Source of the DNA: an uncultured bacterium | Lineage (GTDB): Bacteria; Krumholzibacteriota; Krumholzibacteriia; LZORAL124-64-63 | Direction of reading: 5' to 3' | DNA: 64,000 nt | Assembly: GCA_903912525.1 (NCBI GenBank) | Contig: CAIWHK010000049.1 | Coordinates: 21,269-85,268, forward strand | Shown: one piece after another, positions 1 to 64,000 of the stretch | How the letters are laid out: every line of letters starts with the position of its first letter | Position numbering within the stretch: the first letter of the stretch is position 1 | The notes under the pieces: generated by a model | Database searches by the model: none | Seen by the model: the letters and a program-made list of their open reading frames with translations, nothing else | Told to the model about the DNA's origin: nothing | Made by a program: the position numbers and the translations under genes

Positions 1-308
1 TACGCACGCTTTCGGTCGACGGCATGGCCGGCGACCGCCTGCTGCGCGCCAATGCCGAACTGGGCCGCGCCACGGACATCAGGCCGCTGGGCGTGTTCCG
101 GCTGGGCGTGGCTGCGTTCGCCGGCGCCGGCAGCGCGTGGTGGGCCGACGAGTCGCGCACCTCGCGAGACCTGCGCCGCGAACTGGGCGTGGGCCTGCGT
201 TTCGGCCCGGTACGGTCGGGCAGTTCGGAACTCGCGCGCGTGGACCTGGCCTGGTCGCTGGACGGCGGCGGGCCGGAGATCGCGGCCGTGACCGGCGGTC
301 TTTTCTGA
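1..308 (+). CDS. Omp85/BamA-family outer-membrane β-barrel protein, C-terminal fragment (runs off the window start)
   Basis: ORF runs to the window edge; C-terminus '...GVGLRFGPV...ARVDLAWSLDGGG...GGLF' with terminal Phe, the typical Omp85 β-barrel end. Confidence 0.45.
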   Translation, partial: RTLSVDGMAGDRLLRANAELGRATDIRPLGVFRLGVAAFAGAGSAWWADESRTSRDLRRELGVGLRFGPVRSGSSELARVDLAWSLDGGGPEIAAVTGGLF

Positions 309-398
309 GCCGTCGGGCCGCGTCCGGCATTCGGTGGTTGCCAGACCGGTGCGCGGTCGTTTATTCGTCCTGATCCGTGCCGCAGCGGCAGCCGGCGG

Positions 399-412
399 TT
401 GCGCCGGCGCAA
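399..412. repeat. REP-like palindrome copy a (gGTTGCGCCGGCGCAAGTc)
   Basis: 14-bp perfect palindrome TTGCGCCGGCGCAA seen directly; same core recurs at 6141, 7856, 10370 and 60771, always intergenic. Confidence 0.55.
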
Positions 413-460
413 GTCAGCGTCCCGACCACACCAGCCACCAGACCCAGGGAGCCACAGCCC

Positions 461-1321
461 ATGACCCGCACCGAGAAGACCAAGAGCTTGAAGCCCGTGG
501 GTCCCCGCATGACCGCCCTGGCCGACGCCGGCAAGCTGACCAGCCACAATGCCGACAAGCACTGGCTGTACCAGAACTCGGTGCAGAATCCGAAGGTCGA
601 GGTCGAGTTCATCGACCGCATCTTCGCCAAGGAGTTCGGCCGCAAGCCGACGCTGCTGCGCGAGGATTTCTGCGGCACCGCGCTGCTGTGCAGCTGGTGG
701 GTCAAGGCCCGCGCCACCAATCTCGCCGTCGGCGTCGACTTCGACGGCCCCACGCTGGAGTGGGGGCGCGTGAACAACCTGGCGCCGCTGGGCGACAAGG
801 CCGACCGCGTCACGCTGGTCCAGGACGATGTGCGCAGCGTGCGCGCCCCGAAGGCCGATGTGCTGATGGCCTCGAACTTCAGCTGGTGGGGCTTCAAGAC
901 GCGCGACGAACTGGGCGGCTACCTGCGCAACTGCCGCGCCTCGCTCAAGCCCGAGGGCCTGATGGTGATGGACTGTTACGGCGGCCCTGAGGCCCAGGTG
1001 GTCCAGGAAGAACTGCGCGAGATCGACGGCTTCACCTACGTCTGGGACCAGGACCACTACAACCCGGTCACGGGTGAAGTGCGCTGCCTGATCCACTTCG
1101 ACTTTCCCAAGGGCAAGCGCATGAAGCGCGCCTTCAGCTACGACTGGCGCCTGTGGACCGTGCCCGAGACGCGCGACCTGCTGCTCGAGGCGGGCTTCAG
1201 CCGCGTGATGGTCTACTGGGAGGGCACCGACAAGAAGGGCGAGCCGAACGGCGTCTTCCGGGTCAGCGAGAAGGGCGACCTCGCGCCGGCGTGGATCGCG
1301 TACATCGTCGCGGTGCGCTGA
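461..1321 (+). CDS. class I SAM-dependent methyltransferase
   Basis: Motifs 'DFCGTALLCSWW', 'VQDDV', 'VLMASNFSWW'; start chosen at MTRTEKTK with AGGGAG 9 nt upstream. Confidence 0.6.
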   Translation: MTRTEKTKSLKPVGPRMTALADAGKLTSHNADKHWLYQNSVQNPKVEVEFIDRIFAKEFGRKPTLLREDFCGTALLCSWWVKARATNLAVGVDFDGPTLEWGRVNNLAPLGDKADRVTLVQDDVRSVRAPKADVLMASNFSWWGFKTRDELGGYLRNCRASLKPEGLMVMDCYGGPEAQVVQEELREIDGFTYVWDQDHYNPVTGEVRCLIHFDFPKGKRMKRAFSYDWRLWTVPETRDLLLEAGFSRVMVYWEGTDKKGEPNGVFRVSEKGDLAPAWIAYIVAVR

Positions 1322-1486
1322 GGCTCGAAAACCCGCTGGTGTCGATGGCGCCGCCCTGGGAGGGGTGGCGCCTTGGTATTTATGACGATATGTAAAATGC
1401 GATCACGGGTAACTGTTGTAATGGTCCATATTTGTAACAATTTGAGCCACATCCCACCCGTTTGGAATTTTTCTCTTTTTGCGCTA

Positions 1487-1515
1487 TTGACGTCTACCTG
1501 AGAAAGATGTCTAAT
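1487..1515 (+). promoter_or_regulatory. candidate sigma70-like promoter (TTGACG-N17-TCTAAT) in an AT-rich island upstream of the Calx-β gene
   Basis: Local GC drops to about 45% over 1370-1520; hexamers read directly; about 145-nt leader to the ATG at 1661. Confidence 0.3.
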
Positions 1516-1660
1516 TGTGTCCGACTATCGCAGATTCACGGAGATGGACCAGTCGCCCAACCGCGCCGATCCTCCAGGTCTCCAACTTCCCGTTCGTCGC
1601 CGCCTACCGGTCCCTGTGGGATCGGCCGCGGCTTTCGCCCCGTCAGTTCCGGGAGTTGCC

Positions 1661-4600
1661 ATGAAAGCCCAGCGCGTCCGTTTGTCAGCTGTCCTGTTGT
1701 CGATCGCCTTGGCGATCGCCATCGTCCTGCCGGCCACCCTGGCCCCGCCGGTGTACTCGGCGCCCGAGGATGCCCCGATCGCCGGCGAGACCATTGAGGG
1801 TGTCCGCGGCGTCACCGAGTCGATGGCCTCCATCAATGCGCGCCAGATGATGTACGACGCCATGGGCGGCCGCATCCTGCGCGAGCAGGAGGACCAGGAC
1901 GAGCGCGAGGAGAAGGTGGACCGCACCAGCCTCATGCAGAATCCCGAGGCGCCGCAGTCCGCTGCGATGGTCGATGGAAGACCCGCGGAGCTGCCGGCCG
2001 AAAAGTCGGCGCTGGCGTCGCAGTTGACCGTCAGCACCAACTTCACCGGCGCGACGCTGTCGGGCGTCAACCCGACGCTGGCCTTCCCGCCCGACAGCAT
2101 GGGCGCCGTCGGCCCCACGCAGTATGTGGTCTTCGTCAACGGCCGCCTGGTCACGTTCAACAAGAGCACCGGCGTGGCCGACGGCGTCATGAACGCCGAC
2201 CCGGACGTCTTCTTCGTCCCGGTCATGACGGGTGGTTCCTACACCAGCGACGCGCGTGTGCGCTATGACCGCCTGACCGGTCGCTGGTTCCTGGTGATGA
2301 TCGACGTGGCCACGCCCAACCGCATCATGTTCGCGGTCAGCGACGCGGGCAGCGCCAACGCCATCACGGTCGCGACGACCTGGACGTTCTTCGCCATCAC
2401 CAGCGCGGCCGGGTGCCTGTCCGACTACCCGACCCTCGGCATCGACGCCAACGCGCTGTATGTCGGCACGAACAATTTCTGCGGCGGCGGCACCACCTAC
2501 TCGGGCGCCGACGGCTACGTCATCCGCAAGAGCTCGATCATGGGCGCCGGCCCGATCGTCTCCACCCGCTTCGTTGTCGTGGCCAGCGCCGCGGCGGCCG
2601 GTCCCTACACGCCGCAGGGCGTCGACAACTACGACCCGAGCGCCAACGAGGGCTACTTCATCGGCTGCGACAATGCCGCCTATGGCCTGTTGCAGCTGCG
2701 CCGCGTGTTCAACCCGGGCGGCACGCCGACCATCTCGGCCAACATCCCCATCACGGTGTCTTCGACGACGGCGCCGGTTCCCGTCCCGCACCTGGGGAAC
2801 ACGGCCGGCAACAACGGCCGGCTGGACGGGCTGGATGACCGCCTGTTCGCCGCGCATATCCGGAACGGCCGCCTGTGGACCGCCCACAACATCCAGGTCA
2901 ACGCCAGCGGCGTCGCCAGCGGGTCGGGCGGCCGCAACGGCACGCGCTGGTATGAACTGAACGGCGTCCGCACCGTCGACAACGGCGGCGCGCCCGTCGT
3001 GGTGCAGTCGGGTACGATCTTCGATACTGCCGCCAGCAGCCCGCTGTCCTACTGGATCCCGTCGGTGATGGTGTCGGGCCAGGGCCACGCCGCCTTCGGC
3101 TTCAGCCATGCCGGCACCGCGGCCTACGCCAACGCAGCCGTGACCGGCCGCCTGGTCGGCGATGCGCTCAGCGCCACGCAGACTGTCCAGAAGTACACCG
3201 CCGCGACGACGGCCTACAACCCGGCCAGCGACCCGGGCGGCACCGGTGGCCGCCGCTGGGGCGATTACTCGTACACGAGCCTCGATCCCCTGGACGACAT
3301 GACCATGTGGACGGTCCAGGAGTTCTGCAACGCCGCCAACTCGTACGGCGTACGCGTGGCCAAGCTGCTGGCGCCGCCTCCGGCCACGCCGAGCGTGCTG
3401 GCTGACGTCAACGCGGGGACGGCCACGGTCAACGTCACGCTGACCGGCCTCTCGACCAGCGGTTCGGGCTTCTACGACCCGGGCACGAACCTGGCGGGTG
3501 TGCCGGCGTTCAACCACCTGTCGGCCGGCATCACCAACGGCGGGGCCACCGGCACGCCGCCCACCGTCGTGTCGGCGACCTACGTCAACCCGACCACGGT
3601 GAACCTGGTGCTCAATGCCGGTGCGGCCACGGCCAACCTGCCGGGCGAGAAGTACACGCTGACCATCACGAACCCCGACGGCCAGACCGCGGCGGCCGCC
3701 GTCGTGCGCGTGATCGGCGCCGCGGCGCCGCCCACGGCGACCATCGCGACCGGCCCGACCGCCGCCGAAGGCAACGCCGGCAGCACGCCGTTCACGTTCA
3801 CGGTCAACCTGTCGGCGGCCAGCGGTTCGAGCGTCTCGGTCAACTGGGCCACCGCCGACGGCACGGCCACCACGGCAGACGGCGACTACGTGGCCGGCTC
3901 CGGCACGTTGACCATCCCGGCCGGCGGCACGTCCGGCACTGTCAACGTGGTGGTCAGCGGCGACACCAGGTACGAGGGCAACGAGACGTTCACGGTGACG
4001 ATCAGCAGTCCGGTGAACGCCACCCTGGGCGCGACCACCAGCGCCACGGGCACCATCACGAACGACGACACGGCGCCGACGATCTCGATCGCCGCCGTTT
4101 CGCAGGCCGAGGGCAACAGCGGCGCGACGGCGTACGGGTTCACGGCGACGCTGTCGGCGGCCAGCGGCCTGGCCGCCTCGGCGAACTACACGACGGCCAA
4201 CGGCACCGCGACGGTGGCCGACGGTGACTACACCGCCGCCTCGGGCACCATCAACTTCCCGGCCGGGACCACGACGCAGCCGATCACGGTCAACGTCGCC
4301 GGTGACGTGAAGTACGAGACGGACGAGTCGTTTGCCGTCAACCTGTCGACCCTGTCGGGCCTCTCGTCAGTGACGACGCAGGGCGTCGGCACCATCACGA
4401 ACGACGATACGGCCCCGACCGTGGCCCTGGACAACGTGACGGTGGCCGAGGGCAACAGCGGCACCACGGCGTTCACGTTCACGGCGACGCTGTCGGCGGC
4501 CAGCGGCACGGTCGCCACGGCGGACTACGCCACCAGCGACGGCACGGCGACCACGGCCGACGGCGATTACGCCGCCGCCACCGGTACGGTCACCTTTGCG

Positions 4601-6040
4601 GCCGGCACGACAACGCAGAACGTCACGGTCAACGTCGCCGGCGACACGAAGCACGAAGGCGACGATGCCTTCGCCCTGGCGCTGTCGAACCTGGCGGGCA
4701 TCTCGTCGGTGACCGCGCAGGGCACGGGCACGATCACCAACGACGACACGGCCCCGACCGTGGCGATCGACGCGGTGTCGCACGCCGAGGGTGACAGCGG
4801 CACCACCGAGTACCTCTTCACGGCCACGCTGTCGGCGGCCAGCGGCCTGGTCGCCTCGGCCGACTACACGACCGTGGACGGGACAGCAACCGTCGCCGAC
4901 AGCGACTACGCGGCCGCCAACGGCACGATCACGTTCCCGGCCGGCACGACCACGCAGCCGATCACGGTGCTGGTCAACGGCGACACGGCGAATGAGCTCG
5001 ACGAGGCCTTCGCCGTGGACCTGGCGAACCTGGCCGGCATCGCGTCGGTGACGACGCAGGGCGCCGGCACCATTGTCAACGACGAGGCCGGCCCGGTGCT
5101 GTCGATCGCGAACATCTCCGTGGCCGAGGGCAACTCGGGCACGACGTCGTTCGTGTTCACGATCACGATGTCCGGCACGAGCGCCAGCAACGTCAGCGTC
5201 GACGTGGCGACGGCCGACGGCACGGCGACGGCCGGCGACTACACGGCCCGCACGGCCACGCTGACCATCCCGGCCGGCGCGACCACCCTGGCCGACACGG
5301 TGCTGGTCAGCGGCGACCTGTGCGGCGAGGTCAACGAGACGTTCACGATGACGCTGTCGAACCCGGTGAACGCCACGATCGGCACGCCGACCGCGACCGC
5401 GACCATCCAGAACGACGACGACGTGACCGCGCCGTCGGTGACCGTGACGTCGCCCAACGGCGGCGAAGCGGCCTACCTGGCCGCTCCGTACGACATCACC
5501 TGGTCGGCGAGCGACGACGTGGATGTCACGTCGGTCGACATCCTGCTGTCGCGCGACGGCGGCAGCACCTGGAGCGAGACCCTGGCGACGGGCCTCGGCA
5601 ACACCGGCACGTACGAGTGGACGGTCAACGGCCCGCTGGCCCCCGGCACGGCACTGGTGAAGGTTGTCGCCTACGACGCCGGCTGCAACAGCAACAGCGA
5701 CGTCAGCAACATGGCGTTCAACATCGCGGATCCCGCGCTGTCGGGCGTCACGGACGGCCCCGTCACCGAGTTCGCGCTCAGTTCGCTGCGCCCGAACCCG
5801 ACCGCCGGCCAGACGCTGATCCAGTACCAGTTGCCGCAGGCCAGCCACGTGCGCCTGTCCATCGTCGACCTGCGTGGCCGCACCGTGTCGCGCGTGATCG
5901 ACAACGAAGTGGGCCCCGGCCGCCACACGGCGAACTGGTCCGGCCACACGGACACGGGCCCGGCCCCGGCGGGCGTGTACTTCGTGATCTTCGAGGCGGG
6001 CGGGCATCGCTTCCACAAGAAGCTGGTGCTGACGCACTGA
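1661..6040 (+). CDS. giant secreted Calx-β repeat protein with C-terminal T9SS sorting domain
   Basis: Signal peptide MKAQRVRLSAVLLSIALAIA; about 9 Calx-β repeats ('ADGDY..A.SGT.TF.AG.T...V.V.GD...E..E.F.V.LS'); C-terminal 'RPNPTAGQTLIQYQL...GVYFV...KKLVLTH'; GGGAG 5 nt before the ATG. Confidence 0.8.
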   Translation: MKAQRVRLSAVLLSIALAIAIVLPATLAPPVYSAPEDAPIAGETIEGVRGVTESMASINARQMMYDAMGGRILREQEDQDEREEKVDRTSLMQNPEAPQSAAMVDGRPAELPAEKSALASQLTVSTNFTGATLSGVNPTLAFPPDSMGAVGPTQYVVFVNGRLVTFNKSTGVADGVMNADPDVFFVPVMTGGSYTSDARVRYDRLTGRWFLVMIDVATPNRIMFAVSDAGSANAITVATTWTFFAITSAAGCLSDYPTLGIDANALYVGTNNFCGGGTTYSGADGYVIRKSSIMGAGPIVSTRFVVVASAAAAGPYTPQGVDNYDPSANEGYFIGCDNAAYGLLQLRRVFNPGGTPTISANIPITVSSTTAPVPVPHLGNTAGNNGRLDGLDDRLFAAHIRNGRLWTAHNIQVNASGVASGSGGRNGTRWYELNGVRTVDNGGAPVVVQSGTIFDTAASSPLSYWIPSVMVSGQGHAAFGFSHAGTAAYANAAVTGRLVGDALSATQTVQKYTAATTAYNPASDPGGTGGRRWGDYSYTSLDPLDDMTMWTVQEFCNAANSYGVRVAKLLAPPPATPSVLADVNAGTATVNVTLTGLSTSGSGFYDPGTNLAGVPAFNHLSAGITNGGATGTPPTVVSATYVNPTTVNLVLNAGAATANLPGEKYTLTITNPDGQTAAAAVVRVIGAAAPPTATIATGPTAAEGNAGSTPFTFTVNLSAASGSSVSVNWATADGTATTADGDYVAGSGTLTIPAGGTSGTVNVVVSGDTRYEGNETFTVTISSPVNATLGATTSATGTITNDDTAPTISIAAVSQAEGNSGATAYGFTATLSAASGLAASANYTTANGTATVADGDYTAASGTINFPAGTTTQPITVNVAGDVKYETDESFAVNLSTLSGLSSVTTQGVGTITNDDTAPTVALDNVTVAEGNSGTTAFTFTATLSAASGTVATADYATSDGTATTADGDYAAATGTVTFAAGTTTQNVTVNVAGDTKHEGDDAFALALSNLAGISSVTAQGTGTITNDDTAPTVAIDAVSHAEGDSGTTEYLFTATLSAASGLVASADYTTVDGTATVADSDYAAANGTITFPAGTTTQPITVLVNGDTANELDEAFAVDLANLAGIASVTTQGAGTIVNDEAGPVLSIANISVAEGNSGTTSFVFTITMSGTSASNVSVDVATADGTATAGDYTARTATLTIPAGATTLADTVLVSGDLCGEVNETFTMTLSNPVNATIGTPTATATIQNDDDVTAPSVTVTSPNGGEAAYLAAPYDITWSASDDVDVTSVDILLSRDGGSTWSETLATGLGNTGTYEWTVNGPLAPGTALVKVVAYDAGCNSNSDVSNMAFNIADPALSGVTDGPVTEFALSSLRPNPTAGQTLIQYQLPQASHVRLSIVDLRGRTVSRVIDNEVGPGRHTANWSGHTDTGPAPAGVYFVIFEAGGHRFHKKLVLTH

Positions 6041-6140
6041 TCGGGGCGTCGCCCCTTCGGGGGCAACGGCTGTGACGAGGACGGGGAGCCCGACATGGGC
6101 TCCCCGTTTCATTGGCCGAGGGCGGCTTGCGCGCGTCGAC

Positions 6141-6154
6141 TTGCGCCGGCGCAA
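6141..6154. repeat. REP-like palindrome copy b (cgacTTGCGCCGGCGCAActcc), embedded in a larger GC-rich inverted repeat
   Basis: Same 14-bp core; flanked by GCGCGCGTCGAC / GTCGGGCGCGCC. Confidence 0.5.
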
Positions 6155-6245
6155 CTCCGGTCGGGCGCGCCGCGACCTCAAGTTTTTCAGCAATCGGCCG
6201 ATAACCGTTGAGGCGACCCGCAGCCGCAACCGCCGGAGGTCCACG

Positions 6246-6479
6246 GTGATCGACGCCATCAGCAGCGCGCTCGGCGGCATGCAGCGCAACCAGGAAGCGT
6301 TCGGTCGCCACGCCGATCGGATCGCCCGCTCGGGCCTGGAATCCGAGGGTGGGGAAACGATCGACCTTTCGAAGGAACTCGTGGGCGCCATGGTCGCCCG
6401 CCGCGGCTACGAAGCCAACCTGCCGGTCATCCGCGCAGCCGACGACATGCTCGGCAGCCTGCTCGACGCCCTCGCCTGA
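6246..6479 (+). CDS. small (about 77 aa) flagellar basal-body rod motif protein (rod N-motif plus Flg_bbr_C-like C-terminus)
   Basis: '...DLSKELVGAMVARRGYEANLPVIRAADDMLGSLLDALA' matches the conserved C-terminus of FlgB/C/G/E; GTG start with GGAGG 6 nt upstream; the longer ATG start at 6072 would translate through the REP element. Confidence 0.45.
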   Translation: MIDAISSALGGMQRNQEAFGRHADRIARSGLESEGGETIDLSKELVGAMVARRGYEANLPVIRAADDMLGSLLDALA

Positions 6480-6498
6480 TCCCGAACCGGCGCTTTCG

Positions 6499-7702
6499 CT
6501 AGCCGAGCACCCGCTTCGTGATGCGGTCGAGCGCCTTGCCCAGTTGCTCCTCCTCGATGCCCGAGAACGACAACCGCACGTGGTGGGCGTACTCGGGGCC
6601 GCCGAAGGCCGTGCCCGGAATGACGGCCACGCCCGCGTCCAGGAACCGCTGCAGCACGAACGCGCCTTGCGGCGTGCCGGCCGGGGCTTCGGGGACCAGG
6701 CCCTTCAGGTTCAGGAAGAAGTAGAACGCGCCCTCGGGGCGGTACAGTCCGGGTCCCAGAACCGGGGCCAGTCGCTCGACGATCAGTTCGCGCCGCCGCC
6801 CGAACCGCTCCATCAGCGGGCGCAGCCACGCTTCGCGTTCCTCGACCGACGTCAGCGCCACGGCGAACGCCTTCTGGATGAACGGCACCACGCCGGCCGT
6901 CTGCGTGTACTCGCCCAGCGTCATCTTGGAAATCAGGTTCGCGTCGCGGCAGACCGTGTAGCCGATGCGGAATCCCGTGGCCGCATAGGACTTCGAGCAC
7001 GTGTGCACCGAGAAGATGTGGTCGCCGGGGAACTCGAGCAGGCTGACATGGCGCGCGCCGCCGAACACGAAATCCTCGTAGGCCTCGTCCGAGACGATCC
7101 GCACGCCGTGCTTCAGGCACAGGTCGTTCAGCCGGGAGAGTTCCTCGCGCGAGAACACCTTGCCGGTCGGGTTGTGCGGCGTGTTGACGTACAGCAGGTC
7201 GGCGCCGGGCAGCTTGGCCTCGACCTGCGCGAAGTCGATCTCCAGCGCGCCGTCGCGTTCGATGAACGCCACCGGATCCAGCGTGTAGTTGCCGTAGGGC
7301 GCGATGTTCTCGAGCACGCAGGACCAGGTCGGCGCGAACGCCACGACGCGCCCGCCGGCGAACAGGTTGAACGTGAGCTGCAGGCCTTCCTGGCCACCGT
7401 AGGTGCACAGCACGTGTTCGCGTCCCACGTCACTGATGCCGGCTTCGGCCAGTCGCGCCAGGACCGCGTCCTTGAACCAGGGTTCGCCGCCCGATTTCGG
7501 GTAGCGGGTCAGCCCGGCCTCGATGGCCTCGCCGATGGCGCGCGTGATGTAGGCCGGGGTGTTGTCCGCCAGTTCGCCGCGCTGCAGGAAGGCGAACTTC
7601 CCACCGTTGGCCGCCTCCCAGCGGGGGGCCAGGTCGCGGATCCGCTCGCTGATCTCGACGATGGGCGAGAGTCCGATTCTGGTGAAGGAGGGGTTCAGCA
7701 TC
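6499..7702 (-). CDS. pyridoxal-phosphate-dependent aminotransferase (class I/II)
   Basis: 'NPTG', 'SKSYAATGFRIGY', about 400 aa aminotransferase architecture; start MLNPSF. Confidence 0.8.
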
Positions 7703-7855
7703 GCATGCCCTTTCGCGTGACTGGCGGGAATCCGTCGTTCGGCCGCAGGCGGCATACTAGAGGATAAACGTCCCCGCAGCCAACGCGATTGGCGGCACGT
7801 TTCTTTGCATATGCGGCACATCAGGTTAGGGGGGAGCTGCCGCCGCGTTCACGAC

Positions 7856-7869
7856 TTGCGCCGGCGCAA
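7856..7869. repeat. REP-like palindrome copy c (cacgACTTGCGCCGGCGCAAGTgcc)
   Basis: 18-bp perfect palindrome, intergenic. Confidence 0.55.
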
Positions 7870-7920
7870 GTGCCAGGAGATCGAGTGCCGGGAGATCAGC
7901 ATGCCGGCGTGCCGGCTTGT

Positions 7921-9309
7921 TCAGCGCCCCGGCATCCCGGGCGCCATGGCGCGCTCGTTGACCAGTTCGCCATAGGAGCGCCGCAGGGCGTCGAGCGCGG
8001 CGCGCAGTCGCCGCTCACTCTCGCCGTCGAACCAGGCGCGTTCGACGGCCGTGCGCGCCTCGGCGAACGGCCGGGGTCGGCTCGCTGTGGCGTCCAGGAC
8101 CAGCACGACACGCCAGGCGCCGGCGTCCAGCGAGTCGGGGCCCACGATCCCGAGCGGGCCGGCCGCGACGCAACGCGCGGTCAGCAGGCTGTCGCTGCGG
8201 GAGTCGATGATTCCGGGCACGCGTTCCGGCAGGGCGCGATCGAACGCGGCCAGGCTGTCGGCGCCGGCGCGTGTGCGCAGGTGAGCAGCCATATCGTCGG
8301 CGCCTGCGTGCGTGGGCAGGTAGCGGCGCACGATCTCGGCGCGGGCCGGCAGATCCCAGCGCGACGGCTCACGGTCGTACTCCCGACGCAGCGTGAGCGA
8401 GTCGCGCGGCACCTGGGAGAAGACGTGGCGCACAGCCCACGCCTTGGCGGCGAATCCTTCCGCGCGATCGCGCAATCGCTGGACGTCGGACGGCCGCGCC
8501 GGGGCGTCGCCGGCGCGCGCCTGGGTCCGCAGCAACCGCTGGTAGAGGGCGGTGCGGATCAGTTCCTTCACTTGCCGCGCGTCGTCCAGGTGGGGGCGGT
8601 CCAGCACGCGCATGCCGCGCCATTCGCCCAGCAGGTCGCGCACCGTGAACGGGCGCCCGGCGTGCGTGGCGATGATCCGGTCGGTGTCTTCGGCGGCGAC
8701 GGCGGGAAAGCTCGCCAGTTTTCGGGCGCGCTGCACCAGGCCATCGTCGGGGGCGGGCGCCGGCAGGGCGGCGAAGGCGGCGGCCAGCGTCGCGACGAGG
8801 CCGTCGTCCCAGTTCGGGGGGCGGCGCGCGAGTTCGGCGTCCCGCATGGCGGCGCCGAGCACGGCCGGGTGGGTGACGGTGTCACCGCGCGCGGCGCGTT
8901 GAGCGCGTTCGACGGCGTAGGCGGAGTCGAGCGCCGCCTCGAAGGCGATCTGTGCGGCGAAGTCGCGGTACTGGGCGCTGTCCTGGGGCGCCCAGGCCAG
9001 ATGCTCCACCGCGTTGGCCAGGCGCAGGGCGCGCCGGTCGAGCAGGGTGCCGAGCACTTCGCGCGCCTGGGCGGGGGAGAGCGCGTCGGGTGTCAGGCCG
9101 CGTCGGCGGGCCGCTGCCTGCACATCGACGACCGTGACACTCTCGACCCGAGCGCCATCGCGCAACTGGGCCAGCACGGTGTCGGGCAGGTCCGCAGCGA
9201 CAGGCGAGGCGCACAGGACGCCTGGCGCGCCGGCCAGCACGGCACAGGCAAGCAGGACCAACCGTCCGACCGGCAGCATCGGGATCACCGGCACGTTCAA
9301 ACCTCCCAC
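7921..9309 (-). CDS. secreted hypothetical protein, possibly a degenerate SurA/PpiD-like periplasmic chaperone
   Basis: Signal peptide; long ORF in the local codon usage; weak resemblance to the SurA N-domain and a PpiC-like C-terminus ('GPLGIVGPDSLDAGAWRVVLVLD'). Confidence 0.35.
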   Translation of the reverse strand: MGGLNVPVIPMLPVGRLVLLACAVLAGAPGVLCASPVAADLPDTVLAQLRDGARVESVTVVDVQAAARRRGLTPDALSPAQAREVLGTLLDRRALRLANAVEHLAWAPQDSAQYRDFAAQIAFEAALDSAYAVERAQRAARGDTVTHPAVLGAAMRDAELARRPPNWDDGLVATLAAAFAALPAPAPDDGLVQRARKLASFPAVAAEDTDRIIATHAGRPFTVRDLLGEWRGMRVLDRPHLDDARQVKELIRTALYQRLLRTQARAGDAPARPSDVQRLRDRAEGFAAKAWAVRHVFSQVPRDSLTLRREYDREPSRWDLPARAEIVRRYLPTHAGADDMAAHLRTRAGADSLAAFDRALPERVPGIIDSRSDSLLTARCVAAGPLGIVGPDSLDAGAWRVVLVLDATASRPRPFAEARTAVERAWFDGESERRLRAALDALRRSYGELVNERAMAPGMPGR

Positions 9310-9419
9310 AGAACCGTTGGCCCGACCGCACTGTATAGGCGGCGGGCCCGGCGCGCAACGGCCGGCCCCCCAATCGGGGAGCCGGCCGTGCGTGCGGAGC
9401 CTGTTACAAGGACTGCAGG

Positions 9420-10166
9420 CTACCTGAACTCGGCCTTGAGGGCGCCCCAGGTCTGCGACTCGGTCGGCACCACGGTCTGCACGGTCTCGAGCTCGTACTG
9501 CATGTTGCTGTAGGTCTGGCCGGTGATCAGGTACCAGCCCGCGGCGGCCGCGACGTTGCTCATGTAGAAGCTGGCATTGGTCGAACCGACCGCCGGGGCA
9601 TTCGCATAGCTGATCACGGTGCCCATGCGGGTTGCGCCGACCACGTTGCTCAGCTGCTGCGTGACGAGGATGTCGCCCGAGGGCATGCCGATCGTGGTGA
9701 CGCCATCGATGCCCGTCATGGTGTAGATCGAGTACGAGCCCTTGGGCAGCGCACCCAGCGTGGCCGAGAACCCGCCGATGTAGGCGCCGGCGTTGGCGAG
9801 GTCGTAGAAGCGGATGGTCTCGGTGGCCGACGTCAGGGCCGCCACGGACGTGCCGGAGCAGAACACCGCGAACTTCATCGCGCTGACGTTCTCGCCGAAG
9901 CCGGCGGCGAGCAGGAGCTCATCGCCGTAGACCGCGGCCAGGTCGGTGGACGACGTGCCGGCGCTGACGGCCTGGTTGGTCGAGTCGTAGGCGATGGACG
10001 TGGCCGCCGAACTGGTGTGGCCAACGGTCGGGGTCAGGCGGACGGTCGTCCCCTCCTGCACGCCGAGCACGGGCTCCCCGATCTCAGTGGCAACGGCGGC
10101 GCCGGCCAGCAGGCCGATAGCCAGGGTCGCGATCGCCAGACGGGAAACGATAGCATTCTTCTTCAT
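9420..10166 (-). CDS. secreted hypothetical protein (about 248 aa, Ser/Thr/Gly/Ala-rich)
   Basis: Start MKKNAIVSRLAIATLAIGLLAGAAVA (signal peptide); the ORF beyond that Met covers a non-coding stretch. Confidence 0.45.
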   Translation of the reverse strand: MKKNAIVSRLAIATLAIGLLAGAAVATEIGEPVLGVQEGTTVRLTPTVGHTSSAATSIAYDSTNQAVSAGTSSTDLAAVYGDELLLAAGFGENVSAMKFAVFCSGTSVAALTSATETIRFYDLANAGAYIGGFSATLGALPKGSYSIYTMTGIDGVTTIGMPSGDILVTQQLSNVVGATRMGTVISYANAPAVGSTNASFYMSNVAAAAGWYLITGQTYSNMQYELETVQTVVPTESQTWGALKAEFR

Positions 10167-10369
10167 GTGCAGCACTCCTGATGGTGTTTGCGTGAAAGGC
10201 ATTTCCTGTCGCACGTGGCCGTAATGGGAGTAGGTGGAGGGGTATGTATCCCCATTCCGCGCCCCACGGGTACGGCGATTCAGATCCTGACTATAAGGCA
10301 AATCCTGCCCTGAAGGCAATAAAAATCACCTTCTTTGTCTGAGGTAGATATGGATTGTCCGGCAACGAC

Positions 10370-10383
10370 TTGCGCCGGCGCAG
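10370..10383. repeat. REP-like palindrome copy d (caacgACTTGCGCCGGCGCAGctcc, one mismatch)
   Basis: Same core, intergenic. Confidence 0.45.
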
Positions 10384-10396
10384 CTCCGAACGGGAA

Positions 10397-10420
10397 GGGA
10401 CGCCGGATCCCCGGCGTCCC
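10397..10420 (-). terminator. GC hairpin (GGGACGCCGG-atcc-CCGGCGTCCC) downstream of the HesB-like gene pair
   Basis: 10-bp perfect stem with 4-nt loop; on the minus strand it is followed by UUCCCGUU; lies 27 nt after the stop at 10447. Confidence 0.4.
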
Positions 10421-10446
10421 CATACGCATACACCATCACGCGTCGG

Positions 10447-10791
10447 TCAGCCGCACCCGCTGCAACCGCCACTGGAGCAGTCGGCGCCGGGCTTGCCGAG
10501 CTTCAGCATGTAGCCGCGGCGGTGGTTTTCGTCGATGAAGTCGATGGTCAGGCCGCCGCTTTGCTGCACGATCTCGCGCGTCTGGGCGTCCAGCATGAAT
10601 TTGATCCCGTTCGATTCGACGACCGCGTCGTCACCTGCAAGCTCATCCAGAGCCATGCCGATACTGGGGCCGCCTCAGCCAAAGCCCTGCACGAACAGTC
10701 GCACGCCTTTGCCGGCGTGTTCGGTCCAGTTGAACGTGCCGAAGGCCTCGTTCGCGCTGGCCGAGACGTTGATGAGTTCCTGATCGCTCAC
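10447..10791 (-). CDS. HesB/IscA-like A-type Fe-S carrier with in-frame TGA (candidate selenocysteine) at 10675-10677, i.e. a putative HesB-like selenoprotein
   Basis: Translation from GTG at 10791 gives 'VSDQELINVSASANEAFGTFNWTEHAGKGVRLFVQGFG*GGPSIGMALDE...GKPGADCSSGGCSGCG'. It aligns residue-for-residue with the upstream paralog ('...GKGVRLFVQGMGCSGPSIGMALDE...'), with TGA exactly at the conserved GCSG cysteine. Conservation continues in frame after the TGA. Confidence 0.5.
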
Positions 10792-11017
10792 GTCAGGTGT
10801 CCTTTCGGAGGCGATGGGCCCGCCGGGCAACATCGCGTTCAGGCGGGGCCCGTGTCCCCGCGGCCATTACCCCGCAAATGTGGCCGACGGCGGCCGGTCG
10901 CGCCACCCCGGGTTATCGGCAGCCGCCGGGATTCCTGAACGACAAGGCCCGGGGCGCAAGGGGCACTCCGGGCCTTGGAACAGTCGATCGGGGCGGTTTC
11001 CCGCCCCCGGGGCCGGC

Positions 11018-11368
11018 TCAGCCGCAGCCGCTGCAGCCGCCGGTCTTGCAGTCGCCGGGCTTGCCGAGGGTCAGCAGGTAACCGCGGCGCTCTTCCTCTT
11101 CGATGAAATCCACGCTCAGGCCGCCGCCCTGGCGCAGGATCTCCTGCGTCTGGGCGTCGATCATGAAGCGGACACCCGCCTGCTCGACCACTTCGTCATC
11201 GGCCGTCGCCTCGTCGAGCGCCATGCCGATGCTCGGGCCGCTGCAGCCCATGCCCTGGACGAACAGGCGCACGCCCTTGCCCTCGTGGGCCGACCAGTCG
11301 AAGCCGCCGAAGGCGCGGCCGGCGTTGTCCGTAATCGTCAGCAAAGCCGTCTTTTCCAGGTTTTCCAC
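11018..11368 (-). CDS. HesB/IscA-like A-type Fe-S carrier (Cys-containing paralog)
   Basis: 'LTITDNAGRAFGGF...GKGVRLFVQGMGCSGPSIGMALDEA...FMIDAQ...DFIEEEERRGYLLTLGKPGDCKTGGCSGCG', IscA fold pattern with an unusual CxxGGCxGCG tail; GTG start with AAAGGA RBS. Confidence 0.6.
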   Translation of the reverse strand: MENLEKTALLTITDNAGRAFGGFDWSAHEGKGVRLFVQGMGCSGPSIGMALDEATADDEVVEQAGVRFMIDAQTQEILRQGGGLSVDFIEEEERRGYLLTLGKPGDCKTGGCSGCG

Positions 11369-11489
11369 GGTCCCGGGTCCTTTCGGGTTTCGCACGACCG
11401 GCGGGCCGGGCCGGTGCCGGCGCGGGCCGGGTGGGCGCGCGCAGGCGGCCAATATCGCCCGGGAGGCCCGTTTCCGCCAATCAGGACTG

Positions 11490-12341
11490 TTAGTGTCCCC
11501 GCTTGTCGCTGCGGCCGTCGCCCTCGCCCGGCGGGTCATCCGGGTGGCTGCCGGGCTGCTCGCGACGGTAGACCATGGTCATGGCCAGGTCGCCCTCCTT
11601 GCCCGGCATGTGGCGGACCTCGCGCACGGTCAGGACCTGCTTGTCGGCGCTCAGCATGAACTGGCGGGTGCGCATGACGCGGCCGTCGGGATTGCGCTCG
11701 GTCACCACCATCGCCTCGCCTTCCCAGACGGCGGCGGCCTTCATCGAACCGCGGGGGGTGAAGACCTCGGTCGGCTGGCCGCCCACCTTCAGCACGCGCG
11801 AGATCTGCATGCCGTCGGTCAGGTCGAACTCGTCGCCGTCGTGGAAGATCTCCAGGCGCCCGAACTCGCGGCCGGCCTTCCGGCCCTCGGCTTCCTGGCG
11901 TTCCTTTTCGGGTCGGTCCGAGCCGTCGAAGCCTTCGCCGGGCATCGTACCCTGGTTCGGGTCGATGGCCGGTCCGCGCGGGCGTCCGCCGCGTCCACCC
12001 ATGGCGCCGCCGCCGGGGCCGCGCCCGCCGGGCATGTCGTTGAGCTTGGCCGGGTCGTCGCTGGCCCTGGGGTCGATGCGCCAGGCGCCCGAGAAATTCG
12101 CGCGCGGCCGGCTCGCGGGCGTGGCCACGCCGGCCGTGGGCGCGCCGCTGCCGGCGACGCCGCCGGAAGCCACCGGGGCCGCGGGACCCGCCGAAGTCGC
12201 CGGGTTGGCCGGGGTGACGGGAGTCGGGGGCGTCGGCCGGGGCGCGGCGGCCCCGTCCTGGGCGAAGGCGGCCGCAGTCGTCAGCAGCAGGGCCAGGCCC
12301 AGCGGCAGGGCCGCGCGGCGCAGCAGGGAAGAGGTCGACAT
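11490..12341 (-). CDS. secreted hypothetical protein (low-complexity Pro/Ala/Gly N-region, conserved C-terminal domain)
   Basis: Signal peptide MSTSSLLRRAALPLGLALLLTTAAAFA; continuous ORF. Confidence 0.45.
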   Translation of the reverse strand: MSTSSLLRRAALPLGLALLLTTAAAFAQDGAAAPRPTPPTPVTPANPATSAGPAAPVASGGVAGSGAPTAGVATPASRPRANFSGAWRIDPRASDDPAKLNDMPGGRGPGGGAMGGRGGRPRGPAIDPNQGTMPGEGFDGSDRPEKERQEAEGRKAGREFGRLEIFHDGDEFDLTDGMQISRVLKVGGQPTEVFTPRGSMKAAAVWEGEAMVVTERNPDGRVMRTRQFMLSADKQVLTVREVRHMPGKEGDLAMTMVYRREQPGSHPDDPPGEGDGRSDKRGH

Positions 12342-12511
12342 CGCATCCTCCGGGTCGCGTGGAAGGCGGACGGGTGGCGGCCATCGCCAAAGGAGTGCCA
12401 ACGCCCGCGGGCGCGTGGCGGTTCCCGGCGCCCGCATGATATGATGCCCCTACAACGCGGGACGGGCAAGCAACCAGCGATCGACAAGACGACCCCCAAC
12501 GGAGAGACGCG

Positions 12512-13198
12512 ATGCCGACCACCTACTTCCAGGCCGACCTGTTCACGTTCCTGCGCGAACTTGCGGCGAACAACGACCGCGCCTGGTTCGAGGAGAACCG
12601 CGACCGTTACCAGGAATCGGTGCGCGAACCCGCGCTGCGGTTCATCGTCGACTTCGGCGAGCACCTCGCGCGCATCAGCCCGCACTTCCGCGCCGACCCG
12701 CGGCCGCAGGGCGGCTCGCTGTTCCGCATCAACCGTGACATCCGCTTCTCGCACGACAAGTCGCCCTACAAGACGCACATCGGGTTGCACTTCCGGCACG
12801 CCGCCGGCAAGGATGCGCACACGCCGGGCTTCTACCTGCACCTCGAGCCGCGCGCATCGTTCGTGGGCGTGGGGTTGTGGCACCCGGACACGCCGACGTT
12901 GGCGAAGCTGCGCACGGCCGTCGTCGCCGATCCCGCCGCGTGGAAGAAGGCCGTCGGCGGCAAGCGCTTCACGACCGCGTTCACGGTGTCGGGCGACGAA
13001 CTGGTGCGCGTGCCGCGCGGCTACGATGCGAACCATCCGCTGGCCGACGTGCTGCGCCTGAAGGACTACACCGCGTTTGCGCCGGTGACGGCGAAACAGG
13101 TGACCGGGCCGGCGTTCCTGGGCGAGTTCGCGACGCTGTGCGCCGACGCGGCGTCGTTCATGGCCTGGCAGTGCCGGGCGCTGGACATCCCGTTCTAG
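12512..13198 (+). CDS. DUF2461 family protein (TIGR02453)
   Basis: 'FLRELAANNDRAWFEENRDRY...FRINRDIRFSHDKSPYKTH...GFYLHLEP' is the characteristic DUF2461 sequence. Confidence 0.75.
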   Translation: MPTTYFQADLFTFLRELAANNDRAWFEENRDRYQESVREPALRFIVDFGEHLARISPHFRADPRPQGGSLFRINRDIRFSHDKSPYKTHIGLHFRHAAGKDAHTPGFYLHLEPRASFVGVGLWHPDTPTLAKLRTAVVADPAAWKKAVGGKRFTTAFTVSGDELVRVPRGYDANHPLADVLRLKDYTAFAPVTAKQVTGPAFLGEFATLCADAASFMAWQCRALDIPF

Positions 13199-13220
13199 GA
13201 ACCTTCCCCGATATGCAGAA

Positions 13221-13256
13221 ACCTCCCCGCCGGCCGAAGCCGACGGGGAGGTTTTG
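13221..13256. terminator. bidirectional intrinsic terminator between convergent genes (CCUCCCCG...CGGGGAGG + UUUU)
   Basis: 8-bp GC stem and a T-tract on the plus strand; sits between the DUF2461 gene (+) and the T9SS cargo gene (-). Confidence 0.55.
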
Positions 13257-13301
13257 CGCTCAGGAGTCCGGACCCGGGCAGGGCCCGGAATCGTCCGATC
13301 C

Positions 13302-15293
13302 TTACTTCACCAGCTGCATCGAACGGACCTGCATGACTTCCTTGCCGATGCGCAGGCGGGCGAAGTAACTGCCGCTCGCCACGCTCTTGCCGGCGTCATC
13401 AGTGCCGTTCCAGCTCACGTCGTACGTGTTCGCGGGCAGGCTGTCCTGGATCAGGGTCCGGACCTTCTCGCCGCGGATGTTGTACACGTTCAGCTGGACC
13501 AGGTTGTTCTTGGTCACGACGAACTTGATGCTCGTCTGCGGGTTGAACGGGTTCGGGCTGATCGACTTGAAGCCGCCCAGCTTCTCGATCGTCGGGATGT
13601 CGTTGCCGACGCCCGACGGGCCGTTCACCAGCGCGATGAACGAGTCATCGGCCGGCCGCAGCTTGAAGTTGCCGAACTCGTAGTCGACGAACGAATTGAC
13701 GGTGATCCAGTTGCCCGGGTGCGGCGTGTAGGCCAGCACGGGGTACGGATCCACGAACACGGTGTCGGCCAGGGCCGCGGTGTCGGAGATCTGGAACTCG
13801 TGGTACTGGGCCAGACCGGCGGTGTCCATGACCGCGGCGTTGTACGTCTGCACCCAGACGCTCTCCCAGGCCTCGCCCAGGGCGCCGTTGCCGTCCGACG
13901 ACGTCATGTCGTCGTTCAGCACGCGCGTGTGGACGCGGGCCGGGACCGGCAGGGCCTGGCCGAAGCTGACCAGGTTGACGGCCTCGGCGTTGTGGGGCAG
14001 CATCTCGGTCAGGCCGAAGTACTCGCCGCCCTTGCCGCCGATCTCGACGACGTCACCCTGGTAGTACGGGTACTTGCCCGAGCCTTCGTACACCAGCACG
14101 CCGCCGAAGGCGTAGCTGCTGGTGGCCGGGTTCACGGCGAGCTCCTGCACAACAAACTTGCTGGCGGCGTTGGTCGCGGCGCCCGTGCCCGCGGTGACGA
14201 CACCCTTGATGTTCAGGAACTTGTTGTTGAACGCGTTCGACTGCGAGGTGCTGTCGGGGTGCGCGTACTGCATCGCATAGATCGACTGGAAGCCGACCGC
14301 GAAGGTGAAGAACGACGTCGGCGCGTTGCCGGGGTTCTTCACGGTCTGCGCGCCGGTGTCCGTCGTCTGGATGTAGAAGTCGACCTGGCTCGCCGAATGG
14401 GCGCCCGGGACCGTGGCCGAATAGGTGCTGCCAGCAGCCGACATGGACAGCTGGTTCCAGCCGCCCGGCGTCACGCCGTCGCTGTTCCGGTAGAACAGGT
14501 AGGCCGACGTGATGCCGGCGTTGTCGACGATGTTGGCCGACACGGTGACGGCCGTCGTGGACAGCGGGCACCAGTTGTTGCAGTTGACCGCCGTGATCAC
14601 GGGAGCGGTGTCGCCGCCCGGGTTCTCGATGAGGTCGGTCTGCAGCACGGGCTTGATCTCGATCTGCGTGTTGAACGTCACGACCGGGCCCGAGAACTGG
14701 AAGAGGTCGCCGACGGCCACGTTGCCGACGTCGATCTGGCAGTCCTTGTCGCAGTAGACCAGGATGGAGTCCGTCAGGGACGTGGGCGCCCCGGTCTTGA
14801 CCCAGATGTTCGCCGAGACCAGGGGCGGCGTGCCCGAGGTCGTCTTGCGGGCGACGGTGCCGACGATGGCGCCGTAGTGGCCCACGTTCTCGTAGGACGA
14901 CATCGTCTGGGCGATGGTCTTGAGCTCGGGGGTCAGCGGATGCGGGCCGGCCGAGATCAGGGTGTAGTTGGTGACGTTGATCTGGATCTCGCCGCTGAAC
15001 GAAGCGACCAAACCGGTCACGGAGACTTCGTCGCCGATCGCGACCGCGTCGCCGGTGCCGCCGAACAGCGAGATGCCGGGGCCGCCGACGCCGATCAGGT
15101 AGCCGGAGCCGGTGCTGTACTTGTGGTACTCGAGCAGGGTGCCCGAGACCGTGACGGTCTGGCCCATGTACGGGGTAGCCGGGACGCCGGCCACCGTGTA
15201 GACCTGGATCTCATCGATGGTCACGGCAAAGGCGAAGCTGCTCGCCAGGGCCATGATCATCAGGATTGCCACGCCAAAAAGATGCTTTTTCAT
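13302..15293 (-). CDS. secreted protein with C-terminal T9SS sorting domain (Ser/Thr/Asn/Val-rich cargo of unknown function)
   Basis: Signal peptide MKKHLFGVAILMIMALASSFAFA; C-terminal 'SISPNPFNPQTSIKF...NVYNIRGEKVRTL...SGSYFARLRIG...MQLVK'; AAGGAGG RBS. Confidence 0.75.
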   Translation of the reverse strand: MKKHLFGVAILMIMALASSFAFAVTIDEIQVYTVAGVPATPYMGQTVTVSGTLLEYHKYSTGSGYLIGVGGPGISLFGGTGDAVAIGDEVSVTGLVASFSGEIQINVTNYTLISAGPHPLTPELKTIAQTMSSYENVGHYGAIVGTVARKTTSGTPPLVSANIWVKTGAPTSLTDSILVYCDKDCQIDVGNVAVGDLFQFSGPVVTFNTQIEIKPVLQTDLIENPGGDTAPVITAVNCNNWCPLSTTAVTVSANIVDNAGITSAYLFYRNSDGVTPGGWNQLSMSAAGSTYSATVPGAHSASQVDFYIQTTDTGAQTVKNPGNAPTSFFTFAVGFQSIYAMQYAHPDSTSQSNAFNNKFLNIKGVVTAGTGAATNAASKFVVQELAVNPATSSYAFGGVLVYEGSGKYPYYQGDVVEIGGKGGEYFGLTEMLPHNAEAVNLVSFGQALPVPARVHTRVLNDDMTSSDGNGALGEAWESVWVQTYNAAVMDTAGLAQYHEFQISDTAALADTVFVDPYPVLAYTPHPGNWITVNSFVDYEFGNFKLRPADDSFIALVNGPSGVGNDIPTIEKLGGFKSISPNPFNPQTSIKFVVTKNNLVQLNVYNIRGEKVRTLIQDSLPANTYDVSWNGTDDAGKSVASGSYFARLRIGKEVMQVRSMQLVK

Positions 15294-15592
15294 CCTTCCG
15301 GCCTCCTTCGCGCAATGAAGGTGAACGTCTCTTCAGTCATTTCTGAGTAGTCTCGTCAAGTGCATGAACCAGAAGTGGAAAGGAAATCCTCCACGCAGTC
15401 GAACGATCGGGCCCGGGCCCGGGAACGCCTTCCCGAAGCACTGCGGTTACTCCCGCACCGTCCAGCCGCCCGAGACCAGGATACGTCCCCGCGGAATTGC
15501 GGGGTGGGCGATCCTGGACCGAGGCCGCAATCATACCATATTCCGCAGGGAATGCGAAAAAAGTTCTGCTAATTATATGTCAATTCGACAAA

Positions 15593-17203
15593 TTACAAGT
15601 CCGTGATCAAGAGCGAACGACCCGTCATTTCAACAGGTTGCGAAAGCCCCAGCAGTTCCAGGATGGTTGGGGCGATGTCGGCCAGACCCGCCTCTCCGGT
15701 CCGCAGGATTCCTGACCTGCCGGCGTACTGCCGACCGGCCAGGATGAAGGGTACCCGGCTGAGCGAATGCTGGGTCAGGACCTCGCCGTCGGGGCTGAGC
15801 ATTTCATCACAATTGCCGTGGTCGGCCGTCACCAGCCAGGTGGTGCCGCGGGCCAGGCTCGGGGGCATGATCTCGCCCAGGAGGCGATCCAGCGTACGGA
15901 ACGCGCTGACGGCCGCCTCGTAGATGCCGGTGTGCCCGACCATGTCGCCGTTGGCGAAGTTGACCACGATCAGGTCGAAGTCATTGCTCGCGCAGGCCTG
16001 GGCCACGACCGCCGCCACTTCGGGGGCGCTCATCTCGGGCTGCAGGTCATAGGTGGCGACCTTCGGTGACGGCACCAGGCGGCGGACCTCGCCCGGCCAG
16101 GGTTCCTCGCGGCCCCCGTTGAAGAAGTAGGTCACGTGGGCGTACTTCTCGGTCTCGGCGGTGCGCAGGTTGCGCAGGCCGGCGTTCGCCATGACCTCGG
16201 CCAGGCCGTTGCGCGGCGCCTCGGACGAGTACTGCGACGGCAGGTCCAGCTTCTCGTCGTAGGGGGTCATCGTCAGGTAGTGCACGCGGGGGCGCCGCGC
16301 GATGGGGAAGCCGTCGAAGCCGTCCTGCCTGAAGGCCCAGGTCAGCTCGCGGGCGCGGTCGGCCCGGAAATTCCAGAAGAAGATGCCATCGCCGTCCTGC
16401 ACCGTCGCCAGCGGGGCGCCGGCTTCGTCGGTGATGACGGTCGGGGCCATGAACTCGTCGGTGACGCCGGCCGCGTAGGAGTCGGCGACCGCCTGCACGG
16501 CGTCCTGGGCGCGCAGGCCCTTGTCGTCGATGACGCCGTCGACGATCAGGTTCCAGGCGCGCACGACGCGCTCCCACCGCTTGTCGCGATCCATCCCCCA
16601 GTAGCGTCCGCAGACGGTGGCGATGCGCCCGGCGCCGATGCGGTCCAGTTGCGCCTGCAGTTCCTCGAGGTAGCCGCGGCCGCTGCGGGGATCGGTGTCG
16701 CGCCCGTCCAGGAACGCGTGCACGAAGATCTCGCGGAAACCGGCCTTTTTCGCCTGTTCGATGATGCCGTAGAGGTGCTCGGTGTGCGAATGCACGCCGC
16801 CGGGCGAGACCAGGCCCAAGAGGTGCAGGCGGCCGGTGTCCTTGATGCAGGCGTCGGCGAAGTTCTTCCAGCCCGGGCGCGTGGCGAACTCGCCCTCGTC
16901 GAGGCTGCGGCTGATGCGCACCAGTTCCTGGTTGATGACGCGACCGGCGCCGATGGTCAGGTGCCCGACCTCGCTGTTGCCCATCTGCCCCTCGGGCAGG
17001 CCCACGTCCAGGCCGCAGGCGTTCAGCGTCGTGAACGGGTAGTCGCGCAGCAGCGATTCGTAGTAGGCGGGATGGGCGCCGATGACGGCGTTGCCGCGCT
17101 CGCGGTCGGGGTCGGTGCGGTAGCCCACGCCGTCGAGGATGCACAGGACGACCTTCGGGGCGCCCGGATCGGTGGTGTTGTCCAGCGGGTCAACGTGGGT
17201 CAT
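15593..17203 (-). CDS. gpmI: 2,3-bisphosphoglycerate-independent phosphoglycerate mutase
   Basis: Full-length iPGM; 'NSEVGHLTIGAGR', 'GGVHSH', 'ADHGN' motifs. Confidence 0.9.
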   Translation of the reverse strand: MTHVDPLDNTTDPGAPKVVLCILDGVGYRTDPDRERGNAVIGAHPAYYESLLRDYPFTTLNACGLDVGLPEGQMGNSEVGHLTIGAGRVINQELVRISRSLDEGEFATRPGWKNFADACIKDTGRLHLLGLVSPGGVHSHTEHLYGIIEQAKKAGFREIFVHAFLDGRDTDPRSGRGYLEELQAQLDRIGAGRIATVCGRYWGMDRDKRWERVVRAWNLIVDGVIDDKGLRAQDAVQAVADSYAAGVTDEFMAPTVITDEAGAPLATVQDGDGIFFWNFRADRARELTWAFRQDGFDGFPIARRPRVHYLTMTPYDEKLDLPSQYSSEAPRNGLAEVMANAGLRNLRTAETEKYAHVTYFFNGGREEPWPGEVRRLVPSPKVATYDLQPEMSAPEVAAVVAQACASNDFDLIVVNFANGDMVGHTGIYEAAVSAFRTLDRLLGEIMPPSLARGTTWLVTADHGNCDEMLSPDGEVLTQHSLSRVPFILAGRQYAGRSGILRTGEAGLADIAPTILELLGLSQPVEMTGRSLLITDL

Positions 17204-17218
17204 GCCATCTCCAGGTCT

Positions 17219-17587
17219 TCAGTCGGGGTCGAAACTGCCGGCGGGCACCTGCCACAGCTCGGTCTCGCCGAGCGCGGCCAGGATCATGTCGGCCAGGGGA
17301 TAGGTGTCCAGGTTCGGGTCGGGCGCGCCGTCGGGTCGCGTTTCGAGACCGGCCCCCGCCTGCAGGACCGCGCGCGTGATCTCGCGCCCGTCCGGCAGCA
17401 GCTGGGTCACGCGCAGGCGGCCGCGGCGGACCAGGTACACCGCCGGGACGGTGGCGTGCAGCAGCTGGTCCGGGGCCAGGGGCATCAGGCGCCGCACCTG
17501 GGCCAGCTTGCCGGCCAGGTCGGGCTGCCGCGAGAACAGGTGTTCGTCGCGCCGCAGGCTCAGCAGGGGGGCGGGTTCAGCGGGCAC
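17219..17587 (-). CDS. small cyclic-nucleotide-binding (Crp-like cNMP) domain protein, no HTH
   Basis: β-roll-like pattern 'VYLVRRGRLRVTQLLPDGREITRAVLQAG'; only 122 aa. Confidence 0.4.
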   Translation of the reverse strand: MPAEPAPLLSLRRDEHLFSRQPDLAGKLAQVRRLMPLAPDQLLHATVPAVYLVRRGRLRVTQLLPDGREITRAVLQAGAGLETRPDGAPDPNLDTYPLADMILAALGETELWQVPAGSFDPD

Positions 17588-17753
17588 GGAAGGGTCTCCA
17601 CTCGCTTGCCGGGGTTCAGGTTGCGTCGATCACAGGATACGCCCGGCGGGGGCCGGCGCAAACCGGAATCGCCGGTCGGCGGGCCGTTCGGCCTGCCCCA
17701 CAATTTTGTTGTTGCGGACCTATATCGGACGAGGTTAGTATTAATTTCGCAAT

Positions 17754-17766
17754 ATTGATTTTCAAT
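17754..17766. promoter_or_regulatory. inverted repeat ATTGA-N3-TCAAT in an AT-rich divergent promoter region (candidate operator)
   Basis: Read directly; lies between the cNMP-domain gene (-) and the sco1-cox operon (+). Confidence 0.25.
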
Positions 17767-17907
17767 TTCGTGGTCAATGGGGCCCGGGGCGGGCCGGATT
17801 GACGGGCGAAAACGGGCTCCCTGCGGGCGGCCCATGACGGGGACCGAGGGCGGACGCCAACGGCGCCGCGGGAGCAGGGGCGGGACGTGAAGGGTGGGGC
17901 CGGAGGC

Positions 17908-18723
17908 ATGATGACCAAGCGCGCACACACGAGCAGCGGCCTGGCCGCGGTGTTGGCGTTGACGGCGCTGCTGGCGTCGTCGACGGCGCCGTCGCCTGCG
18001 CGGGCGCAGCTGAACGAGGAAGCGGTCGAGTACCAGGAGCACCTGGGCGGGATCGTGCCGGGCGACATCGTCCTGAAGGACGAGCAGGGGCTGCCCGTCA
18101 CCACGGGCGACCTCTTCGACAAGCCGACCATCCTCATGATGGTCTACTACGACTGCCCGGGCATCTGCACGCCGCTGCTGAACGAAGTCGCGGACATCCT
18201 GGGCAAGAGCCAGATGGACCCGACGAAGCAGCCGTTCCAGCTGGTCGCCGTCAGTATCAAGCCGACGGACACGCCCGAGACGGCGAAACAGAAGCGGGCC
18301 AACTACCTGAAGCTGGTGGGCCGGCCGCTGCCCGAGTCGACCTGGCGGTTCATGACCGCGGACCAGCCGTCGATCGACCGCATCACCGGCGCCGTCGGCT
18401 TCCGCTACAAGAGCGCCGGAAGCGAGTTCACGCATCCAGCCGGCCTGGTGATCCTGGCGCCCGACCGCAAGATCACGCGCTACCTGATAGGCAACGAGTT
18501 CCTGCCGTTCGACTTCCAGATGGGCATCTACGAGGCCTCGCGCGGGACGGTCATGCCGACCACCGCGAGGCTGATCAAGATGTGCTTCAGCTACGATCCG
18601 GAAGGCCGGACCTACGTCTTCAACATCATGCGGGTGACCGCGTTCGTGATGCTGACGACGCTGGTCGTCTTCGGTGCGTTCCTGTACTACACGACCCGCC
18701 GCAAGCGGCGCGGGGAGGGTTGA
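17908..18723 (+). CDS. sco1: SCO1/SenC copper chaperone for cytochrome c oxidase
   Basis: 'YYDCPGICTP' CxxxC thioredoxin-like motif; C-terminal TM anchor; immediately upstream of ctaD. Confidence 0.8.
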   Translation: MMTKRAHTSSGLAAVLALTALLASSTAPSPARAQLNEEAVEYQEHLGGIVPGDIVLKDEQGLPVTTGDLFDKPTILMMVYYDCPGICTPLLNEVADILGKSQMDPTKQPFQLVAVSIKPTDTPETAKQKRANYLKLVGRPLPESTWRFMTADQPSIDRITGAVGFRYKSAGSEFTHPAGLVILAPDRKITRYLIGNEFLPFDFQMGIYEASRGTVMPTTARLIKMCFSYDPEGRTYVFNIMRVTAFVMLTTLVVFGAFLYYTTRRKRRGEG

Positions 18724-18727
18724 TCCG

Positions 18728-20374
18728 ATGGCAGAATCGAAGACCGGGCCCGCCTGGACCGGCAACTACCTGCAGGACTACGGCAGCCGGCGGGGCCTGA
18801 TGGCCTGGCTCACGACGACCGACCACAAGCGCATCGGCCTGATGTACGCTGCGGCGATGTTCACGTTCTTCGCGGTGGCTGTCCTGCTGGGCCTGCTCAT
18901 CCGCCTGGAACTGATGAACCCCGGCATGCAGTACGTGACGCCTCGCGTGTACAACTCCCTGTTCACGCTGCACGGCGTCATCATGATCTTCCTGTTCATC
19001 GTCCCGGGCATCCCGGCGATCTTCGGGAACATCATGTTGCCGCTGCAGCTGGGTGCCGACGACGTCTCGTTCCCGAAGCTGAACCTGGCCTCGTGGTACG
19101 TCTACATCGCGGGGGCCATCCTGGCGCTGATGTCGCTCTTCGTGGGCGGCGGCGTGCCGGACACCGGCTGGACGTTCTATGCACCATACGCGCTGCGCTC
19201 GGGCAGCAACGTCTCGCTGGCCGTGTTTGCGGCGTTCGTGCTGGGCTTCAGCTCGATCATGACGGGCATGAACTTCATCACGACCATCCACCGGCTGCGC
19301 GCGCCCGGCATGGGCTTCTTCCGGATGCCGCTGTTCTGCTGGGGCCTGTACGCCACGTCGTGGATCCAGGTCATCGCCACGCCGGTCGTGGGCATCACGC
19401 TGCTGCTGGTGATCATGGAGCGTTCGCTGGGCATCGGGTTCTTCGACCCGGCGCGCGGCGGCGACCCGGTCCTGTACCAGCACCTGTTCTGGATCTACTC
19501 GCACCCGGTCGTGTACGTGATGATCCTGCCGGCGATGGGCGTCATCTCCGAGATCCTGCCGACGTTCGCCGGGCGCACCGTGTTCGGCTACAAGGCGATC
19601 GCGCTGTCGTCGATGGCCATCGCCATCGTCGGCTACATGGTGTGGGGCCACCACATGTTCACCGTGGGCATGAGCGACACGGCGCGGCGCGTGTTCAGCA
19701 TCCTGACGTTCCTGGTGGCCATCCCCACCGGCATCAAGGTCTTCAACTGGATGGCCACGCTCTACAAGGGCTCGATCCGCATCGAGCCGCCGCTGTTGTG
19801 GGCAGTCGGGTTCATCTTCCTGTTCTCGATCGGCGGCCTGACGGGCCTGGTGAACGGCGCCCTGTCGACCGACATCCACGTGCACGACACGGCGTTCGTG
19901 GTGGGCCACTTCCACTACACGATGTTCGGCGGCGCCGGCGTGGGGCTGTTCGCGGCCATGCACTACTGGTGGCCCAAGGTGTTCGGGCGCATGTACAATC
20001 GGAAGCGCGCGATCTGGGCCTGGGGCCTCTTCATGGTCGGCTTCAACCTGCTGTACTTCCCGATGCTGGTGATGGGCATCATGGGCATGCCGCGCCGTTA
20101 CGCCGACTACCTGCCCCAGTTCCATACGCCGCACCTGATTGCGACCATCGGCTCGTGGGTCATGGTCTCGGGCATCATCGTGATGCTGTGGAACCTGATC
20201 CGGGCGATCAGGCATGGCGCGCCGGCGCCGGCCAATCCCTGGGAGGGCACGACGCTGGAGTGGCAGACGACGTCGCCCCCGCCGCAGCTGAACTTCGCCG
20301 TGCCGCCGTCGGTGACGACCGGACCCTATGACCACACCGCGCTGCGCGCCGCCGCGGCGAAGGAGGCCCGTTGA
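18728..20374 (+). CDS. ctaD: cytochrome c oxidase subunit I
   Basis: 'WLTTTDHKRIGLMY', 'GHHMF', 'HFHY'; 12-TM heme-copper oxidase. Confidence 0.95.
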   Translation: MAESKTGPAWTGNYLQDYGSRRGLMAWLTTTDHKRIGLMYAAAMFTFFAVAVLLGLLIRLELMNPGMQYVTPRVYNSLFTLHGVIMIFLFIVPGIPAIFGNIMLPLQLGADDVSFPKLNLASWYVYIAGAILALMSLFVGGGVPDTGWTFYAPYALRSGSNVSLAVFAAFVLGFSSIMTGMNFITTIHRLRAPGMGFFRMPLFCWGLYATSWIQVIATPVVGITLLLVIMERSLGIGFFDPARGGDPVLYQHLFWIYSHPVVYVMILPAMGVISEILPTFAGRTVFGYKAIALSSMAIAIVGYMVWGHHMFTVGMSDTARRVFSILTFLVAIPTGIKVFNWMATLYKGSIRIEPPLLWAVGFIFLFSIGGLTGLVNGALSTDIHVHDTAFVVGHFHYTMFGGAGVGLFAAMHYWWPKVFGRMYNRKRAIWAWGLFMVGFNLLYFPMLVMGIMGMPRRYADYLPQFHTPHLIATIGSWVMVSGIIVMLWNLIRAIRHGAPAPANPWEGTTLEWQTTSPPPQLNFAVPPSVTTGPYDHTALRAAAAKEAR

Positions 20375-21027
20375 TGCGTTCCGAAAGCGGGACCCTTGGC
20401 GCGACGGCGGTATCGCCCGCCGCCGTCGCGCACCACGAGCATCGCGACGACATCGGCAGCAAGACCGGCATGTGGCTGTTCCTGTTCACGGAGCTGCTGC
20501 TGTTCGGCGGGCTGTTCATCGTCTATGCGGTCTACCGCCACAAGTACGGCACCGAGTTCCATGAGGCCGCCCACGAGCTGAACAAGGTCATGGGCGTGAC
20601 CAATACGTTTGTCCTGCTGACCAGCAGCCTGACGATGGTGCTGTCGGTGGGCGCGCTGCAGCGGGCGCGTGTGGCCGAGTCGCTGCGCTGGCTGGGCGCC
20701 ACGTTCGGGCTGGCCTGCTGCTTCCTGGTCATCAAGTTCTTCGAGTGGAGTGCCAAGCACCACCACGGCATCTGGCCCGGCGGCGAGCACCTGCACGCGA
20801 TGCCGCCCGGCGAGGGCATGTTCTTCAACCTGTACTTCATGATGACCGGGCTGCACGGCATCCACGTGCTGATCGGCATGGGCGTCATGGGTTCGATCGC
20901 GGCGCGCATCCGCTCGGGGCACGTGTCGGCCTCGCGCTACGCCGCCCTGGAGTTCACGGGGCTGTACTGGCACCTGGTCGACCTGGTCTGGATCTTCCTG
21001 CTGCCGCTGTTCTACCTGACCAACTGA
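20374..21027 (+). CDS. ctaE: cytochrome c oxidase subunit III
   Basis: 'MWLFLFTELLLFGGLF', 'YWHLVDLVWIFL'; TGATG overlap with ctaD; AGGAGG RBS. Confidence 0.9.
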   Translation: MRSESGTLGATAVSPAAVAHHEHRDDIGSKTGMWLFLFTELLLFGGLFIVYAVYRHKYGTEFHEAAHELNKVMGVTNTFVLLTSSLTMVLSVGALQRARVAESLRWLGATFGLACCFLVIKFFEWSAKHHHGIWPGGEHLHAMPPGEGMFFNLYFMMTGLHGIHVLIGMGVMGSIAARIRSGHVSASRYAALEFTGLYWHLVDLVWIFLLPLFYLTN

Positions 21028-21053
21028 GCGAACGGCGAGGGAAAGGGACGACG

Positions 21054-21401
21054 ATGCAAGATTCACACACGACGGGCGCCCACGCCCATCCCGCGCCGCA
21101 CGGCGGCGGCCACGGAGGCGACCATGCCGCGCATGCGCCTGTGGCGACCGGCACCTTCGTGTTGGTCTGGGTGGCCCTGCTGGTGCTGACGCTGGTCACC
21201 GTAGCCGCGTCGACCTGGTTTCCGGGCAAGGTCGGCATCGGGGTGGCCATGGTGGTCACGCCGATCAAGGCGGCGCTGATCCTCATGTGGTTCATGCACC
21301 TCAAGTACGAGGCCATGGTCTTCCGGACGATGTTCCTGTCCGCGATCGGGATCCTGGCCCTGGTCATGGGCCTGACGTTCTTCGACTATTCGTTCCTGTG
21401 A
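21054..21401 (+). CDS. coxD: cytochrome c oxidase subunit IV (caa3-type small subunit)
   Basis: About 115-aa 3-TM protein 'HGGGHGGDHAAHAP...WFMHLKYE'; GGGAAAGGGA RBS. The 20745 ORF is a frame artefact. Confidence 0.7.
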   Translation: MQDSHTTGAHAHPAPHGGGHGGDHAAHAPVATGTFVLVWVALLVLTLVTVAASTWFPGKVGIGVAMVVTPIKAALILMWFMHLKYEAMVFRTMFLSAIGILALVMGLTFFDYSFL

Positions 21402-21411
21402 GAGGGTGGGC

Positions 21412-22305
21412 ATGACGGGAGCTTCCAGTTATTCGGCGATGGTCGACAAGACCTTCTGGATGATCCTCGGTTCGTCGGTGATCATGCTCGTGGGCATCAC
21501 CGCCACCATGATCCTGTTCATGGTGAAGTACCGGCGGTCGCGCCATCCCGTCGCCAGTGACATCGAGGGCAGCGCCACGCTCGAAACGCTGTGGACCGTT
21601 CTGCCTACCGTCCTGGTGATGGTCATGTTCTACTACGGCTGGGCAGGCTTCAAGGTGATGCGCGAGACGCCCAAGGGCGCCATCCCCATCACCGTGCAGG
21701 CGCGCATGTGGTCGTGGTCGTTCAAGTACGAGAACGGCAAGCAGACGACCGACCTGTACGTGCCTGTGGGGCGGCCCGTGGCCGTGAACCTGGAGTCGGC
21801 GGACGTCATCCACAGCTTCTTCGTGCCGGCCTTCCGGGTGAAGGAAGACTGCATGCCCGGGCGCAAGAACCACGCCTGGTTCCAGGCCGAGCGCGAGGGC
21901 GTCTACGACCTCATGTGCGCCGAGTATTGCGGCGACAAGCACAGCGCGATGCTGGCGAAGGTCGTGGCGGTGCCGGCGGACACGTTCGACGTCTGGCTCG
22001 AGCGCGGCGGCGGGCGGCCCACGGGCGAGAAGCTGCTGAAGATCAAGGGCTGCGTGGCCTGCCACAGCAGCGACGGCACCAAGCTTGTCGGCCCCAGCTA
22101 CAAGGGCCTGTTCGGCAAGAAGGAACGCGTGATGACGAACGGCGTCGAGCGCGAGATCACGGTGGACGAGGAGTACATCCGCCGCTCGCTGCTGCAGCCC
22201 AAGGCCGACGTTGTGGTGGGCTACCAGCCGCAGATGCCCGAGATGGGCAACCAGCTGGACGAAGAGGATATCCAGCTGATCATCGACTACATCAAGAGGC
22301 AGTAG
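21412..22305 (+). CDS. ctaC: cytochrome c oxidase subunit II with fused C-terminal cytochrome c domain (caa3-type)
   Basis: CuA site 'H...CAEYCGDKHSAM'; C-terminal 'CVACHSSDG' heme c motif. Confidence 0.9.
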   Translation: MTGASSYSAMVDKTFWMILGSSVIMLVGITATMILFMVKYRRSRHPVASDIEGSATLETLWTVLPTVLVMVMFYYGWAGFKVMRETPKGAIPITVQARMWSWSFKYENGKQTTDLYVPVGRPVAVNLESADVIHSFFVPAFRVKEDCMPGRKNHAWFQAEREGVYDLMCAEYCGDKHSAMLAKVVAVPADTFDVWLERGGGRPTGEKLLKIKGCVACHSSDGTKLVGPSYKGLFGKKERVMTNGVEREITVDEEYIRRSLLQPKADVVVGYQPQMPEMGNQLDEEDIQLIIDYIKRQ

Positions 22306-22317
22306 GGGCGTGCGGCG

Positions 22318-23208
22318 TTGAAGACGTGGCTGGACCTGGTCAAGCTGAGGATCACCGTGGCGTCGACGGTGACGCTGGTGGTGGGCTACGTGATGGCGCG
22401 CGGGCGGTTCGACTGGCCGCTGCTGCCGCTGTCGCTGGGCATCCTGCTGCAGGCCTGCGGCGCCGCCGCGTTCAACCAGGTGCAGGACGCGAAGGTGGAC
22501 GCCCTGATGGCCCGCACCGCGTCGCGGCCGATCCCTTCGGGGCGCATCTCGCGCCGGAACGCGGGCATCTTCGCCGCCGCGCTGCTGGTGGCGGGCACCG
22601 CGCTGCTGTTCCTGTACTCGCCGTCGGCGGCCTGGCTCGGCGTCGGAGCGGCCGTCGTCTACAACCTCGTCTACACTCCGCTCAAGCGTGTGACGCCGTT
22701 CGCGGCCCTGCCGGGCGCGCTGATCGGCGCGCTGCCCCCGGCCATGGGCTGGACGGCGGCCGGCGGCTACCTGCAGGATCCGGCCATCCACCTGGTGTCG
22801 TTCTTCTTCTTTCTCTGGCAGATCCCGCATTTCTGGCTGCTGCTGCTGTTCTACGCGCAGGACTACCAGGGCGGCGGGCTGCCCTCGATGCTGGACCGGT
22901 TCGACCGGGTGCAGGTGCTGCGGATGACGTTCCTGTGGATCGCGGCGGTGAGCGCCGCGGCACTGCTGCTGCCGCTGGCGAACTTTTTCGCCCGCCCCGC
23001 ACTGGCCTACGTGCTCGCGGGCGCCGGCGCCCTGCTGGTGGTCCGCGCGGTGACGCTGCTGAAGCTGGCGGTGCCGGGCGTGACGCCGGGCGCGGCGTTG
23101 CAGCCGTTCCGCCGCGCCTGCCGGATGCGCTTCATGGAGATCAACACGTTCGCGCTGCTGGTCTGCGTGCTGCTGGTGGCGGACGCGCTGCTGCTGCCCG
23201 GTCGCTGA
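22318..23208 (+). CDS. ctaB: protoheme IX farnesyltransferase (heme O synthase)
   Basis: UbiA-fold: 'NQVQDAKVDALMARTASRPIPSGRIS', 'WQIPHFW'; TTG start inferred. Confidence 0.85.
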   Translation: MKTWLDLVKLRITVASTVTLVVGYVMARGRFDWPLLPLSLGILLQACGAAAFNQVQDAKVDALMARTASRPIPSGRISRRNAGIFAAALLVAGTALLFLYSPSAAWLGVGAAVVYNLVYTPLKRVTPFAALPGALIGALPPAMGWTAAGGYLQDPAIHLVSFFFFLWQIPHFWLLLLFYAQDYQGGGLPSMLDRFDRVQVLRMTFLWIAAVSAAALLLPLANFFARPALAYVLAGAGALLVVRAVTLLKLAVPGVTPGAALQPFRRACRMRFMEINTFALLVCVLLVADALLLPGR

Positions 23209-23254
23209 TCCTGTCGGTCCGCTGATCCTGCCGGTCCGCTGATCCTGCCTGCCC
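23191..23254. repeat. 17-bp tandem repeat (GCTGATCCTGYCGGTCC, about 3.5 copies) overlapping the ctaB stop codon
   Basis: Read directly: gctgatcctgtcggtcc / gctgatcctgccggtcc / gctgatcctgcctgccc. Confidence 0.6.
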
Positions 23255-23261
23255 CTGCCGC

Positions 23262-24263
23262 CTAGGGCTCCTTGCGGTCGTCGCCCCCGAACCAGCCCTG
23301 CTTCCGGAAATAGAGGAGCAGCCCCGCTGCCGTCCCCGCCATCAGGCTCAGGGCGAACGGGTAGCCCCACGCCCAGCCCAGTTCCGGCATGTTCAAGCGC
23401 GACTTGGTCGTGTCGAAATTCATCCCGTAGACGCCGGCGATGAAGGCCAGGGGCATGAAGATGGTCGCGATCACCGTCAGCACGCGCATGATCTCGTTCA
23501 TGCGGTTGCTCATCACCGACAGGTAGAGGTCGAGCAGCCCGGTGGCGCGGTCGCGCGCGGCCTCGTTCAGGTCGGCGACCTGCCGCGCGTGGTCCAGGCA
23601 ATCGCGCAGATGCAGGCGCGTGGTCTGGCTGAGGGTGGGGATCTCCTCGCCCAGCATGCGGAGGATCACGTCGCGCGTCTGCCACGAGATGCGCTGCCAG
23701 GCCGCCAGGTCCCGCTTCATCTCGTGGATGACGGGCACCTCGACGCGGCGGGGGTTGGTGAAGATGGTGTCCTCGATCTCGTCGATGCGCTTGTCGTAGG
23801 CGTCGATGACCGGGAAGTAGAGGTCGACCACCAGGTCGATGATGGCGTAGGCCAGGTAGTCGGAGCCGCCGGCGATCAGGCGCGGGCGCTTCTGGCGGAT
23901 GCGCTCGCGGATCGCGTCGAGCGCCGGCAGGGGGCGCTCGAGGAAGCAGATCAGCAGTTCCGGCGCGACGAACAGGCAGATCTGCTGGGTGGTCTGGCCC
24001 TCGGGGTCGGGCACGCGGAGCACGACGAAGTCCTGGTCCTCGTACTCGTCGAACTTGGGGCGCTGGTGGGTGTGCGCCACGTCCTCGAGGGCCAGGCGGT
24101 GCAGGCCGAACTGCTCGCCGAACCCTTCGAGCAGCGCGTGGTCCTCGACCCCGGTCACGACGATCAGGTTCACGCGCCCGGGCAACGCCAGTGCGCGCGC
24201 CGCCGCGGCGTCCGCCGCGGTGCCTTCGGTCACTTCCTGCTGGCAGTAGCTGATGACTTCCAC
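23262..24263 (-). CDS. corA: CorA-family Mg2+/Co2+ transporter
   Basis: 'YGMNF' GMN signature plus 2 C-terminal TMs; start (GTG at VEVISYCQQ) is uncertain because the ORF stays open upstream into the sulfatase gene end. Confidence 0.7.
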   Translation of the reverse strand: MEVISYCQQEVTEGTAADAAAARALALPGRVNLIVVTGVEDHALLEGFGEQFGLHRLALEDVAHTHQRPKFDEYEDQDFVVLRVPDPEGQTTQQICLFVAPELLICFLERPLPALDAIRERIRQKRPRLIAGGSDYLAYAIIDLVVDLYFPVIDAYDKRIDEIEDTIFTNPRRVEVPVIHEMKRDLAAWQRISWQTRDVILRMLGEEIPTLSQTTRLHLRDCLDHARQVADLNEAARDRATGLLDLYLSVMSNRMNEIMRVLTVIATIFMPLAFIAGVYGMNFDTTKSRLNMPELGWAWGYPFALSLMAGTAAGLLLYFRKQGWFGGDDRKEP

Positions 24264-24492
24264 CAGTGACGGCCTGGCGTCGGGGATCGGCGGCAGGGTG
24301 CCCGGCGAGGCGCCGGGCTTGCCGTGGCGGCGCTTGGGCGCCGGGCCATGGGTGCGGGCGGAACGGGCGGAACGCGAGCGCACGCGGGCCTCCTGGGTTG
24401 GCGATGACTTCCCGAACGGGCGCGGCGGCGGGGCGCCACGGGCCCATTGTGCGCCCGGGACGCGGGTTTTGGCAACGGCGGACGGGACGAAG

Positions 24493-25869
24493 CTAGGCGG
24501 TCGGGCGCCGGTAGCCGGTTTCCTGCAGCAGGGCCGCCAGTCGCGCGGACAGCTGCTGCTGCACGGCGGCGTGCTCGGGGCGGCCCGCGAGGTTGGTATT
24601 CTCGGCCGGGTCGCTGCGCAGGTCGTACAGCTCGGCCGGCAGGGTGGGGTCCTCGGGGAACGTGATGAGCTTCCACTCGCGCGAGCGCACGGCCAGACAG
24701 GTGGGCACCGGGCCCTCCTCGCGGAAGTACTCGTAGAGGAAGTCGTCGCGACCCTTGCTGCCCTTGAGCACGGGCAGCCAGCTGCGGCCCTGGACGCCGG
24801 CCGGCGCGGGAACGCCCGCCGCCTCGCACAGCGCGGGCAGCAGGTCGATGCCCAGCACCATCTCCTCGTTGACCTTGCCGCGCGGCGCCAGTTTCGGGTG
24901 CCTGACCAGCATCGGCACGCGGATGGACGGCTCGTAGGCGGCGCGCTTGTCGCGCAGGCCACCGTGCTCGCCCAGCATCAGGCCGTTGTCGCTGGTGTAG
25001 ATGATGAGCGTGTCGTCGAGCAGCGAGCGCTTCTTCAGCGTCTCCATCAGCCGGCCCACGCTTTCATCGACCGACAGCAGGCAGCGATGGTAGTTGCGCA
25101 GGTCCTCGGGCGTCAGGGCCCCGGCGTCGCGCCCGCCCCAGTCCGGCTTCGCGGACAGGCCGGCGCCGTCGGGGCCGCCGCGCGGGGTGAAGTCGACGCC
25201 CGCGTAGCGCTGGGCGTGCCTCTGGGCCGGGACGAACGGGGCATGCGCCGCCTTGTGGCCGAGCACGAGCATGAACGGCTTCGTGCGCTCGCGTTCGATG
25301 AACCGGACGGCGTGGTCGGTCAATTCGTCGGTGACGTAGTTGATGACCAGGTTCCACTTGCCGTCGACGTTCAGCGTGTTGCGGAAGTACTCGCCCTGTC
25401 CGGTGAAGCTGACCCAGTGGTCGAAGCCCGCGCGCGGCGTGCCGCTCTGCAGCATGTGCCACTTGCCGATGTAGCCCGTCTCGTAGCCGGCCTTCTGCAG
25501 GACCTCGGCGAAGGTGGGGCAGGCCTGCTCGGGGTCGCGCGAAAAGTTGTCGCGCACGCCGTGCTTGTGCGCGTAGCAGCCGGTCAGCAGGCTGGCGCGC
25601 GACGGGCTGCACAGGCTGGTCGTGACGAAAGCGTTCGGGAAGCGGACGCCTTCGGCCGCGAGCCTGTCGAGGTTCGGGGTCTCCAGGCGCTTGTCGCCGG
25701 CGCAGCCCATCGCGTCGTGGCGGACATCGTCCGTCAGGATGACGACGATGTTGGGCTGTCGCGCGCCGCCGCGGTCGCAGCCCGCCAGGTCGGCCAGCGC
25801 CAGTGTCGCGGCGCCGGCGCCGAGCAGGCGCAGCGCTTCGCGCCGCGAGATGGGGGGCAGGGGGCTCAA
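24493..25869 (-). CDS. Tat-exported sulfatase (arylsulfatase family)
   Basis: Twin-arginine signal 'SRREALRLLGAGAATLALA'; FGly signature 'SLCSPSRASLLTG'. Confidence 0.9.
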   Translation of the reverse strand: MSPLPPISRREALRLLGAGAATLALADLAGCDRGGARQPNIVVILTDDVRHDAMGCAGDKRLETPNLDRLAAEGVRFPNAFVTTSLCSPSRASLLTGCYAHKHGVRDNFSRDPEQACPTFAEVLQKAGYETGYIGKWHMLQSGTPRAGFDHWVSFTGQGEYFRNTLNVDGKWNLVINYVTDELTDHAVRFIERERTKPFMLVLGHKAAHAPFVPAQRHAQRYAGVDFTPRGGPDGAGLSAKPDWGGRDAGALTPEDLRNYHRCLLSVDESVGRLMETLKKRSLLDDTLIIYTSDNGLMLGEHGGLRDKRAAYEPSIRVPMLVRHPKLAPRGKVNEEMVLGIDLLPALCEAAGVPAPAGVQGRSWLPVLKGSKGRDDFLYEYFREEGPVPTCLAVRSREWKLITFPEDPTLPAELYDLRSDPAENTNLAGRPEHAAVQQQLSARLAALLQETGYRRPTA

Positions 25870-26765
25870 CGTCCCGCCGCTTCCCGCGGCATCGAGCGCG
25901 CCAGGCGCAGGCCGACATGCGTGAACCGCTGCTCAGGGAAGGCCTTCTGGCGCGCGGCCGAGCGGCAGTTGCGGCCCAGTTCGTGCCAGTTGCCGCCGCG
26001 AATGATGCGCTCGCCGCCCCGGTCCGGCCCGCGGGGGTCGGTGGCCGCGGCCGTCGTCTGGAACCCGTGCCGGTCCCAGCACCACTCGCTGATGTTGCCG
26101 TGCATGTCGTCCAGGTCCCACTGGTTCGGCGGGAACGAACCGACCTCGATCGCCTGGCCGCGCCACATGCCCTTCGGGCAGCCCTTCTGCGGGTCGTAGC
26201 CCAGGTAGTTGGCCTGCTCGGTGCCCAGGCACTCGCCGGTGTTGAAGACCGTGGCGGTGCCCGCGCGGCAGGCGTACTCCCACTCGGCCTCGGTGGGCAG
26301 GCGCAGGCCGTCCGAGGTGTGGTCCCAGGTCACCAGCGTGTCGCGGATCGTGTAGGCGACGGGGAAGCCCATCTTGCGCGAGAGGGCATTGCAGAAATTG
26401 ACGGCCTCGAACCAGCTGATGCTCTCGACCGGGCAGTCGGGGCAGTTGTAGAGGAAGCTCGGGTTGTTGCCGGTGATCGCGGCCCACTGCGCCTGGGTCA
26501 CTTCGTAGCGGGCCAGGTAGAAGGGGTTCGCGATGGTGACCTGGTGCCGGGTCTCGTCGTTGCGGCTGCCCCACTCGGTCTCGGGGCTGCCCATCTGGAA
26601 GGTGCCGGCCGGCACCATGACGAATTCGAGGTGGCCGCGCCCGACATCGTCGCGCGGCGAACGGCCGGCTCCCGTGGGGGGAGCAGGCTGCGCCATCGTC
26701 CGGCCTGCCACAAGCAGGGCCAACACACAGGCGGCGATGAGGATGCGCTGTCGGGGGTACAGCAT
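25866..26765 (-). CDS. formylglycine-generating enzyme (SUMF1/FGE family)
   Basis: 'RGGNW', 'EWEYACRAGT', 'HGNISEWCWD'; 4-bp overlap with the sulfatase gene. Confidence 0.85.
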   Translation of the reverse strand: MLYPRQRILIAACVLALLVAGRTMAQPAPPTGAGRSPRDDVGRGHLEFVMVPAGTFQMGSPETEWGSRNDETRHQVTIANPFYLARYEVTQAQWAAITGNNPSFLYNCPDCPVESISWFEAVNFCNALSRKMGFPVAYTIRDTLVTWDHTSDGLRLPTEAEWEYACRAGTATVFNTGECLGTEQANYLGYDPQKGCPKGMWRGQAIEVGSFPPNQWDLDDMHGNISEWCWDRHGFQTTAAATDPRGPDRGGERIIRGGNWHELGRNCRSAARQKAFPEQRFTHVGLRLARSMPREAAGR

Positions 26766-26929
26766 CCCGTCGTCGTCTTTCGATGTCAGGTCAGGCGGCG
26801 CCGGGGCGGGGTGCCTGCGCCGAAGGGAGATCGTAACATATCCGTGATAGGCTGTATATGGGGTCGGTAAAGATGTCTTTCCCCGGGTGCGGTTGACAGC
26901 GCCCGGGGGCGGGGCTACCGTGGCGATAA

Positions 26930-27018
26930 CCGTTGGGGGTGGCCGAACCGGCTGGACCGGGTTGGCCTGAGAAAGACCCTTGGAACCTGAACCGGATCAT
27001 GCCGGCGTAGGGAAACGG
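26930..27018 (+). ncRNA. TPP riboswitch (THI-box)
   Basis: ccgttGGGGTGgccgaaccggctggaccgggttggCCTGAGAaagACCCTTgGAACCTGAaCCGGatcatGCCGGCGTAGGGAAacgg: all hallmark THI-element blocks present, with a P1 closing pair ccgtt/aacgg. Confidence 0.85.
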
Positions 27019-27027
27019 GCCGCTTGC

Positions 27028-27062
27028 GGCGCCTTCCACGACATCGGGGGGCGCCATTTTTT
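27028..27062 (+). terminator. intrinsic terminator of the TPP riboswitch expression platform
   Basis: GGCGCC...GGGGGCGCC hairpin immediately followed by ATTTTTTG, between the aptamer and the TonB receptor ATG. Confidence 0.65.
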
Positions 27063-27108
27063 GTACGCGGTGACGTTCCCGCACCGGCCACCTCGAGTGG
27101 AGGCGGCC

Positions 27109-29433
27109 ATGCGAATCCCATCCATCCCGACCACCCTGCGTGCGGCGGCGGCGCTTGCCGGCCTCGTCGTCCTGGCCGCGGGACCGGCCCCGGCGCAGCC
27201 GTCGGCCGCGCCTGTCGCCGATTCCGTGCCCGTCGTCGTCGACACGACCGCCGTGCTGCCGGGCGAAGAGGCCGTCTATGCCGCGCCCGAGGTGGTGGTC
27301 ACCGCCTCGCGCTACGGGCAGGACGCGCGGCTGAACATCTCCAACGTCACGGCCGCCGAGCTGGCCCGTCGCGAACCCGACCAGGAACTGCCGATGCTCC
27401 TGCAGTCGCAGCCGGGCGTGTTCTCGTATTCGGACGCCGGCGGCGGGCTGGGCTACACGTACCTGAAGGTGCGGGGCTTCGACCAGCGGCGCGTCGGCGT
27501 GTTGCTGGACGGCATCCCGTTGAACGATCCCGAGGACCACCAGGTGTGGTGGGTCGACATGCCTGACCTGGCGGCCGACGTGCAGGACATCCAGCTGCAG
27601 CGCGGGGTGACGGGGTCGGTGGGCGGCATGACCGCCATCGGCGGCACCGTCGACGTGGCGACCACGCCGCCGGGCGAGCGTCCGGGCACGCGTATCGGGC
27701 TGGACGCCGGCAGCTACGGGTACCGGCGGCAGATGCTGGCCTGGGACAGCGGGCTGGTCGAGGGCGGCTGGGCCACGGCGATCCGCCTGTCGCGACAGGA
27801 GACCGACGGCTTCCGCGACCGTTCGGGGCACGAGGGCTGGGGCCTGTCGTGGACCGCGCGGCGGATCACCGCCACGACCATCGACCAGGTGGGCGTGCAG
27901 GCGGGACGCGAGTTGTCGCACCATGCGTGGGACGCGGTGCCCGAGTCGATCCTCGAGACCGATCGCACCGCGAACGTGGAGACGTACCACAACGCGGTCG
28001 ACGATTTCCGGCAGCCGCATTTCACGTGGCACCGCACGTGGCTGCTGGGCGACCGCGTGACCTTGGTCAGCCGTCTGTACCACGTGCGCGGCGACGGGTT
28101 CTACGAGAACTACAAGGCCGGCCAGACGGTGGAGACCTACGGGCTCGACCTGGTGCCCGGTGGTCCGGCGGCCGGTGATGACGTCGATCTCATCCGCCGC
28201 AAGTGGGTCAGCAAGCGGCACACCGGGTGGGTGCCGTCGCTGGAGTGGGACCAGGGCCGGGGCCGCCTGCTGGCGGGCGGCGACGCTTATGCGTTCCACT
28301 CGGACCACTGGGGCGAGGTGCTGTGGGCGCGGGGCCTGGCGCCCGATGCGTTCACGACGCCCTGGGTCTATCATCGGTACCAGGGCGACAAGAAGGCGTG
28401 GTCGCTGTACGCCGACGAGCGCTGGAACCTGGGCGGCGGCCTGCAGGCGACGGTGAACCTGCAGTACCAGCGCAAGCGCTACACGTTCGCGCAGGACGCG
28501 GTCGCCAATTTCCAGGGCGAGCGGCTGAACCGGTACACCGTCACCGACGGGTTCTTCAACCCGAAGGGCGCGCTGGATTGGGCGGTGCCCGGCGAGGTGG
28601 CCGGGGGCCGGGCGCTGGTCTACGCGAACGCCGGCATCAACCACCGCGAGCCCACCGACAGCGAGCTGTTCGACACCTGGACCGGCGGCGACGACCTGGG
28701 CGCCGAGCCGCTCTTCGGCTCGCGGCGCGCGGTGCCCGACGGCAACGGCGGCGTGGCGTACATCGAGTGGTCGGACCCGCTGGTGAAGCCCGAGCGCGTG
28801 GTGGACAAGGAGTTCGGCTTCGGCTGGCGCGGGCGGGGCCTGGCCTGGTCGCTGGGCGGGTACTGGATGGACTTCACGAACGAGATCGTGCCTTACGGCG
28901 GGGTCTCGGACGACGGCAGCGGCATCCGCGGCAACGCCGGCCGCACGCGGCACCGGGGGCTGGAGTTCAGCGCCCGGGCGCTGCTGGGCCCGTCGCACGT
29001 GGTGGCGGTCACCGCCTCGCGGTCGTGGGACGAGGCCGTCGAGTTCGCCTTCCACGATTGGGACGGCACGGTGTACGATTACGCGGGCAAGCCGCTGGCC
29101 CTGTTCCCCGAGCACCTGGCGATGGTGGTCTGGGACGGGCAGTGGGGCGAGGCCCTGCGCAGCCGGGTTCGCGTGCGCAGCACGGGGCGCCAGTGGCTGG
29201 ACAACTCGGGACTGGGAGATCGCACCATCGACCCCTGGACGACGCTCGACGCGTCGCTGTGGCTGGACCTGCGCAAGGCGGGGCTCATCCACGGCGGCGA
29301 GGTCTCGGTGTTCGCGCACCTGCGCAACCTGACCGGCGCCGAGTACGAGACCTGGGGTTACTGGTACCTGGAGAACTGGAAAACGCCGGCGGCAGGCCGC
29401 AACCTGGCCGTCGGGATCGATTGTGGGTTCTGA
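27109..29433 (+). CDS. TonB-dependent outer-membrane receptor (predicted thiamine-family uptake, riboswitch-controlled)
   Basis: Signal peptide; plug 'VVVTASRYGQDARLNISNVT...LLQSQPGVFSY...YLKVRGFDQRRVGVLLDGIPLNDPE'; C-terminal '...GIDCGF' with terminal Phe. Confidence 0.85.
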   Translation: MRIPSIPTTLRAAAALAGLVVLAAGPAPAQPSAAPVADSVPVVVDTTAVLPGEEAVYAAPEVVVTASRYGQDARLNISNVTAAELARREPDQELPMLLQSQPGVFSYSDAGGGLGYTYLKVRGFDQRRVGVLLDGIPLNDPEDHQVWWVDMPDLAADVQDIQLQRGVTGSVGGMTAIGGTVDVATTPPGERPGTRIGLDAGSYGYRRQMLAWDSGLVEGGWATAIRLSRQETDGFRDRSGHEGWGLSWTARRITATTIDQVGVQAGRELSHHAWDAVPESILETDRTANVETYHNAVDDFRQPHFTWHRTWLLGDRVTLVSRLYHVRGDGFYENYKAGQTVETYGLDLVPGGPAAGDDVDLIRRKWVSKRHTGWVPSLEWDQGRGRLLAGGDAYAFHSDHWGEVLWARGLAPDAFTTPWVYHRYQGDKKAWSLYADERWNLGGGLQATVNLQYQRKRYTFAQDAVANFQGERLNRYTVTDGFFNPKGALDWAVPGEVAGGRALVYANAGINHREPTDSELFDTWTGGDDLGAEPLFGSRRAVPDGNGGVAYIEWSDPLVKPERVVDKEFGFGWRGRGLAWSLGGYWMDFTNEIVPYGGVSDDGSGIRGNAGRTRHRGLEFSARALLGPSHVVAVTASRSWDEAVEFAFHDWDGTVYDYAGKPLALFPEHLAMVVWDGQWGEALRSRVRVRSTGRQWLDNSGLGDRTIDPWTTLDASLWLDLRKAGLIHGGEVSVFAHLRNLTGAEYETWGYWYLENWKTPAAGRNLAVGIDCGF

Positions 29434-30155
29434 TGCTGGATGACCGACAGGCGCTGGGCGGCGCGGGCTGCCCCTTCTTCACCAAGCGCGGGCCGCGGGC
29501 CGTGATCCTGTGCGATGGACCGCCGCCGTCGCCGGAGCAACTCGCGTGGTGGCTGACGGGCGCCGACCTTTTTGTTTGCACGGATGCCGCGGGCCATCCA
29601 TACGAGCACCTGCCGCGAATGCCTGATGTCGTCATCGGCGACTTCGACTCGTTGTCGGGGCGCGTGCTGGCCGGTCGCGGCGGGCCGCTGTTCCTGGAGG
29701 TCGACGACGCCTACACGACCGACAGCGAGAAGGCGCTGCTGTACGTGGCCGAGCAGGGCTACGAGGAGGCCGTGCTGCTGGGGGCCACCGGCTGGCGCCT
29801 GGACCACACGCTGTTCAACATCATGCTGCTCGAGCGGTTCAGCGACCGCCTGCGCCTGTGCGTGTCGGGCTACCTGGCCGACGGCGTCCGCGTGGGCGCG
29901 GGCGCGCGCGAGGCGTGGGACCTGCCCGCCGGCACGCGCTTCTCGCTGCTGCCCATGGGCGGCGAAGTGCGCGGCGTGACGACCGAGGGCGCCGCCTTCC
30001 CGCTGCTGAACGAGACGCTGGGCGCCTTTGGCCCGACGGCGATCAGCAACGTCGTGACGCTGTCGCCGCTGCTGCTGTCGGTGGGCAGCGGCTCGCTGCT
30101 GGCCCTGATCGACCGCGAGCCCGAGCCGCCGCGATCCGAACGCGGCCCCGAGTAG
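29433..30155 (+). CDS. thiamine pyrophosphokinase
   Basis: 'VILCDGPP', 'VIGDFDS', 'DTDSEKAL', 'LGATGWRLDHTLFNI' TPK motifs; ATG overlaps the TonB receptor TGA. Confidence 0.8.
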   Translation: MLDDRQALGGAGCPFFTKRGPRAVILCDGPPPSPEQLAWWLTGADLFVCTDAAGHPYEHLPRMPDVVIGDFDSLSGRVLAGRGGPLFLEVDDAYTTDSEKALLYVAEQGYEEAVLLGATGWRLDHTLFNIMLLERFSDRLRLCVSGYLADGVRVGAGAREAWDLPAGTRFSLLPMGGEVRGVTTEGAAFPLLNETLGAFGPTAISNVVTLSPLLLSVGSGSLLALIDREPEPPRSERGPE

Positions 30156-31559
30156 ATGGACGCCGGCCTGACGTCCTGGTGGGCCACGCTGGCCTATGTC
30201 CTCTACCTGCTCTACGCGGTCCTGCGCGTGCTGCGCAAGCCGGCCGGCGGCGCCGTCGACTACCTGGTCGCCGGCCGCCGCCTGACGCTGCCCGCCTTCG
30301 TGGCGACGCTGGTCTCGACGTTCTACGGCGGCATCCTGGGCGTGGGTGAGTACACCTGGCGCCACGGCGTCAGCAACTGGCTGGTCTTCGGCGTTCCCTA
30401 CTATCTGTATGCGGCCATCTTCGCCCTGCTGCTGGCCTCGCGCGCGCGGCGCAGCCGCATGCTGTCGATCCCCGACCTCTTCCAGAAGCGCTACGGGCGC
30501 GGCCCGGCCCTTATCGGCGCCGGCACGCTGTTCGTCATGACGGCGCCGGCCGCCTACGTCCTGATGCTGGGCGTGCTGGTGCGCATGGCCACCGGTTGGC
30601 CGCTGTGGCTGTCGGTCAGCCTGGGAGCGCTGTTGTCGGTCTCGTACGTGTTCCGCGGCGGGCTCAAGGCCGTCGTCGACACCGACAAGGTGCAGTTCGT
30701 GCTGATGTTCGTCGGCTTCCTGGTACTGGTGCCGGTTTGCGTCTTCAAGCTGGGCGGGTGGGGTTGGCTGAGCACGCACCTGCCGGCGACGCACCTGCGC
30801 TGGGACGGCGGGCTGGGCTGGCAGGCGGTGTTCGTCTGGTACTTCATCGCGATGTCGACGCTGGTCGAGCCCGCGTTCTTCCAGCGCTGCTACGCCGCCC
30901 GCGACGAGAAGGTGGCCCGCAACGGCATCCTGGTCTCGATCGCGTTCTGGATCCTGTTCGACTTCCTGACCACCAGCGCCGGCCTCTACGCCCGGGCGCT
31001 GATGCCCGACCTGGCCGACCCCGTGCAGGCCTTCCCGGCGCTGGCTGCGCGCGTGCTGCCGGGCTTCTGGCAGGGCGTCTTCACGGTGGGCATGCTGGCG
31101 ACGATCATGTCGACGATCGACAGCTACGCGTTCATCGCCGCGGTCACCCTGGGTCGCGACCTGGTCGGTCGCTGGCGGGGGTTCGACGACGAGCGCGCGC
31201 TGCGCTCGGCGCAGTGGAGCCTGCTGGTGACCGCGATCGTGGCCATCGTGATGGCGCTGGCGGCGGGCTCGGTGATCACCTTGTGGAAGGTGCTGGGCTC
31301 GGCCGGCACGCCCGTGCTGCTGCTGCCGCTGGCGCTGGCGCACACGCGGTGGCGCGTGGGCGGGCGGCGCGTGACGGTGTCGATGGCGGCGTCGGGCCTG
31401 GTGGCGGTGGCCTGGCTGGCGGCCGGTCACGGCCAGCCCTGGCTGGGTATCGAGGCGATCTTCCCGGGGCTGCTGGCCTCGGTGCTGGTGCTGGCGCCGG
31501 CCTGGCTGCCGGGCGGCGAGGCGCAACGGATGGCGGAACCGGAATGGGGAGAACGATGA
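30156..31559 (+). CDS. sodium:solute symporter (SSS) family transporter, ThiV-like candidate thiamine/precursor importer
   Basis: About 13-TM SSS fold; directly follows the TPK gene. Confidence 0.7.
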   Translation: MDAGLTSWWATLAYVLYLLYAVLRVLRKPAGGAVDYLVAGRRLTLPAFVATLVSTFYGGILGVGEYTWRHGVSNWLVFGVPYYLYAAIFALLLASRARRSRMLSIPDLFQKRYGRGPALIGAGTLFVMTAPAAYVLMLGVLVRMATGWPLWLSVSLGALLSVSYVFRGGLKAVVDTDKVQFVLMFVGFLVLVPVCVFKLGGWGWLSTHLPATHLRWDGGLGWQAVFVWYFIAMSTLVEPAFFQRCYAARDEKVARNGILVSIAFWILFDFLTTSAGLYARALMPDLADPVQAFPALAARVLPGFWQGVFTVGMLATIMSTIDSYAFIAAVTLGRDLVGRWRGFDDERALRSAQWSLLVTAIVAIVMALAAGSVITLWKVLGSAGTPVLLLPLALAHTRWRVGGRRVTVSMAASGLVAVAWLAAGHGQPWLGIEAIFPGLLASVLVLAPAWLPGGEAQRMAEPEWGER

Positions 31560-32098
31560 GCGGGATGTCTTCTGTGGAACTGACGCCGGGCTATCGCGGC
31601 GCCCTGCGCGCGCTGCTGCGCTTCGCCATCGCCATGGCCGTCGTCGGCCTGCTGACGGGCATCTCGTTCCAGGAGTCGGCGCGCAAGCTGCCGTTCCCGG
31701 CGGCGGGCGCGGGGCTGCGCCTGGAGTCTGTCATCAACCTGGCGCTGGTGCACGGCCACGTGTTCACGATGGGCGTGCTGTTGCCGCTGGCGCTGGCGGG
31801 CGCGCTGTTGATGGCGCGGCGCATCGGCGGCCGCGAGGTGGGCCCGCAGGCGCTGCGCTGGCTGCTGTGGGGCTACCTGCCCGCGGCGGCGGCCACCTCG
31901 GCGCTGCAACTGGTGAAGGGCTACCACTTCCTGCTGGCAGTGCGGCGCGGCGCGACCGACCTGGCCCAGGTCGACGCGGCGTTCCTGGGCGGGCACGGCG
32001 TCGCGCGCTACGTGGTGTACGGCGCCGTGCACGGGGCGTTGGGCCTATGCCTGGTCGTGTTCCTGGTGGCGTTGTGGCGGAGCCTGCCGAGGGATTGA
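31556..32098 (+). CDS. small integral membrane protein (4-5 TM), last gene of the riboswitch operon
   Basis: ATGA overlap with the SSS gene stop; hydrophobic 180-aa ORF. Confidence 0.45.
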   Translation: MSGMSSVELTPGYRGALRALLRFAIAMAVVGLLTGISFQESARKLPFPAAGAGLRLESVINLALVHGHVFTMGVLLPLALAGALLMARRIGGREVGPQALRWLLWGYLPAAAATSALQLVKGYHFLLAVRRGATDLAQVDAAFLGGHGVARYVVYGAVHGALGLCLVVFLVALWRSLPRD

Positions 32099-32114
32099 GC
32101 GGTCGTCGCTTTGG

Positions 32115-33395
32115 CTAGACCGCGCGCTGGCGGCGCGGCAGCCGGCGCCAGACGAAGAAGCTGGAGACGGCCAGCACGCCGGCGAAGGCGGCGATGGTCG
32201 TGAACGGCGAGATGCGCTGCGCGACCCAGCCGGTCAGGAACGCGCCCAGCGGCAGCGAGCCGCCGAAGCCCACCGACCAGATGCCGAGGATGCGGCCGCG
32301 CAGGTGGTCCTCGACGCTGGTCTGCACCAGCGTGTTGCTGGTGGACATGAACATGACGGCGCCGAAGCCGGCCACCGCCAGGCCGGCGCCGATGGTCAGC
32401 GGGTGGCGCGTCGCCGCGATCACGAAGGCGCCCAGGCACAGCAGCCAGATGCCGCCGAAGACCTGCAGCCGCGACGTGTCGGCGGCCGTCCGCCCGGCCA
32501 CGACCAGCGCGCCGCCAATCGCCCCCACGCCGAACATCGCCATCATCAACCCGTACTGCCATTCGCTCAGGTGCAGCAGGTCCTGCGCGATGGCGGGCAT
32601 CAGCGTCTGGCACGACCAGCCGAACACGCCCATCAGGCACAGCATCAGCAGAAGCGTGCGGACGCGGCGGTTGCGGCGCACCTCGCGGAATCCCTCGAGC
32701 AGGTCCTGCCAGTGGCTGGTGGTGCGGGGCGCCGCGCGATGCGGCGGCAGCTTCAGCGAGAGCAGCGTGGCGGTCACGACGAGGTAGCTGATCGCGTCCA
32801 GTGCGAAGCACCAGCCGGCGCCGACGCCGGCCATCACGATGCCGGCGATGGCCGGGCCGATCACCCGCGACGAATTGACGAGCACCGAGTTCAGCGCCAC
32901 CGCGTTCAGCAGGTGCTCGCGGCCGACCAGATCGCCGACGAAGGCCTGTCGCGCGGGGACCTCGAAGGCGAAGGCGATGCCGCCGACGGTGGCCAGGGCC
33001 AGCAGGTGCCACGGCTGCGCCCAGCCGCCGAAAACCAGGATCGCGATGGCGGCGGACGACGAGGCGGCCAGCAGCTGCGTGAAGACGACCAGCCGGCGCT
33101 TGTCGACGCGGTCGGCGATGGCGCCGGCCAGCGGCGAGAGCACGAACATCGGCAGCAGGACCAGGCCCATGATGGTGCCGAGCATCGCGCGCGAGCCGGT
33201 CATCTCGTAGATGATCCAGCCCAGCGCCGTGCGGCGCACCCAGGTGCCGATCATCGAGGCGGATTGGCCGGCATAGTAGATGCGGAAGTTGCGGACCTGC
33301 AGGGACGAAAACGTCGTGGCGAACCAGGCGCGCAGCGGTGGGCGGCGCGGGGGGCCGGGGGGATTCGGCGTGCTCGAGGGGTCCAAGTCGTCCAC
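32115..33395 (-). CDS. MFS transporter
   Basis: 12-TM MFS pattern 'GAIADRVDKRRL', 'GPAIAGI'. Confidence 0.8.
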   Translation of the reverse strand: MDDLDPSSTPNPPGPPRRPPLRAWFATTFSSLQVRNFRIYYAGQSASMIGTWVRRTALGWIIYEMTGSRAMLGTIMGLVLLPMFVLSPLAGAIADRVDKRRLVVFTQLLAASSSAAIAILVFGGWAQPWHLLALATVGGIAFAFEVPARQAFVGDLVGREHLLNAVALNSVLVNSSRVIGPAIAGIVMAGVGAGWCFALDAISYLVVTATLLSLKLPPHRAAPRTTSHWQDLLEGFREVRRNRRVRTLLLMLCLMGVFGWSCQTLMPAIAQDLLHLSEWQYGLMMAMFGVGAIGGALVVAGRTAADTSRLQVFGGIWLLCLGAFVIAATRHPLTIGAGLAVAGFGAVMFMSTSNTLVQTSVEDHLRGRILGIWSVGFGGSLPLGAFLTGWVAQRISPFTTIAAFAGVLAVSSFFVWRRLPRRQRAV

Positions 33396-33503
33396 GGGGG
33401 CTCCGGTTGGCGCAGGTGTCCCGGCCGCAGCGCGGCCGCTTGGACAAGCTCGTTGCCCGGTGCGTTCGTGTCAATGGCGCCCGCCCGCTCCAGCGCAAGG
33501 GAA

Positions 33504-33529
33504 GGCCCCGCAACCGTGGCTGCGGGGCC
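33504..33529 (-). terminator. GC hairpin (GGCCCCGCA...TGCGGGGCC) downstream of the S8 peptidase gene
   Basis: 9-bp stem; on the minus strand it is followed by CUUCCCUUG. Confidence 0.35.
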
Positions 33530-33592
33530 TTCCTGTTTCAGCCGCAGAGTGACCACGGCGTGGCTGTCACGCCGGGCCGCGCTGCCGCCCGG

Positions 33593-34999
<1,407 letters not shown>

Positions 35000-35333
35000 G
35001 GGGAGGCCCCTTCCAGTTGTATCGTGGGCGGCTTCAGCGTAGACGCCGGCAGACCGTTGGCTGATGGCGAGGGACCATCGACCACAGGACGTTTCCACTG
35101 TACTCCTGGCGAGGAGCGGGGATCCTACCCGGCGCCGGGGGGTGTTGCAAGCGGATTATCGTTAAGTATGGGTGTCGTTGTGATGGCGCCGGTCGGGTGC
35201 AAGTCGGGCGGGCCCGTCGACCCGGCCTGGGTCGACAATCTCCATAACCGTATGCTGAACAATGTATTGCGCAATCCTGGCCCGCCTGCAGGGCGACAAG
35301 GCCGTTCTACGCGCACCCGGGCCTATTAATTCA

Positions 35334-35390
35334 TACTTGACGATTCAAGTATTGTATCGTTTTTTGGTGACGACAAACATATGGGTCACC
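35334..35390. promoter_or_regulatory. two candidate operators upstream of sufC: TACTTGA-N4-TCAAGTA (35334-35351) and GGTGAC-N13-GTCACC (35366-35390)
   Basis: Perfect inverted repeats read directly, 30-85 nt upstream of the sufC ATG in an AT-richer segment. Confidence 0.35.
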
Positions 35391-35418
35391 GAACCCCAAA
35401 CGACCGCGAGGGAATCCG

Positions 35419-36225
35419 ATGTCCGACGCCTTCCTGAATCCCGACCACCCGTCCGTCGTCTTCGCCTGCCGGGGCGTGCGTGTCTTCGTCAAGGACGGGG
35501 ACACGGAGAAGCAGATCGTGCGCGGCGTCGACCTGACCGTCCGGCGCGGCGAGAAGCACGCGCTGATGGGCCCCAACGGCTCGGGCAAGTCCACGCTGGC
35601 GGCCGCCCTGATGGGCCACCCCAGCTACCGCGTCGAGGGCGACATCTGGCTGAACGGCGAGCGTATCGACACGCTCGAGCCGCACGAGCGCGCGCGCCGC
35701 GGCCTGTTCCTCAGCTTCCAGTACCCGGTGGCCGTGCCCGGCGTGACGGTGGCCAACTTCCTGCGCGCCTCGCTCGCAGCTCGCCGCGGGACCGAGATCC
35801 CGGTGCGCGCCTTCCGCCAGGAGCTGAACGCGGCGTTCGAGACGATGAGCATCGACCCCTCGTTCATCACGCGCTACCTGAACGACGGGTTCTCCGGCGG
35901 CGAGAAGAAGAAGCTGGAGATCCTGCAGATGCTGCTGCTCAAGCCGGCGTTCAGCCTGCTGGACGAGACCGACTCGGGCCTGGACATCGACGCGCTGAAG
36001 ATCGTGTCGGACGGCATCAACCTGGCCAGCGGGCCGGACAACGGACTGCTGCTGGTGACGCACTACCAGCGCATCCTGAACCACGTCCAGCCGGATGTCG
36101 TGCACGTGTTCATGAACGGACACCTCGTGCGGACCGGCGGCATGGAGCTCGTGACCGCGCTCGAGGAGCGGGGCTACGACTGGCTGGCTGAAGAGGCCGC
36201 CATTCCCGAAGGGAGCCGCGCATGA
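35419..36225 (+). CDS. sufC: Fe-S cluster assembly ATPase SufC
   Basis: Walker A 'GPNGSGKST', ABC signature, about 250 aa. Confidence 0.95.
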
Positions 36226-37694
36226 GCCACGAAGAGGAACTGGCCGGGGCCGCCAACGCCGTGGCCGATGCCCGCGCCGTCCGCAGCGCCGAACTGACCG
36301 CGCTCAACGACGACTATACGGCGAAGTACGGCTTCCACGATCCCGAGGACTACTTCCTGAAGGCCCCCAAGGGCTTGAACCACGAAGTAGTGGAGATGAT
36401 CTCGCGCAAGAAGAACGAACCGGACTGGATGCGGGCCGTCCGCCACGCGGCGCTCGACACGTTCCGCGCCAAGCCGATGCCGCGCTGGGGCGACACCGAG
36501 GGCCTGGACGGCATCGACTTCGAGAACATCCACTACTACATCAAGCCCAAGGGCGAGCAGGCCAGCGACTGGAACGACGTTCCCGACCAGATCAAGAAGA
36601 CGTTTGACCGCCTGGGCATTCCCGAGGCCGAGCGCAAGTTCCTGGCCGGCGTCACGGCGCAGTACGAGTCCGAGGTCGTCTACCACTCCATCCGCGAGGA
36701 CCTGACGAAGCTGGGTGTCCTCTTCATGGACATGGACTCGGCGCTGCGCGAGCATCCCGAGATCGTGCGGAAGTGGTTCGGGAAGATCATCCCGACGAAC
36801 GACAACAAGTTCTCGGCCCTGAACACCGCCGTGTGGTCGGGCGGCTCGTTCATCTACGTGCCCAAGGGCGTGAAGGTGGACATCCCGCTTCAGGCCTACT
36901 TCCGCATCAACGCCGAGAACATGGGCCAGTTCGAGCGCACGCTGATCATCGCCGACGAGGACAGCTCGGTGCACTACATCGAGGGCTGCACGGCGCCGAC
37001 GTACTCGTCGGACTCGCTGCACTCGGCCGTGGTGGAGCTGGTGGCGATGGATCGCGCGCATATCCGCTACACGACCATCCAGAACTGGTCGACCAACGTC
37101 TACAACCTGGTGACCAAGCGCGCCCACGCCCACACCGACGCGGTCGTCGAGTGGGTGGATGGAAACCTGGGCTCGAAGCTGACGATGAAGTACCCGGCCA
37201 TCGTGCTGCTGGGCGAGCGCGCGCACGGCGAGGTGCTGTCCATCGCGTTTGCCGGCAACGGCCAGCACCAGGACGCCGGCGCCAAGATGACCCACGCGGC
37301 GCCGAACACGACCAGCCGCATCGTCAGCAAGTCGATCAGCAAGGGCGAGGGCCGCAGCAGCTACCGCGGACTGGTCAAGGTCAACCGCGGCGCGCACGGC
37401 TGCAAGACGAGCGTCGAATGCGACGCGCTGCTGATCGGCGAGCACGCCGTGTCCGACACCTACCCGACGATGGACGTGGCCGAGTCCGACGTGCGCGTCG
37501 AGCACGAGGCCCGCGTGTCGAAGGTGGGCGAGGAGCAGCTGTTCTACCTGCAGAGCCGCGGCCTGGACCCGGACAAGGCGCGCCTGATGATCGTCAACGG
37601 CTTCATCGAGCCGTTCGTGAAGGAACTGCCGATGGAGTACGCCGTCGAGCTGAACCGGCTGATCGAGCTGGAGATGGAGGGTTCCGTTGGCTGA
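36222..37694 (+). CDS. sufB: Fe-S cluster assembly protein SufB
   Basis: About 490 aa; '[20 protein letters not shown]', 'QFERTLI'. Confidence 0.95.
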
Positions 37695-38970
37695 GACAAG
37701 CACTTCCGTGATCGCGTCGGCGCGGCCGGCGCTGGACGAAGCGTTGCTGAAGGCCGTGGCGGCGACCCTCGGTGGCGACGCCGCGCAGGTCTCGCGCCGG
37801 CTCGAGGCGCTGGCGCGCTACGAGACGGCCGCCGATCCCGACCGCGTGCGGCACCTGTGGCGCTTCACGAACCCTGCGTCGCTGCTGCCGGCTTCGGTGG
37901 CGGGCGCGGCCGCGTCCGGCCCCGTGCCGGCGCCCGCGGCACCGGTGGCCGGCGCGTCGGTCACGATCGACCTGTGGCCGGGACGGGCGCCCGCCGTGCA
38001 GACGGCCGAGGACCTGCCTGTCGGCGCGCTGACGTTCACGGCGGCGGACGAGCCCTTCCCCAGTGGCAAGGCCCTGGCGAGCGACCTGTTCGGCGCGCTG
38101 GGTGATGCCGCCTGGAATGCGGGCGTGGGCCTCAAGGTGGCCGACGGCGCCAAGCTGGCCGGGCCGATCCATGTGCGCATCCATGCCTCCGCGGCGGCGT
38201 CGTTGCCGCGTCTGCGGCTGGAGGTCGGTCGGAACGCCGAGGCGATGCTCGTCGAGCAGCACATCGGCGGCGGGCCGGACGTGTGCGTCGTGGGCCGCAC
38301 CGTGATCAGCGCCGCGGACGGCGCGCGCGTGCGCCACGCCGTGGTGCAGGTCTGGGAGCCGGGCACCAGCGGCCACCTTGCGGTGGAGACGCGGGCCGGC
38401 GCCGACGCCGACATCCTGACCGTCTGCGGCGTCTTCGGCGGCGACGACACCAAGCTGGAACTGGGCACGGACCTGGCCGGCGCCGGCGCCCACAGCGAGA
38501 TCATCGGCGTGGCGCTGGTGGCCGGGAAGCAGCATGCGGATGTGCACACCAGCCATCGCCACCTGGCTGCCCACACCAGCAGCCGCATCGACTACAAGGC
38601 CGTGGCTGGACAGCAGGCGCGGTCGACCTACACGGGCCTGATCCGCATCGAGGACCGCGCCACGCACTGCGAGGCGTACCAGGAGAACCGCAACCTGCTG
38701 CTGTCGTCGCGGGCCCGGGCCGACGCCATCCCCGAGCTGGAGATCCACAACCAGGAAGTCAGCTGCAGCCACGGCGCGACCATTGCGCCGGTGGATCCCG
38801 AGCAGTTGTTCTATCTTGGGAGCCGGGGCCTGTCGCCGCACGAGTCGATGGGCCTGGTCGTGCGCGGGTTCCTCGAGAACACGCTGGCCAGGCTGCCGGA
38901 CGACGCGCGGGCCATGGTGGAGTCGTTCACGGCCCCGCGGTTGGCGACGATCAGGGAAGGAACGGCATGA
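37687..38970 (+). CDS. sufD: Fe-S cluster assembly protein SufD
   Basis: SufB-paralog C-terminal β-helix; non-ATG start (TTG 37687 or GTG 37708). Confidence 0.85.
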
Positions 38971-40259
38971 TTCCGCGCGGCGATTTCCTGCGGGCCCCCG
39001 CCGGGGTCGAGCCCTGCGACGGCCAGGCAGGCGACTGCTCGCGCTGCGGTCGCATCTTCTCCGAGCGCTTCCCGCTGCTGGAGCGCCGGGTGAACGGACG
39101 CCCGCTGGTCTACCTGGACAGCGCAGCCACGACGCAGAAGCCCGGCGCGGTCATCGCCGCCGAGGCGCGCTACTACCGCGAGCACAACGCGAACGTGCAC
39201 CGCGGCATGCACACGCTGGGCGTCGAGGCGACGGACCTGTATGAAGAGTGCCGCTCGCGCGTCGGGCGCTTCCTGGGCGTGCCGGCCGATCGCGTCGTGG
39301 TCACGCGCGGTGCCACGTCGGCGCTGAACCTGGTGGCCGGCGGCCTGGGGCCGTCGCTGAAGCCGGGCGACGAGATCATCGTCACCGAGATGGAGCACCA
39401 CGCGAACCTGGTGCCGTGGATCGAGGTCGCGCGCCGCGAGGGCCTGGTGCTGCGGCACCTGCCGGTCACCGCGGGCGGCGAACTGGACCTGGAGCGGCTG
39501 CCGCAGCTGCTGACCGCGCGCACGCGCGTCGTGGCGCTGACGCACGTTTCCAACGTGCTGGGCACCATCAACCCGGTGGCCGAGGTCGCGGCCGCGGCGC
39601 GCCGGCGCGGGGCGCTGGTCGTCGTTGACGCCGCGCAGTCGGTGGGGCACCTGCCGTTCACGTTTGACGAGCTGGGCGCCGACTACCTGGTCTTCTCGGC
39701 CCACAAGGCCTACGGGCCGATGGGCCTGGGCTTCCTGGTGGGCGGGGCCGAGGCGCTGGAGCGCCTGCAGCCGGTGGAATTCGGCGGCGAGATGATCGAG
39801 ACCGTGACCATGGATTCGGCCACCTGGGCCGCGATCCCGCAGCGCTTCGAGGCGGGCACGCCGAACGTGGGCGCGGCGGCGGCCTTCCCGGCGGCGCTCG
39901 ATACCATCGACGAGGCCACGCTGCAGCGCCTGCGGCAGCACGAGATCTCGCTGACCGCCTATGCGCTCGAGCGCCTGGAGCGGATGGGCGGCCTGACCAT
40001 CTTCGGTCCGCGCGAGGCCGAGCGTCGCGGCGGCCTGGTCAGCTTCCACGACCCGATGGTGCACCCGCACGACATGGCGCAGCTGCTCGATTCGCTGGGC
40101 ATCGCCGTGCGCGCCGGGCACCACTGCGCGCAGCCGCTGCACCGCCGGCTGGGCGTCGTGGCGACGAGCCGCGCCTCGTTCGGGATGTACAACTCGCACG
40201 ACGACATCGACGCGCTGGTCGACGGCATCGGCTACGCAAGGAGCGTGTTCGGGGCATGA
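38967..40259 (+). CDS. sufS: cysteine desulfurase SufS (with a roughly 26-aa N-terminal extension carrying CDGQAGDCSRC)
   Basis: 'LVYLDSAATTQKP', 'SAHKAYGPMG', 'RAGHHCAQPL'; ATGA overlap with sufD. Confidence 0.9.
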   Translation: MIPRGDFLRAPAGVEPCDGQAGDCSRCGRIFSERFPLLERRVNGRPLVYLDSAATTQKPGAVIAAEARYYREHNANVHRGMHTLGVEATDLYEECRSRVGRFLGVPADRVVVTRGATSALNLVAGGLGPSLKPGDEIIVTEMEHHANLVPWIEVARREGLVLRHLPVTAGGELDLERLPQLLTARTRVVALTHVSNVLGTINPVAEVAAAARRRGALVVVDAAQSVGHLPFTFDELGADYLVFSAHKAYGPMGLGFLVGGAEALERLQPVEFGGEMIETVTMDSATWAAIPQRFEAGTPNVGAAAAFPAALDTIDEATLQRLRQHEISLTAYALERLERMGGLTIFGPREAERRGGLVSFHDPMVHPHDMAQLLDSLGIAVRAGHHCAQPLHRRLGVVATSRASFGMYNSHDDIDALVDGIGYARSVFGA

Positions 40260-40732
40260 ACGCCGGGATGGACGAACTCTACCGGGAAGTGATCCTGGAC
40301 CACCACCGCAGCCCGCGGGGGCGCGAGCCCCTGCCGGGCCCGGCCGACGCGCGCGCCGAGGGCAAGAATCCCTCGTGCGGCGACGAATTGACCCTGGAGC
40401 TGGCCTGTGCCGGCGGCGCCATCACCGACGCCCATGTGGAGTGCCGCGGCTGCGCCATCGCCACAGCCAGCAGCTCCATCCTGGCCGAGCTCGTGGCCGG
40501 CCGCACGCCCGAGCAGGCCCGCGCCCTGGCCGAGGCCTTCCGCACGGCCATGCACTCGCCCGACGGCGCGCTGGCCGACGAGCTGGATCCCGGCGACCTC
40601 GAGGTGCTGACCGGGGTCCGCAAGTTCCCGGCGCGCGTGAAGTGCGCGTTGCTGCCCTGGATCACGCTGCTTTCCGCGCTCGACGCGGAGGGCGAAGGCA
40701 AGCCTGCCGCACCTGCATCGACGGAGGCCTGA
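40256..40732 (+). CDS. sufU: SUF-system NifU/IscU-like sulfur-acceptor scaffold (SufU)
   Basis: 'NPSCGDELTLEL', 'VECRGCAIATASS', 'KCALLPW'. Confidence 0.85.
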   Translation: MNAGMDELYREVILDHHRSPRGREPLPGPADARAEGKNPSCGDELTLELACAGGAITDAHVECRGCAIATASSSILAELVAGRTPEQARALAEAFRTAMHSPDGALADELDPGDLEVLTGVRKFPARVKCALLPWITLLSALDAEGEGKPAAPASTEA

Positions 40733-40734
40733 CG

Positions 40735-41052
40735 ATGAGCAAGCTGACACAGGCGGCGGTCATCGAGGCCGTTCGCCCCGTGATGGATCCCGAGCTCAAC
40801 CTGAGCATCGTCGACCTGGGCCTGCTGCGCGAGGTCGAGATCGAGGAAGAGGAAGGGCACGTCACCCTGGGCCTGACCCTGACCAGCCCGATGTGCCCGA
40901 TGGGCCCCCAGATCATGGAAGCCGCGCGAAACGCCGTCCTGCGGATGCCGGGCGTGAAGTACTGCGGCGTCGACCTGGTCTGGTCGCCGCCCTGGGACCC
41001 GCGCGTGGACGCCTCCGAGGACGCGCGCGCCGAACTGGGCATCTGGGACTAG
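40735..41052 (+). CDS. sufT: DUF59 / SufT-like Fe-S assembly factor (MIP18 family)
   Basis: 'VMDPELNLSIVDLGLL', 'LTSPMCPM'. Confidence 0.75.
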   Translation: MSKLTQAAVIEAVRPVMDPELNLSIVDLGLLREVEIEEEEGHVTLGLTLTSPMCPMGPQIMEAARNAVLRMPGVKYCGVDLVWSPPWDPRVDASEDARAELGIWD

Positions 41053-41102
41053 GCCCCTGCTCGTCGGTTGACGCCCCGCGCCCGTTCCCCGATATTTGGC
41101 CG

Positions 41103-42851
41103 ATGAACGCCACCTCTGGAAAACGATCGCTTGGCGCGCGCCAGCCATCCCTGTGGCTGGTGCTGTTGCCGATGCTCTTGCCCATGATCCTGGCCGTGCT
41201 CGTCTACCGCGAAGTCGGTCGGTACGGGTTCGTCAACTTCGATGACGATATCTACGTCGTCCAGAATGAACAGGTCATGGGCGGACCCACGTCCGCCAAC
41301 CTGGCCTGGGCGCTGACCGCCCGGCACGGCGATGTCTGGGTGCCGGCCACCTGGTGGTCCTTCCAGGTCGATGCGGCGATCGGCGGACCCGAACCCGCGA
41401 CCTTCCATATCACGAACCTGCTCCTGCACCTGCTGAACATCGGGTTGGTGTTCCTCATTGCCCGGCGCCTGGGCGGCGGGGCGTTCGCCGCCACAGTGGC
41501 CGCCGCGCTGTTCGCCATCCATCCGCTCAACGTTGAGGCCGTGGCCTGGGTGACCGCCCGCAAGGACGTGCTGATGGGTGCGTTCCTGCTGGGCGCGGTG
41601 CTGGCCTGGCTGTCGCTGGCGGGCCGGCGCCGGCTGGCGGTGACCGCCGTCCTCGGCGTCCTGGCGATGATGGCCAAGCCGGCGGCCGTTGTCCTGCCGC
41701 TGCTGCTGCTGCTGGTCATGTTGTGGGAGGACCGGCGCGGCGGACCGGTTTCCGCATCGGGGAGCGCGACGCGCTGGCGCTCGCGATGGCCCCTCCTGGC
41801 GCTACTCACGGTCGCGGCTGTCGGTGTTTCGATCGCCACCGTCCATCTGGCGCGGAACGGCGACATGGGTGCGCCGCTGCCGGTCAGCGCCGGGCAGCGC
41901 GCGCTGGATGCCTCCTCGGGCGTCGGCCGGTACCTCGCGCGCCTGGTCTGGCCGCACAACCTGGCCGTGCGGTATCCCGCGCCGGACCTGGTGGTCGCCG
42001 CGCCGCTGGCGATCGGCTTGAGCGCGCTGTGGCTGGCGTTGACGGCGCTGCTGGCGTGGAAGCGCCAGCGGGCCCCGCTGGCCGCCCTGGCCTGGTTCTG
42101 GTTCCTGGTTTGTCTTTTGCCGTCGATCGGCCTGGTCCAGGGCGGGCAGTTGCCGATGGGGGATCGCTACGTCTACCTGGGCGCCATCGGCCTCTGGATT
42201 GCGGGCGCCGTGGCGCTGGAACGGGCGACCGCGGCTCGGATCGGGTTGCGCCGGGTGGCGATGGTCGTGGTCGCCGTGGCGGTGGCAGGGCTGACGATCG
42301 GCGCCAGTCGGCAGGCGACGGTCTGGAGGAGCGGTGAAACGCTCTGGCGCCACGCGTTGGCCGTGACCCGTGACAACGACGTCGCGCACCAGAACCTGTC
42401 CGTGCTCCTGGACGCCGCAGACAGGGACGACGAAGCGCTGATGCACCTGGACGCGGCTCTCGCCATTCGTCCCCACAGCGAGACGAACTTCAACAAGGCG
42501 AACCTGTTGGCCGCCCTCGGGCGCATGCCGGAGGCAGAGCAGTGCTACCGCACGGCGCTGCGGCAGAACCCGGGGCTGTATGAAGCGTCGCTGAACCTGG
42601 GCTCCCTGCTGGGCATGCAGGGGCGCTTTGACGAGGCGCGCGCGGTGCTCCTGGCCGCTGCGGCGAAGCAGCCGAACCTGGCGCCCCTGCAGTACAACCT
42701 GGCGGTGGTGGCGGCGAAGCAGGGGGACTGGGCGGAGGCGACGGCGCGCTGTCGGCGGGCGCTGGAGCTGGATCCGTCGCATCCGGGGTCACGTGAACTG
42801 CTGGCCAGGGTTGGGGCCGCGGCGGCGCGGCCGCCTGCGGCGGGGCAGTGA
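41103..42851 (+). CDS. TMTC/PMT-like (GT39-like) multi-TM protein with C-terminal TPR repeats
   Basis: N-terminal about 11 TM with a loop-1 acidic motif 'VNFDDDIYVVQNEQV'; C-terminal TPR repeats ('...ALAIRPHSETNFNKANLLAALGRMPEAEQCYRTALRQNPG...'). Confidence 0.6.
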   Translation: MNATSGKRSLGARQPSLWLVLLPMLLPMILAVLVYREVGRYGFVNFDDDIYVVQNEQVMGGPTSANLAWALTARHGDVWVPATWWSFQVDAAIGGPEPATFHITNLLLHLLNIGLVFLIARRLGGGAFAATVAAALFAIHPLNVEAVAWVTARKDVLMGAFLLGAVLAWLSLAGRRRLAVTAVLGVLAMMAKPAAVVLPLLLLLVMLWEDRRGGPVSASGSATRWRSRWPLLALLTVAAVGVSIATVHLARNGDMGAPLPVSAGQRALDASSGVGRYLARLVWPHNLAVRYPAPDLVVAAPLAIGLSALWLALTALLAWKRQRAPLAALAWFWFLVCLLPSIGLVQGGQLPMGDRYVYLGAIGLWIAGAVALERATAARIGLRRVAMVVVAVAVAGLTIGASRQATVWRSGETLWRHALAVTRDNDVAHQNLSVLLDAADRDDEALMHLDAALAIRPHSETNFNKANLLAALGRMPEAEQCYRTALRQNPGLYEASLNLGSLLGMQGRFDEARAVLLAAAAKQPNLAPLQYNLAVVAAKQGDWAEATARCRRALELDPSHPGSRELLARVGAAAARPPAAGQ

Positions 42852-42857
42852 GCGGGG

Positions 42858-44243
42858 TCAGTCGGCGTCGCGTTCCTCGGCGGAGAACAGCGCGCGCAGG
42901 GTCTCGAGGTGGCGCGCGCGTTCCTCGCGCGACTCGGAGTTGCGCAGCGACGACATCGAGCGCCCGAGCACCTTCTTGATGAACAGCTGCAGGTTCTTGT
43001 CGACCTCGTCGGCCAGCTCGTCCGACTGCTTCTTGCGGACGAATCCCACCTGCTTGTCCTTCAGCTCTTCCAGGTAGGCGCGGAACTCGGCCACGGTCGG
43101 CCGCATATCAATATCTTCCAGCCACTGCCCGAATTCGGCCAGTTCCTCGCCGATCAGGCGCTCGGCATGCGGGATCTGCCCGCGCCGCGCCGCCAGGTTG
43201 CCCTGCACGATTTCGTCGAGGTCCTCGAGCCCGAACACGAACACGTTGCCGATCTTCGCGACATCCGGGTGGATGTCGCGCGGCACCGCGATGTCCAGCA
43301 TGAACAGGGGCAGGCCGTGGCGGTCCTTCACGGCGGCCTGGACCATCGCCGGCAGGATGACCGGTTCGGTGGCGCCCGTCGTGCTGAGCACCACGTCGGC
43401 GTTCGCGATGGCGGCGCCCAGTTCGTCCCAGGGGCGGGCGATGATGCGGCTGTCGGGCCCGCGCAGGGCGCGCGCGCTGTCGGCGCTCTCGCCCTCGATG
43501 TCGAGGTCGGCCTCGACCAGCTGGCGCGACTGCTCGTCGCGCAGCGTGGCGGCCAGCGCCTCGGCGCGCTCGAAGCTGCGGTTGACCACGGTCAGGTGGC
43601 CGATGTCGTGCTGCAGGAAGTGCCGCGCGGCCAGTGCGCCGGTCTCGCCGGCGCCCACCAGCAGCGCCCGGTGCTTGCCCAGGCGGTCGAAGAACTTGCG
43701 CGACAGCTCGACCGCGGCGAACGCCACGCTCACCGCTCCCGTCGAGATCCGCGTCTCGGTGCGCACGCGCTTGCCGGCGCGGAAGGCACCCTGGAAGGCG
43801 CGCAGCAGGCCCGGCCCCGGCTCGTGGTGGGCGCGCGCCAGGCGGTAGGCGTCCTTCAGCTGGGCGGTGATCTGCGGCTCGCCCAGCATCATGCTTTCCA
43901 TGCCCGAGGCCAGCCGGTACAGGTGCGCGATGGCCTCGAGGCCGTCCAGGCGCAGCGCGTGTTCCGAGAAGAACACCTCGCAGTCGGCACCGATCGCCGC
44001 GAGGGCTTCGCGCAGGATGGCGTCGGCGTCGGCGCCGTCCTTTACTTCCAGGTAGATCTCGGTGCGGTTGCACGTCGAGACCGGGATCACCGACACGCAG
44101 GCGGGCTCGCTCGCGGAACCGGCGCTGAGGGCGTCCATCAACTCGACGGCGCGCTCCTCGGTCAGGTGCGCGCGCTCGCGCACGGCCGTCGGCGCGGTCT
44201 TGTGGCTGATGCTGCGGACATGCAGGCTGGTCGCGCCGGCCAT
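42858..44243 (-). CDS. hemA: glutamyl-tRNA reductase
   Basis: 'VIPVSTCNRTEIY', 'GEPQI', NAD-binding 'LLVGAGETG'. Confidence 0.9.
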   Translation of the reverse strand: MAGATSLHVRSISHKTAPTAVRERAHLTEERAVELMDALSAGSASEPACVSVIPVSTCNRTEIYLEVKDGADADAILREALAAIGADCEVFFSEHALRLDGLEAIAHLYRLASGMESMMLGEPQITAQLKDAYRLARAHHEPGPGLLRAFQGAFRAGKRVRTETRISTGAVSVAFAAVELSRKFFDRLGKHRALLVGAGETGALAARHFLQHDIGHLTVVNRSFERAEALAATLRDEQSRQLVEADLDIEGESADSARALRGPDSRIIARPWDELGAAIANADVVLSTTGATEPVILPAMVQAAVKDRHGLPLFMLDIAVPRDIHPDVAKIGNVFVFGLEDLDEIVQGNLAARRGQIPHAERLIGEELAEFGQWLEDIDMRPTVAEFRAYLEELKDKQVGFVRKKQSDELADEVDKNLQLFIKKVLGRSMSSLRNSESREERARHLETLRALFSAEERDAD

Positions 44244-45178
44244 CACCGCTCCCCGGTCAACAGGTGGTTGGCGGCATACGCCGGCGCATCGGCGCGCGGC
44301 GAAGCGACGGCCGAGGCGTCCATGGTCGGGAACTTGTGGAACGTCGGGAAGAAATGGTGCACCGCGCCCATGCCCACGACGATCGTCACGAAGGCGGCGA
44401 CGGCCATGATGTTCATGCGCCGGCCGCGCCAGCCCAGGAAGCGGTGGCCGGCCAGGCCCGCGGTGTAGCCCAGGAAGATGACCCACGAGAAGAGGATCTT
44501 GGCGTCCCACGGCGTCAGGGCCTTGGCCAGGCGCGGGTCCAGACCCGGCCGGTCGGCCAGGTCGTACATCCACAGGTGCCCCAGCGCGAGCGCCAGGAAC
44601 AGCAGGGGCACGCCCATCTCCACCGAGACAACGCTCATGCGCTCGAGTGTCTCGAGGGCCGGCAGGCGCCGGAACAGCAGGCCGAACCGGCGGCGCATCA
44701 GCTGCCGCGCCAGCACCAGGTACAGGATGGCGTAGAGAAAACTGAGGCTCAGGGCCGTGTACGACAGCAGCACCAGCACGGCGTGGCCGGCAAAGCCGGG
44801 GTCGCTCAACAGCGGGTTGACCTGCGCGGCGCCCGGTTCGAAGATCGCCGAGCTCAGCATCATCAAGCCCGCCGCGCCGGTCGTCAAGAAGCCGGTATTC
44901 TTCGCGCGCAGGCGACGTTCGACCACCAGGTAGGTGCCCAGGAGGGCCAGCGCCAGGGCGCTCATGAACTCGGCCTGCGTGCCCATCGGCAGACGCTGAA
45001 GCGCCACGCCCCGAATCACCATCACGCCCATGTGCAGGATCACGACGGCGGCCGCCGCGCGCGAGCAGGTGCGCCGCGCCACGGGATGCTCGGTGTAGAA
45101 CAGCCACAGGTAGTCGGCCCACACCGCCAGGTAGAGGATCGGCAGAAGGATCGTCAATACGGTCACCAGCGCGGTCAT
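44243..45178 (-). CDS. cytochrome c assembly / CcsA-like membrane protein (HemX-type partner of hemA)
   Basis: 8-TM protein immediately upstream of hemA with ATGA overlap. Confidence 0.6.
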   Translation of the reverse strand: MTALVTVLTILLPILYLAVWADYLWLFYTEHPVARRTCSRAAAAVVILHMGVMVIRGVALQRLPMGTQAEFMSALALALLGTYLVVERRLRAKNTGFLTTGAAGLMMLSSAIFEPGAAQVNPLLSDPGFAGHAVLVLLSYTALSLSFLYAILYLVLARQLMRRRFGLLFRRLPALETLERMSVVSVEMGVPLLFLALALGHLWMYDLADRPGLDPRLAKALTPWDAKILFSWVIFLGYTAGLAGHRFLGWRGRRMNIMAVAAFVTIVVGMGAVHHFFPTFHKFPTMDASAVASPRADAPAYAANHLLTGER

Positions 45179-46680
45179 CGCGCCACCTCCGCGGACAGCG
45201 GCCGCGCGCCCGTCAGCGCAGCCAGTATCTTGTCGGCAACAGCCTCGGACTCCTTGACGCACGCGTTCACGGCGATGCCCCGGTAGGCGCTCCCCGCGAA
45301 CCACAGCGACCCATGCCGGGCGGCCGCCGCGTCGATGGCCGCCAGCCGGGCCAGGTGTCCCGGGACATATTGCGCGATCGCGCGCGCGTGGCGAATGATA
45401 TTCACAAGCTCGGGCTCGCCGCGCAGGCCCAGCAGCGGACCGAGGTCGGCCAGCATGCGCTTCACCAGTTCGTCGTCGCCCAGCGTCATCACGCCGGGAT
45501 TGCCCGCGCCGCCGGCCATGCAGCGCAGGAGCACGCGACCGTCGGGCGCCAGGCCCGGGAAGATGCTGCTGCTCCAGAGCACGCCCAGCGCCGTGCGCTT
45601 CTCCTGCCCGGGCACCAGCAGGCCGAAGCCGTTCAGGTCGTGGTCGACCTTGTCGCGCGGGTAGCCCAGCGCGATGACGGCCATCGGGGCGTAGGGGATG
45701 GCGGCCAGGTCGGCCGACAGGGCGGGGTCCAGCGCGGCCGTGTGGCGCGCCGCCGCGTGCGAGGGCGCCGCGTCGAGCACCGCCGTGAAACCGCCGCGTT
45801 CGCCGCCGGGCCAGCTGACGCGCCAGCCGTCCGCGTCGCGGGTGATCGCCGAGACATCGGCGCCGCGCACCACCTCGGCCTGCGCGTCCTCGTCCAGCGC
45901 GCGGGCCAGCCCGTCGACCAGCACGGCCATGCCGCCGTCGAACGAATGCAGCACGCCGGTCGGGCCCGCGTCGGTGCGGCGGCCCTTGCGGCGCTTCTCG
46001 CGGCCCAGGGTGATCATCGCGCGGAACAGGCCGCCGTGGTCGCGTTCCAGCTCGACCATGCGCGGGAAGGCCGCCGCCAGGCTGAGTTGCTTCGACTCGC
46101 CGCCGAACACGCCCTTGACCATGGGGTCGAGCATGACGTTCGCGAACTCGCGGCCCAGCCGGCGCTCTCCGAAGCGGTCAATGGTTTCGTCGGTGGCCAG
46201 GTCGGTCGCGGCCCGGCCCAGGTCCTTGCGGCCCGGCACCAGCAACTCGCCCGCCATGCGCAGCTTGCCGCGCGTGGACAGCATCTTCGAGGACAGGAAG
46301 GCCTTCGGCGACAGCGGGATCTCCTGCAGCTTGCCGTTCACGAGCAGGAACCGCCGGCGCGTGGCATCGCTACTGCGGAGAAGGCGCGGCCGCAGGCCCA
46401 GCCGGTCGACCAGCCGCAGCGTGGCCGGCTCGTTGTCGAGGAACCCGTTCGGGCCCCACTCGAACTGCCAGCCGCCCTGGTTGAGGGTGCGCAGGTTGCC
46501 GCCGGTCTCGGTGTCCTTCTCGAACACCGTCACCGACAGGTCCACGCCCTGGGCGCGCGCGCGGTCGCGCAGCGCCAGCGCCGCGGCCAGCCCGGCCACG
46601 CCGCCGCCGATCACCGCGACCTTGAGCCCTGTTCCGCTGAATTCCTGTCCGCTGGATTTTTGTCCGCTTGCCTCAGGCAT
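45175..46680 (-). CDS. hemY: protoporphyrinogen oxidase (HemY-type FAD oxidase)
   Basis: FAD motif 'VAVIGGGVAGLAAA'; about 500 aa; located between hemH and ccsA-like. Confidence 0.8.
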   Translation of the reverse strand: MPEASGQKSSGQEFSGTGLKVAVIGGGVAGLAAALALRDRARAQGVDLSVTVFEKDTETGGNLRTLNQGGWQFEWGPNGFLDNEPATLRLVDRLGLRPRLLRSSDATRRRFLLVNGKLQEIPLSPKAFLSSKMLSTRGKLRMAGELLVPGRKDLGRAATDLATDETIDRFGERRLGREFANVMLDPMVKGVFGGESKQLSLAAAFPRMVELERDHGGLFRAMITLGREKRRKGRRTDAGPTGVLHSFDGGMAVLVDGLARALDEDAQAEVVRGADVSAITRDADGWRVSWPGGERGGFTAVLDAAPSHAAARHTAALDPALSADLAAIPYAPMAVIALGYPRDKVDHDLNGFGLLVPGQEKRTALGVLWSSSIFPGLAPDGRVLLRCMAGGAGNPGVMTLGDDELVKRMLADLGPLLGLRGEPELVNIIRHARAIAQYVPGHLARLAAIDAAAARHGSLWFAGSAYRGIAVNACVKESEAVADKILAALTGARPLSAEVAR

Positions 46681-47788
46681 CGACACCCCTCCGCCCGAAC
46701 GCCGCCGCGGCCAGGTGCGCCGCCAGCGAGTCGAGCCACCCCGCATCCTCGTTCAGCGCCGCGCCCCGCGCGAAGCCGTGCAATCCCGCCTTCTCGGCCG
46801 TTTCCTTCAGCTCGACGTCGAGTTCGAGCAGCGTCTCGATGTGCTCGCAGGTGAAGCTGACCGGCTGCACGAACAACCGCTTGCAGCCCGCGCCCGCGAT
46901 ACGCTTCGTCTCGGCCTCGACGTTCGGCTCCAGCCAGCGCACCGGGCCGACCCGGCTCTGGAAGGTGATCGCCGGCTCGGCGCCGCCAGCCATCAGCGCG
47001 CGCATCCACTCGGCGAAGCCCGCTGCGGCAACCGCCGCCGTCACCTTCGCGTGCACCGCCGCCACGGTCGCGCGCGTGCGTTCCTCGTAGCAGTCGCCCC
47101 GCTGGATGAACGAATACGGCAGCGAGTGCGCCACGTAGAGCAGGGCCGAGGTCTTCGGGTCCTCGCCGGCCGCGGCCCAGGCGATGACCTGCGCCGCCGC
47201 CGGGGCGGCCAGCGCCTCGATGAAGCCCGGCAGCAGGTGCCAGTCGGCCATCACGTGCACGGGCGCCGTGGTCGCCATGCGCTTCAGCGAGTCGAGCACG
47301 AAGTCGAGCGTGCTGCCGTTGGTGGCCGCCGAGAACTGCGGGTACATCGGGATCACGATGTACTGCTCGGCCCCGCCGCGCATCAGGCGCGACACGGCCT
47401 CGTCCGGGTACGGCTGCCAGTAGCGCATCGCGATGTCCGGGGTCACGTCGTAGCCGCCCGCGCGCAGCCGCTGGGCCAGCAGTTCGCCCTGCCGGCGCGT
47501 GGTGGCCAGTTGCGGCGTCACCGAGTCGGGGCTGACCATCAGGTACCGCTTGCGCACCTCGGGCGAGCGCTTGCGCGCGATGCCCCAGCCGATGATCGGC
47601 GCCAGCAGCGGCGGCACCGGGAAGATCTGGGGATCGCGGAACAGGTTGCGCAGGAAGGGCTCGACGGCGGTGGGCCCGTCGGGCCCGCCCATGCCCGTCA
47701 GGATCAGGCCGGTACGACGCGCCGGGTCCAGGCGCGTGGCCTGGTACCCGGCGATCTTCCCGGCGAGCGACGAGCGTTTCGAGGCCAT
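46673..47788 (-). CDS. hemH: ferrochelatase
   Basis: 'ILTGMGGPDG', 'PMYPQFS', 'HSLP'. Confidence 0.9.
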   Translation of the reverse strand: MASKRSSLAGKIAGYQATRLDPARRTGLILTGMGGPDGPTAVEPFLRNLFRDPQIFPVPPLLAPIIGWGIARKRSPEVRKRYLMVSPDSVTPQLATTRRQGELLAQRLRAGGYDVTPDIAMRYWQPYPDEAVSRLMRGGAEQYIVIPMYPQFSAATNGSTLDFVLDSLKRMATTAPVHVMADWHLLPGFIEALAAPAAAQVIAWAAAGEDPKTSALLYVAHSLPYSFIQRGDCYEERTRATVAAVHAKVTAAVAAAGFAEWMRALMAGGAEPAITFQSRVGPVRWLEPNVEAETKRIAGAGCKRLFVQPVSFTCEHIETLLELDVELKETAEKAGLHGFARGAALNEDAGWLDSLAAHLAAAAFGRRGVDA

Positions 47789-47789
47789 C

Positions 47790-49166
47790 TCAGACGGTCC
47801 TCGAGAACAGGGGCTTGTCGCCCGCGCCCGCGAGGTAGGCGTCGAAGATCATGGCCACGTTGCGCACGAAGTAGCGGCCCTTGTCGGTGATGTGCAGCCC
47901 GAAGTCGTCCGCCGTGACCAGCCCGTCGGCGACCAGCGGCGGCAGCGCCGCGAGTTCGCCGGCCAGCAGGCGGTCGGCCGGGGCGCCGAAGGCGGCCTCG
48001 GTCAGCTTCCAGGGCAGCTCCAGGTTGCACATCACGTTCAGGATGACCAGGCGCCGCATGCGGTCGTCGTCGTTCAGCTTGTGGCCCTTGACGATGGGCA
48101 GCCTGCCGGCGTCGATGGCCGCGCCCCACGGCTCGAGTTCGGCGTCGTTCTGCACGAAGCGGTCGCAGACGTCGCCGATGCCGCTCATGCCGAAGGCCAG
48201 CATGTGCGGGGCCGGCTTGGTGGCGTAGCCCATGAAGTTGCGGTGCAGCGCGCGGTTCTCGAGCGCCACCGACAACTCGTCGCCCTTCTTGGCGAAGTGG
48301 TCGATGCCGATCCAGGTGTAGTCGGCGTCCTTGAACAGGTCGACCGTCAGCTGGAACAGGGCGAACTTGTCGTAGCCGCCCAGCATGTGCGTCGTGTCGA
48401 CCTTGTTCTGCAGCGGCCGCACCCAGGGCACGTGCGCGTACGAGAAGCAGGCCACGCGGTCGGGCTGCAGGCCGATGATCTCGCCCAGCGTATGCGTGAA
48501 CGACTCGCGCGTCTGGCCGGGCAGGCCATAGACCAGGTCGACGTTGACGCCGGGGAAGCCGGCGTCACGGCAGCCCTGGTACACGTTCAGCGTGCGCTCG
48601 CGGCCCTGCCGGCGGCCGATGGCCACCTGCACGGTCTCCTCGAAATCCTGCACGCCCAGGCTGATGCGGTTGAAGCCGGCCGAGCGCAGGAAGGCCACCT
48701 GCTCGGGCGTGGCGATGCGCGGGTCGATCTCCAGCGAGACCTCGGCGTCGGGCGCCAGGTCGAACGCGCCGCGGAACATCGCCAGGGCGCGGTTCACCTC
48801 GGTCTCACTGAGGTAGTTCGGCGTGCCCCCGCCCCAGTGGAACTGCACCACGCGCCGGTTCGTGCCGATCAGCGCGGTGACCATCGCCAGTTCCTTCTCG
48901 ACGCGGTCGAGATACTCCGTGACGGCGTTCTTCTCGCGCGTGACCAGCGCATTGCAGCCGCAGTAGAAGCAGTGCTTGGCGCAGAAGGGCAGGTGCAGGT
49001 AGATGGCCAGCTCGTCGCCGGGCTTCTGCGCCAGTTCGGCCAGCGCCTCGCGGTACTCGGCGTCGCCGAAAGCCTGCTTCCAGGCCGGCACCGTCGGGTA
49101 GCTCGTGTAGCGCGGCCCGGCGGTATTGTACTTCTCGACGAAGTCGGCCGGTATGTTCAAGGACAT
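47790..49166 (-). CDS. hemN: oxygen-independent coproporphyrinogen III oxidase (radical SAM)
   Basis: 'YLHLPFCAKHCFYCGC', 'GGGTPNYL'. Confidence 0.9.
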   Translation of the reverse strand: MSLNIPADFVEKYNTAGPRYTSYPTVPAWKQAFGDAEYREALAELAQKPGDELAIYLHLPFCAKHCFYCGCNALVTREKNAVTEYLDRVEKELAMVTALIGTNRRVVQFHWGGGTPNYLSETEVNRALAMFRGAFDLAPDAEVSLEIDPRIATPEQVAFLRSAGFNRISLGVQDFEETVQVAIGRRQGRERTLNVYQGCRDAGFPGVNVDLVYGLPGQTRESFTHTLGEIIGLQPDRVACFSYAHVPWVRPLQNKVDTTHMLGGYDKFALFQLTVDLFKDADYTWIGIDHFAKKGDELSVALENRALHRNFMGYATKPAPHMLAFGMSGIGDVCDRFVQNDAELEPWGAAIDAGRLPIVKGHKLNDDDRMRRLVILNVMCNLELPWKLTEAAFGAPADRLLAGELAALPPLVADGLVTADDFGLHITDKGRYFVRNVAMIFDAYLAGAGDKPLFSRTV

Positions 49167-49196
49167 GGTCGTCCGTCCTTACGCTCTGTCGTTCTA

Positions 49197-50234
49197 TCAG
49201 TGACCGCGCCGGAATTCCTGGACCGTACGGACCAGGGTCTCCACCGCGGGGATCGGCGCATGCGGCAGAATGCCGTGCCCCAGGTTGAACACGTGGCCGG
49301 GGGCCTTTTCGCCCTTGCGGCAGATCTCCAGCGCGCGCGAGCGCACCTGCTCGTGCGTGCCGTACAGCACCAGCGGGTCCAGGTTGCCCTGCACGCAGCG
49401 GCCCGGCAGCTCAGTGATGGCGCGCGTCAGGTCCTGCGTCCAGTCCACCCCGAAGCACTCGACGTCCAGGGTCGAGACGAGGTGGTTGTAAGGCGCGCTG
49501 CCCTTCAGGAAATAGATACGGGGCACGCCCGAGTCCTTCAGGCCGTCCATGATGCGGCGCACCACCGGCAGCACGTGCTTCTCGTAGTCGGCCGGGTGCA
49601 GGATGCCGCCCCAGGTGTCGAACAGCTGCACGGCGTCGACGCCGGCCGCGACCTGCATCTTCAGGTAGTCCAGCACCTGGTCGCCCAAAAGATCGAGCAG
49701 CTCCTGCAGCAGGTCGGGCCGCGAGTACAGCATCGTCTTGATATGCTCGTACTCCTTCGATCCGCCGCCCTCGATCAGGTAGCTGGCCAGCGTGAACGGC
49801 GAGCCCGCGAAGCCGATCAACGGCGTCTTGTCGCCCAGTTCCTTCTTCATCAGCTTGATGGCGTCGGCCACGAAGCCGACGCCTTCCAGCGACGGGTAGC
49901 GCTACAGCGAGCGGATGTCGCGCTCGTCGCGCAGCGGCCGCTCCAGCTTGGGGCCGCCGTGCGAGAAGTCGAACGGGGCGCCCATGGCCTCGAGCGGCGT
50001 CAGGATGTCGCTGAACATGATCGCCGCGTCGAAGCCGAACCGCCGGATCGGCTGGATGGTGACCTCGCAGGCCGCCTCGGGCGAACGGCACAGGTCGTTG
50101 AACGAGATCTTCGACCGCACCTCCATGTACTCCGGCAGGTAGCGGCCCGCCTGGCGCATGACCCAAATGGGCGTACGGTCGCACGGCTCGCCGCGCAGGT
50201 TCTTCAGGAAGATGCAGTCCTTGAGGTCGGCCAT
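49197..50234 (-). pseudogene. hemE: uroporphyrinogen decarboxylase hemE interrupted by a single in-frame TAG (49902-49904)
   Basis: The two same-frame ORFs (49902-50234 and 49197-49901) together give a full 345-aa UroD ('[12 protein letters not shown]...IGFAGSPFTLASY...') with TAG between '...RDIRSL' and 'RYPSLEGVGFV...'. Confidence 0.7.
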
Positions 50235-50239
50235 GCGCG

Positions 50240-51526
50240 TCAGCTCCAGCTCTTGAAGGTGTCGGCCACGGCACTCACCGTGGCGTCGATGTCGGCGTCG
50301 GTATGCGCCGCGCTCACGAACCCGACTTCCCAGCCCGACGGGGCCAGGTAGATGCCGCGGTCGATCAGGTCGCGGTGCAGACGTCCGTAGATGGGCATCT
50401 TCGAGCCGTCGACGGCCGCGACCGCGCGCGGCGCCTCGGGCTGGAACACGCACCAGAACAGCGAGCCCTGCCGGGCCAGGCTGGCGGTGATGCCGGCGTC
50501 GGCCGCGGCCTTCTTCAGGCCCGCCTCGAGCCGGGCGCCCTTGCGCTCGAGGTCCTCGTAGAAGCCGGGGCGGCCCGTCTTCTCCAGGGTCACGAGTCCC
50601 GCGGCCATCGCAACCGGGTTGCCGCTCAGCGTGCCGGCCTGGTAGACCGAGCCCAGCGGCGAGACGTGCGCCATGATGTCCCGGCGCGTGGCGTAGGCGC
50701 CCACGGGGAAGCCGCCGCCGATGATCTTGCCGTAGGTGCCCATGTCCGGCGTGATGCCGAGCAACTCGGCCGCGCCGCTGCGCGCCACGCGGAAGCCGGT
50801 GATGACCTCGTCAAAGATCAGAAGCGCGCCGTGTTTCGTCGTCAGGTCGCGGCAGGCCTTCATGAACGCGGCAGTCTGGATGAGCAGGCCGCTGTTGGCC
50901 GGCACCGGCTCGATGATGAGCGCGGCCACCTCGCTGCCGCGCGCGGCGAAGAACGCTTCCAGCTTCTCGACGTCGTCCAGGGGCAGCACGACCGTGGTGT
51001 CGCTGAAGCCCTTGGGGACGCCGGCGCTGCTGGGCGTGCCGAACGTGGCCAGGCCGCTGCCCGCTTCCACGAGCAGGCTGTCGGTGTGGCCGTGGTAGCA
51101 GCCGCTGAACTTGACGGTGATGTCACGGCCCGTGAAGCCGCGAGCCAGGCGGATTGCGCTCATCACGGCCTCGGTGCCGCTGCTGACGAAGCGCACCTGG
51201 TCGAAGTGCGGCATGCGGGCCAGGAAGGCCTCGGCCAACAGCACCTCGCGGCGGCTGGGCGCGCCGAACGACGCGCCCTCGTTCATCGCCTCGAGCGCCG
51301 CGGCGTGCACCTCGGCGTCGGCGTGGCCCAGGATGAGCGGGCCCCAGCTCAGGCACCAGTCGATGTACGACTTCCCGTCCTCGTCGGTGAAGCGGCAGCC
51401 CTTCGCCGACTTGAAGAACAGGGGATCGCCCGGCACCGACTTGAACGACCGCACCGGGCTGTTGACGCCGCCGGGCATGACCTTCTGCGCCCGCTCCCAC
51501 CAGTTCGCGTTGCTCACTTGAGCCAT
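50240..51526 (-). CDS. hemL: glutamate-1-semialdehyde 2,1-aminomutase
   Basis: '[10 protein letters not shown]', '[10 protein letters not shown]' with the PLP lysine context. Confidence 0.9.
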
Positions 51527-52497
51527 CCCTTCGAGAGTGCGTCGCGGCCGTGGTAGGTGATGATCAGGTCCGAGCCGGCGCGGCGCATGGCCAGCAGGTT
51601 CTCGCGCACGATCAGCGCCTCGTTCACCCAGCCGGCGGCAGCCGCGGCCTTCACCAGCGAGTACTCGCCCGACACGTTGTAGCAGACCACGGGGATGAGC
51701 ACCTCGTCGCGCACGCGGCGGATGATGTCCAGGTAGGCCAGCGCGGGCTTGACCATCACCATGTCGGCGCCCTCGTCCACGTCCAGCAGCGCCTCGAGCA
51801 CGCCTTCGCGGCCGTTGCGCACGTCCATCTGGTAGCTCTTGCGGTCGCCCTGCGGCGCGCTGTCGCAGGCGTCGCGGAACGGGCCGTAGTAGGCGCTGGC
51901 GTACTTGGCGCTGTAGGCCAGGATCGCCGTGTCGGTGTAGCCCTCTTCGTCCATCAGCATGCGCATGGCGCCGACGCGGCCGTCCATCATGTCCGAGGGG
52001 CTGACGATGTCGGCGCCGTTGCGGGCGTGGGCCAGGGCCATCTCGGCCAGCTGTTCGACGCTGGCGTCGTTGACAACCTTGCCGTTCTCCAGGAAGCCGC
52101 AGTGGCCGTGGCTGGTGTAGGCGCACAGGCAGACGTCGGTGATGGTGATGATGTCCTGGCCGAACTGCTTCTTCAGCTCGCGCAGGGCGCGCGCCACGAC
52201 CGAGTCGTCGCCCAGCGCCGTGGAGCCGGTGGCGTCCTTCTTGTCGGGGATGCCGAACAGCAGGTGCGACTTCAGGCCCAGCTCGAGGTCAGCGGCCACT
52301 TCCTTGACCAGGTTGTCGACCGACACGTGGCCGATGCCGGGCATGCTGGCGATCTCGTCCTTGAATCCGGTGCCTTCGACCACGAAGTGCGGGGTGATCA
52401 GGTGCCGCGCCTCGACGTTGGTCTCGGCGACCATCTCGCGCATGACGGGGGTGGTGCGCAGGCGGCGGGGGCGTTCGAACATCTCCATGGTGTGCAC
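51514..52497 (-). CDS. hemB: porphobilinogen synthase (ALA dehydratase)
   Basis: 'RPRRLRTTPVMREMVAET', 'SPSDMMDGRV', 'MVKPALAYLDII'; GGAG RBS. Confidence 0.9.
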   Translation of the reverse strand: MHTMEMFERPRRLRTTPVMREMVAETNVEARHLITPHFVVEGTGFKDEIASMPGIGHVSVDNLVKEVAADLELGLKSHLLFGIPDKKDATGSTALGDDSVVARALRELKKQFGQDIITITDVCLCAYTSHGHCGFLENGKVVNDASVEQLAEMALAHARNGADIVSPSDMMDGRVGAMRMLMDEEGYTDTAILAYSAKYASAYYGPFRDACDSAPQGDRKSYQMDVRNGREGVLEALLDVDEGADMVMVKPALAYLDIIRRVRDEVLIPVVCYNVSGEYSLVKAAAAAGWVNEALIVRENLLAMRRAGSDLIITYHGRDALSKGWLK

Positions 52498-52511
52498 TCC
52501 GGTCCGAAGGT

Positions 52512-53204
52512 TTACGGGTTCCGGTCCAGGCCGGCGGCCCGGATCATCGCTTCCAGGTCGGGGGTCGCGGCGACCTCCGGTGCGAATCCGGCCTCGCGGG
52601 CAGCAGCCGCGGTGGTGGCGCCGATCGCCACGCATGCCGGTCGTTCGCTCCACGCGGCGGCAAACGCGCGCACCGCGGTGGGGCTGCAGAAGAAGACCAC
52701 GTCGCCCGGCGCCAGCGGCGCGGGCGGCAGTTCGCCCGGGGGCACCGCCGACGTGCGGTACAGCGCCACTTCCAAAACCTTGCAACCGGCCGCGCGCAGC
52801 GATGCGCCCGGCTCGCGCAGGCGCCCTTCGGCGCCCGGCAGCAGCACGCGGCACGGCGCGTCGACGCATTCCAGGAACGCGCGGGCCAGCGCGGCGCCGT
52901 CCGGTTCGTTCACACCCAGCACGTCGTAAAGCCCGACGGCTTCCAGCGCGGCGCGCGTGCCGTCACCCAGGGCGCCGAGCTTAACTCCGTCCGGCAACCC
53001 GTCCCACTCCGCCAGCGAACGTGCGCCCTGCGGCGACGTTACCAGCGCCCAGTCCCAGCGGCCCTCGGGGGCCGGCGCCGCCAGCGTCTCGTAGCGCAGC
53101 AGCGGCAGGTCCAGCACGGCCATGCCCCGCGCGCGCAGCTCCGCCAGCCACGGTGCATTGCCCTGCGCCTCGCGGGTCAGGACGATGCGGCGGCCGGCGT
53201 CCAA
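52512..53204 (-). CDS. hemD: uroporphyrinogen-III synthase
   Basis: About 230 aa HemD-like; TTG start 2 nt after the hemC TAG; N-terminal 'RRIVLTREA'. Confidence 0.65.
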   Translation of the reverse strand: MDAGRRIVLTREAQGNAPWLAELRARGMAVLDLPLLRYETLAAPAPEGRWDWALVTSPQGARSLAEWDGLPDGVKLGALGDGTRAALEAVGLYDVLGVNEPDGAALARAFLECVDAPCRVLLPGAEGRLREPGASLRAAGCKVLEVALYRTSAVPPGELPPAPLAPGDVVFFCSPTAVRAFAAAWSERPACVAIGATTAAAAREAGFAPEVAATPDLEAMIRAAGLDRNP

Positions 53205-53206
53205 GC

Positions 53207-54154
53207 CTACAGCCCCCGGTGTGAGGCGAGCTTCGGCCAGGCCGTCTCGGCCAGAGCGTCGGGATCCGAACCCGTCAGGCTCAAACGCAGCGGAGCGGCA
53301 TCGGCGGCATCCAAAGCGAGGAACGCCTCGAGCTTCCACGCCGACCCGCCGCCGGTGATGTTCACGCCGAACGGCAGCTGGCAGCCGCCCTCGAGCCGGC
53401 ACAGCAGGTTGCGCTCGGCGCGCACCGCGCGCGCGGCCTCGGCGCAGTCGAGTTGCGCGATGGTCCGCTTCCAGATGTCCTCGTCGCGGCACTGCAGCCC
53501 GAGCATGCCCTGCGCGGGCGCCGGCACGAACACCGCGGGATCGAGCGGGCAGGTGTAGAGGTCGCTCAGGTCCAGCTCGAGCCGCTTCAGCCCGGCGCAG
53601 GCCAGCAGGATGGCGTCGTAGCGTCCCTCGCGCAGCCGGTTGACGCGCGTCGGCACGTTGCCGCGCAGGTCGACGATCTGCACGTCGGGCCGCACCAGAC
53701 GCAGCTGCGCCTGCCGACGCGCGGCGCTGGTGCCCACGCGCGGACCATCCTTCAGCGGCAGCGGGTCGCCCGCGGCGCGGCGCGCTTCATCGACCGCTTC
53801 CTTGCGCACCAGCAGCATCTCGCGCGCGTCCTCGCGTCCGACCATCGCCGCCAGCACCAGGCCGTCGGGCATCTCGGTCGCCAGGTCCTTCAGCGAGTGC
53901 ACGGCCAGGTCGACGCGACCGGCCAGCAGCGCATCCTCGAGCTCCTTCGTGAAGAAGCCCTTGCCCTCGAGCTGCGCCAGCGGCACATCGTCGATGCGAT
54001 CGCCCCGCGTCTTGATGATCTCGATCTCGGTCTCGGTGCCCAGCTCGCCGAGCATCCGCTGGATGGTGTGGGCCTGCCAAAGGGCCAGGTCCGAACCGCG
54101 GGTACCGATGCGGCACTTGGGGGCGAAATCGTGAGAGGCGGGCTGCTGGGGCAC
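53207..54154 (-). CDS. hemC: hydroxymethylbilane synthase (porphobilinogen deaminase)
   Basis: 'RIGTRGSDLALWQA', 'IKTRGD', 'AVHSLKD'; GTG start with GGAGGA RBS. Confidence 0.85.
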   Translation of the reverse strand: MPQQPASHDFAPKCRIGTRGSDLALWQAHTIQRMLGELGTETEIEIIKTRGDRIDDVPLAQLEGKGFFTKELEDALLAGRVDLAVHSLKDLATEMPDGLVLAAMVGREDAREMLLVRKEAVDEARRAAGDPLPLKDGPRVGTSAARRQAQLRLVRPDVQIVDLRGNVPTRVNRLREGRYDAILLACAGLKRLELDLSDLYTCPLDPAVFVPAPAQGMLGLQCRDEDIWKRTIAQLDCAEAARAVRAERNLLCRLEGGCQLPFGVNITGGGSAWKLEAFLALDAADAAPLRLSLTGSDPDALAETAWPKLASHRGL

Positions 54155-54225
54155 GTCGGGTCCTCCGGGGTGGGCCGCTGCGCGGGTGGGAATTTTGACA
54201 AATATAATGGATACAGGGTTGGGGG

Positions 54226-54252
54226 CCAGCTTAGCCCCCTTTTTGGCGCCCG
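54226..54252 (+). terminator. plus-strand intrinsic-terminator-like hairpin (GGGGGC-cagctta-GCCCCC + TTTTTGG) with no annotated plus-strand gene upstream
   Basis: Read directly; a TTGACAaaTATAAT motif lies about 15 nt upstream. Confidence 0.35.
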
Positions 54253-54501
54253 ACAGCGACCGCGCCGGGTGCAAAAATCGGATCACAAAAGCGAAAATGA
54301 ACTAATTTTTGAACAAATATGCGCCCGGGGTTTGCAACCGCACCCGGACGGGGCCGCACCCGCCGGGAAAGGTCGTGAAAACCGGCAACCCAGGTGTGTT
54401 CGGGCCTCCATTTCCCCTATACTCATCCTGATCATGCTTCTTCGACTTCCCGCCCGACGATCGGGGAGCGAAGCGCATGCCTATGTCGCAAAGGGGGAGC
54501 G

Positions 54502-57500
54502 ATGAAGCGCCTGCCGTATCACGTGGCCAGGGGTGCGCTGCTGTTGCTGGTAACCTGCAGCGCCGCCGCAGGGGCGCCATCCGCCGCGCGCGTACCGTCA
54601 TCGGGACAGCACCTGTACTACGGCGCCGCCGCCACCGCCAAGGCGACCGGCGACACCGTCGACCTGATGGGCCCGGGCGCCGCCTTCCCGTACCGGGGTG
54701 ATTTCGAGACCGCGCAGGCGCGGCCCGCTGCCGCGGGTGCGTTGCCGGATGGCTGGACCTCGATCGACCAGACCTCCCCGGCGAACCACTGGCATGTCGA
54801 CAGCTACGGCAACCCGTTCGGGGGCGCGGCGGCCTGGTGCGGCGCGCTGGCCTTGGCGTACTGCGGCGGCGAGGATCCCGAAAGCGGCTACGCCAACGAC
54901 TGGCGCGACATCCTCGAGTTCCGCAAGACGGTCGGCGGGGCCGCCTCGGTGCGCGTGCAGGCCGACCTCCAGTACGACTGCGAACCCGGCTACGACTTCA
55001 CGACGCTGCAGCGTCGCACCGCGGCGCAACCCCTGTTCGAACCCGTTGCCGGCGGCCAGGGCCTGTCGTGGGACGGCGTCGGCACGGTGGCGGTGGACTA
55101 CACGTTCACCTACGCGCCGGCCGAACTGGTGGGCGGCGCCGACATCGCCATCGCCTTCGTGTTCGATTCGGACAACACCTGGTCCGACGGCGACTGCAAC
55201 TGGCCCACCGGGGGCGCCTGCCGCGTGGACAACATCGTCGTCACCCTGAACGGCGTCGCCTACACCGAGGATTTCTCCGACGGCGAACTGGGCCCCGACT
55301 GGGTCGCGGCGCCGAACGTGGGTGTGGGAAACTTCGCGCGCGTCTGGGGCCAGCTCGGCGACCTCGATGATTGCGCCCAGGACTACACCAAGGTCATCGC
55401 CTTCATCGACGACGGCCTGGTCGTGCCCGGCACCGGAGGCACTATCGGGGAACCCGGCAACGACTACGGACCGCCGGGCGGCTACATCGTCAACAACACC
55501 GGCGGGTTGCTGGGGCCGGCCTACCACCTGGAAAACGTCGTCGATTCACCGATGATGGCATTCCCCGACCAGGCCCGGCGGGGTGTGACCCTCGCGTTCG
55601 ACGTCTATCGCCACGAGCTGCTCGCGCCGAACGACAGCCCCGGCATCTTCTACACGTGGAGCATCCGCTCGGGTACTGCGGATTGGTTTGCCCACCTCAG
55701 CTACGGATGGTTCGACCGCAATTTCGTCTACTACGGCGGTCCCTCGTACCAGCGTTCGATCAACGTCGTCGACGACCTGATCGATCCGGACGCGACCCAC
55801 CTGCAGGTGCAGTTCGGCGTCATCGAGCTGGGCTGGCAGTTCGGCTACGGCAACGGCACCAACGGGACGCCGGCGCCGTATTTCGACAACGTCAGTGTCA
55901 AGGTGTACGGGTCCACCGGCCCCCACATCGTCGCGACCGAGATCCGACTGGCGAACGACGGCTTCCCGGCCATCGGCGATGTGGACCTCGTTCACCTTGG
56001 CGCCAACTCGGTGCGCTTCGACATGGCGGCGAACATCTCCGCGAGGACGCACCTGCGCAACGATCCCGGCGACAGCATCTGGATCGACGTGACGGCGCGT
56101 GCCGGTGGCCAGTTGGTGGGCCCACCGGTCATGTACTGGACGTTCGCGAGGAAGAACCCGCTGTTCAATCCGTATCGTTCGCTGCCGGCGAACCCGGTGG
56201 TGGGCAACGTGACCCGCAACGCGGCCGGCGTCACCGTCGCCAATCGCTACAACTTCGACCTGCCCGACACCGGCATGCTCTTCCCGGGCGACGTCCTGCA
56301 ATACTACTTCGCGTCCACCGACCAGGTCGGCGCCGACATCCGCACGGCGTTTGTCCCGGCGGACCGCAGCGGACTGGGCAATCCGTACCCGCACCAGAAC
56401 CTGTCGTCGCCCTACCAGCCTGCCTACCCGGGCGCGTTCACCGTCCGGTGCCTGCCGTCGGTGCAGGACGCCACGGGGTACCAGCCGTCCGTCCTGTTCT
56501 GGAACGACACCGGCTTCCGCGGCGACGAGGAGCGCTGGCACTCCGCCTTCATGTACCTGTGCTACAGGGCCGGCAGCGAATACGACCTGTTCACCACCCA
56601 CGGACCGACGTCCGGCGTCGGCAACGGCCTCGGCGGCCGGGCCACCGCGGCGCAGCTCGACGGCTACAGCGACATGCTGTACTCGTCGGGAGACCTGGGC
56701 ACCGCGACGCTGTCCAACGGCGACTTCAGCGGCGACCCGGGCAACGACCTGGCGCTGTTGAACAACTGGTTCGCGGTCGGTGGCCGGGACCTGTTCATGA
56801 CCGGCGATGACCTGGCGACCAGCCTCGCCGCGGCGGGAAGCGCGGGCACCACGTTCCTCGAGACCCGCATGGGGCTGGTGGTCAACGACGGCGACGTCCG
56901 CGACAACATCGGCGGGCAGGTGGCGCCCCTGGTCGTCAAGATGTCGGGCAATCCGGTGTTCGCCACCGCGGTGTCATGGACCGCCTACGGCGGCTGCCTG
57001 AACATCAACGACTTCGACAACGTCACGCCGCGGCCGGGAGCGGTGCGGTTGGCCCAGTTCACGTCGCCGGACGGCGTGTCCGCGCCCTACCCGTACGCGG
57101 CGGCCACGTTGAACGTCAACGGCGGCAATCGCGTCGTGTCGATGGATCACGACTTCAGGTATGTCACCGAGCCGGACAAGAGCCCGGTGCCCATTCCGGC
57201 CCGGGTCAAGATCCTCAGCAACGTGCTCGACTACTTCTGGGTGGCGAACAACCTGAGCGATTGCTTGGGCGATGCGCCCCCGGCCGCCGATGACCGTTTT
57301 GCCGTGACCAGCTACCCGAACCCGTTCAACCCGTCGGTCACGCTGCGCTACACGTTGCAGGCGCCAGGTCTGGTCACCATGAAGGTGTTCGACATGCGCG
57401 GCGCGCTGGTGCGCACGCTGCTCGACGGGCCCGTCGACCAGCCGAGCGGGGCGGTCACGTGGAACGGGCGCAGCGACGCGGGGGCGCAGGCGGCGTCTGG

Positions 57501-57567
57501 GCTGTACTTCGTGGAGACGCGCGCCGGCGACGAGGTGGACGTGCGCAAGGTGACGATGCTGAAGTGA
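54502..57567 (+). CDS. large secreted T9SS cargo protein, paralog 1 (unknown Cys-containing N-terminal module, no HExxH)
   Basis: Signal peptide; 1021 aa; C-terminal 'YPNPFNPSVTLRYTL...GLYFVETRAGDEVDVRKVTMLK'; GGGGGAG RBS. Confidence 0.8.
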   Translation: MKRLPYHVARGALLLLVTCSAAAGAPSAARVPSSGQHLYYGAAATAKATGDTVDLMGPGAAFPYRGDFETAQARPAAAGALPDGWTSIDQTSPANHWHVDSYGNPFGGAAAWCGALALAYCGGEDPESGYANDWRDILEFRKTVGGAASVRVQADLQYDCEPGYDFTTLQRRTAAQPLFEPVAGGQGLSWDGVGTVAVDYTFTYAPAELVGGADIAIAFVFDSDNTWSDGDCNWPTGGACRVDNIVVTLNGVAYTEDFSDGELGPDWVAAPNVGVGNFARVWGQLGDLDDCAQDYTKVIAFIDDGLVVPGTGGTIGEPGNDYGPPGGYIVNNTGGLLGPAYHLENVVDSPMMAFPDQARRGVTLAFDVYRHELLAPNDSPGIFYTWSIRSGTADWFAHLSYGWFDRNFVYYGGPSYQRSINVVDDLIDPDATHLQVQFGVIELGWQFGYGNGTNGTPAPYFDNVSVKVYGSTGPHIVATEIRLANDGFPAIGDVDLVHLGANSVRFDMAANISARTHLRNDPGDSIWIDVTARAGGQLVGPPVMYWTFARKNPLFNPYRSLPANPVVGNVTRNAAGVTVANRYNFDLPDTGMLFPGDVLQYYFASTDQVGADIRTAFVPADRSGLGNPYPHQNLSSPYQPAYPGAFTVRCLPSVQDATGYQPSVLFWNDTGFRGDEERWHSAFMYLCYRAGSEYDLFTTHGPTSGVGNGLGGRATAAQLDGYSDMLYSSGDLGTATLSNGDFSGDPGNDLALLNNWFAVGGRDLFMTGDDLATSLAAAGSAGTTFLETRMGLVVNDGDVRDNIGGQVAPLVVKMSGNPVFATAVSWTAYGGCLNINDFDNVTPRPGAVRLAQFTSPDGVSAPYPYAAATLNVNGGNRVVSMDHDFRYVTEPDKSPVPIPARVKILSNVLDYFWVANNLSDCLGDAPPAADDRFAVTSYPNPFNPSVTLRYTLQAPGLVTMKVFDMRGALVRTLLDGPVDQPSGAVTWNGRSDAGAQAASGLYFVETRAGDEVDVRKVTMLK

Positions 57568-57635
57568 CGCGAGAGGGCGGACAGCAAAGCCTGACGCGGC
57601 GATGGCCTGAACTGTCAATGGGGGAGATGGACGTC

Positions 57636-60600
57636 ATGACCACATTGCGCCATTCGGGTGCCCTGATGCTGGCGATCGCGGTGTTGATGGCTGCCGCGGT
57701 TGCGCACGCCAGCGCCGCCGCGGGACGGTCGTTGGCGGGAGTGTCCGCGCGGGAGTGGACGCCGACCAGCACGGTCCCGGTCACCACGTACGGCGGCGGC
57801 GCCGGCAAGGCCGTGGTCGACACCGTCACCCTGATGGGGCCGGGAGGCGTCTACCCGTATCGCGGCGACTTCGAGACGGTCAGTCCCCGCCCCGCAGCCG
57901 AAGGCCGCCTGGCCGACGGTTGGACCTCGATCGACTACACATCCCCGATCAACGGCTGGCACGTCGATACCTATCGCAACCCGTTCACGGGCAAGGCCGC
58001 CTGGTGTGGAGACCTGGCGATCGCGTCGTGCGGTTCCGACCCGGCCGGCGGCTACGGCAACAACTGGTACGGCATGCTCGAGTTCCGCAAGACGGTTGGC
58101 GCGGCTCCGGCCACCGTGCGTGTGCAGGCCAACGTGCAGTACGACTGCGAGCCGGCCTACGACTACCTGATGCTGCAACGGCGCACGGCCGCCGCTCCCG
58201 CCTTCGAGCCCGTCGCCACGGGCCAGGGCTTGTCTTGGGACGGCATCGGCACCACCGCCGTCGACTACACCTTCATGTGGACGGCCGCCGAACTGCTGGG
58301 CGGCACCGACATCGCCGTGGCTTTCGTGTTCGATGCGGATGGAGGCTGGTCGGACGCGGACTGCAGTTACCCGTCGGACGGCGCCGCGCGGGTGGACGAC
58401 GTCATCGTCACGGTCAACGGGACGGCGACCTACAGCGAAGATTTCGAGGATGGCGCCCTCGGGCCCGACTGGGCGGCGACGCCGAACCAGGGCGTCGGCG
58501 ACTACGCGCGGGTGTGGGACTCCGCGGGCGATCTGGACGACTGCGCCGCCAACTACTCGCGGCTCGTCGCGTTCCTGGACGACGGACTGGTCGTGCCCGG
58601 TACCGGAGGCACCCGGGGCACCACCGGCATGGACTACGGCCCGGGCGGCTGGGTCGTCAACGGGCGGGGCGGGATGCTGGGCTACAACAACGGCCTGGAC
58701 AACAGCATCCTGTCGCCGGTGATGGACCTGCCGGATCCGACCGCCGGCGGCCTGACGCTGGCCTTCGACGTCTACCGGCACGAGACATATTCAACGTCGT
58801 CCGCCGGCGTCTTCTACACCTGGGATATCCGCTCGACAGAGGGCGGCGACATCACCCAGGCCGCGTGGGTCAACCGCAACTTCGTCTATTACGGCGGCCC
58901 GGCCTGGGTGCGCGCGGTCAACCAGGCGGATGACCTGCTCGTCCCAGGGGCCACGCAGGCGCAGGTGCGCCTGAGCGCGATGCAGTTCAACTGGTTCTTC
59001 TGCTACGGTTGCGGCTGGGGCATCCCCACCCCGGCGCCGTACTTCGACAATGTCAACGTGAAGGCGTACCGCGGCACGGGGCCGCGCATCGTGGTCACCG
59101 ACATCCGTCTGGCCAGCGACGTGTTCCCGGCCTCGGGCGCGCTGGACCTGGCCAATCTCGCCGCGAACTCCTGCCGCTTCGACATGGCTGCGAACATCTC
59201 GCTCAAGACGCACAATCGCAACGACCCGGGCGACTCGATCTGGATCGAAGCGACGCCGCGTTCGGGCGGCACCCTGTCCACGCCGGTCATGCACTGGAAG
59301 TTCGCGAACAAGAACCCGTTGTTCACCGACGCGCATCGCACGGCCCTGGCCTCTGGCCAGATGGAAGGCAACGTCGCCGGCCGCGTGACCCGCACGGCTA
59401 CCGGGACCATCGTCGCCAACCGCTGGAACTTCGACCTTCCGGACACCGGCATGCTCTTCCCCGGCGACGTGCTGCACTACTACTTCGCCGCGACGGACGT
59501 GGTCGCGGGTGACACGCGCACGTCCACCGCGCCGGCGGACCTCGCCGGCTACGGCAGGCCGAATCCGCTGACCTATCCTGCCGTCTTCACGGTCAACTGC
59601 CTGCCGAGCGTATCCGACGCACAAGGCACGCAACCCACCATCCTCCTGTGGAACGATGCGGGCAACCGCGGCAACGATGACGAATGGAATACGGCCCTGC
59701 AGTTGCTTTGCCAGGTCGGCGGCCTCGACTACGACGTCTTCAACACCCACGGCGCGGCTTCCGGCGTCGGCAACGGCCTGGGCGGCCGCGCTACCGTGTC
59801 CCAGATCACGGGCTATGCCGACATGCTCTACACCTGCGGCGACCTGGGCGCCTTCACCCTCTCGAACGGCGACTACAACGTCGATGCGGGCAACGACCTG
59901 GGCCTGCTGGAGGCGTGGCTCGGGCTCGGCACTCGCGACCTCTTCGCGGCCGGCGACGACCTGGCGGCGAGTCTCTACGCGAGCGGCACCGCCGGGCGCG
60001 ACTTCCTGGCGAACCGCCTGGGTGCGGCCTATGTCGACGGTGACGTCCGCGACAACATCGACGGGCAGGATCAACCCCGGGTCGTGAGGGTGTCCGGCAA
60101 CCCCGTGTTCACGACCGCCAACGCGTGGACGGTCAACGGCGGTTGCCCGACCTTCAACGACTTCGACTACGTCACGCCGCTGCCCGGCGCCGTCCGGTTG
60201 GCGCAGTTCACGGGCACGGACGGCACGTCGACGCCCTACACCGCGGCGGCGGCCATCCTCAAGGTGAACGGGACCAGTCGCGTCGTCTCCCTGAACCACG
60301 ACCTGTCGTACATCATCGACAACGCCAAGGCCGCGTCACCGCTGCCTTATCGCGCACGGGTGATCAGCAACGTGCTGGACTACTTCCAGGCGATGCTGAA
60401 CTTCGGCGACTGCTACGCCGGCACGCCCCCGTTGCCGGGCGTCCCGGGCAGTTTCGCCGTCACCAGCTACCCGAACCCGTTCAACCCGTCGGTGACGCTG
60501 CACTACTCGCTGCCGAAGCCGGGCCCGGTGACGATGAAGGTCTTCGACGCCCGCGGTACCCTGGTGCGCACGCTGCTCGACGGCCCGGTGGAAACGGCCG

Positions 60601-60722
60601 AGGGCAGTGTCGTCTGGAACGGGACGGACCAGCGCGGCGGTCGCGCGCCGTCGGGCCTTTATTTCGTGGAGACCCGCGCCGGCGACCAGGTGGACGTGCG
60701 CAAGGTGACGATGTTGAAGTGA
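57636..60722 (+). CDS. large secreted T9SS cargo protein, paralog 2 (about 65-70% identical to paralog 1 over the N-terminal module)
   Basis: Same architecture and C-terminal domain 'YPNPFNPSVTLHYSL...GLYFVETRAGDQVDVRKVTMLK'. Confidence 0.8.
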   Translation: MTTLRHSGALMLAIAVLMAAAVAHASAAAGRSLAGVSAREWTPTSTVPVTTYGGGAGKAVVDTVTLMGPGGVYPYRGDFETVSPRPAAEGRLADGWTSIDYTSPINGWHVDTYRNPFTGKAAWCGDLAIASCGSDPAGGYGNNWYGMLEFRKTVGAAPATVRVQANVQYDCEPAYDYLMLQRRTAAAPAFEPVATGQGLSWDGIGTTAVDYTFMWTAAELLGGTDIAVAFVFDADGGWSDADCSYPSDGAARVDDVIVTVNGTATYSEDFEDGALGPDWAATPNQGVGDYARVWDSAGDLDDCAANYSRLVAFLDDGLVVPGTGGTRGTTGMDYGPGGWVVNGRGGMLGYNNGLDNSILSPVMDLPDPTAGGLTLAFDVYRHETYSTSSAGVFYTWDIRSTEGGDITQAAWVNRNFVYYGGPAWVRAVNQADDLLVPGATQAQVRLSAMQFNWFFCYGCGWGIPTPAPYFDNVNVKAYRGTGPRIVVTDIRLASDVFPASGALDLANLAANSCRFDMAANISLKTHNRNDPGDSIWIEATPRSGGTLSTPVMHWKFANKNPLFTDAHRTALASGQMEGNVAGRVTRTATGTIVANRWNFDLPDTGMLFPGDVLHYYFAATDVVAGDTRTSTAPADLAGYGRPNPLTYPAVFTVNCLPSVSDAQGTQPTILLWNDAGNRGNDDEWNTALQLLCQVGGLDYDVFNTHGAASGVGNGLGGRATVSQITGYADMLYTCGDLGAFTLSNGDYNVDAGNDLGLLEAWLGLGTRDLFAAGDDLAASLYASGTAGRDFLANRLGAAYVDGDVRDNIDGQDQPRVVRVSGNPVFTTANAWTVNGGCPTFNDFDYVTPLPGAVRLAQFTGTDGTSTPYTAAAAILKVNGTSRVVSLNHDLSYIIDNAKAASPLPYRARVISNVLDYFQAMLNFGDCYAGTPPLPGVPGSFAVTSYPNPFNPSVTLHYSLPKPGPVTMKVFDARGTLVRTLLDGPVETAEGSVVWNGTDQRGGRAPSGLYFVETRAGDQVDVRKVTMLK

Positions 60723-60752
60723 CGATGCTGAAGTGACGATGCTGAAGTGACC
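60705..60752. repeat. 14-bp tandem repeat (GTGACGATGYTGAA ×3, plus a partial copy) overlapping the stop codon of paralog 2
   Basis: gtgacgatgttgaa / gtgacgatgctgaa / gtgacgatgctgaa / gtgacc, read directly. Confidence 0.6.
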
Positions 60753-60770
60753 GCCCCGCCGGCCACCCAC

Positions 60771-60784
60771 TTGCGCCGGCGCAA
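60771..60784. repeat. REP-like palindrome copy e (ccACTTGCGCCGGCGCAAGTcacgac)
   Basis: 18-bp perfect palindrome, intergenic. Confidence 0.55.
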
Positions 60785-60824
60785 GTCACGACGGTTTCGC
60801 GGCGAGGCGCCGTGACGCATGCAG

Positions 60825-60860
60825 TGAAAACGGGCCGGGCATCACAGCCCGGCCCGTTCG
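60825..60860 (-). terminator. intrinsic terminator for the M16 peptidase gene (bidirectional hairpin between convergent genes)
   Basis: AACGGGCCGGGC-atcacag-CCCGGCCCGTT; on the minus strand it is followed by UUUUCAC. Confidence 0.55.
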
Positions 60861-60907
60861 CGTTTCCAGCCTTGGTCGCGCCCGAAGCGGCCCGACCGTG
60901 CGCCCGG

Positions 60908-63712
60908 CTACTTCACCTCGGGCAGCAGCACCACCTTCACCGTGTTGTCCGGCGCCAGCGCCTTGCGCAGCGTGGTCGTGACCAGGTCGTTGTTCAGCCC
61001 GTCGATCAGCTCGCCCCGCTTCAGGATCAGGTGCGGGTCGGTGCCCTGGCGCTGGTGGCGGGCCAGTTGGTCCAGCCAGAAGTCGTTGCGCTTGAGGGCC
61101 GTCTCGTCGTCGCGGCGCTGGGTGGCAATGACCTTGTCCAGCGTGGCCTGGTCGACGCCCACTCCGGCGACCTGGACCAACTGCTCCCACACGGCGGCCG
61201 TCAGTTCGTCGACGCGCGCGGGGTCGCAGCCCCAGCTGATCGTCAACTGGGTGTAGCCGAACGGGATCCGGTTCAGGCCGCCGCCGACGCGGACGCCGTA
61301 TGTGCCGCTCTTGTCCTCGCGGATCGCCTCGCGCAGGCGGATGCGCAGGACGTCGATCAACGCCTCCATCGCGTACTGTTCCTCCCAGCTCCAGTTGTGC
61401 TCGCCGAAGGCGTCGATCTCGACCATTGCCTTGGGTTCGGTGCCGCGGTGCAGCGTGCGCTCGCGCTTGCCGTGCGGGATGGGCACGCCCTCGTTGCGCC
61501 AGTTCTCGCTGCGGCCGTTCCCGGGCAGGTTGCCCAGCCACGTGCAGACCAGCGGCTCGGCCTTGGCCAGGTCGATGGCGCCCACCAGGAAGAACGTGAA
61601 GTCGCTGCAATCGCCGAAGCGGTCACGGTAGAAGGCCACCGAACCGGCCAGGTCGAGTTTGTCCAGGTCCTCGACGCGCGGCGGCTGCCGGCGCGGGTGT
61701 CCGCCCGTGATCATCGTCGTGACGCTGTCGCGGAACGCCGATTCGGGGTCCGCGGCGCGATTCTGCAGGAACGAGCGCTGCCGCTCAAGCAGCGACTTGA
61801 AGGCCGTGGCGTCCTCGCGCGGCGCCGTGACCAGCAGGTACGTCATCTGCATCAGCGTCTCGAGGTCCTGCGGCGATGCGTTGCCGCGCAGTCCTTCCTC
61901 GTAGCTGGAGATGTACGGCGACACGCGCACCAGCTTGCCGGCCAGCTTCTTCTGCAGGGCATTGGCGTCGAAGGCTCCGGCGCCGCTGCTGGCGACGATG
62001 CTCGCCCCCGACGTCACGCGGTCGTACTGCTCGTCGTCCAGCACCAGCGACGAGCCGCCGGGGCTGGTGGCCCACATCAGGATCTCGTCGTTCTTGAAGT
62101 CGGTGGGCTTCAGGACCACACGCACGCCGTTGGCCAGCGTCCAGGTCGTCGTGCCCAGTTCCGCGTCGCTTTCGCGCTTCGTGATCGCCACGGGCGCGGG
62201 CTGCTTCGGCACCAGCGGGGCGTCCACCGTGGCGTCGACATAGGCGGGAATGGTGCGCGCGGTGACGTCCTTCATGATCGCCGTCAGCGCCGCTTCGTCG
62301 GGGATGATCAGGCCTTCGCGTTGCGGGGCGTCGACGGTGACCACCCGGCTGCCCTTGTCGACCATCTCGCGCAGGCGCGACTCGACCTCGGGCAGGCCGA
62401 TGCCCGGCAGCAGGTCGCGGGCCAGCGCCAGCCGCTGCGTGGCGTCGGCGTAGGGCGTGCCGCGCAGGAAGTGCCCCTGCAGCGAGCGCGCCAGCCGCTG
62501 CGAATCGGTCTTGCCCATCTCGGCGGCCGACTGCTCGGCCTGCCGCAGGATCTCGGACTTGGCGCGGTCGAGCTCACCCTGCGTGAACCCGTGCTGGCGC
62601 GCCCGCTCCAGTTCCGTCAGCAGGGCCTCGAAGCCGCGCGCGACGCCGTCTTCCTTCACCTGGGCCTGCATGGCGAACGAGCCCTTCGTGCGCACCATGC
62701 GGCGGTCCATCGCAAAGGCGCCGCTGAACGGGGGATCGGCCTGCCGCGCCAGTTCGCCGAAGCGGGCGCGCAGCATGGCGTTGGCCAGCGCGCCGCGCAG
62801 GCCGTCGCGGTAGTCGCCCACCGTGGCTTCCGGCCATACCGCGTGCTTGACCTGCAGCGAGATGCCCGTGCCCGAGGCCTCGGGGTCGGTCGTGATCGCG
62901 AACAGCGTCTGGGCATGGTCGGGCACCGCCGGCTGCAGCAGCGGGCGCACCTTCGCCGGGTTCTTCAGCGGCGCGAACCGCTCGCGGATCGCCTTCTCGA
63001 TGGCGGCCGGGTCGAAGTCGCCCACGGCGACGACAGCCATCAGGTTGGGGCGGTACCAGTCGCGGTAGTAGCGGCGCAGCGTTTCGTAGGGCGCGTTGCG
63101 CAGGATCTCGGGATCGCCGATGGTGTTGCGGTCGGCGTACTTCGAGCCGTGGAAAATGACGGGCAGCTGCTTGTCGTACATGCGCTCGTCGGCGCCGCGG
63201 CCCAGCCGCCACTCCTCGATGACGACGCCGCGCTCCTTGTCGATCTCCGCATCCTCGAACGACACCTTGTGGGCCCAGTTCTCCAGGATGCGCAGGCCGG
63301 TGTCCAGCACCTCGGGCTTGTCCGTCGGCACCTGCAGCATGTACACGGTCTCGTTCTGGTTCGTGTACGCGTTGACCTCGGGGCCGAACTGCATGCCGGC
63401 GGACTCCAGGTAGTCGATCAGCGCCTGCTTCGGGAAGTCCTCGGTGCCGTTGAAGCACATGTGCTCGATGAGGTGCGCCAGACCCAGCTGGTCGTCGTCC
63501 TCGTCGACGGCGCCCGCGCCCACCACCAGCCACAGCGCCGCGCGCTGCTCGGGCTTCGCGTTCTGCCGGATGTAGTAGCGCAGGCCATTGGGCAGTGTGC
63601 CCGTGGTGACCGCGGGATCGACGGGCAGGGGGGCCGTCAGTTCGAGGGCCGGCGCCAGGGCGGGCACGAGCAGGATCGTGAACGCCAGCAGGCAGAGCAG
63701 GCGGCGGGTCAT
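60908..63712 (-). CDS. M16 family zinc metallopeptidase (pitrilysin-like, two M16 units), secreted
   Basis: Inverted zinc motif 'HLIEHMCFNG' (HxxEH); signal peptide; 934 aa. Confidence 0.85.
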   Translation of the reverse strand: MTRRLLCLLAFTILLVPALAPALELTAPLPVDPAVTTGTLPNGLRYYIRQNAKPEQRAALWLVVGAGAVDEDDDQLGLAHLIEHMCFNGTEDFPKQALIDYLESAGMQFGPEVNAYTNQNETVYMLQVPTDKPEVLDTGLRILENWAHKVSFEDAEIDKERGVVIEEWRLGRGADERMYDKQLPVIFHGSKYADRNTIGDPEILRNAPYETLRRYYRDWYRPNLMAVVAVGDFDPAAIEKAIRERFAPLKNPAKVRPLLQPAVPDHAQTLFAITTDPEASGTGISLQVKHAVWPEATVGDYRDGLRGALANAMLRARFGELARQADPPFSGAFAMDRRMVRTKGSFAMQAQVKEDGVARGFEALLTELERARQHGFTQGELDRAKSEILRQAEQSAAEMGKTDSQRLARSLQGHFLRGTPYADATQRLALARDLLPGIGLPEVESRLREMVDKGSRVVTVDAPQREGLIIPDEAALTAIMKDVTARTIPAYVDATVDAPLVPKQPAPVAITKRESDAELGTTTWTLANGVRVVLKPTDFKNDEILMWATSPGGSSLVLDDEQYDRVTSGASIVASSGAGAFDANALQKKLAGKLVRVSPYISSYEEGLRGNASPQDLETLMQMTYLLVTAPREDATAFKSLLERQRSFLQNRAADPESAFRDSVTTMITGGHPRRQPPRVEDLDKLDLAGSVAFYRDRFGDCSDFTFFLVGAIDLAKAEPLVCTWLGNLPGNGRSENWRNEGVPIPHGKRERTLHRGTEPKAMVEIDAFGEHNWSWEEQYAMEALIDVLRIRLREAIREDKSGTYGVRVGGGLNRIPFGYTQLTISWGCDPARVDELTAAVWEQLVQVAGVGVDQATLDKVIATQRRDDETALKRNDFWLDQLARHQRQGTDPHLILKRGELIDGLNNDLVTTTLRKALAPDNTVKVVLLPEVK

Positions 63713-63830
63713 GGAGGCTTCCTTTCACCGGGGGAGCAGTCGCCGGGCGCGCAAGGGGCCCGGCCAGACGGTAACTTGTAGCACCGGGCGGGGTTGGCGG
63801 TCAATGTCGCCGCGCGCCCATCGCCGGGGG

Positions 63831-63860
63831 TTGACGTCCGTGACTGAAACAGGATAAAAT
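63831..63860 (+). promoter_or_regulatory. candidate promoter TTGACG-N17-ATAAAAT for the downstream partial gene
   Basis: Hexamers read directly in the divergent intergenic region. Confidence 0.3.
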
Positions 63861-63929
63861 ATACCCGAAACACAAACGGGCGTTCGATGTGCCCGGTCGC
63901 CAGCCGGTCCAACCGAGGGATACAACCCA

Positions 63930-64000
63930 TGTCGCCCAATCGTTCCCGCCTGAGTCCTGCGTTGCGGATCGTCCAGGGGGCGCTCCTGGCCATCATTGCC
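63930..64000 (+). CDS. 5' end of an unidentified ORF (MSPNRSRLSPALRIVQGALLAIIA...), truncated by the window end
   Basis: ATG with an open frame to the window edge; too short to assign a function. Confidence 0.25.

Follow-up and report, generated by a model that had tools for sequence, protein, structure and literature searches.

Two HesB/IscA-like genes lie in tandem on the minus strand of a 64,000-nt stretch of bacterial DNA (the window), whose genes have their named relatives in Candidatus Krumholzibacteriia. The downstream gene is interrupted by an in-frame TGA, which raises the question of whether this codon is a lesion, a boundary between two small genes or a site of recoding and, if the last, which residue is inserted. 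The initial annotation favoured selenocysteine (Sec), with a very recent TGC-to-TGA pseudogenisation as the alternative. HesB-like selenoproteins were first predicted around 20 years ago. Our comparative analysis of the sequence indicates that the TGA-bearing gene is very probably a genuine selenoprotein gene of this known kind, belonging to a sister clade that has escaped annotation.

An in-frame TGA at a ligand-cysteine position of an IscA-like gene

The TGA-bearing gene (10447..10791, minus strand; hereafter the Sec gene, after the reading we favour) runs from a GTG start codon (10791-10789) to a TGA stop codon (10449-10447) and comprises 114 sense codons, with the putative Sec codon counted in. 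A Shine-Dalgarno-like GAAAGGA (10800..10806, minus strand) is positioned 8 nt before the GTG and is kept in an intergenic alignment of the window with loci L001, L022 and L027. The in-frame TGA is codon 39 (10675..10677, minus strand), and the translation reads ...GKGVRLFVQGFG[TGA 10677-10675]GGPSIGMALDE...DCSSGGCSGCG*. Upstream lies a paralog of 116 aa (11018..11368, minus strand; GTG 11368-11366, stop codon 11020-11018), which has a cysteine codon at the aligned position and reads ...GKGVRLFVQGMG-C(TGC 11245-11243)-SGPSIGMALDE...DCKTGGCSGCG*, a stretch that can also be written ...GKGVRLFVQGMGCSGPSIGMALDE...DCKTGGCSGCG. The tandem arrangement and both sequences are as initially described, on the minus strand, with the two proteins sharing 62% identity end to end; as they are only 62% identical over their whole length, the pair does not represent a recent duplication. 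Beyond the Sec gene, a perfect 10-bp G+C-rich hairpin (GGGACGCCGG-ggat-CCGGCGTCCC, then TTCCCGTT; 10397..10420, minus strand) starts 27 nt past the stop codon and is a probable transcription terminator; the terminator scan returned no call at this hairpin, the T run of which is short.

Profile and structure searches place the pair in the HesB/IscA family. With the Sec codon swapped for Cys, the best NCBIfam model was NF038090 (IscA_HesB_Se) for both copies (Sec copy: 55.5 bits, E=5.7e-15, residues 7-111), with TIGR00049, the IscA models and TIGR01911 (HesB_rel_seleno) next. A phmmer search of the Sec copy against the PDB matched E. coli IscA (1s98/1r94) at E=2e-6, and Pfam Fe-S_biosyn gave a sub-threshold match to the Cys copy only. 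An AlphaFold2 model built for the Cys paralog (mean pLDDT 80.6; the tail is disordered) returned IscA 1r94 as its best Foldseek hit (TM 0.77), then SufA and [2Fe-2S]-bound IscA, at TM values of 0.66-0.77. A HesB/IscA-type domain is thus indicated by NF038090, by IscA in the PDB and by the fold of the paralog model. Alignment to the solved structures puts the UGA on Cys35 of E. coli IscA and C105 on Cys99; the UGA is also aligned with the TGC of the upstream paralog, which bears out the initial placement of the TGA on a ligand cysteine.

The HesB-like selenoprotein family is established, as a predicted family, and is characterized by the motif UxGP (PMC13188914). The gene analysed here has its in-frame UGA where the family has the first conserved Cys, and its context, G-[UGA]-G-G-P, matches this motif. 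The family was covered by the surveys of Zhang and Gladyshev (PMC1794560, PMC13188914), and its published members come mostly from anaerobes (PMC1794560). Like the HesB-like selenoproteins described by TIGR01911 and NF038090, the predicted product has a small single-domain HesB/IscA fold with Sec at the first conserved Cys (U-G-G-P), has Cys homologs and is encoded with a hairpin immediately downstream of the UGA. Unlike them, it has a Gly/Ser-rich tail with a C-x4-C-x2-C-G arrangement, part of the clade keeps a tandem Cys paralog, and the clade scores below the curated cut-offs. For six Sec genes (that of the window and five diverse orthologs), scores were 55.5-62.5 bits for NF038090 (cut-off 85), 32.6-45.5 bits for TIGR01911 (cut-off 66.35; window protein 32.7) and 38.1-48.8 bits for TIGR00049 (cut-off 58.8; window Sec copy 38.1, Cys copy 47.7). 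A Cys homolog (P0006) scored beside the five Sec orthologs gave joint ranges of 56.7-62.5 (NF038090) and 32.6-45.5 (TIGR01911). With the clade below these cut-offs, NCBI rules would leave its members unnamed.

Similarity to the A-type carriers IscA, SufA and ErpA (TIGR00049; 1s98, 1r94, 1x0g, 2d2a) extends to the same fold, as judged from the paralog model, and to alignable sequence. In contrast to these carriers, the first ligand would be Sec and the tail is CxxxxCxxC rather than CGC, such that the three-ligand-cysteine pattern C-x(60-65)-C-G-C is not found in the Sec copy (Sec first; tail C-x4-C-x2-C). The Sec gene also lies outside any isc or suf operon, and its TIGR00049 score is sub-cut-off.

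Conservation of the TGA among orthologous loci

A protein search returned seven full-length Cys homologs and approximately 77 clusters of proteins of 68-77 residues, all starting with MALDE, a pattern that gene callers would produce by treating a conserved TGA as a stop codon. We then compared loci at the DNA level, covering two close genomes (returned by a scan of genome contigs with a single protein), five long contigs found by exact-protein look-up, 45 metagenome loci retrieved with a pattern independent of the Cys/Sec codon and four contigs carrying the window's own fragment.

TGA occupies the identical codon in 53/53 genes of the FVQGFG_GGP type, all intact and from independent assemblies. 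These 53 genes represent 45 unique 153-nt segments and 44 unique full regions, at approximately 60-97% identity. The reading frames are open on both sides of the TGA in all complete copies, with no frameshift and no second stop codon. Every complete copy has a Cys-rich C-terminal tail, and CxxGGCxGCG is present in most. TGC was found at this codon in seven genes, which form separate paralog groups. The UGA is therefore kept throughout the orthologs, with Cys in the homologs, and the coding constraint described below accompanies this pattern.

A conserved SECIS-like hairpin downstream of the UGA

Numbering the U of the UGA as +1, we identified a core SECIS-like hairpin, GGCUC-UGGAU-GAGCU, at +24 to +38 (10640..10654, minus strand). 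This 15-nt element begins 20 nt past the UGA and consists of 5 bp closed by a 5-nt apical loop containing GG, that is, a stem-loop within the coding region just after the UGA with a small, G-containing apical loop. The clade-wide form is GGCUC-UGGAU-GAGC(C/U), the outermost pair being G-U in the window's lineage and G-C in most others. All five core pairs form in 45/45 unique orthologs, 44 of which have UGGAU as the loop and the other UGGAC.

The hairpin is constrained at the RNA level. Its codons are close to invariant (GCU 45/45, CUG 45/45, GAU 44/45, GAG 45/45), and synonymous diversity is 0.011 for this four-codon block, compared with 0.337 for 23 further columns in which the amino acid never changes. 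A value as low as that of the block came up in just 32 of 100000 random draws of four columns. Columns that vary freely include a Val (GTC 22, GTG 17, GTA 4, GTT 2) and a Leu (CTC 23, CTG 12, CTT 9). The seven Cys paralogs encode M-A-L-D-E or a near-identical peptide through GCG/GCC, CTC/CTG and GAC/GAT, and the hairpin is absent from them, including the paralog in the window. In an RNAalifold consensus of the 45 orthologs, the core hairpin was the only helix. Three of its pairs never vary and the two outer pairs change only from G-C to G-U, with no two-sided compensatory change; the core shows no covariation because it does not vary, and its support comes from the invariance of synonymous sites.

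Outside the core, pairing is lineage-specific. The minimum-free-energy fold of the window's lineage extends the stem to +15 to +46 (10632..10663, minus strand) by adding the helices A22-U39/C21-G40/G20-C41 and C18-G43/U17-G44/A16-U45/U15-G46, leaving an 11-nt spacer after the UGA. No conserved or covarying lower stem was detected across the 45 orthologs (RNAalifold; an all-pairs scan was noisy and uninformative). Post-UGA folding energies were no better than those of shuffled sequences (z -0.5 to +1.0); as single-sequence folds are no stabler than shuffles, thermodynamics alone does not reveal the element. Rfam returned no SECIS-type match at gathering thresholds over the window or at E<=10 over 10400-11400, with chance-level matches only (e.g. 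sul1 at E=0.4). In the region that the initial annotation proposed to fold, the conserved hairpin has no Rfam counterpart and lies approximately 20 nt nearer to the UGA than the stem originally put forward.

That stem, GACGAC-gcg-GTCGTC, is present at +46 to +60 (10618..10632, minus strand) as described; however, it is not a conserved element. All six pairs form in 22/45 unique orthologs, each of which encodes D-D-x-V-V, and four or fewer form in 14; once the peptide departs from D-D-x-V-V, the stem decays. The Asp codon GAC is the reverse complement of the Val codon GTC, which makes the stem a by-product of the peptide, and we regard it as probably incidental rather than as the SECIS.

The core hairpin resembles bacterial SECIS elements of the E. 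coli fdhF type in being a stem-loop inside the coding sequence after the UGA with a small, guanosine-containing apical loop. It differs from them in that conservation is limited to the invariant core of 5 bp and 15 nt, with neither a conserved bulged U nor a conserved lower stem. The loop of the E. coli fdhF SECIS is GGUC, compared with UGGAU here, and the G residues of the present loop, at +30 and +31, lie farther from the UGA than in fdhF. The 11-nt spacer left by the extended stem in the window's lineage matches the spacing after the UGA in E. coli.

The main residual alternative is that the hairpin aids selenium-independent readthrough, with a near-cognate tRNA for Trp, Cys or Arg decoding the UGA. 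Sec machinery was not found in the window or in the flanks that were fetched, and the hairpin is short, lacks an Rfam match and has a loop unlike the E. coli consensus, all of which would fit such a mechanism. Against this, the UGA falls exactly on the Cys-ligand position in a family already known for Sec at that site and, were Cys inserted, TGC or TGT would be expected somewhere among the 45 unique orthologs, none of which has either. Furthermore, a hairpin of this kind, after the UGA and with a small G-containing apical loop, typifies bacterial SECIS elements in general, all of which share such a loop immediately past the UGA (PMC1088965). On balance, we consider selenium-independent readthrough improbable and Sec insertion the better explanation of the hairpin.

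Coding constraint on both sides of the TGA

Selection on the encoded protein is equally strong before and after the TGA, with a median pairwise dN/dS of 0.196 over the 34 preceding codons vs 0.202 over the 58 that follow. From the TGA to the next ATG there are six codons, which retain G-G-P-S-I-G although the Ser codon alternates between TCA, AGC and AGT; retention of the amino acids across a switch of Ser codon family indicates that this stretch is translated in frame. Together with the unanimous TGA, the invariant synonymous sites of the hairpin and the UxGP match, this equal constraint substantiates the Sec reading advanced in the initial annotation.

These observations bear on a second alternative, in which no recoding occurs and the locus comprises two small genes, one encoding a 38-residue peptide that ends at the TGA and the other a 69-residue protein that starts at the ATG 18 nt on. 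Many public assemblies annotate exactly such a pair (ORFs of 38 aa and 68-77 aa). However, the 18 nt from TGA to ATG are constrained at the amino-acid level in frame, through the Ser codon-family switch, and no Shine-Dalgarno-like sequence precedes the ATG. In addition, the joined halves can be aligned over their entire length both with IscA, a single chain, and with the full-length paralog, and the fold needs strands from both halves. Two separate genes are consequently a very improbable reading compared with a single recoded one.

Less likely still is a recent pseudogene, in which a TGC-to-TGA nonsense mutation struck a duplicated HesB gene and left the downstream part undecayed. TGC and TGA are one base apart, the intact Cys paralog next door could cover the function, and the hemE gene of the window carries a private nonsense codon, showing that such lesions occur in the assembly. 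However, the hemE case differs: its in-frame TAG corresponds to a Glu codon in the closest homolog (98% identical), and by this comparison it reads as a private lesion, unlike the HesB TGA, which is found in 53/53 orthologs at approximately 60-97% identity, none of them carrying a frameshift or another stop codon. With a dN/dS of 0.20 downstream of the TGA, the same as upstream, the pseudogenisation alternative of the initial annotation is refuted, as is the prospect of orthologs decaying through further frameshifts, and we rate its probability as extremely low. The chance that the code has been reassigned (UGA read as sense, as under codes 4 or 25), or that the TGA is a sequencing or assembly error, is negligible. 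TGA is an ordinary stop codon in the window, where it ends most coding-like ORFs as well as the Sec gene and the paralog, which indicates a standard genetic code, and the genome has 69% G+C. Dozens of independent assemblies share this in-frame TGA, and the exact C-terminal fragment is on record in 64 blocks of a public collection, which excludes an assembly error.

Selenocysteine machinery and genomic context

In agreement with the initial annotation, we detected no selA, selB, selD or tRNA-Sec in the 64 kb, nor in any flank that was fetched: scanning 40 window ORFs against Pfam identified no sel gene, and ARAGORN found no tRNA of any kind in the window and no tRNA-Sec there or across 22 loci. 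When GC3 was used to look for further coding segments linked through a TGA, one other case was returned, at 17219-17221, which we rejected as a second Sec gene, as it comprises a Crp-like gene followed by iPGM in the same frame. The combination of a TGA with the UGGAU hairpin was found only in HesB genes across the 416 kb of DNA examined. A literature search for Krumholzibacteria and selenocysteine returned no relevant paper.

Other loci in the window include a SUF operon and gene clusters for heme biosynthesis and for an aa3-type cytochrome oxidase. The last of these suggests that the organism can probably respire oxygen, and it sets this lineage apart from the published HesB-like selenoproteins, which are mostly from anaerobes.

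Predicted product and the tandem Cys/Sec pair

Taken at the level of sequence, the UGA most likely encodes Sec in a HesB/IscA-like carrier. Under this reading, translation would begin at the GTG behind the GAAAGGA ribosome-binding site, and the UGA at codon 39 would be recoded as Sec in response to the RNA hairpin within the coding sequence, to which SelB, the elongation factor specific for Sec, would bind with its Sec-tRNA(Sec); recoding would accordingly depend on SelB and tRNA-Sec and lead to incorporation of selenium. Translation would then run to the Cys-rich tail, in which C105, C110 and C113 would supply the remaining ligands. The product is predicted to be a 114-residue homolog of the A-type (IscA/HesB-fold) iron-sulfur carriers in which Sec replaces the first of three cluster-ligand cysteines, and it would be expected to bind an Fe-S cluster. 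The paralog 226 nt upstream, which is without the hairpin, is the all-cysteine isoform.

The Cys-Sec tandem recurs in loci L001, L022, L027, L041 and L055-L058, and the distant lineages L003-L008 have the Sec gene without a nearby Cys paralog. An alignment of five tandem loci showed that the 226-nt spacer between the genes (10792..11017, minus strand) contains a G+C-rich hairpin right after the Cys gene and a conserved CCGATAACC motif. A consensus scan of the spacer on the minus strand returned neither a sigma-70-type promoter nor a terminator. The spacer may carry a terminator together with a separate promoter for the Sec gene, and its layout is compatible with separate regulation of the two genes.

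Pairs of this type have a precedent in Methanococcus maripaludis, in which Sec/Cys pairs of hydrogenases and formate dehydrogenases are subject to demonstrated selenium-dependent regulation (PMC11097638). As in that organism, a Sec protein and its Cys paralog are encoded in the same genome here; in contrast, the present pair is a putative Fe-S carrier, and its regulation is conjectured from the hairpin-bearing 226-nt spacer. It is conceivable, although we consider it doubtful, that the tandem genes form a switchable pair of Fe-S carrier isoforms controlled by selenium or oxygen supply, the Sec form (with Se as a cluster ligand) serving one Se/O2 regime and the sulfur form the other, in a lineage that probably also uses oxygen for respiration. 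In a rough neighbour-joining tree, the Cys forms are nested inside the Sec sequences; if the switch is real, this nesting would make the Sec form ancestral in the clade, and the pair would be the first known example of a Sec/Cys isoform switch in Fe-S cluster trafficking.

Implications for selenoprotein annotation

In public assemblies, NCBI records included, the clade is annotated as two short hypothetical ORFs. As its members fall below all curated cut-offs, model-based selenoproteome surveys will miss the clade and may also miss the use of Sec in Krumholzibacteriia altogether. The practical gain is better annotation rather than a demonstrated new kind of biology or mechanism. The clade contributes more than 40 distinct sequences, which pin down a minimal, sequence-invariant SECIS core. 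It would also present Sec fixed at a metal-ligand position, as opposed to a redox CxxU site, and the conserved Cys/Sec tandem offers a natural control for the role of selenium in an A-type carrier.

The spacer between the tandem HesB/IscA-like genes

The intergenic spacer separating the Cys paralog from the selenocysteine-encoding (Sec) gene (10792-11017, minus strand) was compared between the window and four loci from other assemblies that carry the same Cys-Sec tandem (L001, L022, L027 and L041). A G+C-rich hairpin directly 3′ of the Cys gene, the motif CCGATAACC and a second hairpin are all conserved across these lineages, and the spacer may represent a regulatory region. The spacer also contains a weak Rfam match to sul1 (E=0.4), which lies under every threshold.

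Other in-frame stop codons

A further candidate TGA-interrupted ORF (15593-17629, minus strand) was rejected, as it comprises two neighbouring genes that share a frame: the TGA at 17219-17221 terminates a Crp-like gene, and the next gene in frame encodes a 2,3-bisphosphoglycerate-independent phosphoglycerate mutase.

An almost complete heme-biosynthesis cluster lies on the minus strand (42861-54301), as judged from Pfam hits and reading by eye. Pfam supports hemA, a hemY-like oxidase, hemH, hemN, hemE, hemB and hemC; only visual reading identified a hemL-like ORF (about 50240-51500). The N-terminus of the listed hemA ORF is unusually long: the ORF measures 784 codons between stops, and its Pfam domains start at residue 334. 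The uroporphyrinogen decarboxylase gene hemE (about 49197-50230) is interrupted by an in-frame TAG at 49902-49904 (...RDERDIRSL[TAG]RYPSLEGV...) and is otherwise intact. Its nearest homolog, P0085 (345 aa, 98% identical), has Glu at this position; therefore, the TAG is a one-base GAG-to-TAG change private to this assembly, explained by an error in sequencing or assembly or else by a nonsense mutation that arose very recently.

Genomic context

A SUF Fe-S assembly operon (35371-40732, plus strand) and the HesB pair are separated by about 25 kb. sufC, sufB and sufD were identified by Pfam and are followed by a SufS-like cysteine desulfurase ORF and a small NifU/SufU-like ORF, both recognized by eye only; no A-type (IscA/SufA/ErpA-type) carrier was noted within the operon.

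Several very large secreted proteins are encoded at 1502-6037 (plus strand), 13305-15332 (minus strand) and 54379-60719 (plus strand). These bear C-terminal FlgD_ig or Por_Secre_tail (type IX secretion) sorting domains, with five Calx-beta repeats in one of them, and are consistent with an FCB-group (Krumholzibacteriota-like) organism. On the minus strand, a sulfatase gene (Sulfatase and SGSH_C domains) adjoins the gene for its formylglycine-generating enzyme (FGE-sulfatase) (24496-26996). A TPP riboswitch (26925-27030, plus strand; Rfam RF00059, 68.8 bits) is positioned directly 5′ of a gene for a TonB-dependent receptor with Plug and beta-barrel domains (26971-29430, plus strand), suggesting thiamine-regulated outer-membrane uptake rather than biosynthesis.

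Finally, the window carries an aa3-type cytochrome c oxidase cluster (17803-23205, plus strand) encoding SCO1/SenC, COX1, COX3, a COX2 fused to cytochrome c, and a heme O synthase of the UbiA family; therefore, the organism bearing the Sec gene is probably able to respire oxygen.

Follow-up and report, generated by a model that had tools for sequence, protein, structure and literature searches.

In Krumholzibacteriota and allied candidate phyla, a TPP riboswitch heads a predicted thiamine uptake operon in which an SSS-family transporter takes the place of PnuT

A TPP riboswitch heads four genes in the 64-kb stretch of bacterial DNA analyzed here (hereinafter, the window). With an estimated probability of about 80%, these genes represent an operon for the uptake and trapping of thiamine that is controlled by the riboswitch, in which a PanF-like transporter of the sodium:solute symporter (SSS) family takes the place of PnuT, whereas the fourth gene is an insertion confined to a narrow subclade rather than a general partner of the transporter. 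This interpretation is supported by the conserved core of the locus, that is, the riboswitch followed by the genes for a TonB-dependent receptor (TBDR), thiamine pyrophosphokinase (TPK) and the SSS transporter. Under the proposed scheme, the receptor would carry thiamine over the outer membrane, the SSS transporter, which is probably Na+-coupled, would carry it over the inner membrane, and TPK would convert it in a single step to TPP, thus trapping it in the cell. If so, a likely role, namely inner-membrane import of thiamine, can be proposed for a clade of PanF-like SSS proteins that are publicly named only as generic sodium:solute symporters, and the receptor-transporter-kinase logic of Bacteroidetes extends, with a different inner-membrane carrier, to Krumholzibacteriota and several uncultured phyla. 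This operon logic could also aid the prediction of vitamin B1 dependence in such organisms from metagenomes.

Operon organization and conservation of the core

The operon consists of four co-directional, tightly packed genes that encode, in this order, the TBDR, TPK, the SSS transporter and a 180-aa membrane protein. As read from the sequence, the receptor and TPK genes overlap by 1 nt (TGATG), the TPK and SSS genes abut (TAG/ATG), and the SSS gene overlaps the last gene by 4 nt (ATGA); the same three junctions are present in the public gene calls of a relative (L147). All three junctions had been interpreted as translational coupling in the sequence-only reading of this DNA and are confirmed in the sequence, and the gene families named there (TonB receptor, TPK, SSS and small membrane protein) are correct; the overall arrangement, with a riboswitch and a terminator heading the four genes, was also read correctly.

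To place the locus in a broader context, 80 species-level SSS loci were compared, mainly from metagenome-assembled genomes (MAGs) of Krumholzibacteriota. The riboswitch, TBDR, TPK and SSS genes are colinear in 64 of the 80 genomes, and the TPK gene is located immediately upstream of the SSS gene in 65 of the 80 loci. In distant phyla (Zixiibacteriota, Eisenbacteria and an Ignavibacteriales MAG), the riboswitch heads only a TBDR-SSS pair, and none of thiD, thiM, thiE and tenA was found near these loci. The same four genes were not seen in the operon itself, and no thi biosynthesis genes were detected among the 30 ORFs scanned in the window. Neither was PnuT found in the 64 kb, and Pfam detects no member of the Pnu-type (NMN transporter) family among the four proteins of the operon. 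Searches of the literature yielded no paper in which a riboswitch, a symporter, a TonB-dependent protein and thiamine pyrophosphokinase occur together, nor any that connects thiamine with Krumholzibacteriota.

The riboswitch and the terminator

The aptamer (THI element, RF00059) occupies positions 26925-27030 of the forward strand. A complete THI-box aptamer had been proposed to start at position 26930; its presence and completeness are borne out by the covariance-model scan (cmscan), in which RF00059 is matched over its full length (model positions 1-105 of 105) with a score of 68.8 bits against a gathering score of 54.3 (E = 2e-11), and only the start is corrected, to 26925. By its score and full aptamer, the element belongs to the TPP riboswitch family, and RF00059 is the sole Rfam family that exceeds its gathering score in the window. 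The optional stem after CUGAGA is missing from the aptamer in the RF00059 alignment. In each of 12 relatives searched with Rfam, a homologous aptamer precedes the gene for the receptor, and a custom covariance model finds the aptamer at 67 of the 80 SSS loci; contig ends account for 11 of the 13 loci without a detected riboswitch. Upstream of the aptamer, no sigma-70-like promoter was identified by a scan with the consensus, which may not suit this phylum.

The expression platform is an intrinsic (Rho-independent) terminator identified by a pattern scan at positions 27028-27062 of the forward strand, in agreement with the hairpin and T6 described earlier: a G+C-rich hairpin, GGCGCCUUCC...GGGGGGCGCC (27028-27055; 10 pairs, 8 of them G-C), is directly followed by the U tract, ATTTTTTGTA (an A, then T6). 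Folded alone, the hairpin has a free energy of -20.7 kcal/mol, and it is retained in the minimum-energy fold of the whole leader, with or without P1 enforced. A candidate antiterminator (27010-27037, forward strand) would be formed if the 3' strand of the aptamer, GGGAAACGGGCCG, paired to the terminator's 5' arm, CGGCGCCUUCC; in isolation, this pairing (-12.1 kcal/mol) is much weaker than the terminator hairpin, which, like the persistence of the hairpin in the folds of the leader, speaks against the proposed switch. Of 42 related leaders, 37 could form the corresponding pairing, yet it is indistinguishable from that in composition-matched shuffles of such leaders (median z -0.5), so the antiterminator is retained here only as a candidate. 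We infer that, at low TPP, the 3' strand of the unliganded aptamer would capture the 5' arm of the terminator hairpin, and the resulting antiterminator would allow readthrough by RNA polymerase and synthesis of a polycistronic mRNA; at high TPP, the ligand would lock the aptamer, the 27028-27055 hairpin with its T6 would form, and transcription would halt ahead of the first gene.

The receptor, the kinase and the transporter

The first gene (27109-29433, forward strand) encodes a 774-aa TonB-dependent outer-membrane receptor with an N-terminal Plug domain (PF07715, 52.4 bits) and a C-terminal beta-barrel (PF00593, 97.8 bits). Its start codon, the ATG at 27109, lies 5 nt after a Shine-Dalgarno-like GGAGG (27099-27103, forward strand) that was read from the sequence. 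The N-terminal part resembles BtuB (TIGR01779, 75 bits) and siderophore receptors, with scores far under the equivalog cut-offs, and no relative was found among solved structures at E <= 1e-5. In the relatives, the receptor gene is always the first after the riboswitch; from this position, in the window and in the 67 related loci with a detected aptamer, thiamine is predicted to be the substrate.

The second gene (29433-30155, forward strand) encodes a TPK of 240 aa, which scores above the NCBIfam cut-off of the TIGR01378 equivalog (92.1 against 76.4 bits) and above the thresholds of both Pfam domains, PF04263 (62.3 bits) and PF04265 (28.8 bits). Its best solved relative is 2omk_A (66.8 bits), which we take to be the TPK of B. 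thetaiotaomicron. The substrate of TPK is intact thiamine.

The third gene (30156-31559, forward strand) encodes the 467-aa predicted inner-membrane thiamine transporter, which matches PF00474 with 100.3 bits. Residues S319/T320 and D177 align with S340/T341 and D187 of PutP, which are the Na+-site residues according to the literature; together with the PF00474 match, the conservation of these side chains points to a sodium:solute symporter that is probably coupled to Na+. The best named NCBIfam match is PanF (TIGR02119), but the score, 75.6 bits, is far under the cut-off of 328, and identity with the PanF pantothenate symporter was rejected. In BLAST comparisons, the protein scores 74 bits with E. 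coli PanF and 51 bits (21% identity) with the ThiV protein of SAR11, whereas SAR11 ThiV scores about 150 bits with the SSSP protein of Phaeodactylum (ThiV and SSSP sequences from the supplement of PMC11452348). With a score lower than that obtained for PanF, orthology with SAR11_0811 ThiV/SSSP is ruled out.

The fourth gene: family, fold and distribution

The fourth gene (31556-32098, forward strand), a lineage-specific addition to the operon, encodes a His-rich, 180-aa membrane protein with four helices. Its match to DUF2871 (PF11070) is weak, 23.7 bits, under the Pfam threshold of 27.4; similarly weak matches are found for 22 of the 23 members of its family (best E = 1.1e-6), some database homologs carry a precomputed DUF2871 annotation, and, in the literature searched, this domain is mentioned in five papers, always incidentally. 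The predicted fold resembles the four-helix unit of subunit I of heme-copper oxidases and NO-reductases, without a significant sequence link to COX1: the family gives E = 0.036 in the Pfam comparison, and an hhalign probability of 0.2% with the COX1 protein that is itself encoded in the window. Membership in the oxidase subunit I family was accordingly rejected. A Foldseek search of the PDB with the model of the protein retrieved only generic helical bundles, none of them significant (E > 0.01), and the family profile run against PDB sequences gave only a chance match to PsaK (E = 0.72). An exhaustive profile search recovered only 117 clusters, nearly all of them in the size range of 165-190 aa, and did not retrieve proteins as long as an oxidase that align at the N-terminus; two fusion proteins of about 420 aa (P0277 and P0292) contain no additional Pfam domain. 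As a rare protein whose four helices stand alone in the shape of one unit of oxidase subunit I, it may be of interest for studies on the origin of these oxidases and reductases.

Among the 74 informative genomes, that is, those with enough sequence downstream of the SSS gene to tell, only three, all of them the closest relatives, have the 180-aa gene after the SSS gene, and the other 71 lack it there. The sister genomes L015 and L065 have identical flanking synteny without this gene, and the comparison reveals a clean indel of about 590 bp. Elsewhere, 41 of 42 homologs do not adjoin an SSS gene, and two MAGs hold both genes unlinked, with the homolog about 780 kb away from the operon (L062) or on a different contig (JAWKQQ). 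The stand-alone copies have no recurring neighbours. The 180-aa gene is thus a gain of a single narrow subclade, in which it came to lie between the SSS gene and an MFS gene of convergent orientation; it is a recent add-on to the operon and not a general partner of the SSS transporter. Within the subclade, given the 4-nt overlap, it would be co-transcribed with the SSS gene.

Alternative interpretations

The sequence-only reading had suggested that the 180-aa protein could be an accessory subunit of the SSS transporter. In this role, the protein would be required for the transport of thiamine or would modulate it. The overlap with the SSS gene, shared with L147, and the intactness of the gene, in which every family-invariant residue is kept, are compatible with this role, and small membrane partners are indeed part of some SSS systems: ActP-YjcH (DUF485), PanF-YhdT (DUF997), and the large and small subunits of the VC_2705 type. 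Such partners are short, roughly two-helix proteins that are usually encoded upstream of the transporter and are co-conserved with it. As in these systems, the gene for the small membrane protein of the window is tightly coupled to the SSS gene; in contrast to them, the protein has four helices, is encoded downstream and is not co-conserved, and profile searches found no match to the YjcH/DUF485, YhdT/DUF997 or VC_2705-type families, nor any above-threshold match to other membrane-protein families. The predicted fold, too, is that of an oxidase subunit I module rather than of a known transporter subunit. Across lineages, the gene for an accessory subunit is expected to occur together with, and next to, that of its transporter; adjacency in only three of 74 genomes, together with the solitary and unlinked homologs described above, runs counter to this role, which we consider highly improbable. 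A start/stop overlap, however tight, is not evidence of functional partnership; in this operon, the gene with the overlap was inserted recently. There is also a slim chance that the protein is not a passive hitch-hiker and has been recruited into the TPP regulon of the subclade for a thiamine-related function, perhaps as a membrane enzyme that depends on heme or a metal and has a thiamine vitamer as its substrate, or as a lineage-specific modulator of the transporter.

With regard to the substrate, the SSS protein might import a precursor or breakdown product of thiamine, such as HMP, instead of intact thiamine. The conserved partner of the transporter, however, is TPK, which acts on intact thiamine, and thiD, thiE, thiM and tenA are seen neither in the operon nor in the loci of distant relatives. 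In favor of HMP, SAR11 ThiV, which also belongs to the SSS family and is preceded by a TPP riboswitch, has been linked to HMP uptake (PMC11452348), and it shares with the protein of the window and with eukaryotic SSSP an STxD motif (D322) that PanF and PutP lack; nevertheless, the SSS protein is not an ortholog of ThiV, given the 51 bits against the approximately 150 bits between SAR11 ThiV and Phaeodactylum SSSP. We regard HMP import as improbable, and intact thiamine as the likely substrate, given that it is TPK and a TonB receptor, not HMP-salvage genes, that accompany the transporter. The mode of control calls for similar caution: the riboswitch-linked transport operons of B. thetaiotaomicron show little transcriptional response to thiamine (PMC5613172), so termination control cannot be assumed by analogy, and 17 of 69 related leaders have no hairpin and T-run detectable with the criteria used here, as would be expected if the riboswitch acted mainly through translation or mRNA stability. 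Against such control, the aptamer of the window is immediately followed by a strong terminator of the canonical type (10 bp plus T6), and the predicted folds do not obviously sequester the GGAGG, which lies about 40 nt past the terminator. Moreover, a hairpin and T-run immediately follow the aptamer in 52 of the 69 leaders, with stem sequences that vary while the pairing is kept. Control mainly at the level of translation or stability appears unlikely, and TPP-dependent termination remains the preferred model.

Comparison with known thiamine systems

The operon represents a variation on an uptake system that is already known, the OMthi-pnuT-tnr3 locus of Bacteroides, in which a TPP riboswitch, a TonB receptor, an inner-membrane transporter and TPK form a single operon in most Bacteroidetes genomes (PMC5613172). 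The parallel, which had been drawn from the sequence with an SSS protein in the place of PnuT, is apt: the same functions are headed by a TPP riboswitch, and no PnuT domain is present in the operon. The differences are in the inner-membrane transporter, which is a 467-aa SSS symporter rather than PnuT, in the gene order, which is receptor-kinase-transporter, and in the hosts, which are Krumholzibacteriota and allied candidate phyla. With regard to the receptor, THI-regulated, BtuB-like outer-membrane receptors are known as Omr1 or omr (PMC2211319, PMC10881298), and the TonB receptor of the window likewise lies directly downstream of a TPP riboswitch and has a BtuB-like N-terminus. The transporter had been called "ThiV-like", which holds in one of two senses. 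In its original, operational meaning (Rodionov 2002, as cited in PMC2211319), ThiV is a THI-regulated PanF homolog, and the SSS protein fits this meaning because it is PanF-like; it does not fit as an ortholog of SAR11 ThiV. No public source names any homolog of the SSS protein ThiV. Since the name spans SSS proteins that are not orthologous and probably differ in their substrates, annotation by it needs care. SAR11_0811 (PMC11452348) is likewise an SSS protein, homologous to PanF and located behind a TPP riboswitch, and shares the STxD motif, but the two are only distantly similar, and the partners of the transporter of the window are TPK and a TonB receptor instead of HMP-salvage genes.

Riboswitch, terminator and operon genes

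A gathering-threshold scan of both strands of all 64 kb detected a single Rfam family, the TPP riboswitch (RF00059), whose aptamer (26925-27030, forward strand) covers the whole model and scores 68.8 bits against a threshold of 54.3 (E = 2e-11), so that the complete THI-box aptamer proposed in the sequence-only reading passed the covariance-model check. The hairpin and T-tract that this reading had placed after the aptamer were recovered by a pattern scan at 27028-27055 (forward strand), where a 10-bp stem with 8 G-C pairs, GGCGCCUUCC/GGGGGGCGCC, precedes ATTTTTTGTA. This intrinsic terminator is the only terminator-like site that the scan found on the forward strand of the region; folded alone, the hairpin yields -20.7 kcal/mol. 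The motif GGAGG is located 5 nt upstream of the receptor start codon (ATG at 27109).

Downstream of the riboswitch and terminator are four genes, all on the forward strand, encoding a TonB-dependent receptor (TBDR) with plug and barrel domains (27109-29433), thiamine pyrophosphokinase (TPK; 29433-30155), which scores 92.1 bits with TIGR01378 against a cut-off of 76.4 and passes for both Pfam domains, a sodium:solute symporter (SSS) family transporter (30156-31559; PF00474, 100 bits), and a 180-aa membrane protein (31556-32098) with a match to DUF2871 (23.7 bits) that falls under the threshold of 27.4. The three gene junctions, TGATG, TAG/ATG and ATGA, were described correctly from the sequence and are identical in the public gene calls of a relative, L147. 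A convergent gene for an EntS-like MFS protein, 16 bp downstream, marks the end of the unit.

No thiamine biosynthesis genes were detected among the 30 ORFs scanned in the window. The neighbours include a sulfatase, FGE and three clusters, namely genes for a heme-copper oxidase about 4 kb upstream of the operon (SCO1, COX1, COX3, a COX2-cytochrome c fusion and a prenyltransferase of the UbiA family, probably heme O synthase; 17887-23208, forward strand), SUF iron-sulfur assembly genes (SufC, SufB, SufD and NifU-like; 35419-40732, forward strand) and heme biosynthesis genes (HemN, HemE, HemB and HemC; 47790-54286, reverse strand). The uroporphyrinogen decarboxylase gene of the latter cluster (hemE; 49197-50453, reverse strand) is split by an in-frame TAG (49902-49904); the URO-D profile matches the halves on both sides, in one frame, and candidate explanations are a pseudogene, an assembly error or read-through.

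Conservation of the riboswitch-TBDR-TPK-SSS core

Homologs of the SSS protein are plentiful in metagenomes, including Krumholzibacteriota, Gemmatimonadales and unclassified MAGs, and are annotated there as no more than generic sodium:solute symporters. One genome per species was scanned, and the 80 loci kept were searched by tblastn with the four proteins of the window. The TBDR, TPK and SSS genes are colinear in 64 of the 80 loci, and TPK is immediately 5' of the SSS gene in 65, including all 63 with SSS identity of at least 60%. The riboswitch was found by Rfam upstream of the receptor in each of the 12 loci tested, and a covariance model built from these 12 aptamers detected it in 67 of the 80; in 11 of the 13 loci without a hit, the contig ends at the receptor or SSS gene. 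Riboswitch, receptor and kinase are all absent within 10 kb of the SSS gene only in L070 and L077, MAGs labelled Cytophagia with a 52% identical SSS homolog; the thiamine linkage need not hold for every member of this clade.

The riboswitch is retained in distant phyla in which the SSS protein is 49-57% identical (Zixiibacteriota, KSB1, Eisenbacteria and an Ignavibacteriales MAG). Some of these lineages, Eisenbacteria among them, have the order riboswitch-SSS-TBDR (L078, 1723-5593; L080, 9681-13683; L086, 483-2818), with no TPK detected near these three loci. In five distant loci examined (L072, L076, L078, L080, L082), the regulated unit consists of the two transporters alone, with no thiD, thiM, thiE or tenA downstream. 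Elsewhere (L068, L069, L071), a riboswitch-TBDR-TPK unit is on the strand opposite the SSS gene. Among 69 related leaders, 52 have a hairpin with a T-run after the aptamer, and the stems vary in sequence while pairing is kept (GGCGCC, GGCGUC/GACGCC, CGGCACC/GGUGCCG, GCGACGC/GCGUCGC, ACCGGCC/GGCCGGU).

Many operon-bearing MAGs are labelled "uncultured Fibrobacteraceae bacterium" (L019, L028-L031, L034, L038, L041, L045 and others). Their SSS, TPK and receptor are as similar to those of the window as the proteins of Krumholzibacteriia-labelled MAGs, and the labels look unreliable.

The SSS transporter and its likely substrate

The SSS protein is PanF-like, yet scores 75.6 bits against the PanF equivalog cut-off of 328. 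It was rejected as an ortholog of SAR11 ThiV, which it matches with 51 bits (21% identity), compared to 74 bits for PanF; SAR11 ThiV and the Phaeodactylum SSSP match each other at about 150 bits. The protein does qualify as thiV in the first, operational sense of the name, which PMC2211319 gives as a THI-regulated panF homolog. Among solved structures, the choline transporter CHT1 and the multivitamin transporter SMVT come closest, both as weak matches, and at the Na+ site the side chains line up with those of PutP. Beside the Na+-site Ser/Thr, the window protein shares with SAR11 ThiV and the diatom SSSP an STxD motif (D322) whose Asp is missing in PanF, PutP and SiaT; judging from these alignments, this Asp may be a common feature of SSS proteins that carry thiamine or HMP. 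TPK acts on intact thiamine. Because this kinase is the constant partner of the SSS gene, and no precursor-salvage genes accompany it, thiamine is most likely the substrate.

The fourth gene is a recent addition to the operon

The sequence-only reading suggested the 180-aa protein as a possible accessory subunit of the SSS transporter, which would have made the operon remarkable; the distribution of the gene does not support this role. Of the 74 SSS loci whose downstream sequence extends for at least 600 bp, 71 lack it, and it is present only in L007, L008 and L009, the closest relatives (SSS 81-84% identical); L147 is an additional locus with the gene in the operon. Conversely, among 59 metagenome loci anchored on the 180-aa family, 42 have at least 300 bp upstream, and 41 of these lack an upstream SSS gene. 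The two are unlinked even when they coexist: in the L062 MAG, the homolog P0150 (1.417-1.430 Mb) and the thiamine operon (2.194-2.215 Mb) are far apart on the same contig (contig_7410), and in MAG JAWKQQ they are on separate contigs. No recurring neighbours of the stand-alone copies were found among the loci examined.

Two loci with SSS proteins 77-78% identical (L015, L065) share the flanks of the window (sulfatase, FGE, riboswitch, TBDR-TPK-SSS, convergent MFS, SufC, SufB). Here the SSS gene directly abuts the MFS gene, and the alignment with the window contains a single clean gap of about 590 bp; the 180-aa gene is missing in more distant outgroups as well. The parsimonious reading is one insertion in the subclade with SSS identity of at least about 80%; the fourth gene joined the operon recently and is no partner of the SSS transporter. 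Another lineage-specific indel next to the operon is the gene for a subtilisin-like S8 peptidase (33593-35098, reverse strand), which separates the MFS gene from sufC in the window and is missing from this position in L008, L015 and L065, whose synteny otherwise agrees.

The 180-aa family is small, comprising 117 clusters at 50% identity out of 1.84 billion representatives, and its members almost all have a length of 165-190 aa. Conservation is strong, with the motifs QES..KL, LVHGHxF, KGYxxLL and WRSL and invariant His66, His68 and His159. The AlphaFold2 model is a confident four-helix membrane bundle (pLDDT 89.8), for which Foldseek returned no significant match; the sequence link of the family to oxidase subunit I is likewise not significant. 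As modelled, the protein resembles in shape a single four-helix unit of oxidase subunit I, encoded as a module of its own, in which the conserved histidines may form a cofactor site. Two members of about 420 aa (P0277, P0292) contain an insertion of about 100 residues between helices 1 and 2 and a C-terminal membrane extension, with no further Pfam domain.

Proposed mechanism and comparison with known systems

At low TPP, the 3' strand of the aptamer (GGGAAACGGG) would pair with the 5' arm of the terminator, and the operon would be transcribed; at high TPP, the terminator would form. This candidate antiterminator pairing yields -12.1 kcal/mol; 37 of 42 leaders allow it, but it is no better than in shuffles. 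The receptor would then carry thiamine across the outer membrane and the SSS protein across the inner membrane, and TPK would trap it by conversion to TPP. Caution comes from Bacteroides thetaiotaomicron, where transcripts of equivalent transport operons change little with thiamine (PMC5613172).

TPP regulons were known to include SSS transporters as early as 2002 (Rodionov 2002, as cited in PMC2211319), and the operon, useful for annotation, is unsurprising to a specialist; our literature search found no paper on the riboswitch-TBDR-TPK-SSS arrangement or on thiamine uptake in Krumholzibacteriota. The closest known system is OMthi-pnuT-tnr3 of Bacteroides (PMC5613172), which combines the same three functions under the same riboswitch class, whereas the inner-membrane carrier of the window locus comes from a different family.

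Follow-up and report, generated by a model that had tools for sequence, protein, structure and literature searches.

The window analyzed here, a stretch of 64,000 nucleotides, has a G+C content of 69% and a very high third-position G+C, so that coding frames are easily visible; its nearest public genomes are Candidatus Krumholzibacteriota-type metagenome-assembled genomes. NCBIfam and Pfam matches delineate a ten-gene heme biosynthesis cluster on the minus strand, in which hemE, the gene for uroporphyrinogen decarboxylase (UroD), contains an in-frame stop codon. The features to which we refer below are these, with L081 and L082 denoting two other contigs that carry the same gene.

42858–54286, minus strand: heme biosynthesis cluster in the order hemC, hemD, hemB, hemL, hemE, hemN, hemH, hemY/protoporphyrinogen oxidase, CcsB-like cytochrome c assembly protein, hemA
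53207–54286, minus strand: hemC
42858, minus strand: end of hemA
49197–50234, minus strand: hemE, 345 sense positions (TAG stands in one of them) and a terminal TGA
49902–49904, minus strand: in-frame TAG at codon 111, the only internal stop in the hemE translation, between ...RDIRSL and RYPSLEG...
49904: A on the plus strand (T on the minus strand); L081 and L082 have C on the plus strand (G on the minus strand), which gives GAG (Glu)
49905–50234, minus strand: N-terminal fragment of 110 residues, the product if TAG terminates; the exact sequence is recorded as P0135
49197–49871, minus strand: downstream ORF of 224 residues with an internal GTG start, recorded as P0121 and P0129
49860–49883, minus strand: perfect 10-bp G+C-rich hairpin (GGCGUCGGCU/GGCCGACGCC), starting 18 nt 3' of the TAG

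The nine other genes of the cluster are uninterrupted, leaving hemE as the sole exception between 42858 and 54286, and the annotated genes of the window contain no frameshift or other nonsense lesion. The NCBIfam/Pfam annotation thus bears out the first-pass annotation of this DNA, which had described the rest of the cluster as intact. The same order of hem genes is present in two relatives (L162 and L163). Outside the cluster there are genes for SCO1, COX1, COX3, heme O synthase, a Suf system, and a COX2 extended at its C terminus by CxxCH; an aa3-type oxidase with a cytochrome c domain is encoded, as is cytochrome c assembly. Given the oxidase subunits, SCO1, and heme O synthase, the organism clearly uses heme. 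Two further observations concern the window at large. A TPP riboswitch (RF00059, 68.8 bits versus a gathering score of 54.3) lies at 26925–27030 on the plus strand, directly upstream of a TonB-dependent receptor gene (26971–29433), a placement that suggests thiamine-regulated outer-membrane uptake. There are also several very large ORFs of 680–1,500 residues (1502–6040, 54379–57567, and 57294–60722 on the plus strand; 13302–15332 on the minus strand), which have no family match or only a C-terminal FlgD_ig-like domain (a 1,513-residue ORF lay outside the family scan) and which may encode secreted or surface proteins.

With the TAG masked, the hemE protein matches the hemE equivalog profile TIGR01464 from end to end (profile positions 2–338 of 338) with 390.2 bits against a curated cut-off of 302.95, belongs to the UroD family (PF01208), and aligns to solved UroD structures with E = 4e-89 (6w2o). 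The RQAGRY, FSDIL, SY..EGG, FDTWGG, and NLGHG motifs, which we take from UroD structures to serve in substrate binding and catalysis, are identical in the alignment with solved UroD chains. The translation and the TIGR01464 match show the earlier description of a single TAG at 49902–49904 in an otherwise full-length hemE to be exact, in coordinates as in content. In the window the frame for the whole barrel is therefore broken at codon 111, and gene callers report the 224-residue ORF as a second UroD fragment. A second hemE copy, which the first-pass annotation had proposed looking for, was not found within the 64-kb window.

An intact form of the same protein exists on an otherwise identical background. 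P0124, a 345-residue protein with Glu at position 111 and otherwise identical to the window hemE, is recorded on three contigs. One is L081 (2,652 bp, from ENA assembly ERZ18658887) and another L082 (2,434 bp, from ENA assembly ERZ27313532); each matches the window over its whole length with no gap and with one mismatch, at 49904, where the gene strand has G (GAG) in both contigs versus T (TAG) in the window. Since neither contig shows an indel or any other substitution, the window assembly is accurate at the level of 1 in 2,600. Their common endpoint at window position 48047 means that L081 and L082 are perhaps not independent. The third contig also encodes the intact protein, so that, besides the window, G is found on three contigs and T on none. 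By comparison, a single contig, of 103,798 bp and evidently the source of the window, is the only one on record for the truncated products of 110 and 224 residues; among 15 billion collected proteins the T allele thus occurs once. Exact look-ups of these two fragments and of the window hemN, hemH, and hemY in a contig index gave no record. A 30-mer around codon 111 found nothing in a pattern scan of metagenome DNA, and a protein-guided metagenome scan returned no match closer than 92% identity. Taken together, the identical background with its one mismatch and the single-contig origin of the fragments identify the lesion as one G-to-T transversion private to one assembly. As a separate matter, the shared endpoint of L081 and L082 at 48047 falls inside hemN, and the third contig, from the same strain, encodes a 458-residue hemN that must differ from that of the window because an exact look-up of the window hemN gave no match. 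The 3' part of hemN seems to contain a point that varies between strains and at which assemblies break.

Codon 111 is a sense codon throughout the relatives. Glu (GAA or GAG, in the same RSLERYPSLEG context) is found in the four nearest genomes, whose protein identities are 98% and 91%, and codons for Arg, His, Gln, Lys, Thr, or Ser in more distant ones; in all, 21 of the 21 loci readable in frame have a sense codon (a 22nd, L045, is frameshifted and was left out). No stop occurs anywhere in hemE in any of 59 related loci from genomes and metagenomes. The position itself is one of the most variable columns of the region, being occupied by R, H, Q, E, N, K, S, T, V, or C among 141 homologues, and for this reason a residue inserted by near-cognate readthrough would probably be tolerated. 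The dN/dS ratios between the window hemE and its counterparts in L001, L002, L003, and L031 are 0.10–0.19, which places the gene under purifying selection until the single change. About 3.2% of all possible single-base substitutions in hemE would create a stop.

TAG serves as an ordinary terminator elsewhere in the window. Where hemC ends in TAG, the aligned codon is TGA in L002 and L003 and likewise TAG in L031, and the TAG that ends ctaC (22303–22305) is followed 12 nt later by the TTG that starts the heme O synthase gene. We also searched the whole window for stops that have coding-like sequence free of stops, in the same frame, on either side. On coding strands this embedded-stop scan returned three ordinary gene boundaries, a TGA at 10675–10677, and the hemE TAG; it also gave two antisense-frame TAGs inside the 1502–6040 gene. 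TAG is thus neither absent as a terminator nor frequent inside genes. The hemC and ctaC terminators and the embedded-stop scan accordingly uphold the earlier statement that TAG is a real stop elsewhere and that code reassignment is unlikely. The window contains no tRNA genes, and no pyl genes were seen among its annotated genes.

The TGA at 10675–10677 lies in a small IscA/HesB-like gene (10447–10866, minus strand), which reads ...VRLFVQGFG-TGA-GGPSIGMALDE..., and an adjacent paralogue (11018–11539, minus strand) has Cys exactly at the TGA position (...VRLFVQGMGCSGPSIGMALDE...). Both paralogues show sub-threshold matches to NF038090 (IscA_HesB_Se) and TIGR01911 (HesB_rel_seleno). Judged from their sequences, the two look like a selenocysteine/cysteine pair; an 81-nt segment that begins 3 nt before the TGA and runs across it folds no better than its shuffles.

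The hairpin downstream of the hemE TAG was considered as a readthrough-stimulating structure and rejected. The 111 nt from the TAG onward fold with z = −1.46, and 16 of 200 shuffles fold as well as the native sequence; moreover, the hairpin is equally present in the contigs that carry GAG. It is probably incidental. The segment that forms it encodes GVGFVADA, a peptide that L002 encodes too, and the hairpin sequence cannot be the same in L001, L003, and L031, since these encode GVPYVA there.

These observations bear on several explanations that give the TAG a biological role or a long history. That programmed readthrough, a suppressor tRNA, or pyrrolysine yields a full-length UroD might be argued from the variability of position 111 across the 141 homologues, which would tolerate almost any inserted residue, from the strong hairpin 18 nt downstream, and from the base that follows the TAG, a C; a stop followed by C is a comparatively leaky context in E. 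coli. Such functional recoding is nevertheless highly improbable. The UAG is conserved in 0 of 59 related loci, as neither pyrrolysine use nor programmed readthrough with a conserved stop and a conserved stimulatory context or structure would have it, and otherwise identical DNA reads GAG; the hairpin accompanies GAG alleles with an unremarkable fold, neither a tRNA in the window nor a pyl gene among its annotated genes is at hand, and TAG terminates hemC and ctaC normally. A genome-wide reassignment of TAG as a sense codon has nothing in its favor beyond the single hemE codon and can be given a negligible chance, because several window genes end in TAG where relatives have TGA or where the next gene starts, and in 64 kb the hemE TAG is the only one on a coding strand that interrupts coding-like sequence. 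Highly improbable as well is a long-standing loss of UroD, in which the lineage would be a heme or porphyrin auxotroph and hemE a decaying pseudogene. The truncation of the enzyme at residue 110 of 345 and the lack of a second hemE in the 64-kb window would fit such a loss; a decaying pseudogene should, however, show several lesions and relaxed constraint, and what we see is one substitution relative to L081 and L082 on a background that matches the intact allele over 2.65 kb, dN/dS of 0.10–0.19, nine uninterrupted neighboring hem genes, and an intact codon 111 in all relatives. The evidence as a whole effectively rules out a reassigned code, pyrrolysine, programmed readthrough, and a loss of UroD throughout the lineage. 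Of the four options raised in the first-pass annotation, an error and a population polymorphism therefore still stand, and a lineage without UroD does not, given the intact GAG on the same strain-level sequence, Glu in close relatives, and purifying selection. Low-level readthrough, the remaining option, found no specific support, as relatives lack the stop and the sequence downstream of it shows no significant fold; accidental near-cognate readthrough would in any case be leakage rather than a mechanism.

The weighing that matters is between a base present in the DNA and a base introduced on the way to the contig. The artefact explanation, under which the DNA has GAG and the T stems from a consensus or graph-path error or from a library artefact (such as oxidative G-to-T damage where local coverage is low), is a serious possibility that we put somewhat below even odds. 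It draws on the G in every other sequence of the strain or species and on the singleton status of the T allele in 15 billion proteins. It also draws on the unexpectedness of a null allele in an essential pathway: selection against it is expected because the organism encodes an aa3-type oxidase, heme O synthase, and cytochrome c assembly, and such selection on a single-copy essential heme gene lowers the prior for a real, dominant T. Furthermore, where hemE is broken in related metagenome assemblies, the cause is typically a frameshift that looks like an assembly error. L033 and L045 have frameshifts in most genes, hemE included; hemE of L162 has an extra C in a C-run (a homopolymer insertion); and L163 (3950–4030) and L164 (314–394), JGI assemblies with the consecutive dataset ids Ga0558126 and Ga0558123, have a common 1-bp insertion in hemE near codon 58, which reflects a systematic error in both or else a true frameshift shared in that population, with a further extra C in L164 and a split hemH in L163. 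In assemblies of this sort gene disruptions are frequent and mostly of technical origin. We considered from these cases whether hemE disruption recurs in the lineage and rejected the idea, since all breaks lie at sites other than the TAG and look like assembly errors. Against an artefact, the window is otherwise identical to independent short-read assemblies over 2.65 kb and has no frameshifts. Nor is there systematic motif-linked miscalling. CTGGAG, which is known as a restriction-modification motif and could provoke systematic long-read miscalls, occurs in the intact allele; we considered and rejected this cause, as the window still has 45 CTGGAG/CTCCAG sites and none of the other five CTCCAG sites within the shared 2.65 kb has changed, so that an error tied to the motif is unlikely. 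Oxidative G-to-T artefacts are low in frequency and rarely win the consensus on a long, well-covered contig, and a de Bruijn contig of 104 kb will normally trace whichever k-mer path is best covered. Record names suggest that L001 (LJ_bin) and L081 (BUCK21-1_SAMEA...) come from a stratified-lake dataset of Illumina NovaSeq reads assembled with MEGAHIT, both as single-sample assemblies and as lake-wise co-assemblies (Buck et al., PMC8121793). If the window comes from the same project, as we infer, the rule of the best-covered path slightly favors a variant that was truly in the reads.

We therefore prefer, at a probability of roughly 0.5, the reading in which the TAG arose very recently by an unprogrammed point change confined to this assembly, and the T is a real DNA variant that constitutes a null allele. 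A G-to-T transversion would have converted the GAG of Glu111 to TAG in an ordinary, selected hemE, and the null allele would be carried by the cells that dominate one assembly, with the same population elsewhere keeping the intact allele. Termination at the TAG would leave a 110-residue fragment lacking most of the (beta/alpha)8 barrel. Cells of this kind would make no coproporphyrinogen III and would need heme or porphyrin from their neighbors, or rare near-cognate readthrough. A stronger version, in which the T is both real and dominant in the sampled population, seems unlikely; a Krumholzibacteriota strain would then just have lost UroD, living as a heme or porphyrin cross-feeder or on trace near-cognate readthrough at a codon that tolerates any residue, and keeping the remainder of the pathway together with its aa3-type oxidase. 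Were this so, the window would offer a snapshot of the first step to heme auxotrophy in a stratified-lake community, and a T allele at high frequency would make a small but datable case of heme auxotrophy emerging in a natural population.

We conclude that the stop in the window hemE is a one-off mutation or an assembly error, an ordinary feature rather than a special biological mechanism, and that it represents neither a recoding event nor evidence for a lineage without UroD. As otherwise identical public sequence has an intact codon, metabolic reconstructions of the lineage should score heme biosynthesis as complete. The case also counsels caution: one in-frame stop in an assembled metagenome is no ground for inferring pathway loss or recoding.

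With solved and known HemE proteins (TIGR01464/PF01208; 6w2o, 4zr8, 2inf, and human 1uro) the window hemE shares a full-length match above the curated cut-off, the HemE motifs (21 protein letters, not shown, and NLGHGI), and a place in a hem operon with hemL and hemN as neighbors; it differs from them in having TAG for the Glu111 codon, in a variable stretch before the GFVADAIKLMKKEL segment. The UroD superfamily also includes the MtaA/MtbA corrinoid methyltransferases, which are weak secondary matches for the window hemE, and an in-frame UAG is common to this gene and the pyrrolysine-containing methylamine methyltransferases. Known pyrrolysine sites, however, are conserved among orthologues and require pylTSBCD, whereas the window TAG is found on one contig only and replaces a variable Glu. 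The window hemE also resembles the ordinary nonsense variants, pseudogene alleles, and assembly errors of metagenome-assembled genomes in having a single lesion private to one assembly. The same gene is broken elsewhere in related assemblies (L033, L045, L162, L163, and L164), but by frameshifts: those lesions are indels of the long-read type, whereas that of the window is a substitution in an otherwise error-free assembly.

Follow-up and report, generated by a model that had tools for sequence, protein, structure and literature searches.

What kind of protein is encoded by two adjacent open reading frames of about 1000 codons each, lying on the forward strand of a 64,000-nucleotide stretch of DNA (the window) from an uncultured Krumholzibacteriota bacterium, and is its function new? 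The original prediction described them as tandem paralogues, and both reading frames were found exactly at the positions it gave. The two genes and the elements around them are as follows.

54493 to 54499, forward strand: GGGGGAG, Shine-Dalgarno-like, 5' of the gene A ATG (sequence inspection)
54502 to 57567, forward strand: gene A, a predicted T9SS cargo protein of 1021 residues with signal peptide, D1, D2, D3, D4 and CTD (open reading frame and orthologue)
57568 to 57635, forward strand: A-B spacer of 68 nt
57620 to 57626, forward strand: GGGGGAG within the spacer, 5' of the gene B start (sequence inspection)
57636 to 60722, forward strand: gene B, a 1028-residue paralogue of A with identical five-domain order (similarity to A)
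60705 to 60751, forward strand: 14-nt tandem repeat, 3.4 copies of GTGACGATGCTGAA (TRF score 87, sequence)
60831 to 60851, no strand assigned: GC-rich hairpin where gene B and an M16 peptidase gene converge at their 3' ends

Gene A has a GC3 of 0.90 in its composition, and the orthologues of gene B are called with the identical start codon. BLASTP aligned the two proteins across 993 residues with 61% identity and 71% positives (E = 0). The 65-70% identity claimed for a conserved N-terminal block agrees with the 68-69% measured for D1 (residues ~50-252); the similarity is not limited to this block, however, since A and B are alike along their whole length. Gene A is 93-94% identical to its orthologue, with synteny kept, and gene B is 96% identical to its own; the dN/dS values of 0.24 and 0.14, respectively, place both genes under purifying selection. 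A and B are real and conserved tandem paralogues. No terminator-like hairpin was found in the 68-nt spacer, and the two genes are probably co-transcribed. At the far end, the final codons and the stop of gene B recur past the stop codon as copies of GTGACGATGCTGAA, a unit that is present once at the orthologous locus. The hairpin further downstream is terminator-like on the minus strand, as a match to the consensus only.

The two ends of each protein bear on where it is delivered.

54502 to 54588, forward strand: signal peptide region of gene A (sequence reading, helix in the model)
57304 to 57564, forward strand: CTD of gene A, a T9SS type A sorting domain (residues 935-1021; matches to TIGR04183, FlgD_ig and Por_Secre_tail)
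60459 to 60719, forward strand: CTD of gene B (TIGR04183 match)

Both A and B read as starting with a putative Sec signal peptide: the N-terminus of A, MKRLPYHVARGALLLLVTCSAAAGAPSAA, has a positive charge followed by a hydrophobic stretch, with a helix at low pLDDT over residues 7-19 of the AlphaFold model, and that of B is MTTLRHSGALMLAIAVLMAAAVAHASAAA. The T9SS C-terminal domain claimed for both proteins scored 25.5 bits in A and 28.3 bits in B against TIGR04183, whose curated cut-off is 23 bits, and in both proteins PF18962 and PF13860 match the CTD residues that TIGR04183 covers. This domain was found in 43-45 of the 45 homologues scanned. The Calx-beta protein (1517-6040) and the protein at 13302-15293 carry it too, as had been proposed, and the window encodes several CTD proteins besides A and B. 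None of the T9SS machinery genes for SprA/Sov, PorV, PorU or GldK/L/M/N lies within the 64-kb window, and we found no paper linking Krumholzibacteriota to T9SS. The assignment of A and B as tandem paralogous T9SS-type cargo proteins is supported by their sequences; export to the cell surface is probable, and we infer that they are secreted and anchored there.

The roughly 900 residues outside the signal peptide and the CTD had no match in Pfam, NCBIfam or PDB sequences. An AlphaFold model of the whole gene A protein (pLDDT 83.9, pTM 0.73) resolved five domains, and a model of the N-terminal part reached a pLDDT of 80.7. The four domains that precede the CTD lie at the following positions.

54649 to 55257, forward strand: gene A D1 (residues 50-252), a MAM/CBM-like jelly roll that corresponds to the conserved block, with C113, C121 and C232 (models, Foldseek)
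55258 to 55917, forward strand: gene A D2 (residues 253-472), a second jelly roll with C291 and a conserved RHE (H371/E372) (models, conservation)
55918 to 56436, forward strand: gene A D3 (residues 473-645), a beta-sandwich (model secondary structure)
56437 to 57276, forward strand: gene A D4 (residues 646-925), alpha/beta, with a class I glutamine-amidotransferase-like (flavodoxin-like) fold (Foldseek)
about 57816 to 58421, forward strand: gene B D1
about 58422 to 59078, forward strand: gene B D2
about 59079 to 59591, forward strand: gene B D3
about 59592 to 60431, forward strand: gene B D4

The N-terminal ~450 residues had been regarded as one module outside recognisable sequence families. 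Profile searches indeed returned no match for them, but the models divide the region into two jelly rolls, the all-beta D1 and D2 (which starts DFSDG and ends YFDNVSVKVY), between which hhalign detected no homology. The lectin- or MAM-type fold suggested for the region was borne out by Foldseek, in which the predicted structure matched the meprin MAM domain (probability ~1.0, rmsd 4.8-7.4 over 170-200 columns), the InhA2 MAM-like domain (PDB 4yu5/4yu6, probability ~1.0), the Fbs2 sugar-binding domain (probability 1.0), tandem CBM22 (0.98-0.99), SGBP-B (0.82) and phage tail proteins with a CenC-type CBM. The MAM and InhA2 matches extended over 170-300 aligned columns, indicating a MAM-type jelly-roll fold. 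All of these fold matches are non-catalytic binding modules, and they are of a generic kind (E-values 1e-5 to 1e-7, identities 9-15%). No MAM (PF00629) or InhA-like MAM profile matched A or B at E <= 1 or the N-terminal fragments at E <= 10, and the Pfam family InhA-like_MAM (PF20773) gave a weak match in 2 of the 45 homologues (E 0.014). D1 is an optional accessory: many relatives are without it or have FG-GAP or fn3 regions in its place. In other relatives FG-GAP, cohesin or dockerin is added, all of them typical extracellular binding or scaffolding modules.

Homology to a well-characterised family, for example M6 InhA, had been named as the result that would overturn the original prediction, and it was half found because the fold of the block resembles the MAM-like helper domain of M6 InhA. 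The likeness is to a non-catalytic helper and extends neither to the family level nor to the catalytic domain. No HExxH is present in A, B or the 45 homologues, and the predicted absence of this or another known catalytic motif was confirmed in the same set. Peptidase M6 (immune inhibitor A) was rejected, with neither HExxH nor a Peptidase_M6 match, and NF052323 ('T9SS-dependent M6-like inactivated metalloprotease') matched the CTD only, at 12.8 bits against a cut-off of 600. PorU/peptidase C25 was rejected as well, with a Foldseek probability of 0.51-0.57, a TM-score of 0.09, sequence likeness confined to the CTD and no conserved His before C832.

Conservation along the protein is highest in a segment of D3 (FDLPDTGxLFPGDVLxYYF, residues 585-603), and the sliding-window maximum of 0.83 falls on residues 581-600. 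D4 contains a Gly-rich loop GPTSGVGNGLGGR, a TGDD motif and the invariant C832. With the whole-protein model as query, Foldseek aligned it to 2gk3 (STM3548) with a probability of 1.00 and a target TM-score of 0.57 over 293 columns, consistent with a flavodoxin-like alpha/beta fold. The D4 profile and members had no PDB match at E <= 10 and no relevant Pfam match; sub-threshold sequence matches were seen to 3soz/STM1381 (E 0.24, residues 710-800) and, in 1 of 45 members, to DUF4159 (E 0.053). No His column reaches 50% within D4 residues 646-925, therefore D4 has no Cys-His-Glu triad, and the amidotransferase elbow position is occupied by TGDD; an active class I glutamine amidotransferase/peptidase was rejected on these two points. 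Glycoside hydrolase family 2 was likewise rejected, with Foldseek TM-scores of only 0.11-0.16, a predicted D4 that is not an eight-fold beta/alpha barrel and no Glyco_hydro_2 Pfam match. The invariant polar residues of D4 (D669, D695, R713, N739, D741, D749, D769, Q806, N817, C832, N836 and D839) are located in the model at the C-terminal ends of the parallel strands, which is where alpha/beta enzymes have their active sites.

We consider it unlikely, though not negligible, that the D2-D3-D4 core is an undescribed extracellular enzyme (e.g. a glycoside hydrolase, polysaccharide lyase, esterase or amidase) with D1 as its substrate-binding module, a role that CBMs have in carbohydrate-active enzymes, and the gene arrays as a degradative arsenal. 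Catalysis would then take place in a pocket rich in Asp on the amidotransferase-like D4 or on the concave side of the D2 jelly roll. D1 is dispensable and exchangeable and D2-D4 are always retained, which follows the logic of a CBM plus a catalytic core, and cohesin and dockerin modules occur in some relatives. Polar and Gly-rich motifs (WND, GNGLGGR, TLSNGD, TGDD, GGQ and YGGCxxINxFD) lie at the D4 strand ends, TGDD at what the model secondary structure suggests is the nucleophile elbow position of class I amidotransferase-like folds, and conservation under purifying selection is equal in all domains. The full-length Foldseek search even listed multi-domain GH2 enzymes at a probability of 0.9-0.96, but their TM-scores are very low (about 0.15) and D4 does not form a TIM barrel. 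Moreover, neither profiles nor folds matched any catalytic domain, D4 lacks the conserved His of a Cys-His-Glu triad, its nearest structures (STM3548 and STM1381) are without a catalytic triad and themselves uncharacterised, and the N-terminal folds match binding modules rather than jelly-roll hydrolases or lyases.

The multi-copy family to which A and B belong, as two tandem copies that have diverged, comprises at least 1182 clusters and is almost confined to Krumholzibacteriota. Its members often stand head to tail in arrays of two to seven or more; at least two copies were present at 30 of 73 loci, and one locus had at least seven. Next to A and B there is neither a glycoside hydrolase gene nor a SusC/SusD or PUL context. 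Gene A lies 215 nt from a divergently oriented hemC, and this adjacency is kept in the 93%-identical relative and in a relative that is ~52% identical and has five copies at the matching locus. By analogy with gingipain adhesin domains, MAM-like modules of T9SS cargo that have been linked to the acquisition of haem, the array might be tied to the divergent haem-biosynthesis cluster and encode surface haem-, porphyrin- or iron-binding proteins, a link that we regard as very improbable in spite of the conserved adjacency. Other family members are found at unrelated loci, for example downstream of glyQS or in arrays elsewhere, so the hem adjacency is a synteny specific to a lineage. The haem synthesis cluster of the organism is complete, scavenging is not obviously needed, and neither a haem-binding motif nor a conserved His/Met/Tyr ligand set was identified.

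The pairing of cysteines was assessed by co-occurrence in about 250 homologues. Both C291 and C832 were found in 238 sequences, neither in 13 and one of the two in 5; the corresponding counts for C121 and C232 were 203, 14 and 7. Two disulfides are likely on this basis, C121-C232 inside D1 and C291-C832 from D2 to D4. Disulfides had been suggested before from four listed cysteines, three of which are family-wide (WCG C113, CGG C121 and DCN C232); the fourth, YDCEP C160, is Cys in less than 20% of sequences. The inferred pairs also differ from those implied earlier, and the invariant C291 and C832 of the long-range pair were missing from that list. D1 thus has three conserved cysteines, of which C121 and C232 co-occur, and the canonical MAM pattern has four.

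A compact, disulfide-locked body present in high copy number and in tandem arrays is also what a T9SS-exported S-layer-like or sheath coat would look like, self-assembling to protect the envelope, with the paralogues as alternative subunits, e.g. for phage or predator evasion. The even conservation would fit lattice contacts over the whole surface, the conserved Asp/Asn/Gly loops could bind Ca2+, as is typical of S-layers, and amidotransferase-like domains act as oligomerisation domains in GH42 beta-galactosidases. Nevertheless, such a coat seems improbable: self-assembly is a proposal only, no known S-layer protein is among the Foldseek matches listed, and paralogues that are 40-60% identical would be poorly interchangeable as lattice subunits.

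Because catalytic machinery could not be recognised in the passenger, we read it as a ligand-binding surface protein. Our tentative preference is that A and B are surface-anchored adhesins or glycan-capturing proteins that would take the T9SS route, with a binding, non-enzymatic function. The signal peptide would direct passage over the inner membrane by Sec, and folding in the periplasm would yield a compact body locked by C121-C232 and C291-C832. The ~85-residue type A CTD would then address the protein to the T9SS translocon and, as for other type A cargo, would probably be cleaved while the protein is attached to the outer membrane. The MAM/CBM-like jelly rolls D1 and D2 would provide the binding surfaces, D3 and the amidotransferase-like D4 the conserved body, possibly for oligomerisation or as a second binding module. 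Copies that arose by tandem duplication and then diverged would make up a repertoire of related proteins, with two copies at this locus, five in the relative and at least seven elsewhere. Some observations argue against a binding role. Conservation is even across D1-D4, with 20-21% of columns at least 90% conserved in each domain, and a variable tip would be expected of a diversifying adhesin; the invariant polar residues of D4 sit, in the model, at the active-site position of alpha/beta enzymes; and D2 has a conserved Arg-His-Glu plus several Arg/Tyr. The D4 polar set or these D2 residues could instead belong to a site for catalysis or for a cofactor, not to one for simple binding. As for novelty, 'strong candidates for something new' was too generous, since every domain has a known fold; A and B are built from familiar binding-type folds and give no sign of a new mechanism.

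Among known systems, MAM domains (meprin, RPTPmu, enteropeptidase) and the InhA2 MAM-like helper of the Bacillus M6 peptidase share the jelly-roll fold of the N-terminal module, together with a DFE...GW motif at the domain start and a (V/F)D(D/N)(I/V)xV strand at the end. A and B, however, are only 9-15% identical to them, have no profile match and carry two unrelated jelly rolls at the N-terminus of a non-peptidase protein, without the metallopeptidase catalytic domain and HExxH of InhA2. The carbohydrate-binding modules CenC/CBM22/CBM35 and Bacteroides SGBP-B belong to the same beta-jelly-roll class, and D1 acts, as CBMs do, as an optional appended module, but A and B have neither sequence-level kinship with them nor identified sugar-binding residues. 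D4 has the alternating beta-alpha core of STM3548/2gk3 and STM1381/3soz (the Pfam DUF1355/DUF4159/ThuA group); it differs from this amidotransferase-like group in lacking a family-level sequence match and a Cys-His-Glu triad. STM3548 and STM1381 are uncharacterised cytoplasmic proteins, whereas D4 is predicted to be extracellular, placed between a beta-sandwich and the CTD and probably disulfide-linked to D2. As a whole, A and B resemble T9SS type A cargo of the FCB group such as the gingipains, other P. gingivalis CTD proteins and the surface enzymes and adhesins of Cytophaga and Flavobacterium. Their passenger domains match no described cargo family in sequence, and their host belongs to an uncultured phylum; but like these proteins, A and B join a signal peptide and a C-terminal beta-sandwich sorting domain of ~80 residues to a large multi-domain passenger.

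Two long plus-strand open reading frames, termed genes A and B, fill 54502-60722, and their codon bias (GC3 0.87-0.90) is that of genuine genes in a window of 69% GC.

54502-57567, plus strand: gene A, 1021 aa, with GGGGGAG upstream of its ATG
57636-60722, plus strand: gene B, 1028 aa, with GGGGGAG 9 nt upstream of the ATG at 57636, the most likely start
60831-60851: terminator-like hairpin between gene B and a convergent M16 peptidase gene

The gene B start is the same as that chosen by gene callers in orthologues. BLASTP aligned 993 residues of A and B with 61% identity and 71% positives (E = 0), the identity being 57-69% in the passenger domains (D1-D4) and 76% in the C-terminal sorting domain (CTD). 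The original prediction had described a conserved block, the D1 region, at 65-70% identity; this block is real (68-69%), but the similarity is not confined to it and runs over the full length. Identical entries for both already exist in public collections, as 'hypothetical protein' or without a name. Comparison with orthologues gave dN/dS values of 0.24 for A and 0.14 for B, and below 0.4 for all domains. Recent gene conversion between A and B was rejected, the longest identical run being 32 nt. The 68-nt spacer between them has no terminator-like hairpin. The last codons and stop of gene B form a 14-nt unit, GTGACGATGCTGAA, found in 3.4 tandem copies past the stop codon (60705-60751) and as a single copy in the orthologous locus L001; this repeat probably arose through replication slippage and is without effect on the gene B protein. 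A 1027-codon frame at 21364-24447 (minus strand) was considered as a third copy and rejected as a spurious high-GC frame, since its translation is low-complexity Arg/Pro/Gly/Ala.

Sequence matches of A and B are confined to the last ~85 residues, where they hit TIGR04183, the NCBIfam model of the T9SS type A sorting domain (25.5 bits for A and 28.3 for B; cut-off 23), and the FlgD Ig-like fold, which is related to it. Residues 1-930 of both proteins had no match in Pfam or NCBIfam, which leave about 900 of the ~1020 residues of the family uncovered. A Pfam scan of 45 full-length homologues taken singly, 21 N-terminal fragments and 34 D4 fragments returned the CTD only, plus isolated sub-threshold matches, and four family profiles or alignments searched against PDB sequences yielded nothing beyond FlgD-Ig/CTD matches and a single STM1381 match (E = 0.24). 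The NCBIfam model 'T9SS-dependent M6-like inactivated metalloprotease' touches the CTD only and scores 12.8 bits there (cut-off 600). The lack of an HExxH motif noted in the original prediction was borne out in A, B and all 45 homologues. A literature search found no paper describing the family and none linking Krumholzibacteriota with T9SS.

A confident AlphaFold2 model of A (62-sequence alignment; mean pLDDT 83.9, pTM 0.73) divides the protein as follows.

Domains of protein A, in residues
1-~28: signal peptide, a hydrophobic N-terminal helix in the model
~50-252: D1, an all-beta jelly roll in the model
~253-472: D2, an all-beta jelly roll in the model
~473-645: D3, a beta-sandwich in the model
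~646-925: D4, an alternating beta-alpha domain in the model
935-1021: CTD, the sorting domain

The whole model and a separate D1-D2 model (pLDDT 80.7) were compared with the PDB by Foldseek. Structures matched by the N-terminal module at probability 1.0 include the MAM-like helper domain from Bacillus InhA2 and, over 170-200 columns at rmsd 4.8-7.4, the MAM domain of meprin. The MAM domains of RPTPmu and enteropeptidase, SGBP-B of Bacteroides, the sugar-binding domain of Fbs2 and tandem CBM22 (0.98-0.99) matched as well. Judged on these predicted structures, the matches are to non-catalytic jelly-roll binding modules. A characterised family that could explain the conserved block, against which the original prediction had set its novelty, was found at the level of fold and as a non-catalytic helper domain only, not otherwise. 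A BFVD search gave only generic CenC-type, CBM-bearing phage tail proteins. Both jelly rolls start with a DFE/DFxDG motif and end with a (V/F)D(D/N)(I/V)xV strand; an internal duplication was rejected, with an hhalign probability below 1% for every domain pair. D4 matched STM3548 (2gk3; probability 1.0, target TM-score 0.57), a protein without known function from the class I glutamine-amidotransferase-like group, and two sub-threshold sequence matches fell in the same group (3soz/STM1381 at the E-value of 0.24; for a single member, DUF4159 at 0.053). A Cys-His-Glu triad is absent from D4, which lacks a conserved His. Foldseek matches to PorU and GH2 (TM-scores 0.09-0.16) were treated as multi-domain noise.

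Five cysteines are conserved family-wide (C113, C121, C232, C291 and C832, numbered in A); the YDCEP cysteine (C160), previously listed with the conserved ones, is not. Co-occurrence was counted over about 250 homologues: 238 had both C291 and C832, 13 had neither and 5 were discordant, and the corresponding numbers for C121 and C232 were 203, 14 and 7. Fisher's test gave p ~1e-17 for each pair, a value inflated through shared ancestry, and the double losses are spread over several different architectures. From this covariation we infer a C121-C232 disulfide within D1 and a C291-C832 disulfide joining D2 to D4, which together would hold the passenger in a compact body.

When 1.84 billion representative proteins, clustered at 50% identity, were scanned in full, at least 1182 clusters fell in the family at E <= 1e-30; the matches beyond this threshold, far more numerous, probably reflect the CTD alone. 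In many relatives D1 is missing or has FG-GAP or fn3 regions in its place, which makes D2-D4 the core and D1 an accessory module, and others are extended C-terminally with FG-GAP, cohesin and dockerin. Relatives are encoded on 232 stretches (one genome per GTDB species), and the named records come mostly from Krumholzibacteriota MAGs, the remainder having no classification or the label Fibrobacteraceae or Verrucomicrobia. Several genomes have at least three to five copies, and head-to-tail arrays of at least two copies occur at 30 of 73 loci. One such locus, CAZLUL010000019.1 (L036, 1-18954), has seven or more family genes, and L025, L042, L037 and L050 have four to five; the genes lie a few to ~150 nt apart, and these five expansions are much larger than the pair in the window. 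We consider this family probably one of the main secreted protein families of Krumholzibacteriota.

The anatomy of A and B, a Sec signal, a four-domain passenger of known folds and a type A CTD, is secure, and it makes export by T9SS and display at the cell surface probable. How the passenger acts is less certain. We favour, tentatively and on modelled folds, a non-enzymatic surface protein that binds a ligand or glycan, since the fold matches of the N-terminal half are binding modules throughout, D1 acts like an exchangeable CBM and a catalytic signature is absent. The main rival, an undescribed enzyme formed by the D2-D4 core, seems to us possible but rather doubtful. Conservation is uniformly high, with 20-21% of columns at least 90% conserved in each of D1-D4, and the invariant motifs of D4 (WND, GNGLGGR, TLSNGD, TGDD, GGQ and YGGCxxINxFD), rich in Asp, Asn, Arg and Gly, lie at the C-terminal ends of strands; both features would suit an active or cofactor site, and structural Ca2+ sites equally well. 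Conservation peaks in the D3 segment FDLPDTGxLFPGDVLxYYF, whose DTG was dismissed as an aspartic-protease signature, D3 being a beta-sandwich and the Thr not invariant. We hold it unlikely that the invariant, putatively disulfide-locked D2-D3-D4 core represents a new family of secreted enzymes with the active site on an extracellular glutamine-amidotransferase-like scaffold and Asp rather than Cys-His chemistry, forming with exchangeable binding modules and gene amplification a private polymer-degrading toolkit of Krumholzibacteriota. A coat or S-layer role, less likely than an enzymatic core, appears improbable.

The order hemC, A, B and M16 peptidase recurs in a 93%-identical relative, and at this site next to hemC a ~52%-identical relative has five family copies, of which four are 62-74% identical to one another, indicating lineage-specific duplication. 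Divergent from gene A, a near-complete haem-biosynthesis cluster (45175-54286, minus strand) encodes protoporphyrinogen oxidase-like, ferrochelatase, HemN, HemE, HemL, HemB, HemD and HemC proteins, and relatives with two or five family copies likewise have it beside the array; even so, a haem-related role for A and B, less likely than an enzymatic core, is very improbable. Otherwise intact, the cluster has an in-frame TAG at 49902-49904 in hemE/URO-D (49200-50234, minus strand), against GAG (Glu111) in the 98.6%-identical L001 orthologue; the cause is either a nonsense mutation or an error of sequencing or assembly. Convergent to gene B is a 934-aa two-domain M16 (insulinase-type) peptidase with HxxEH (60908-63712, minus strand), at the same position in the close relative.

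Another setting, widely conserved in Krumholzibacteriota, is a glyQ-glyS locus (L005, GCA_016712675.1, 13329-20643, and about 16 others, e.g. L004, L009, L013, L026, L029 and L038), where glyQS is followed by one family member, two ~780-835-aa lipoproteins and a ~775-aa BNR/Sortilin-Vps10-like protein with a CTD-like end. This gene set may form a surface complex. The two lipoproteins have no Pfam match and share 30% identity at the N-terminus; these ~800-aa neighbours were rejected as family homologues. No functional partner common to all examined loci was found.

Two further proteins in the window bear a CTD, a 1507-aa protein with five Calx-beta domains (1517-6040, plus strand) and a 663-aa protein without other Pfam match (13302-15293, minus strand), which brings the putative T9SS cargo genes to at least four per 64 kb; T9SS machinery genes were absent from the 64-kb window. 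Its other genes are housekeeping ones (cytochrome oxidase, SUF, sulfatase and maturase, TonB receptors and the haem cluster). The adjacent sulfatase and FGE-type maturase with a TonB-dependent receptor alongside (24493-26765, minus strand, and 26980-29433, plus strand) hint at use of sulfated polymers.

Krumholzibacteriota are uncultured and their cell-surface activities essentially unknown, which gives the family its relevance. The domain map, the two putative disulfides and the invariant D4 residues that may line a pocket, namely D669, D695, R713, N739, D741, D749, D769, Q806, N817, N836 and D839, open it to expression and to screens for binding or activity, and would warrant defining new domain families. 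If the proteins only bind or coat, the gain is better annotation; a catalytic core, if true, would be a new enzyme family. A and B would work like other T9SS cargo with MAM/CBM-like modules, but they are not sequence-level members of the MAM, InhA-like_MAM, M6, GH2, C25 or amidotransferase-like Pfam families, and we class them as an uncharacterised, phylum-restricted family among T9SS-exported multi-domain surface proteins.
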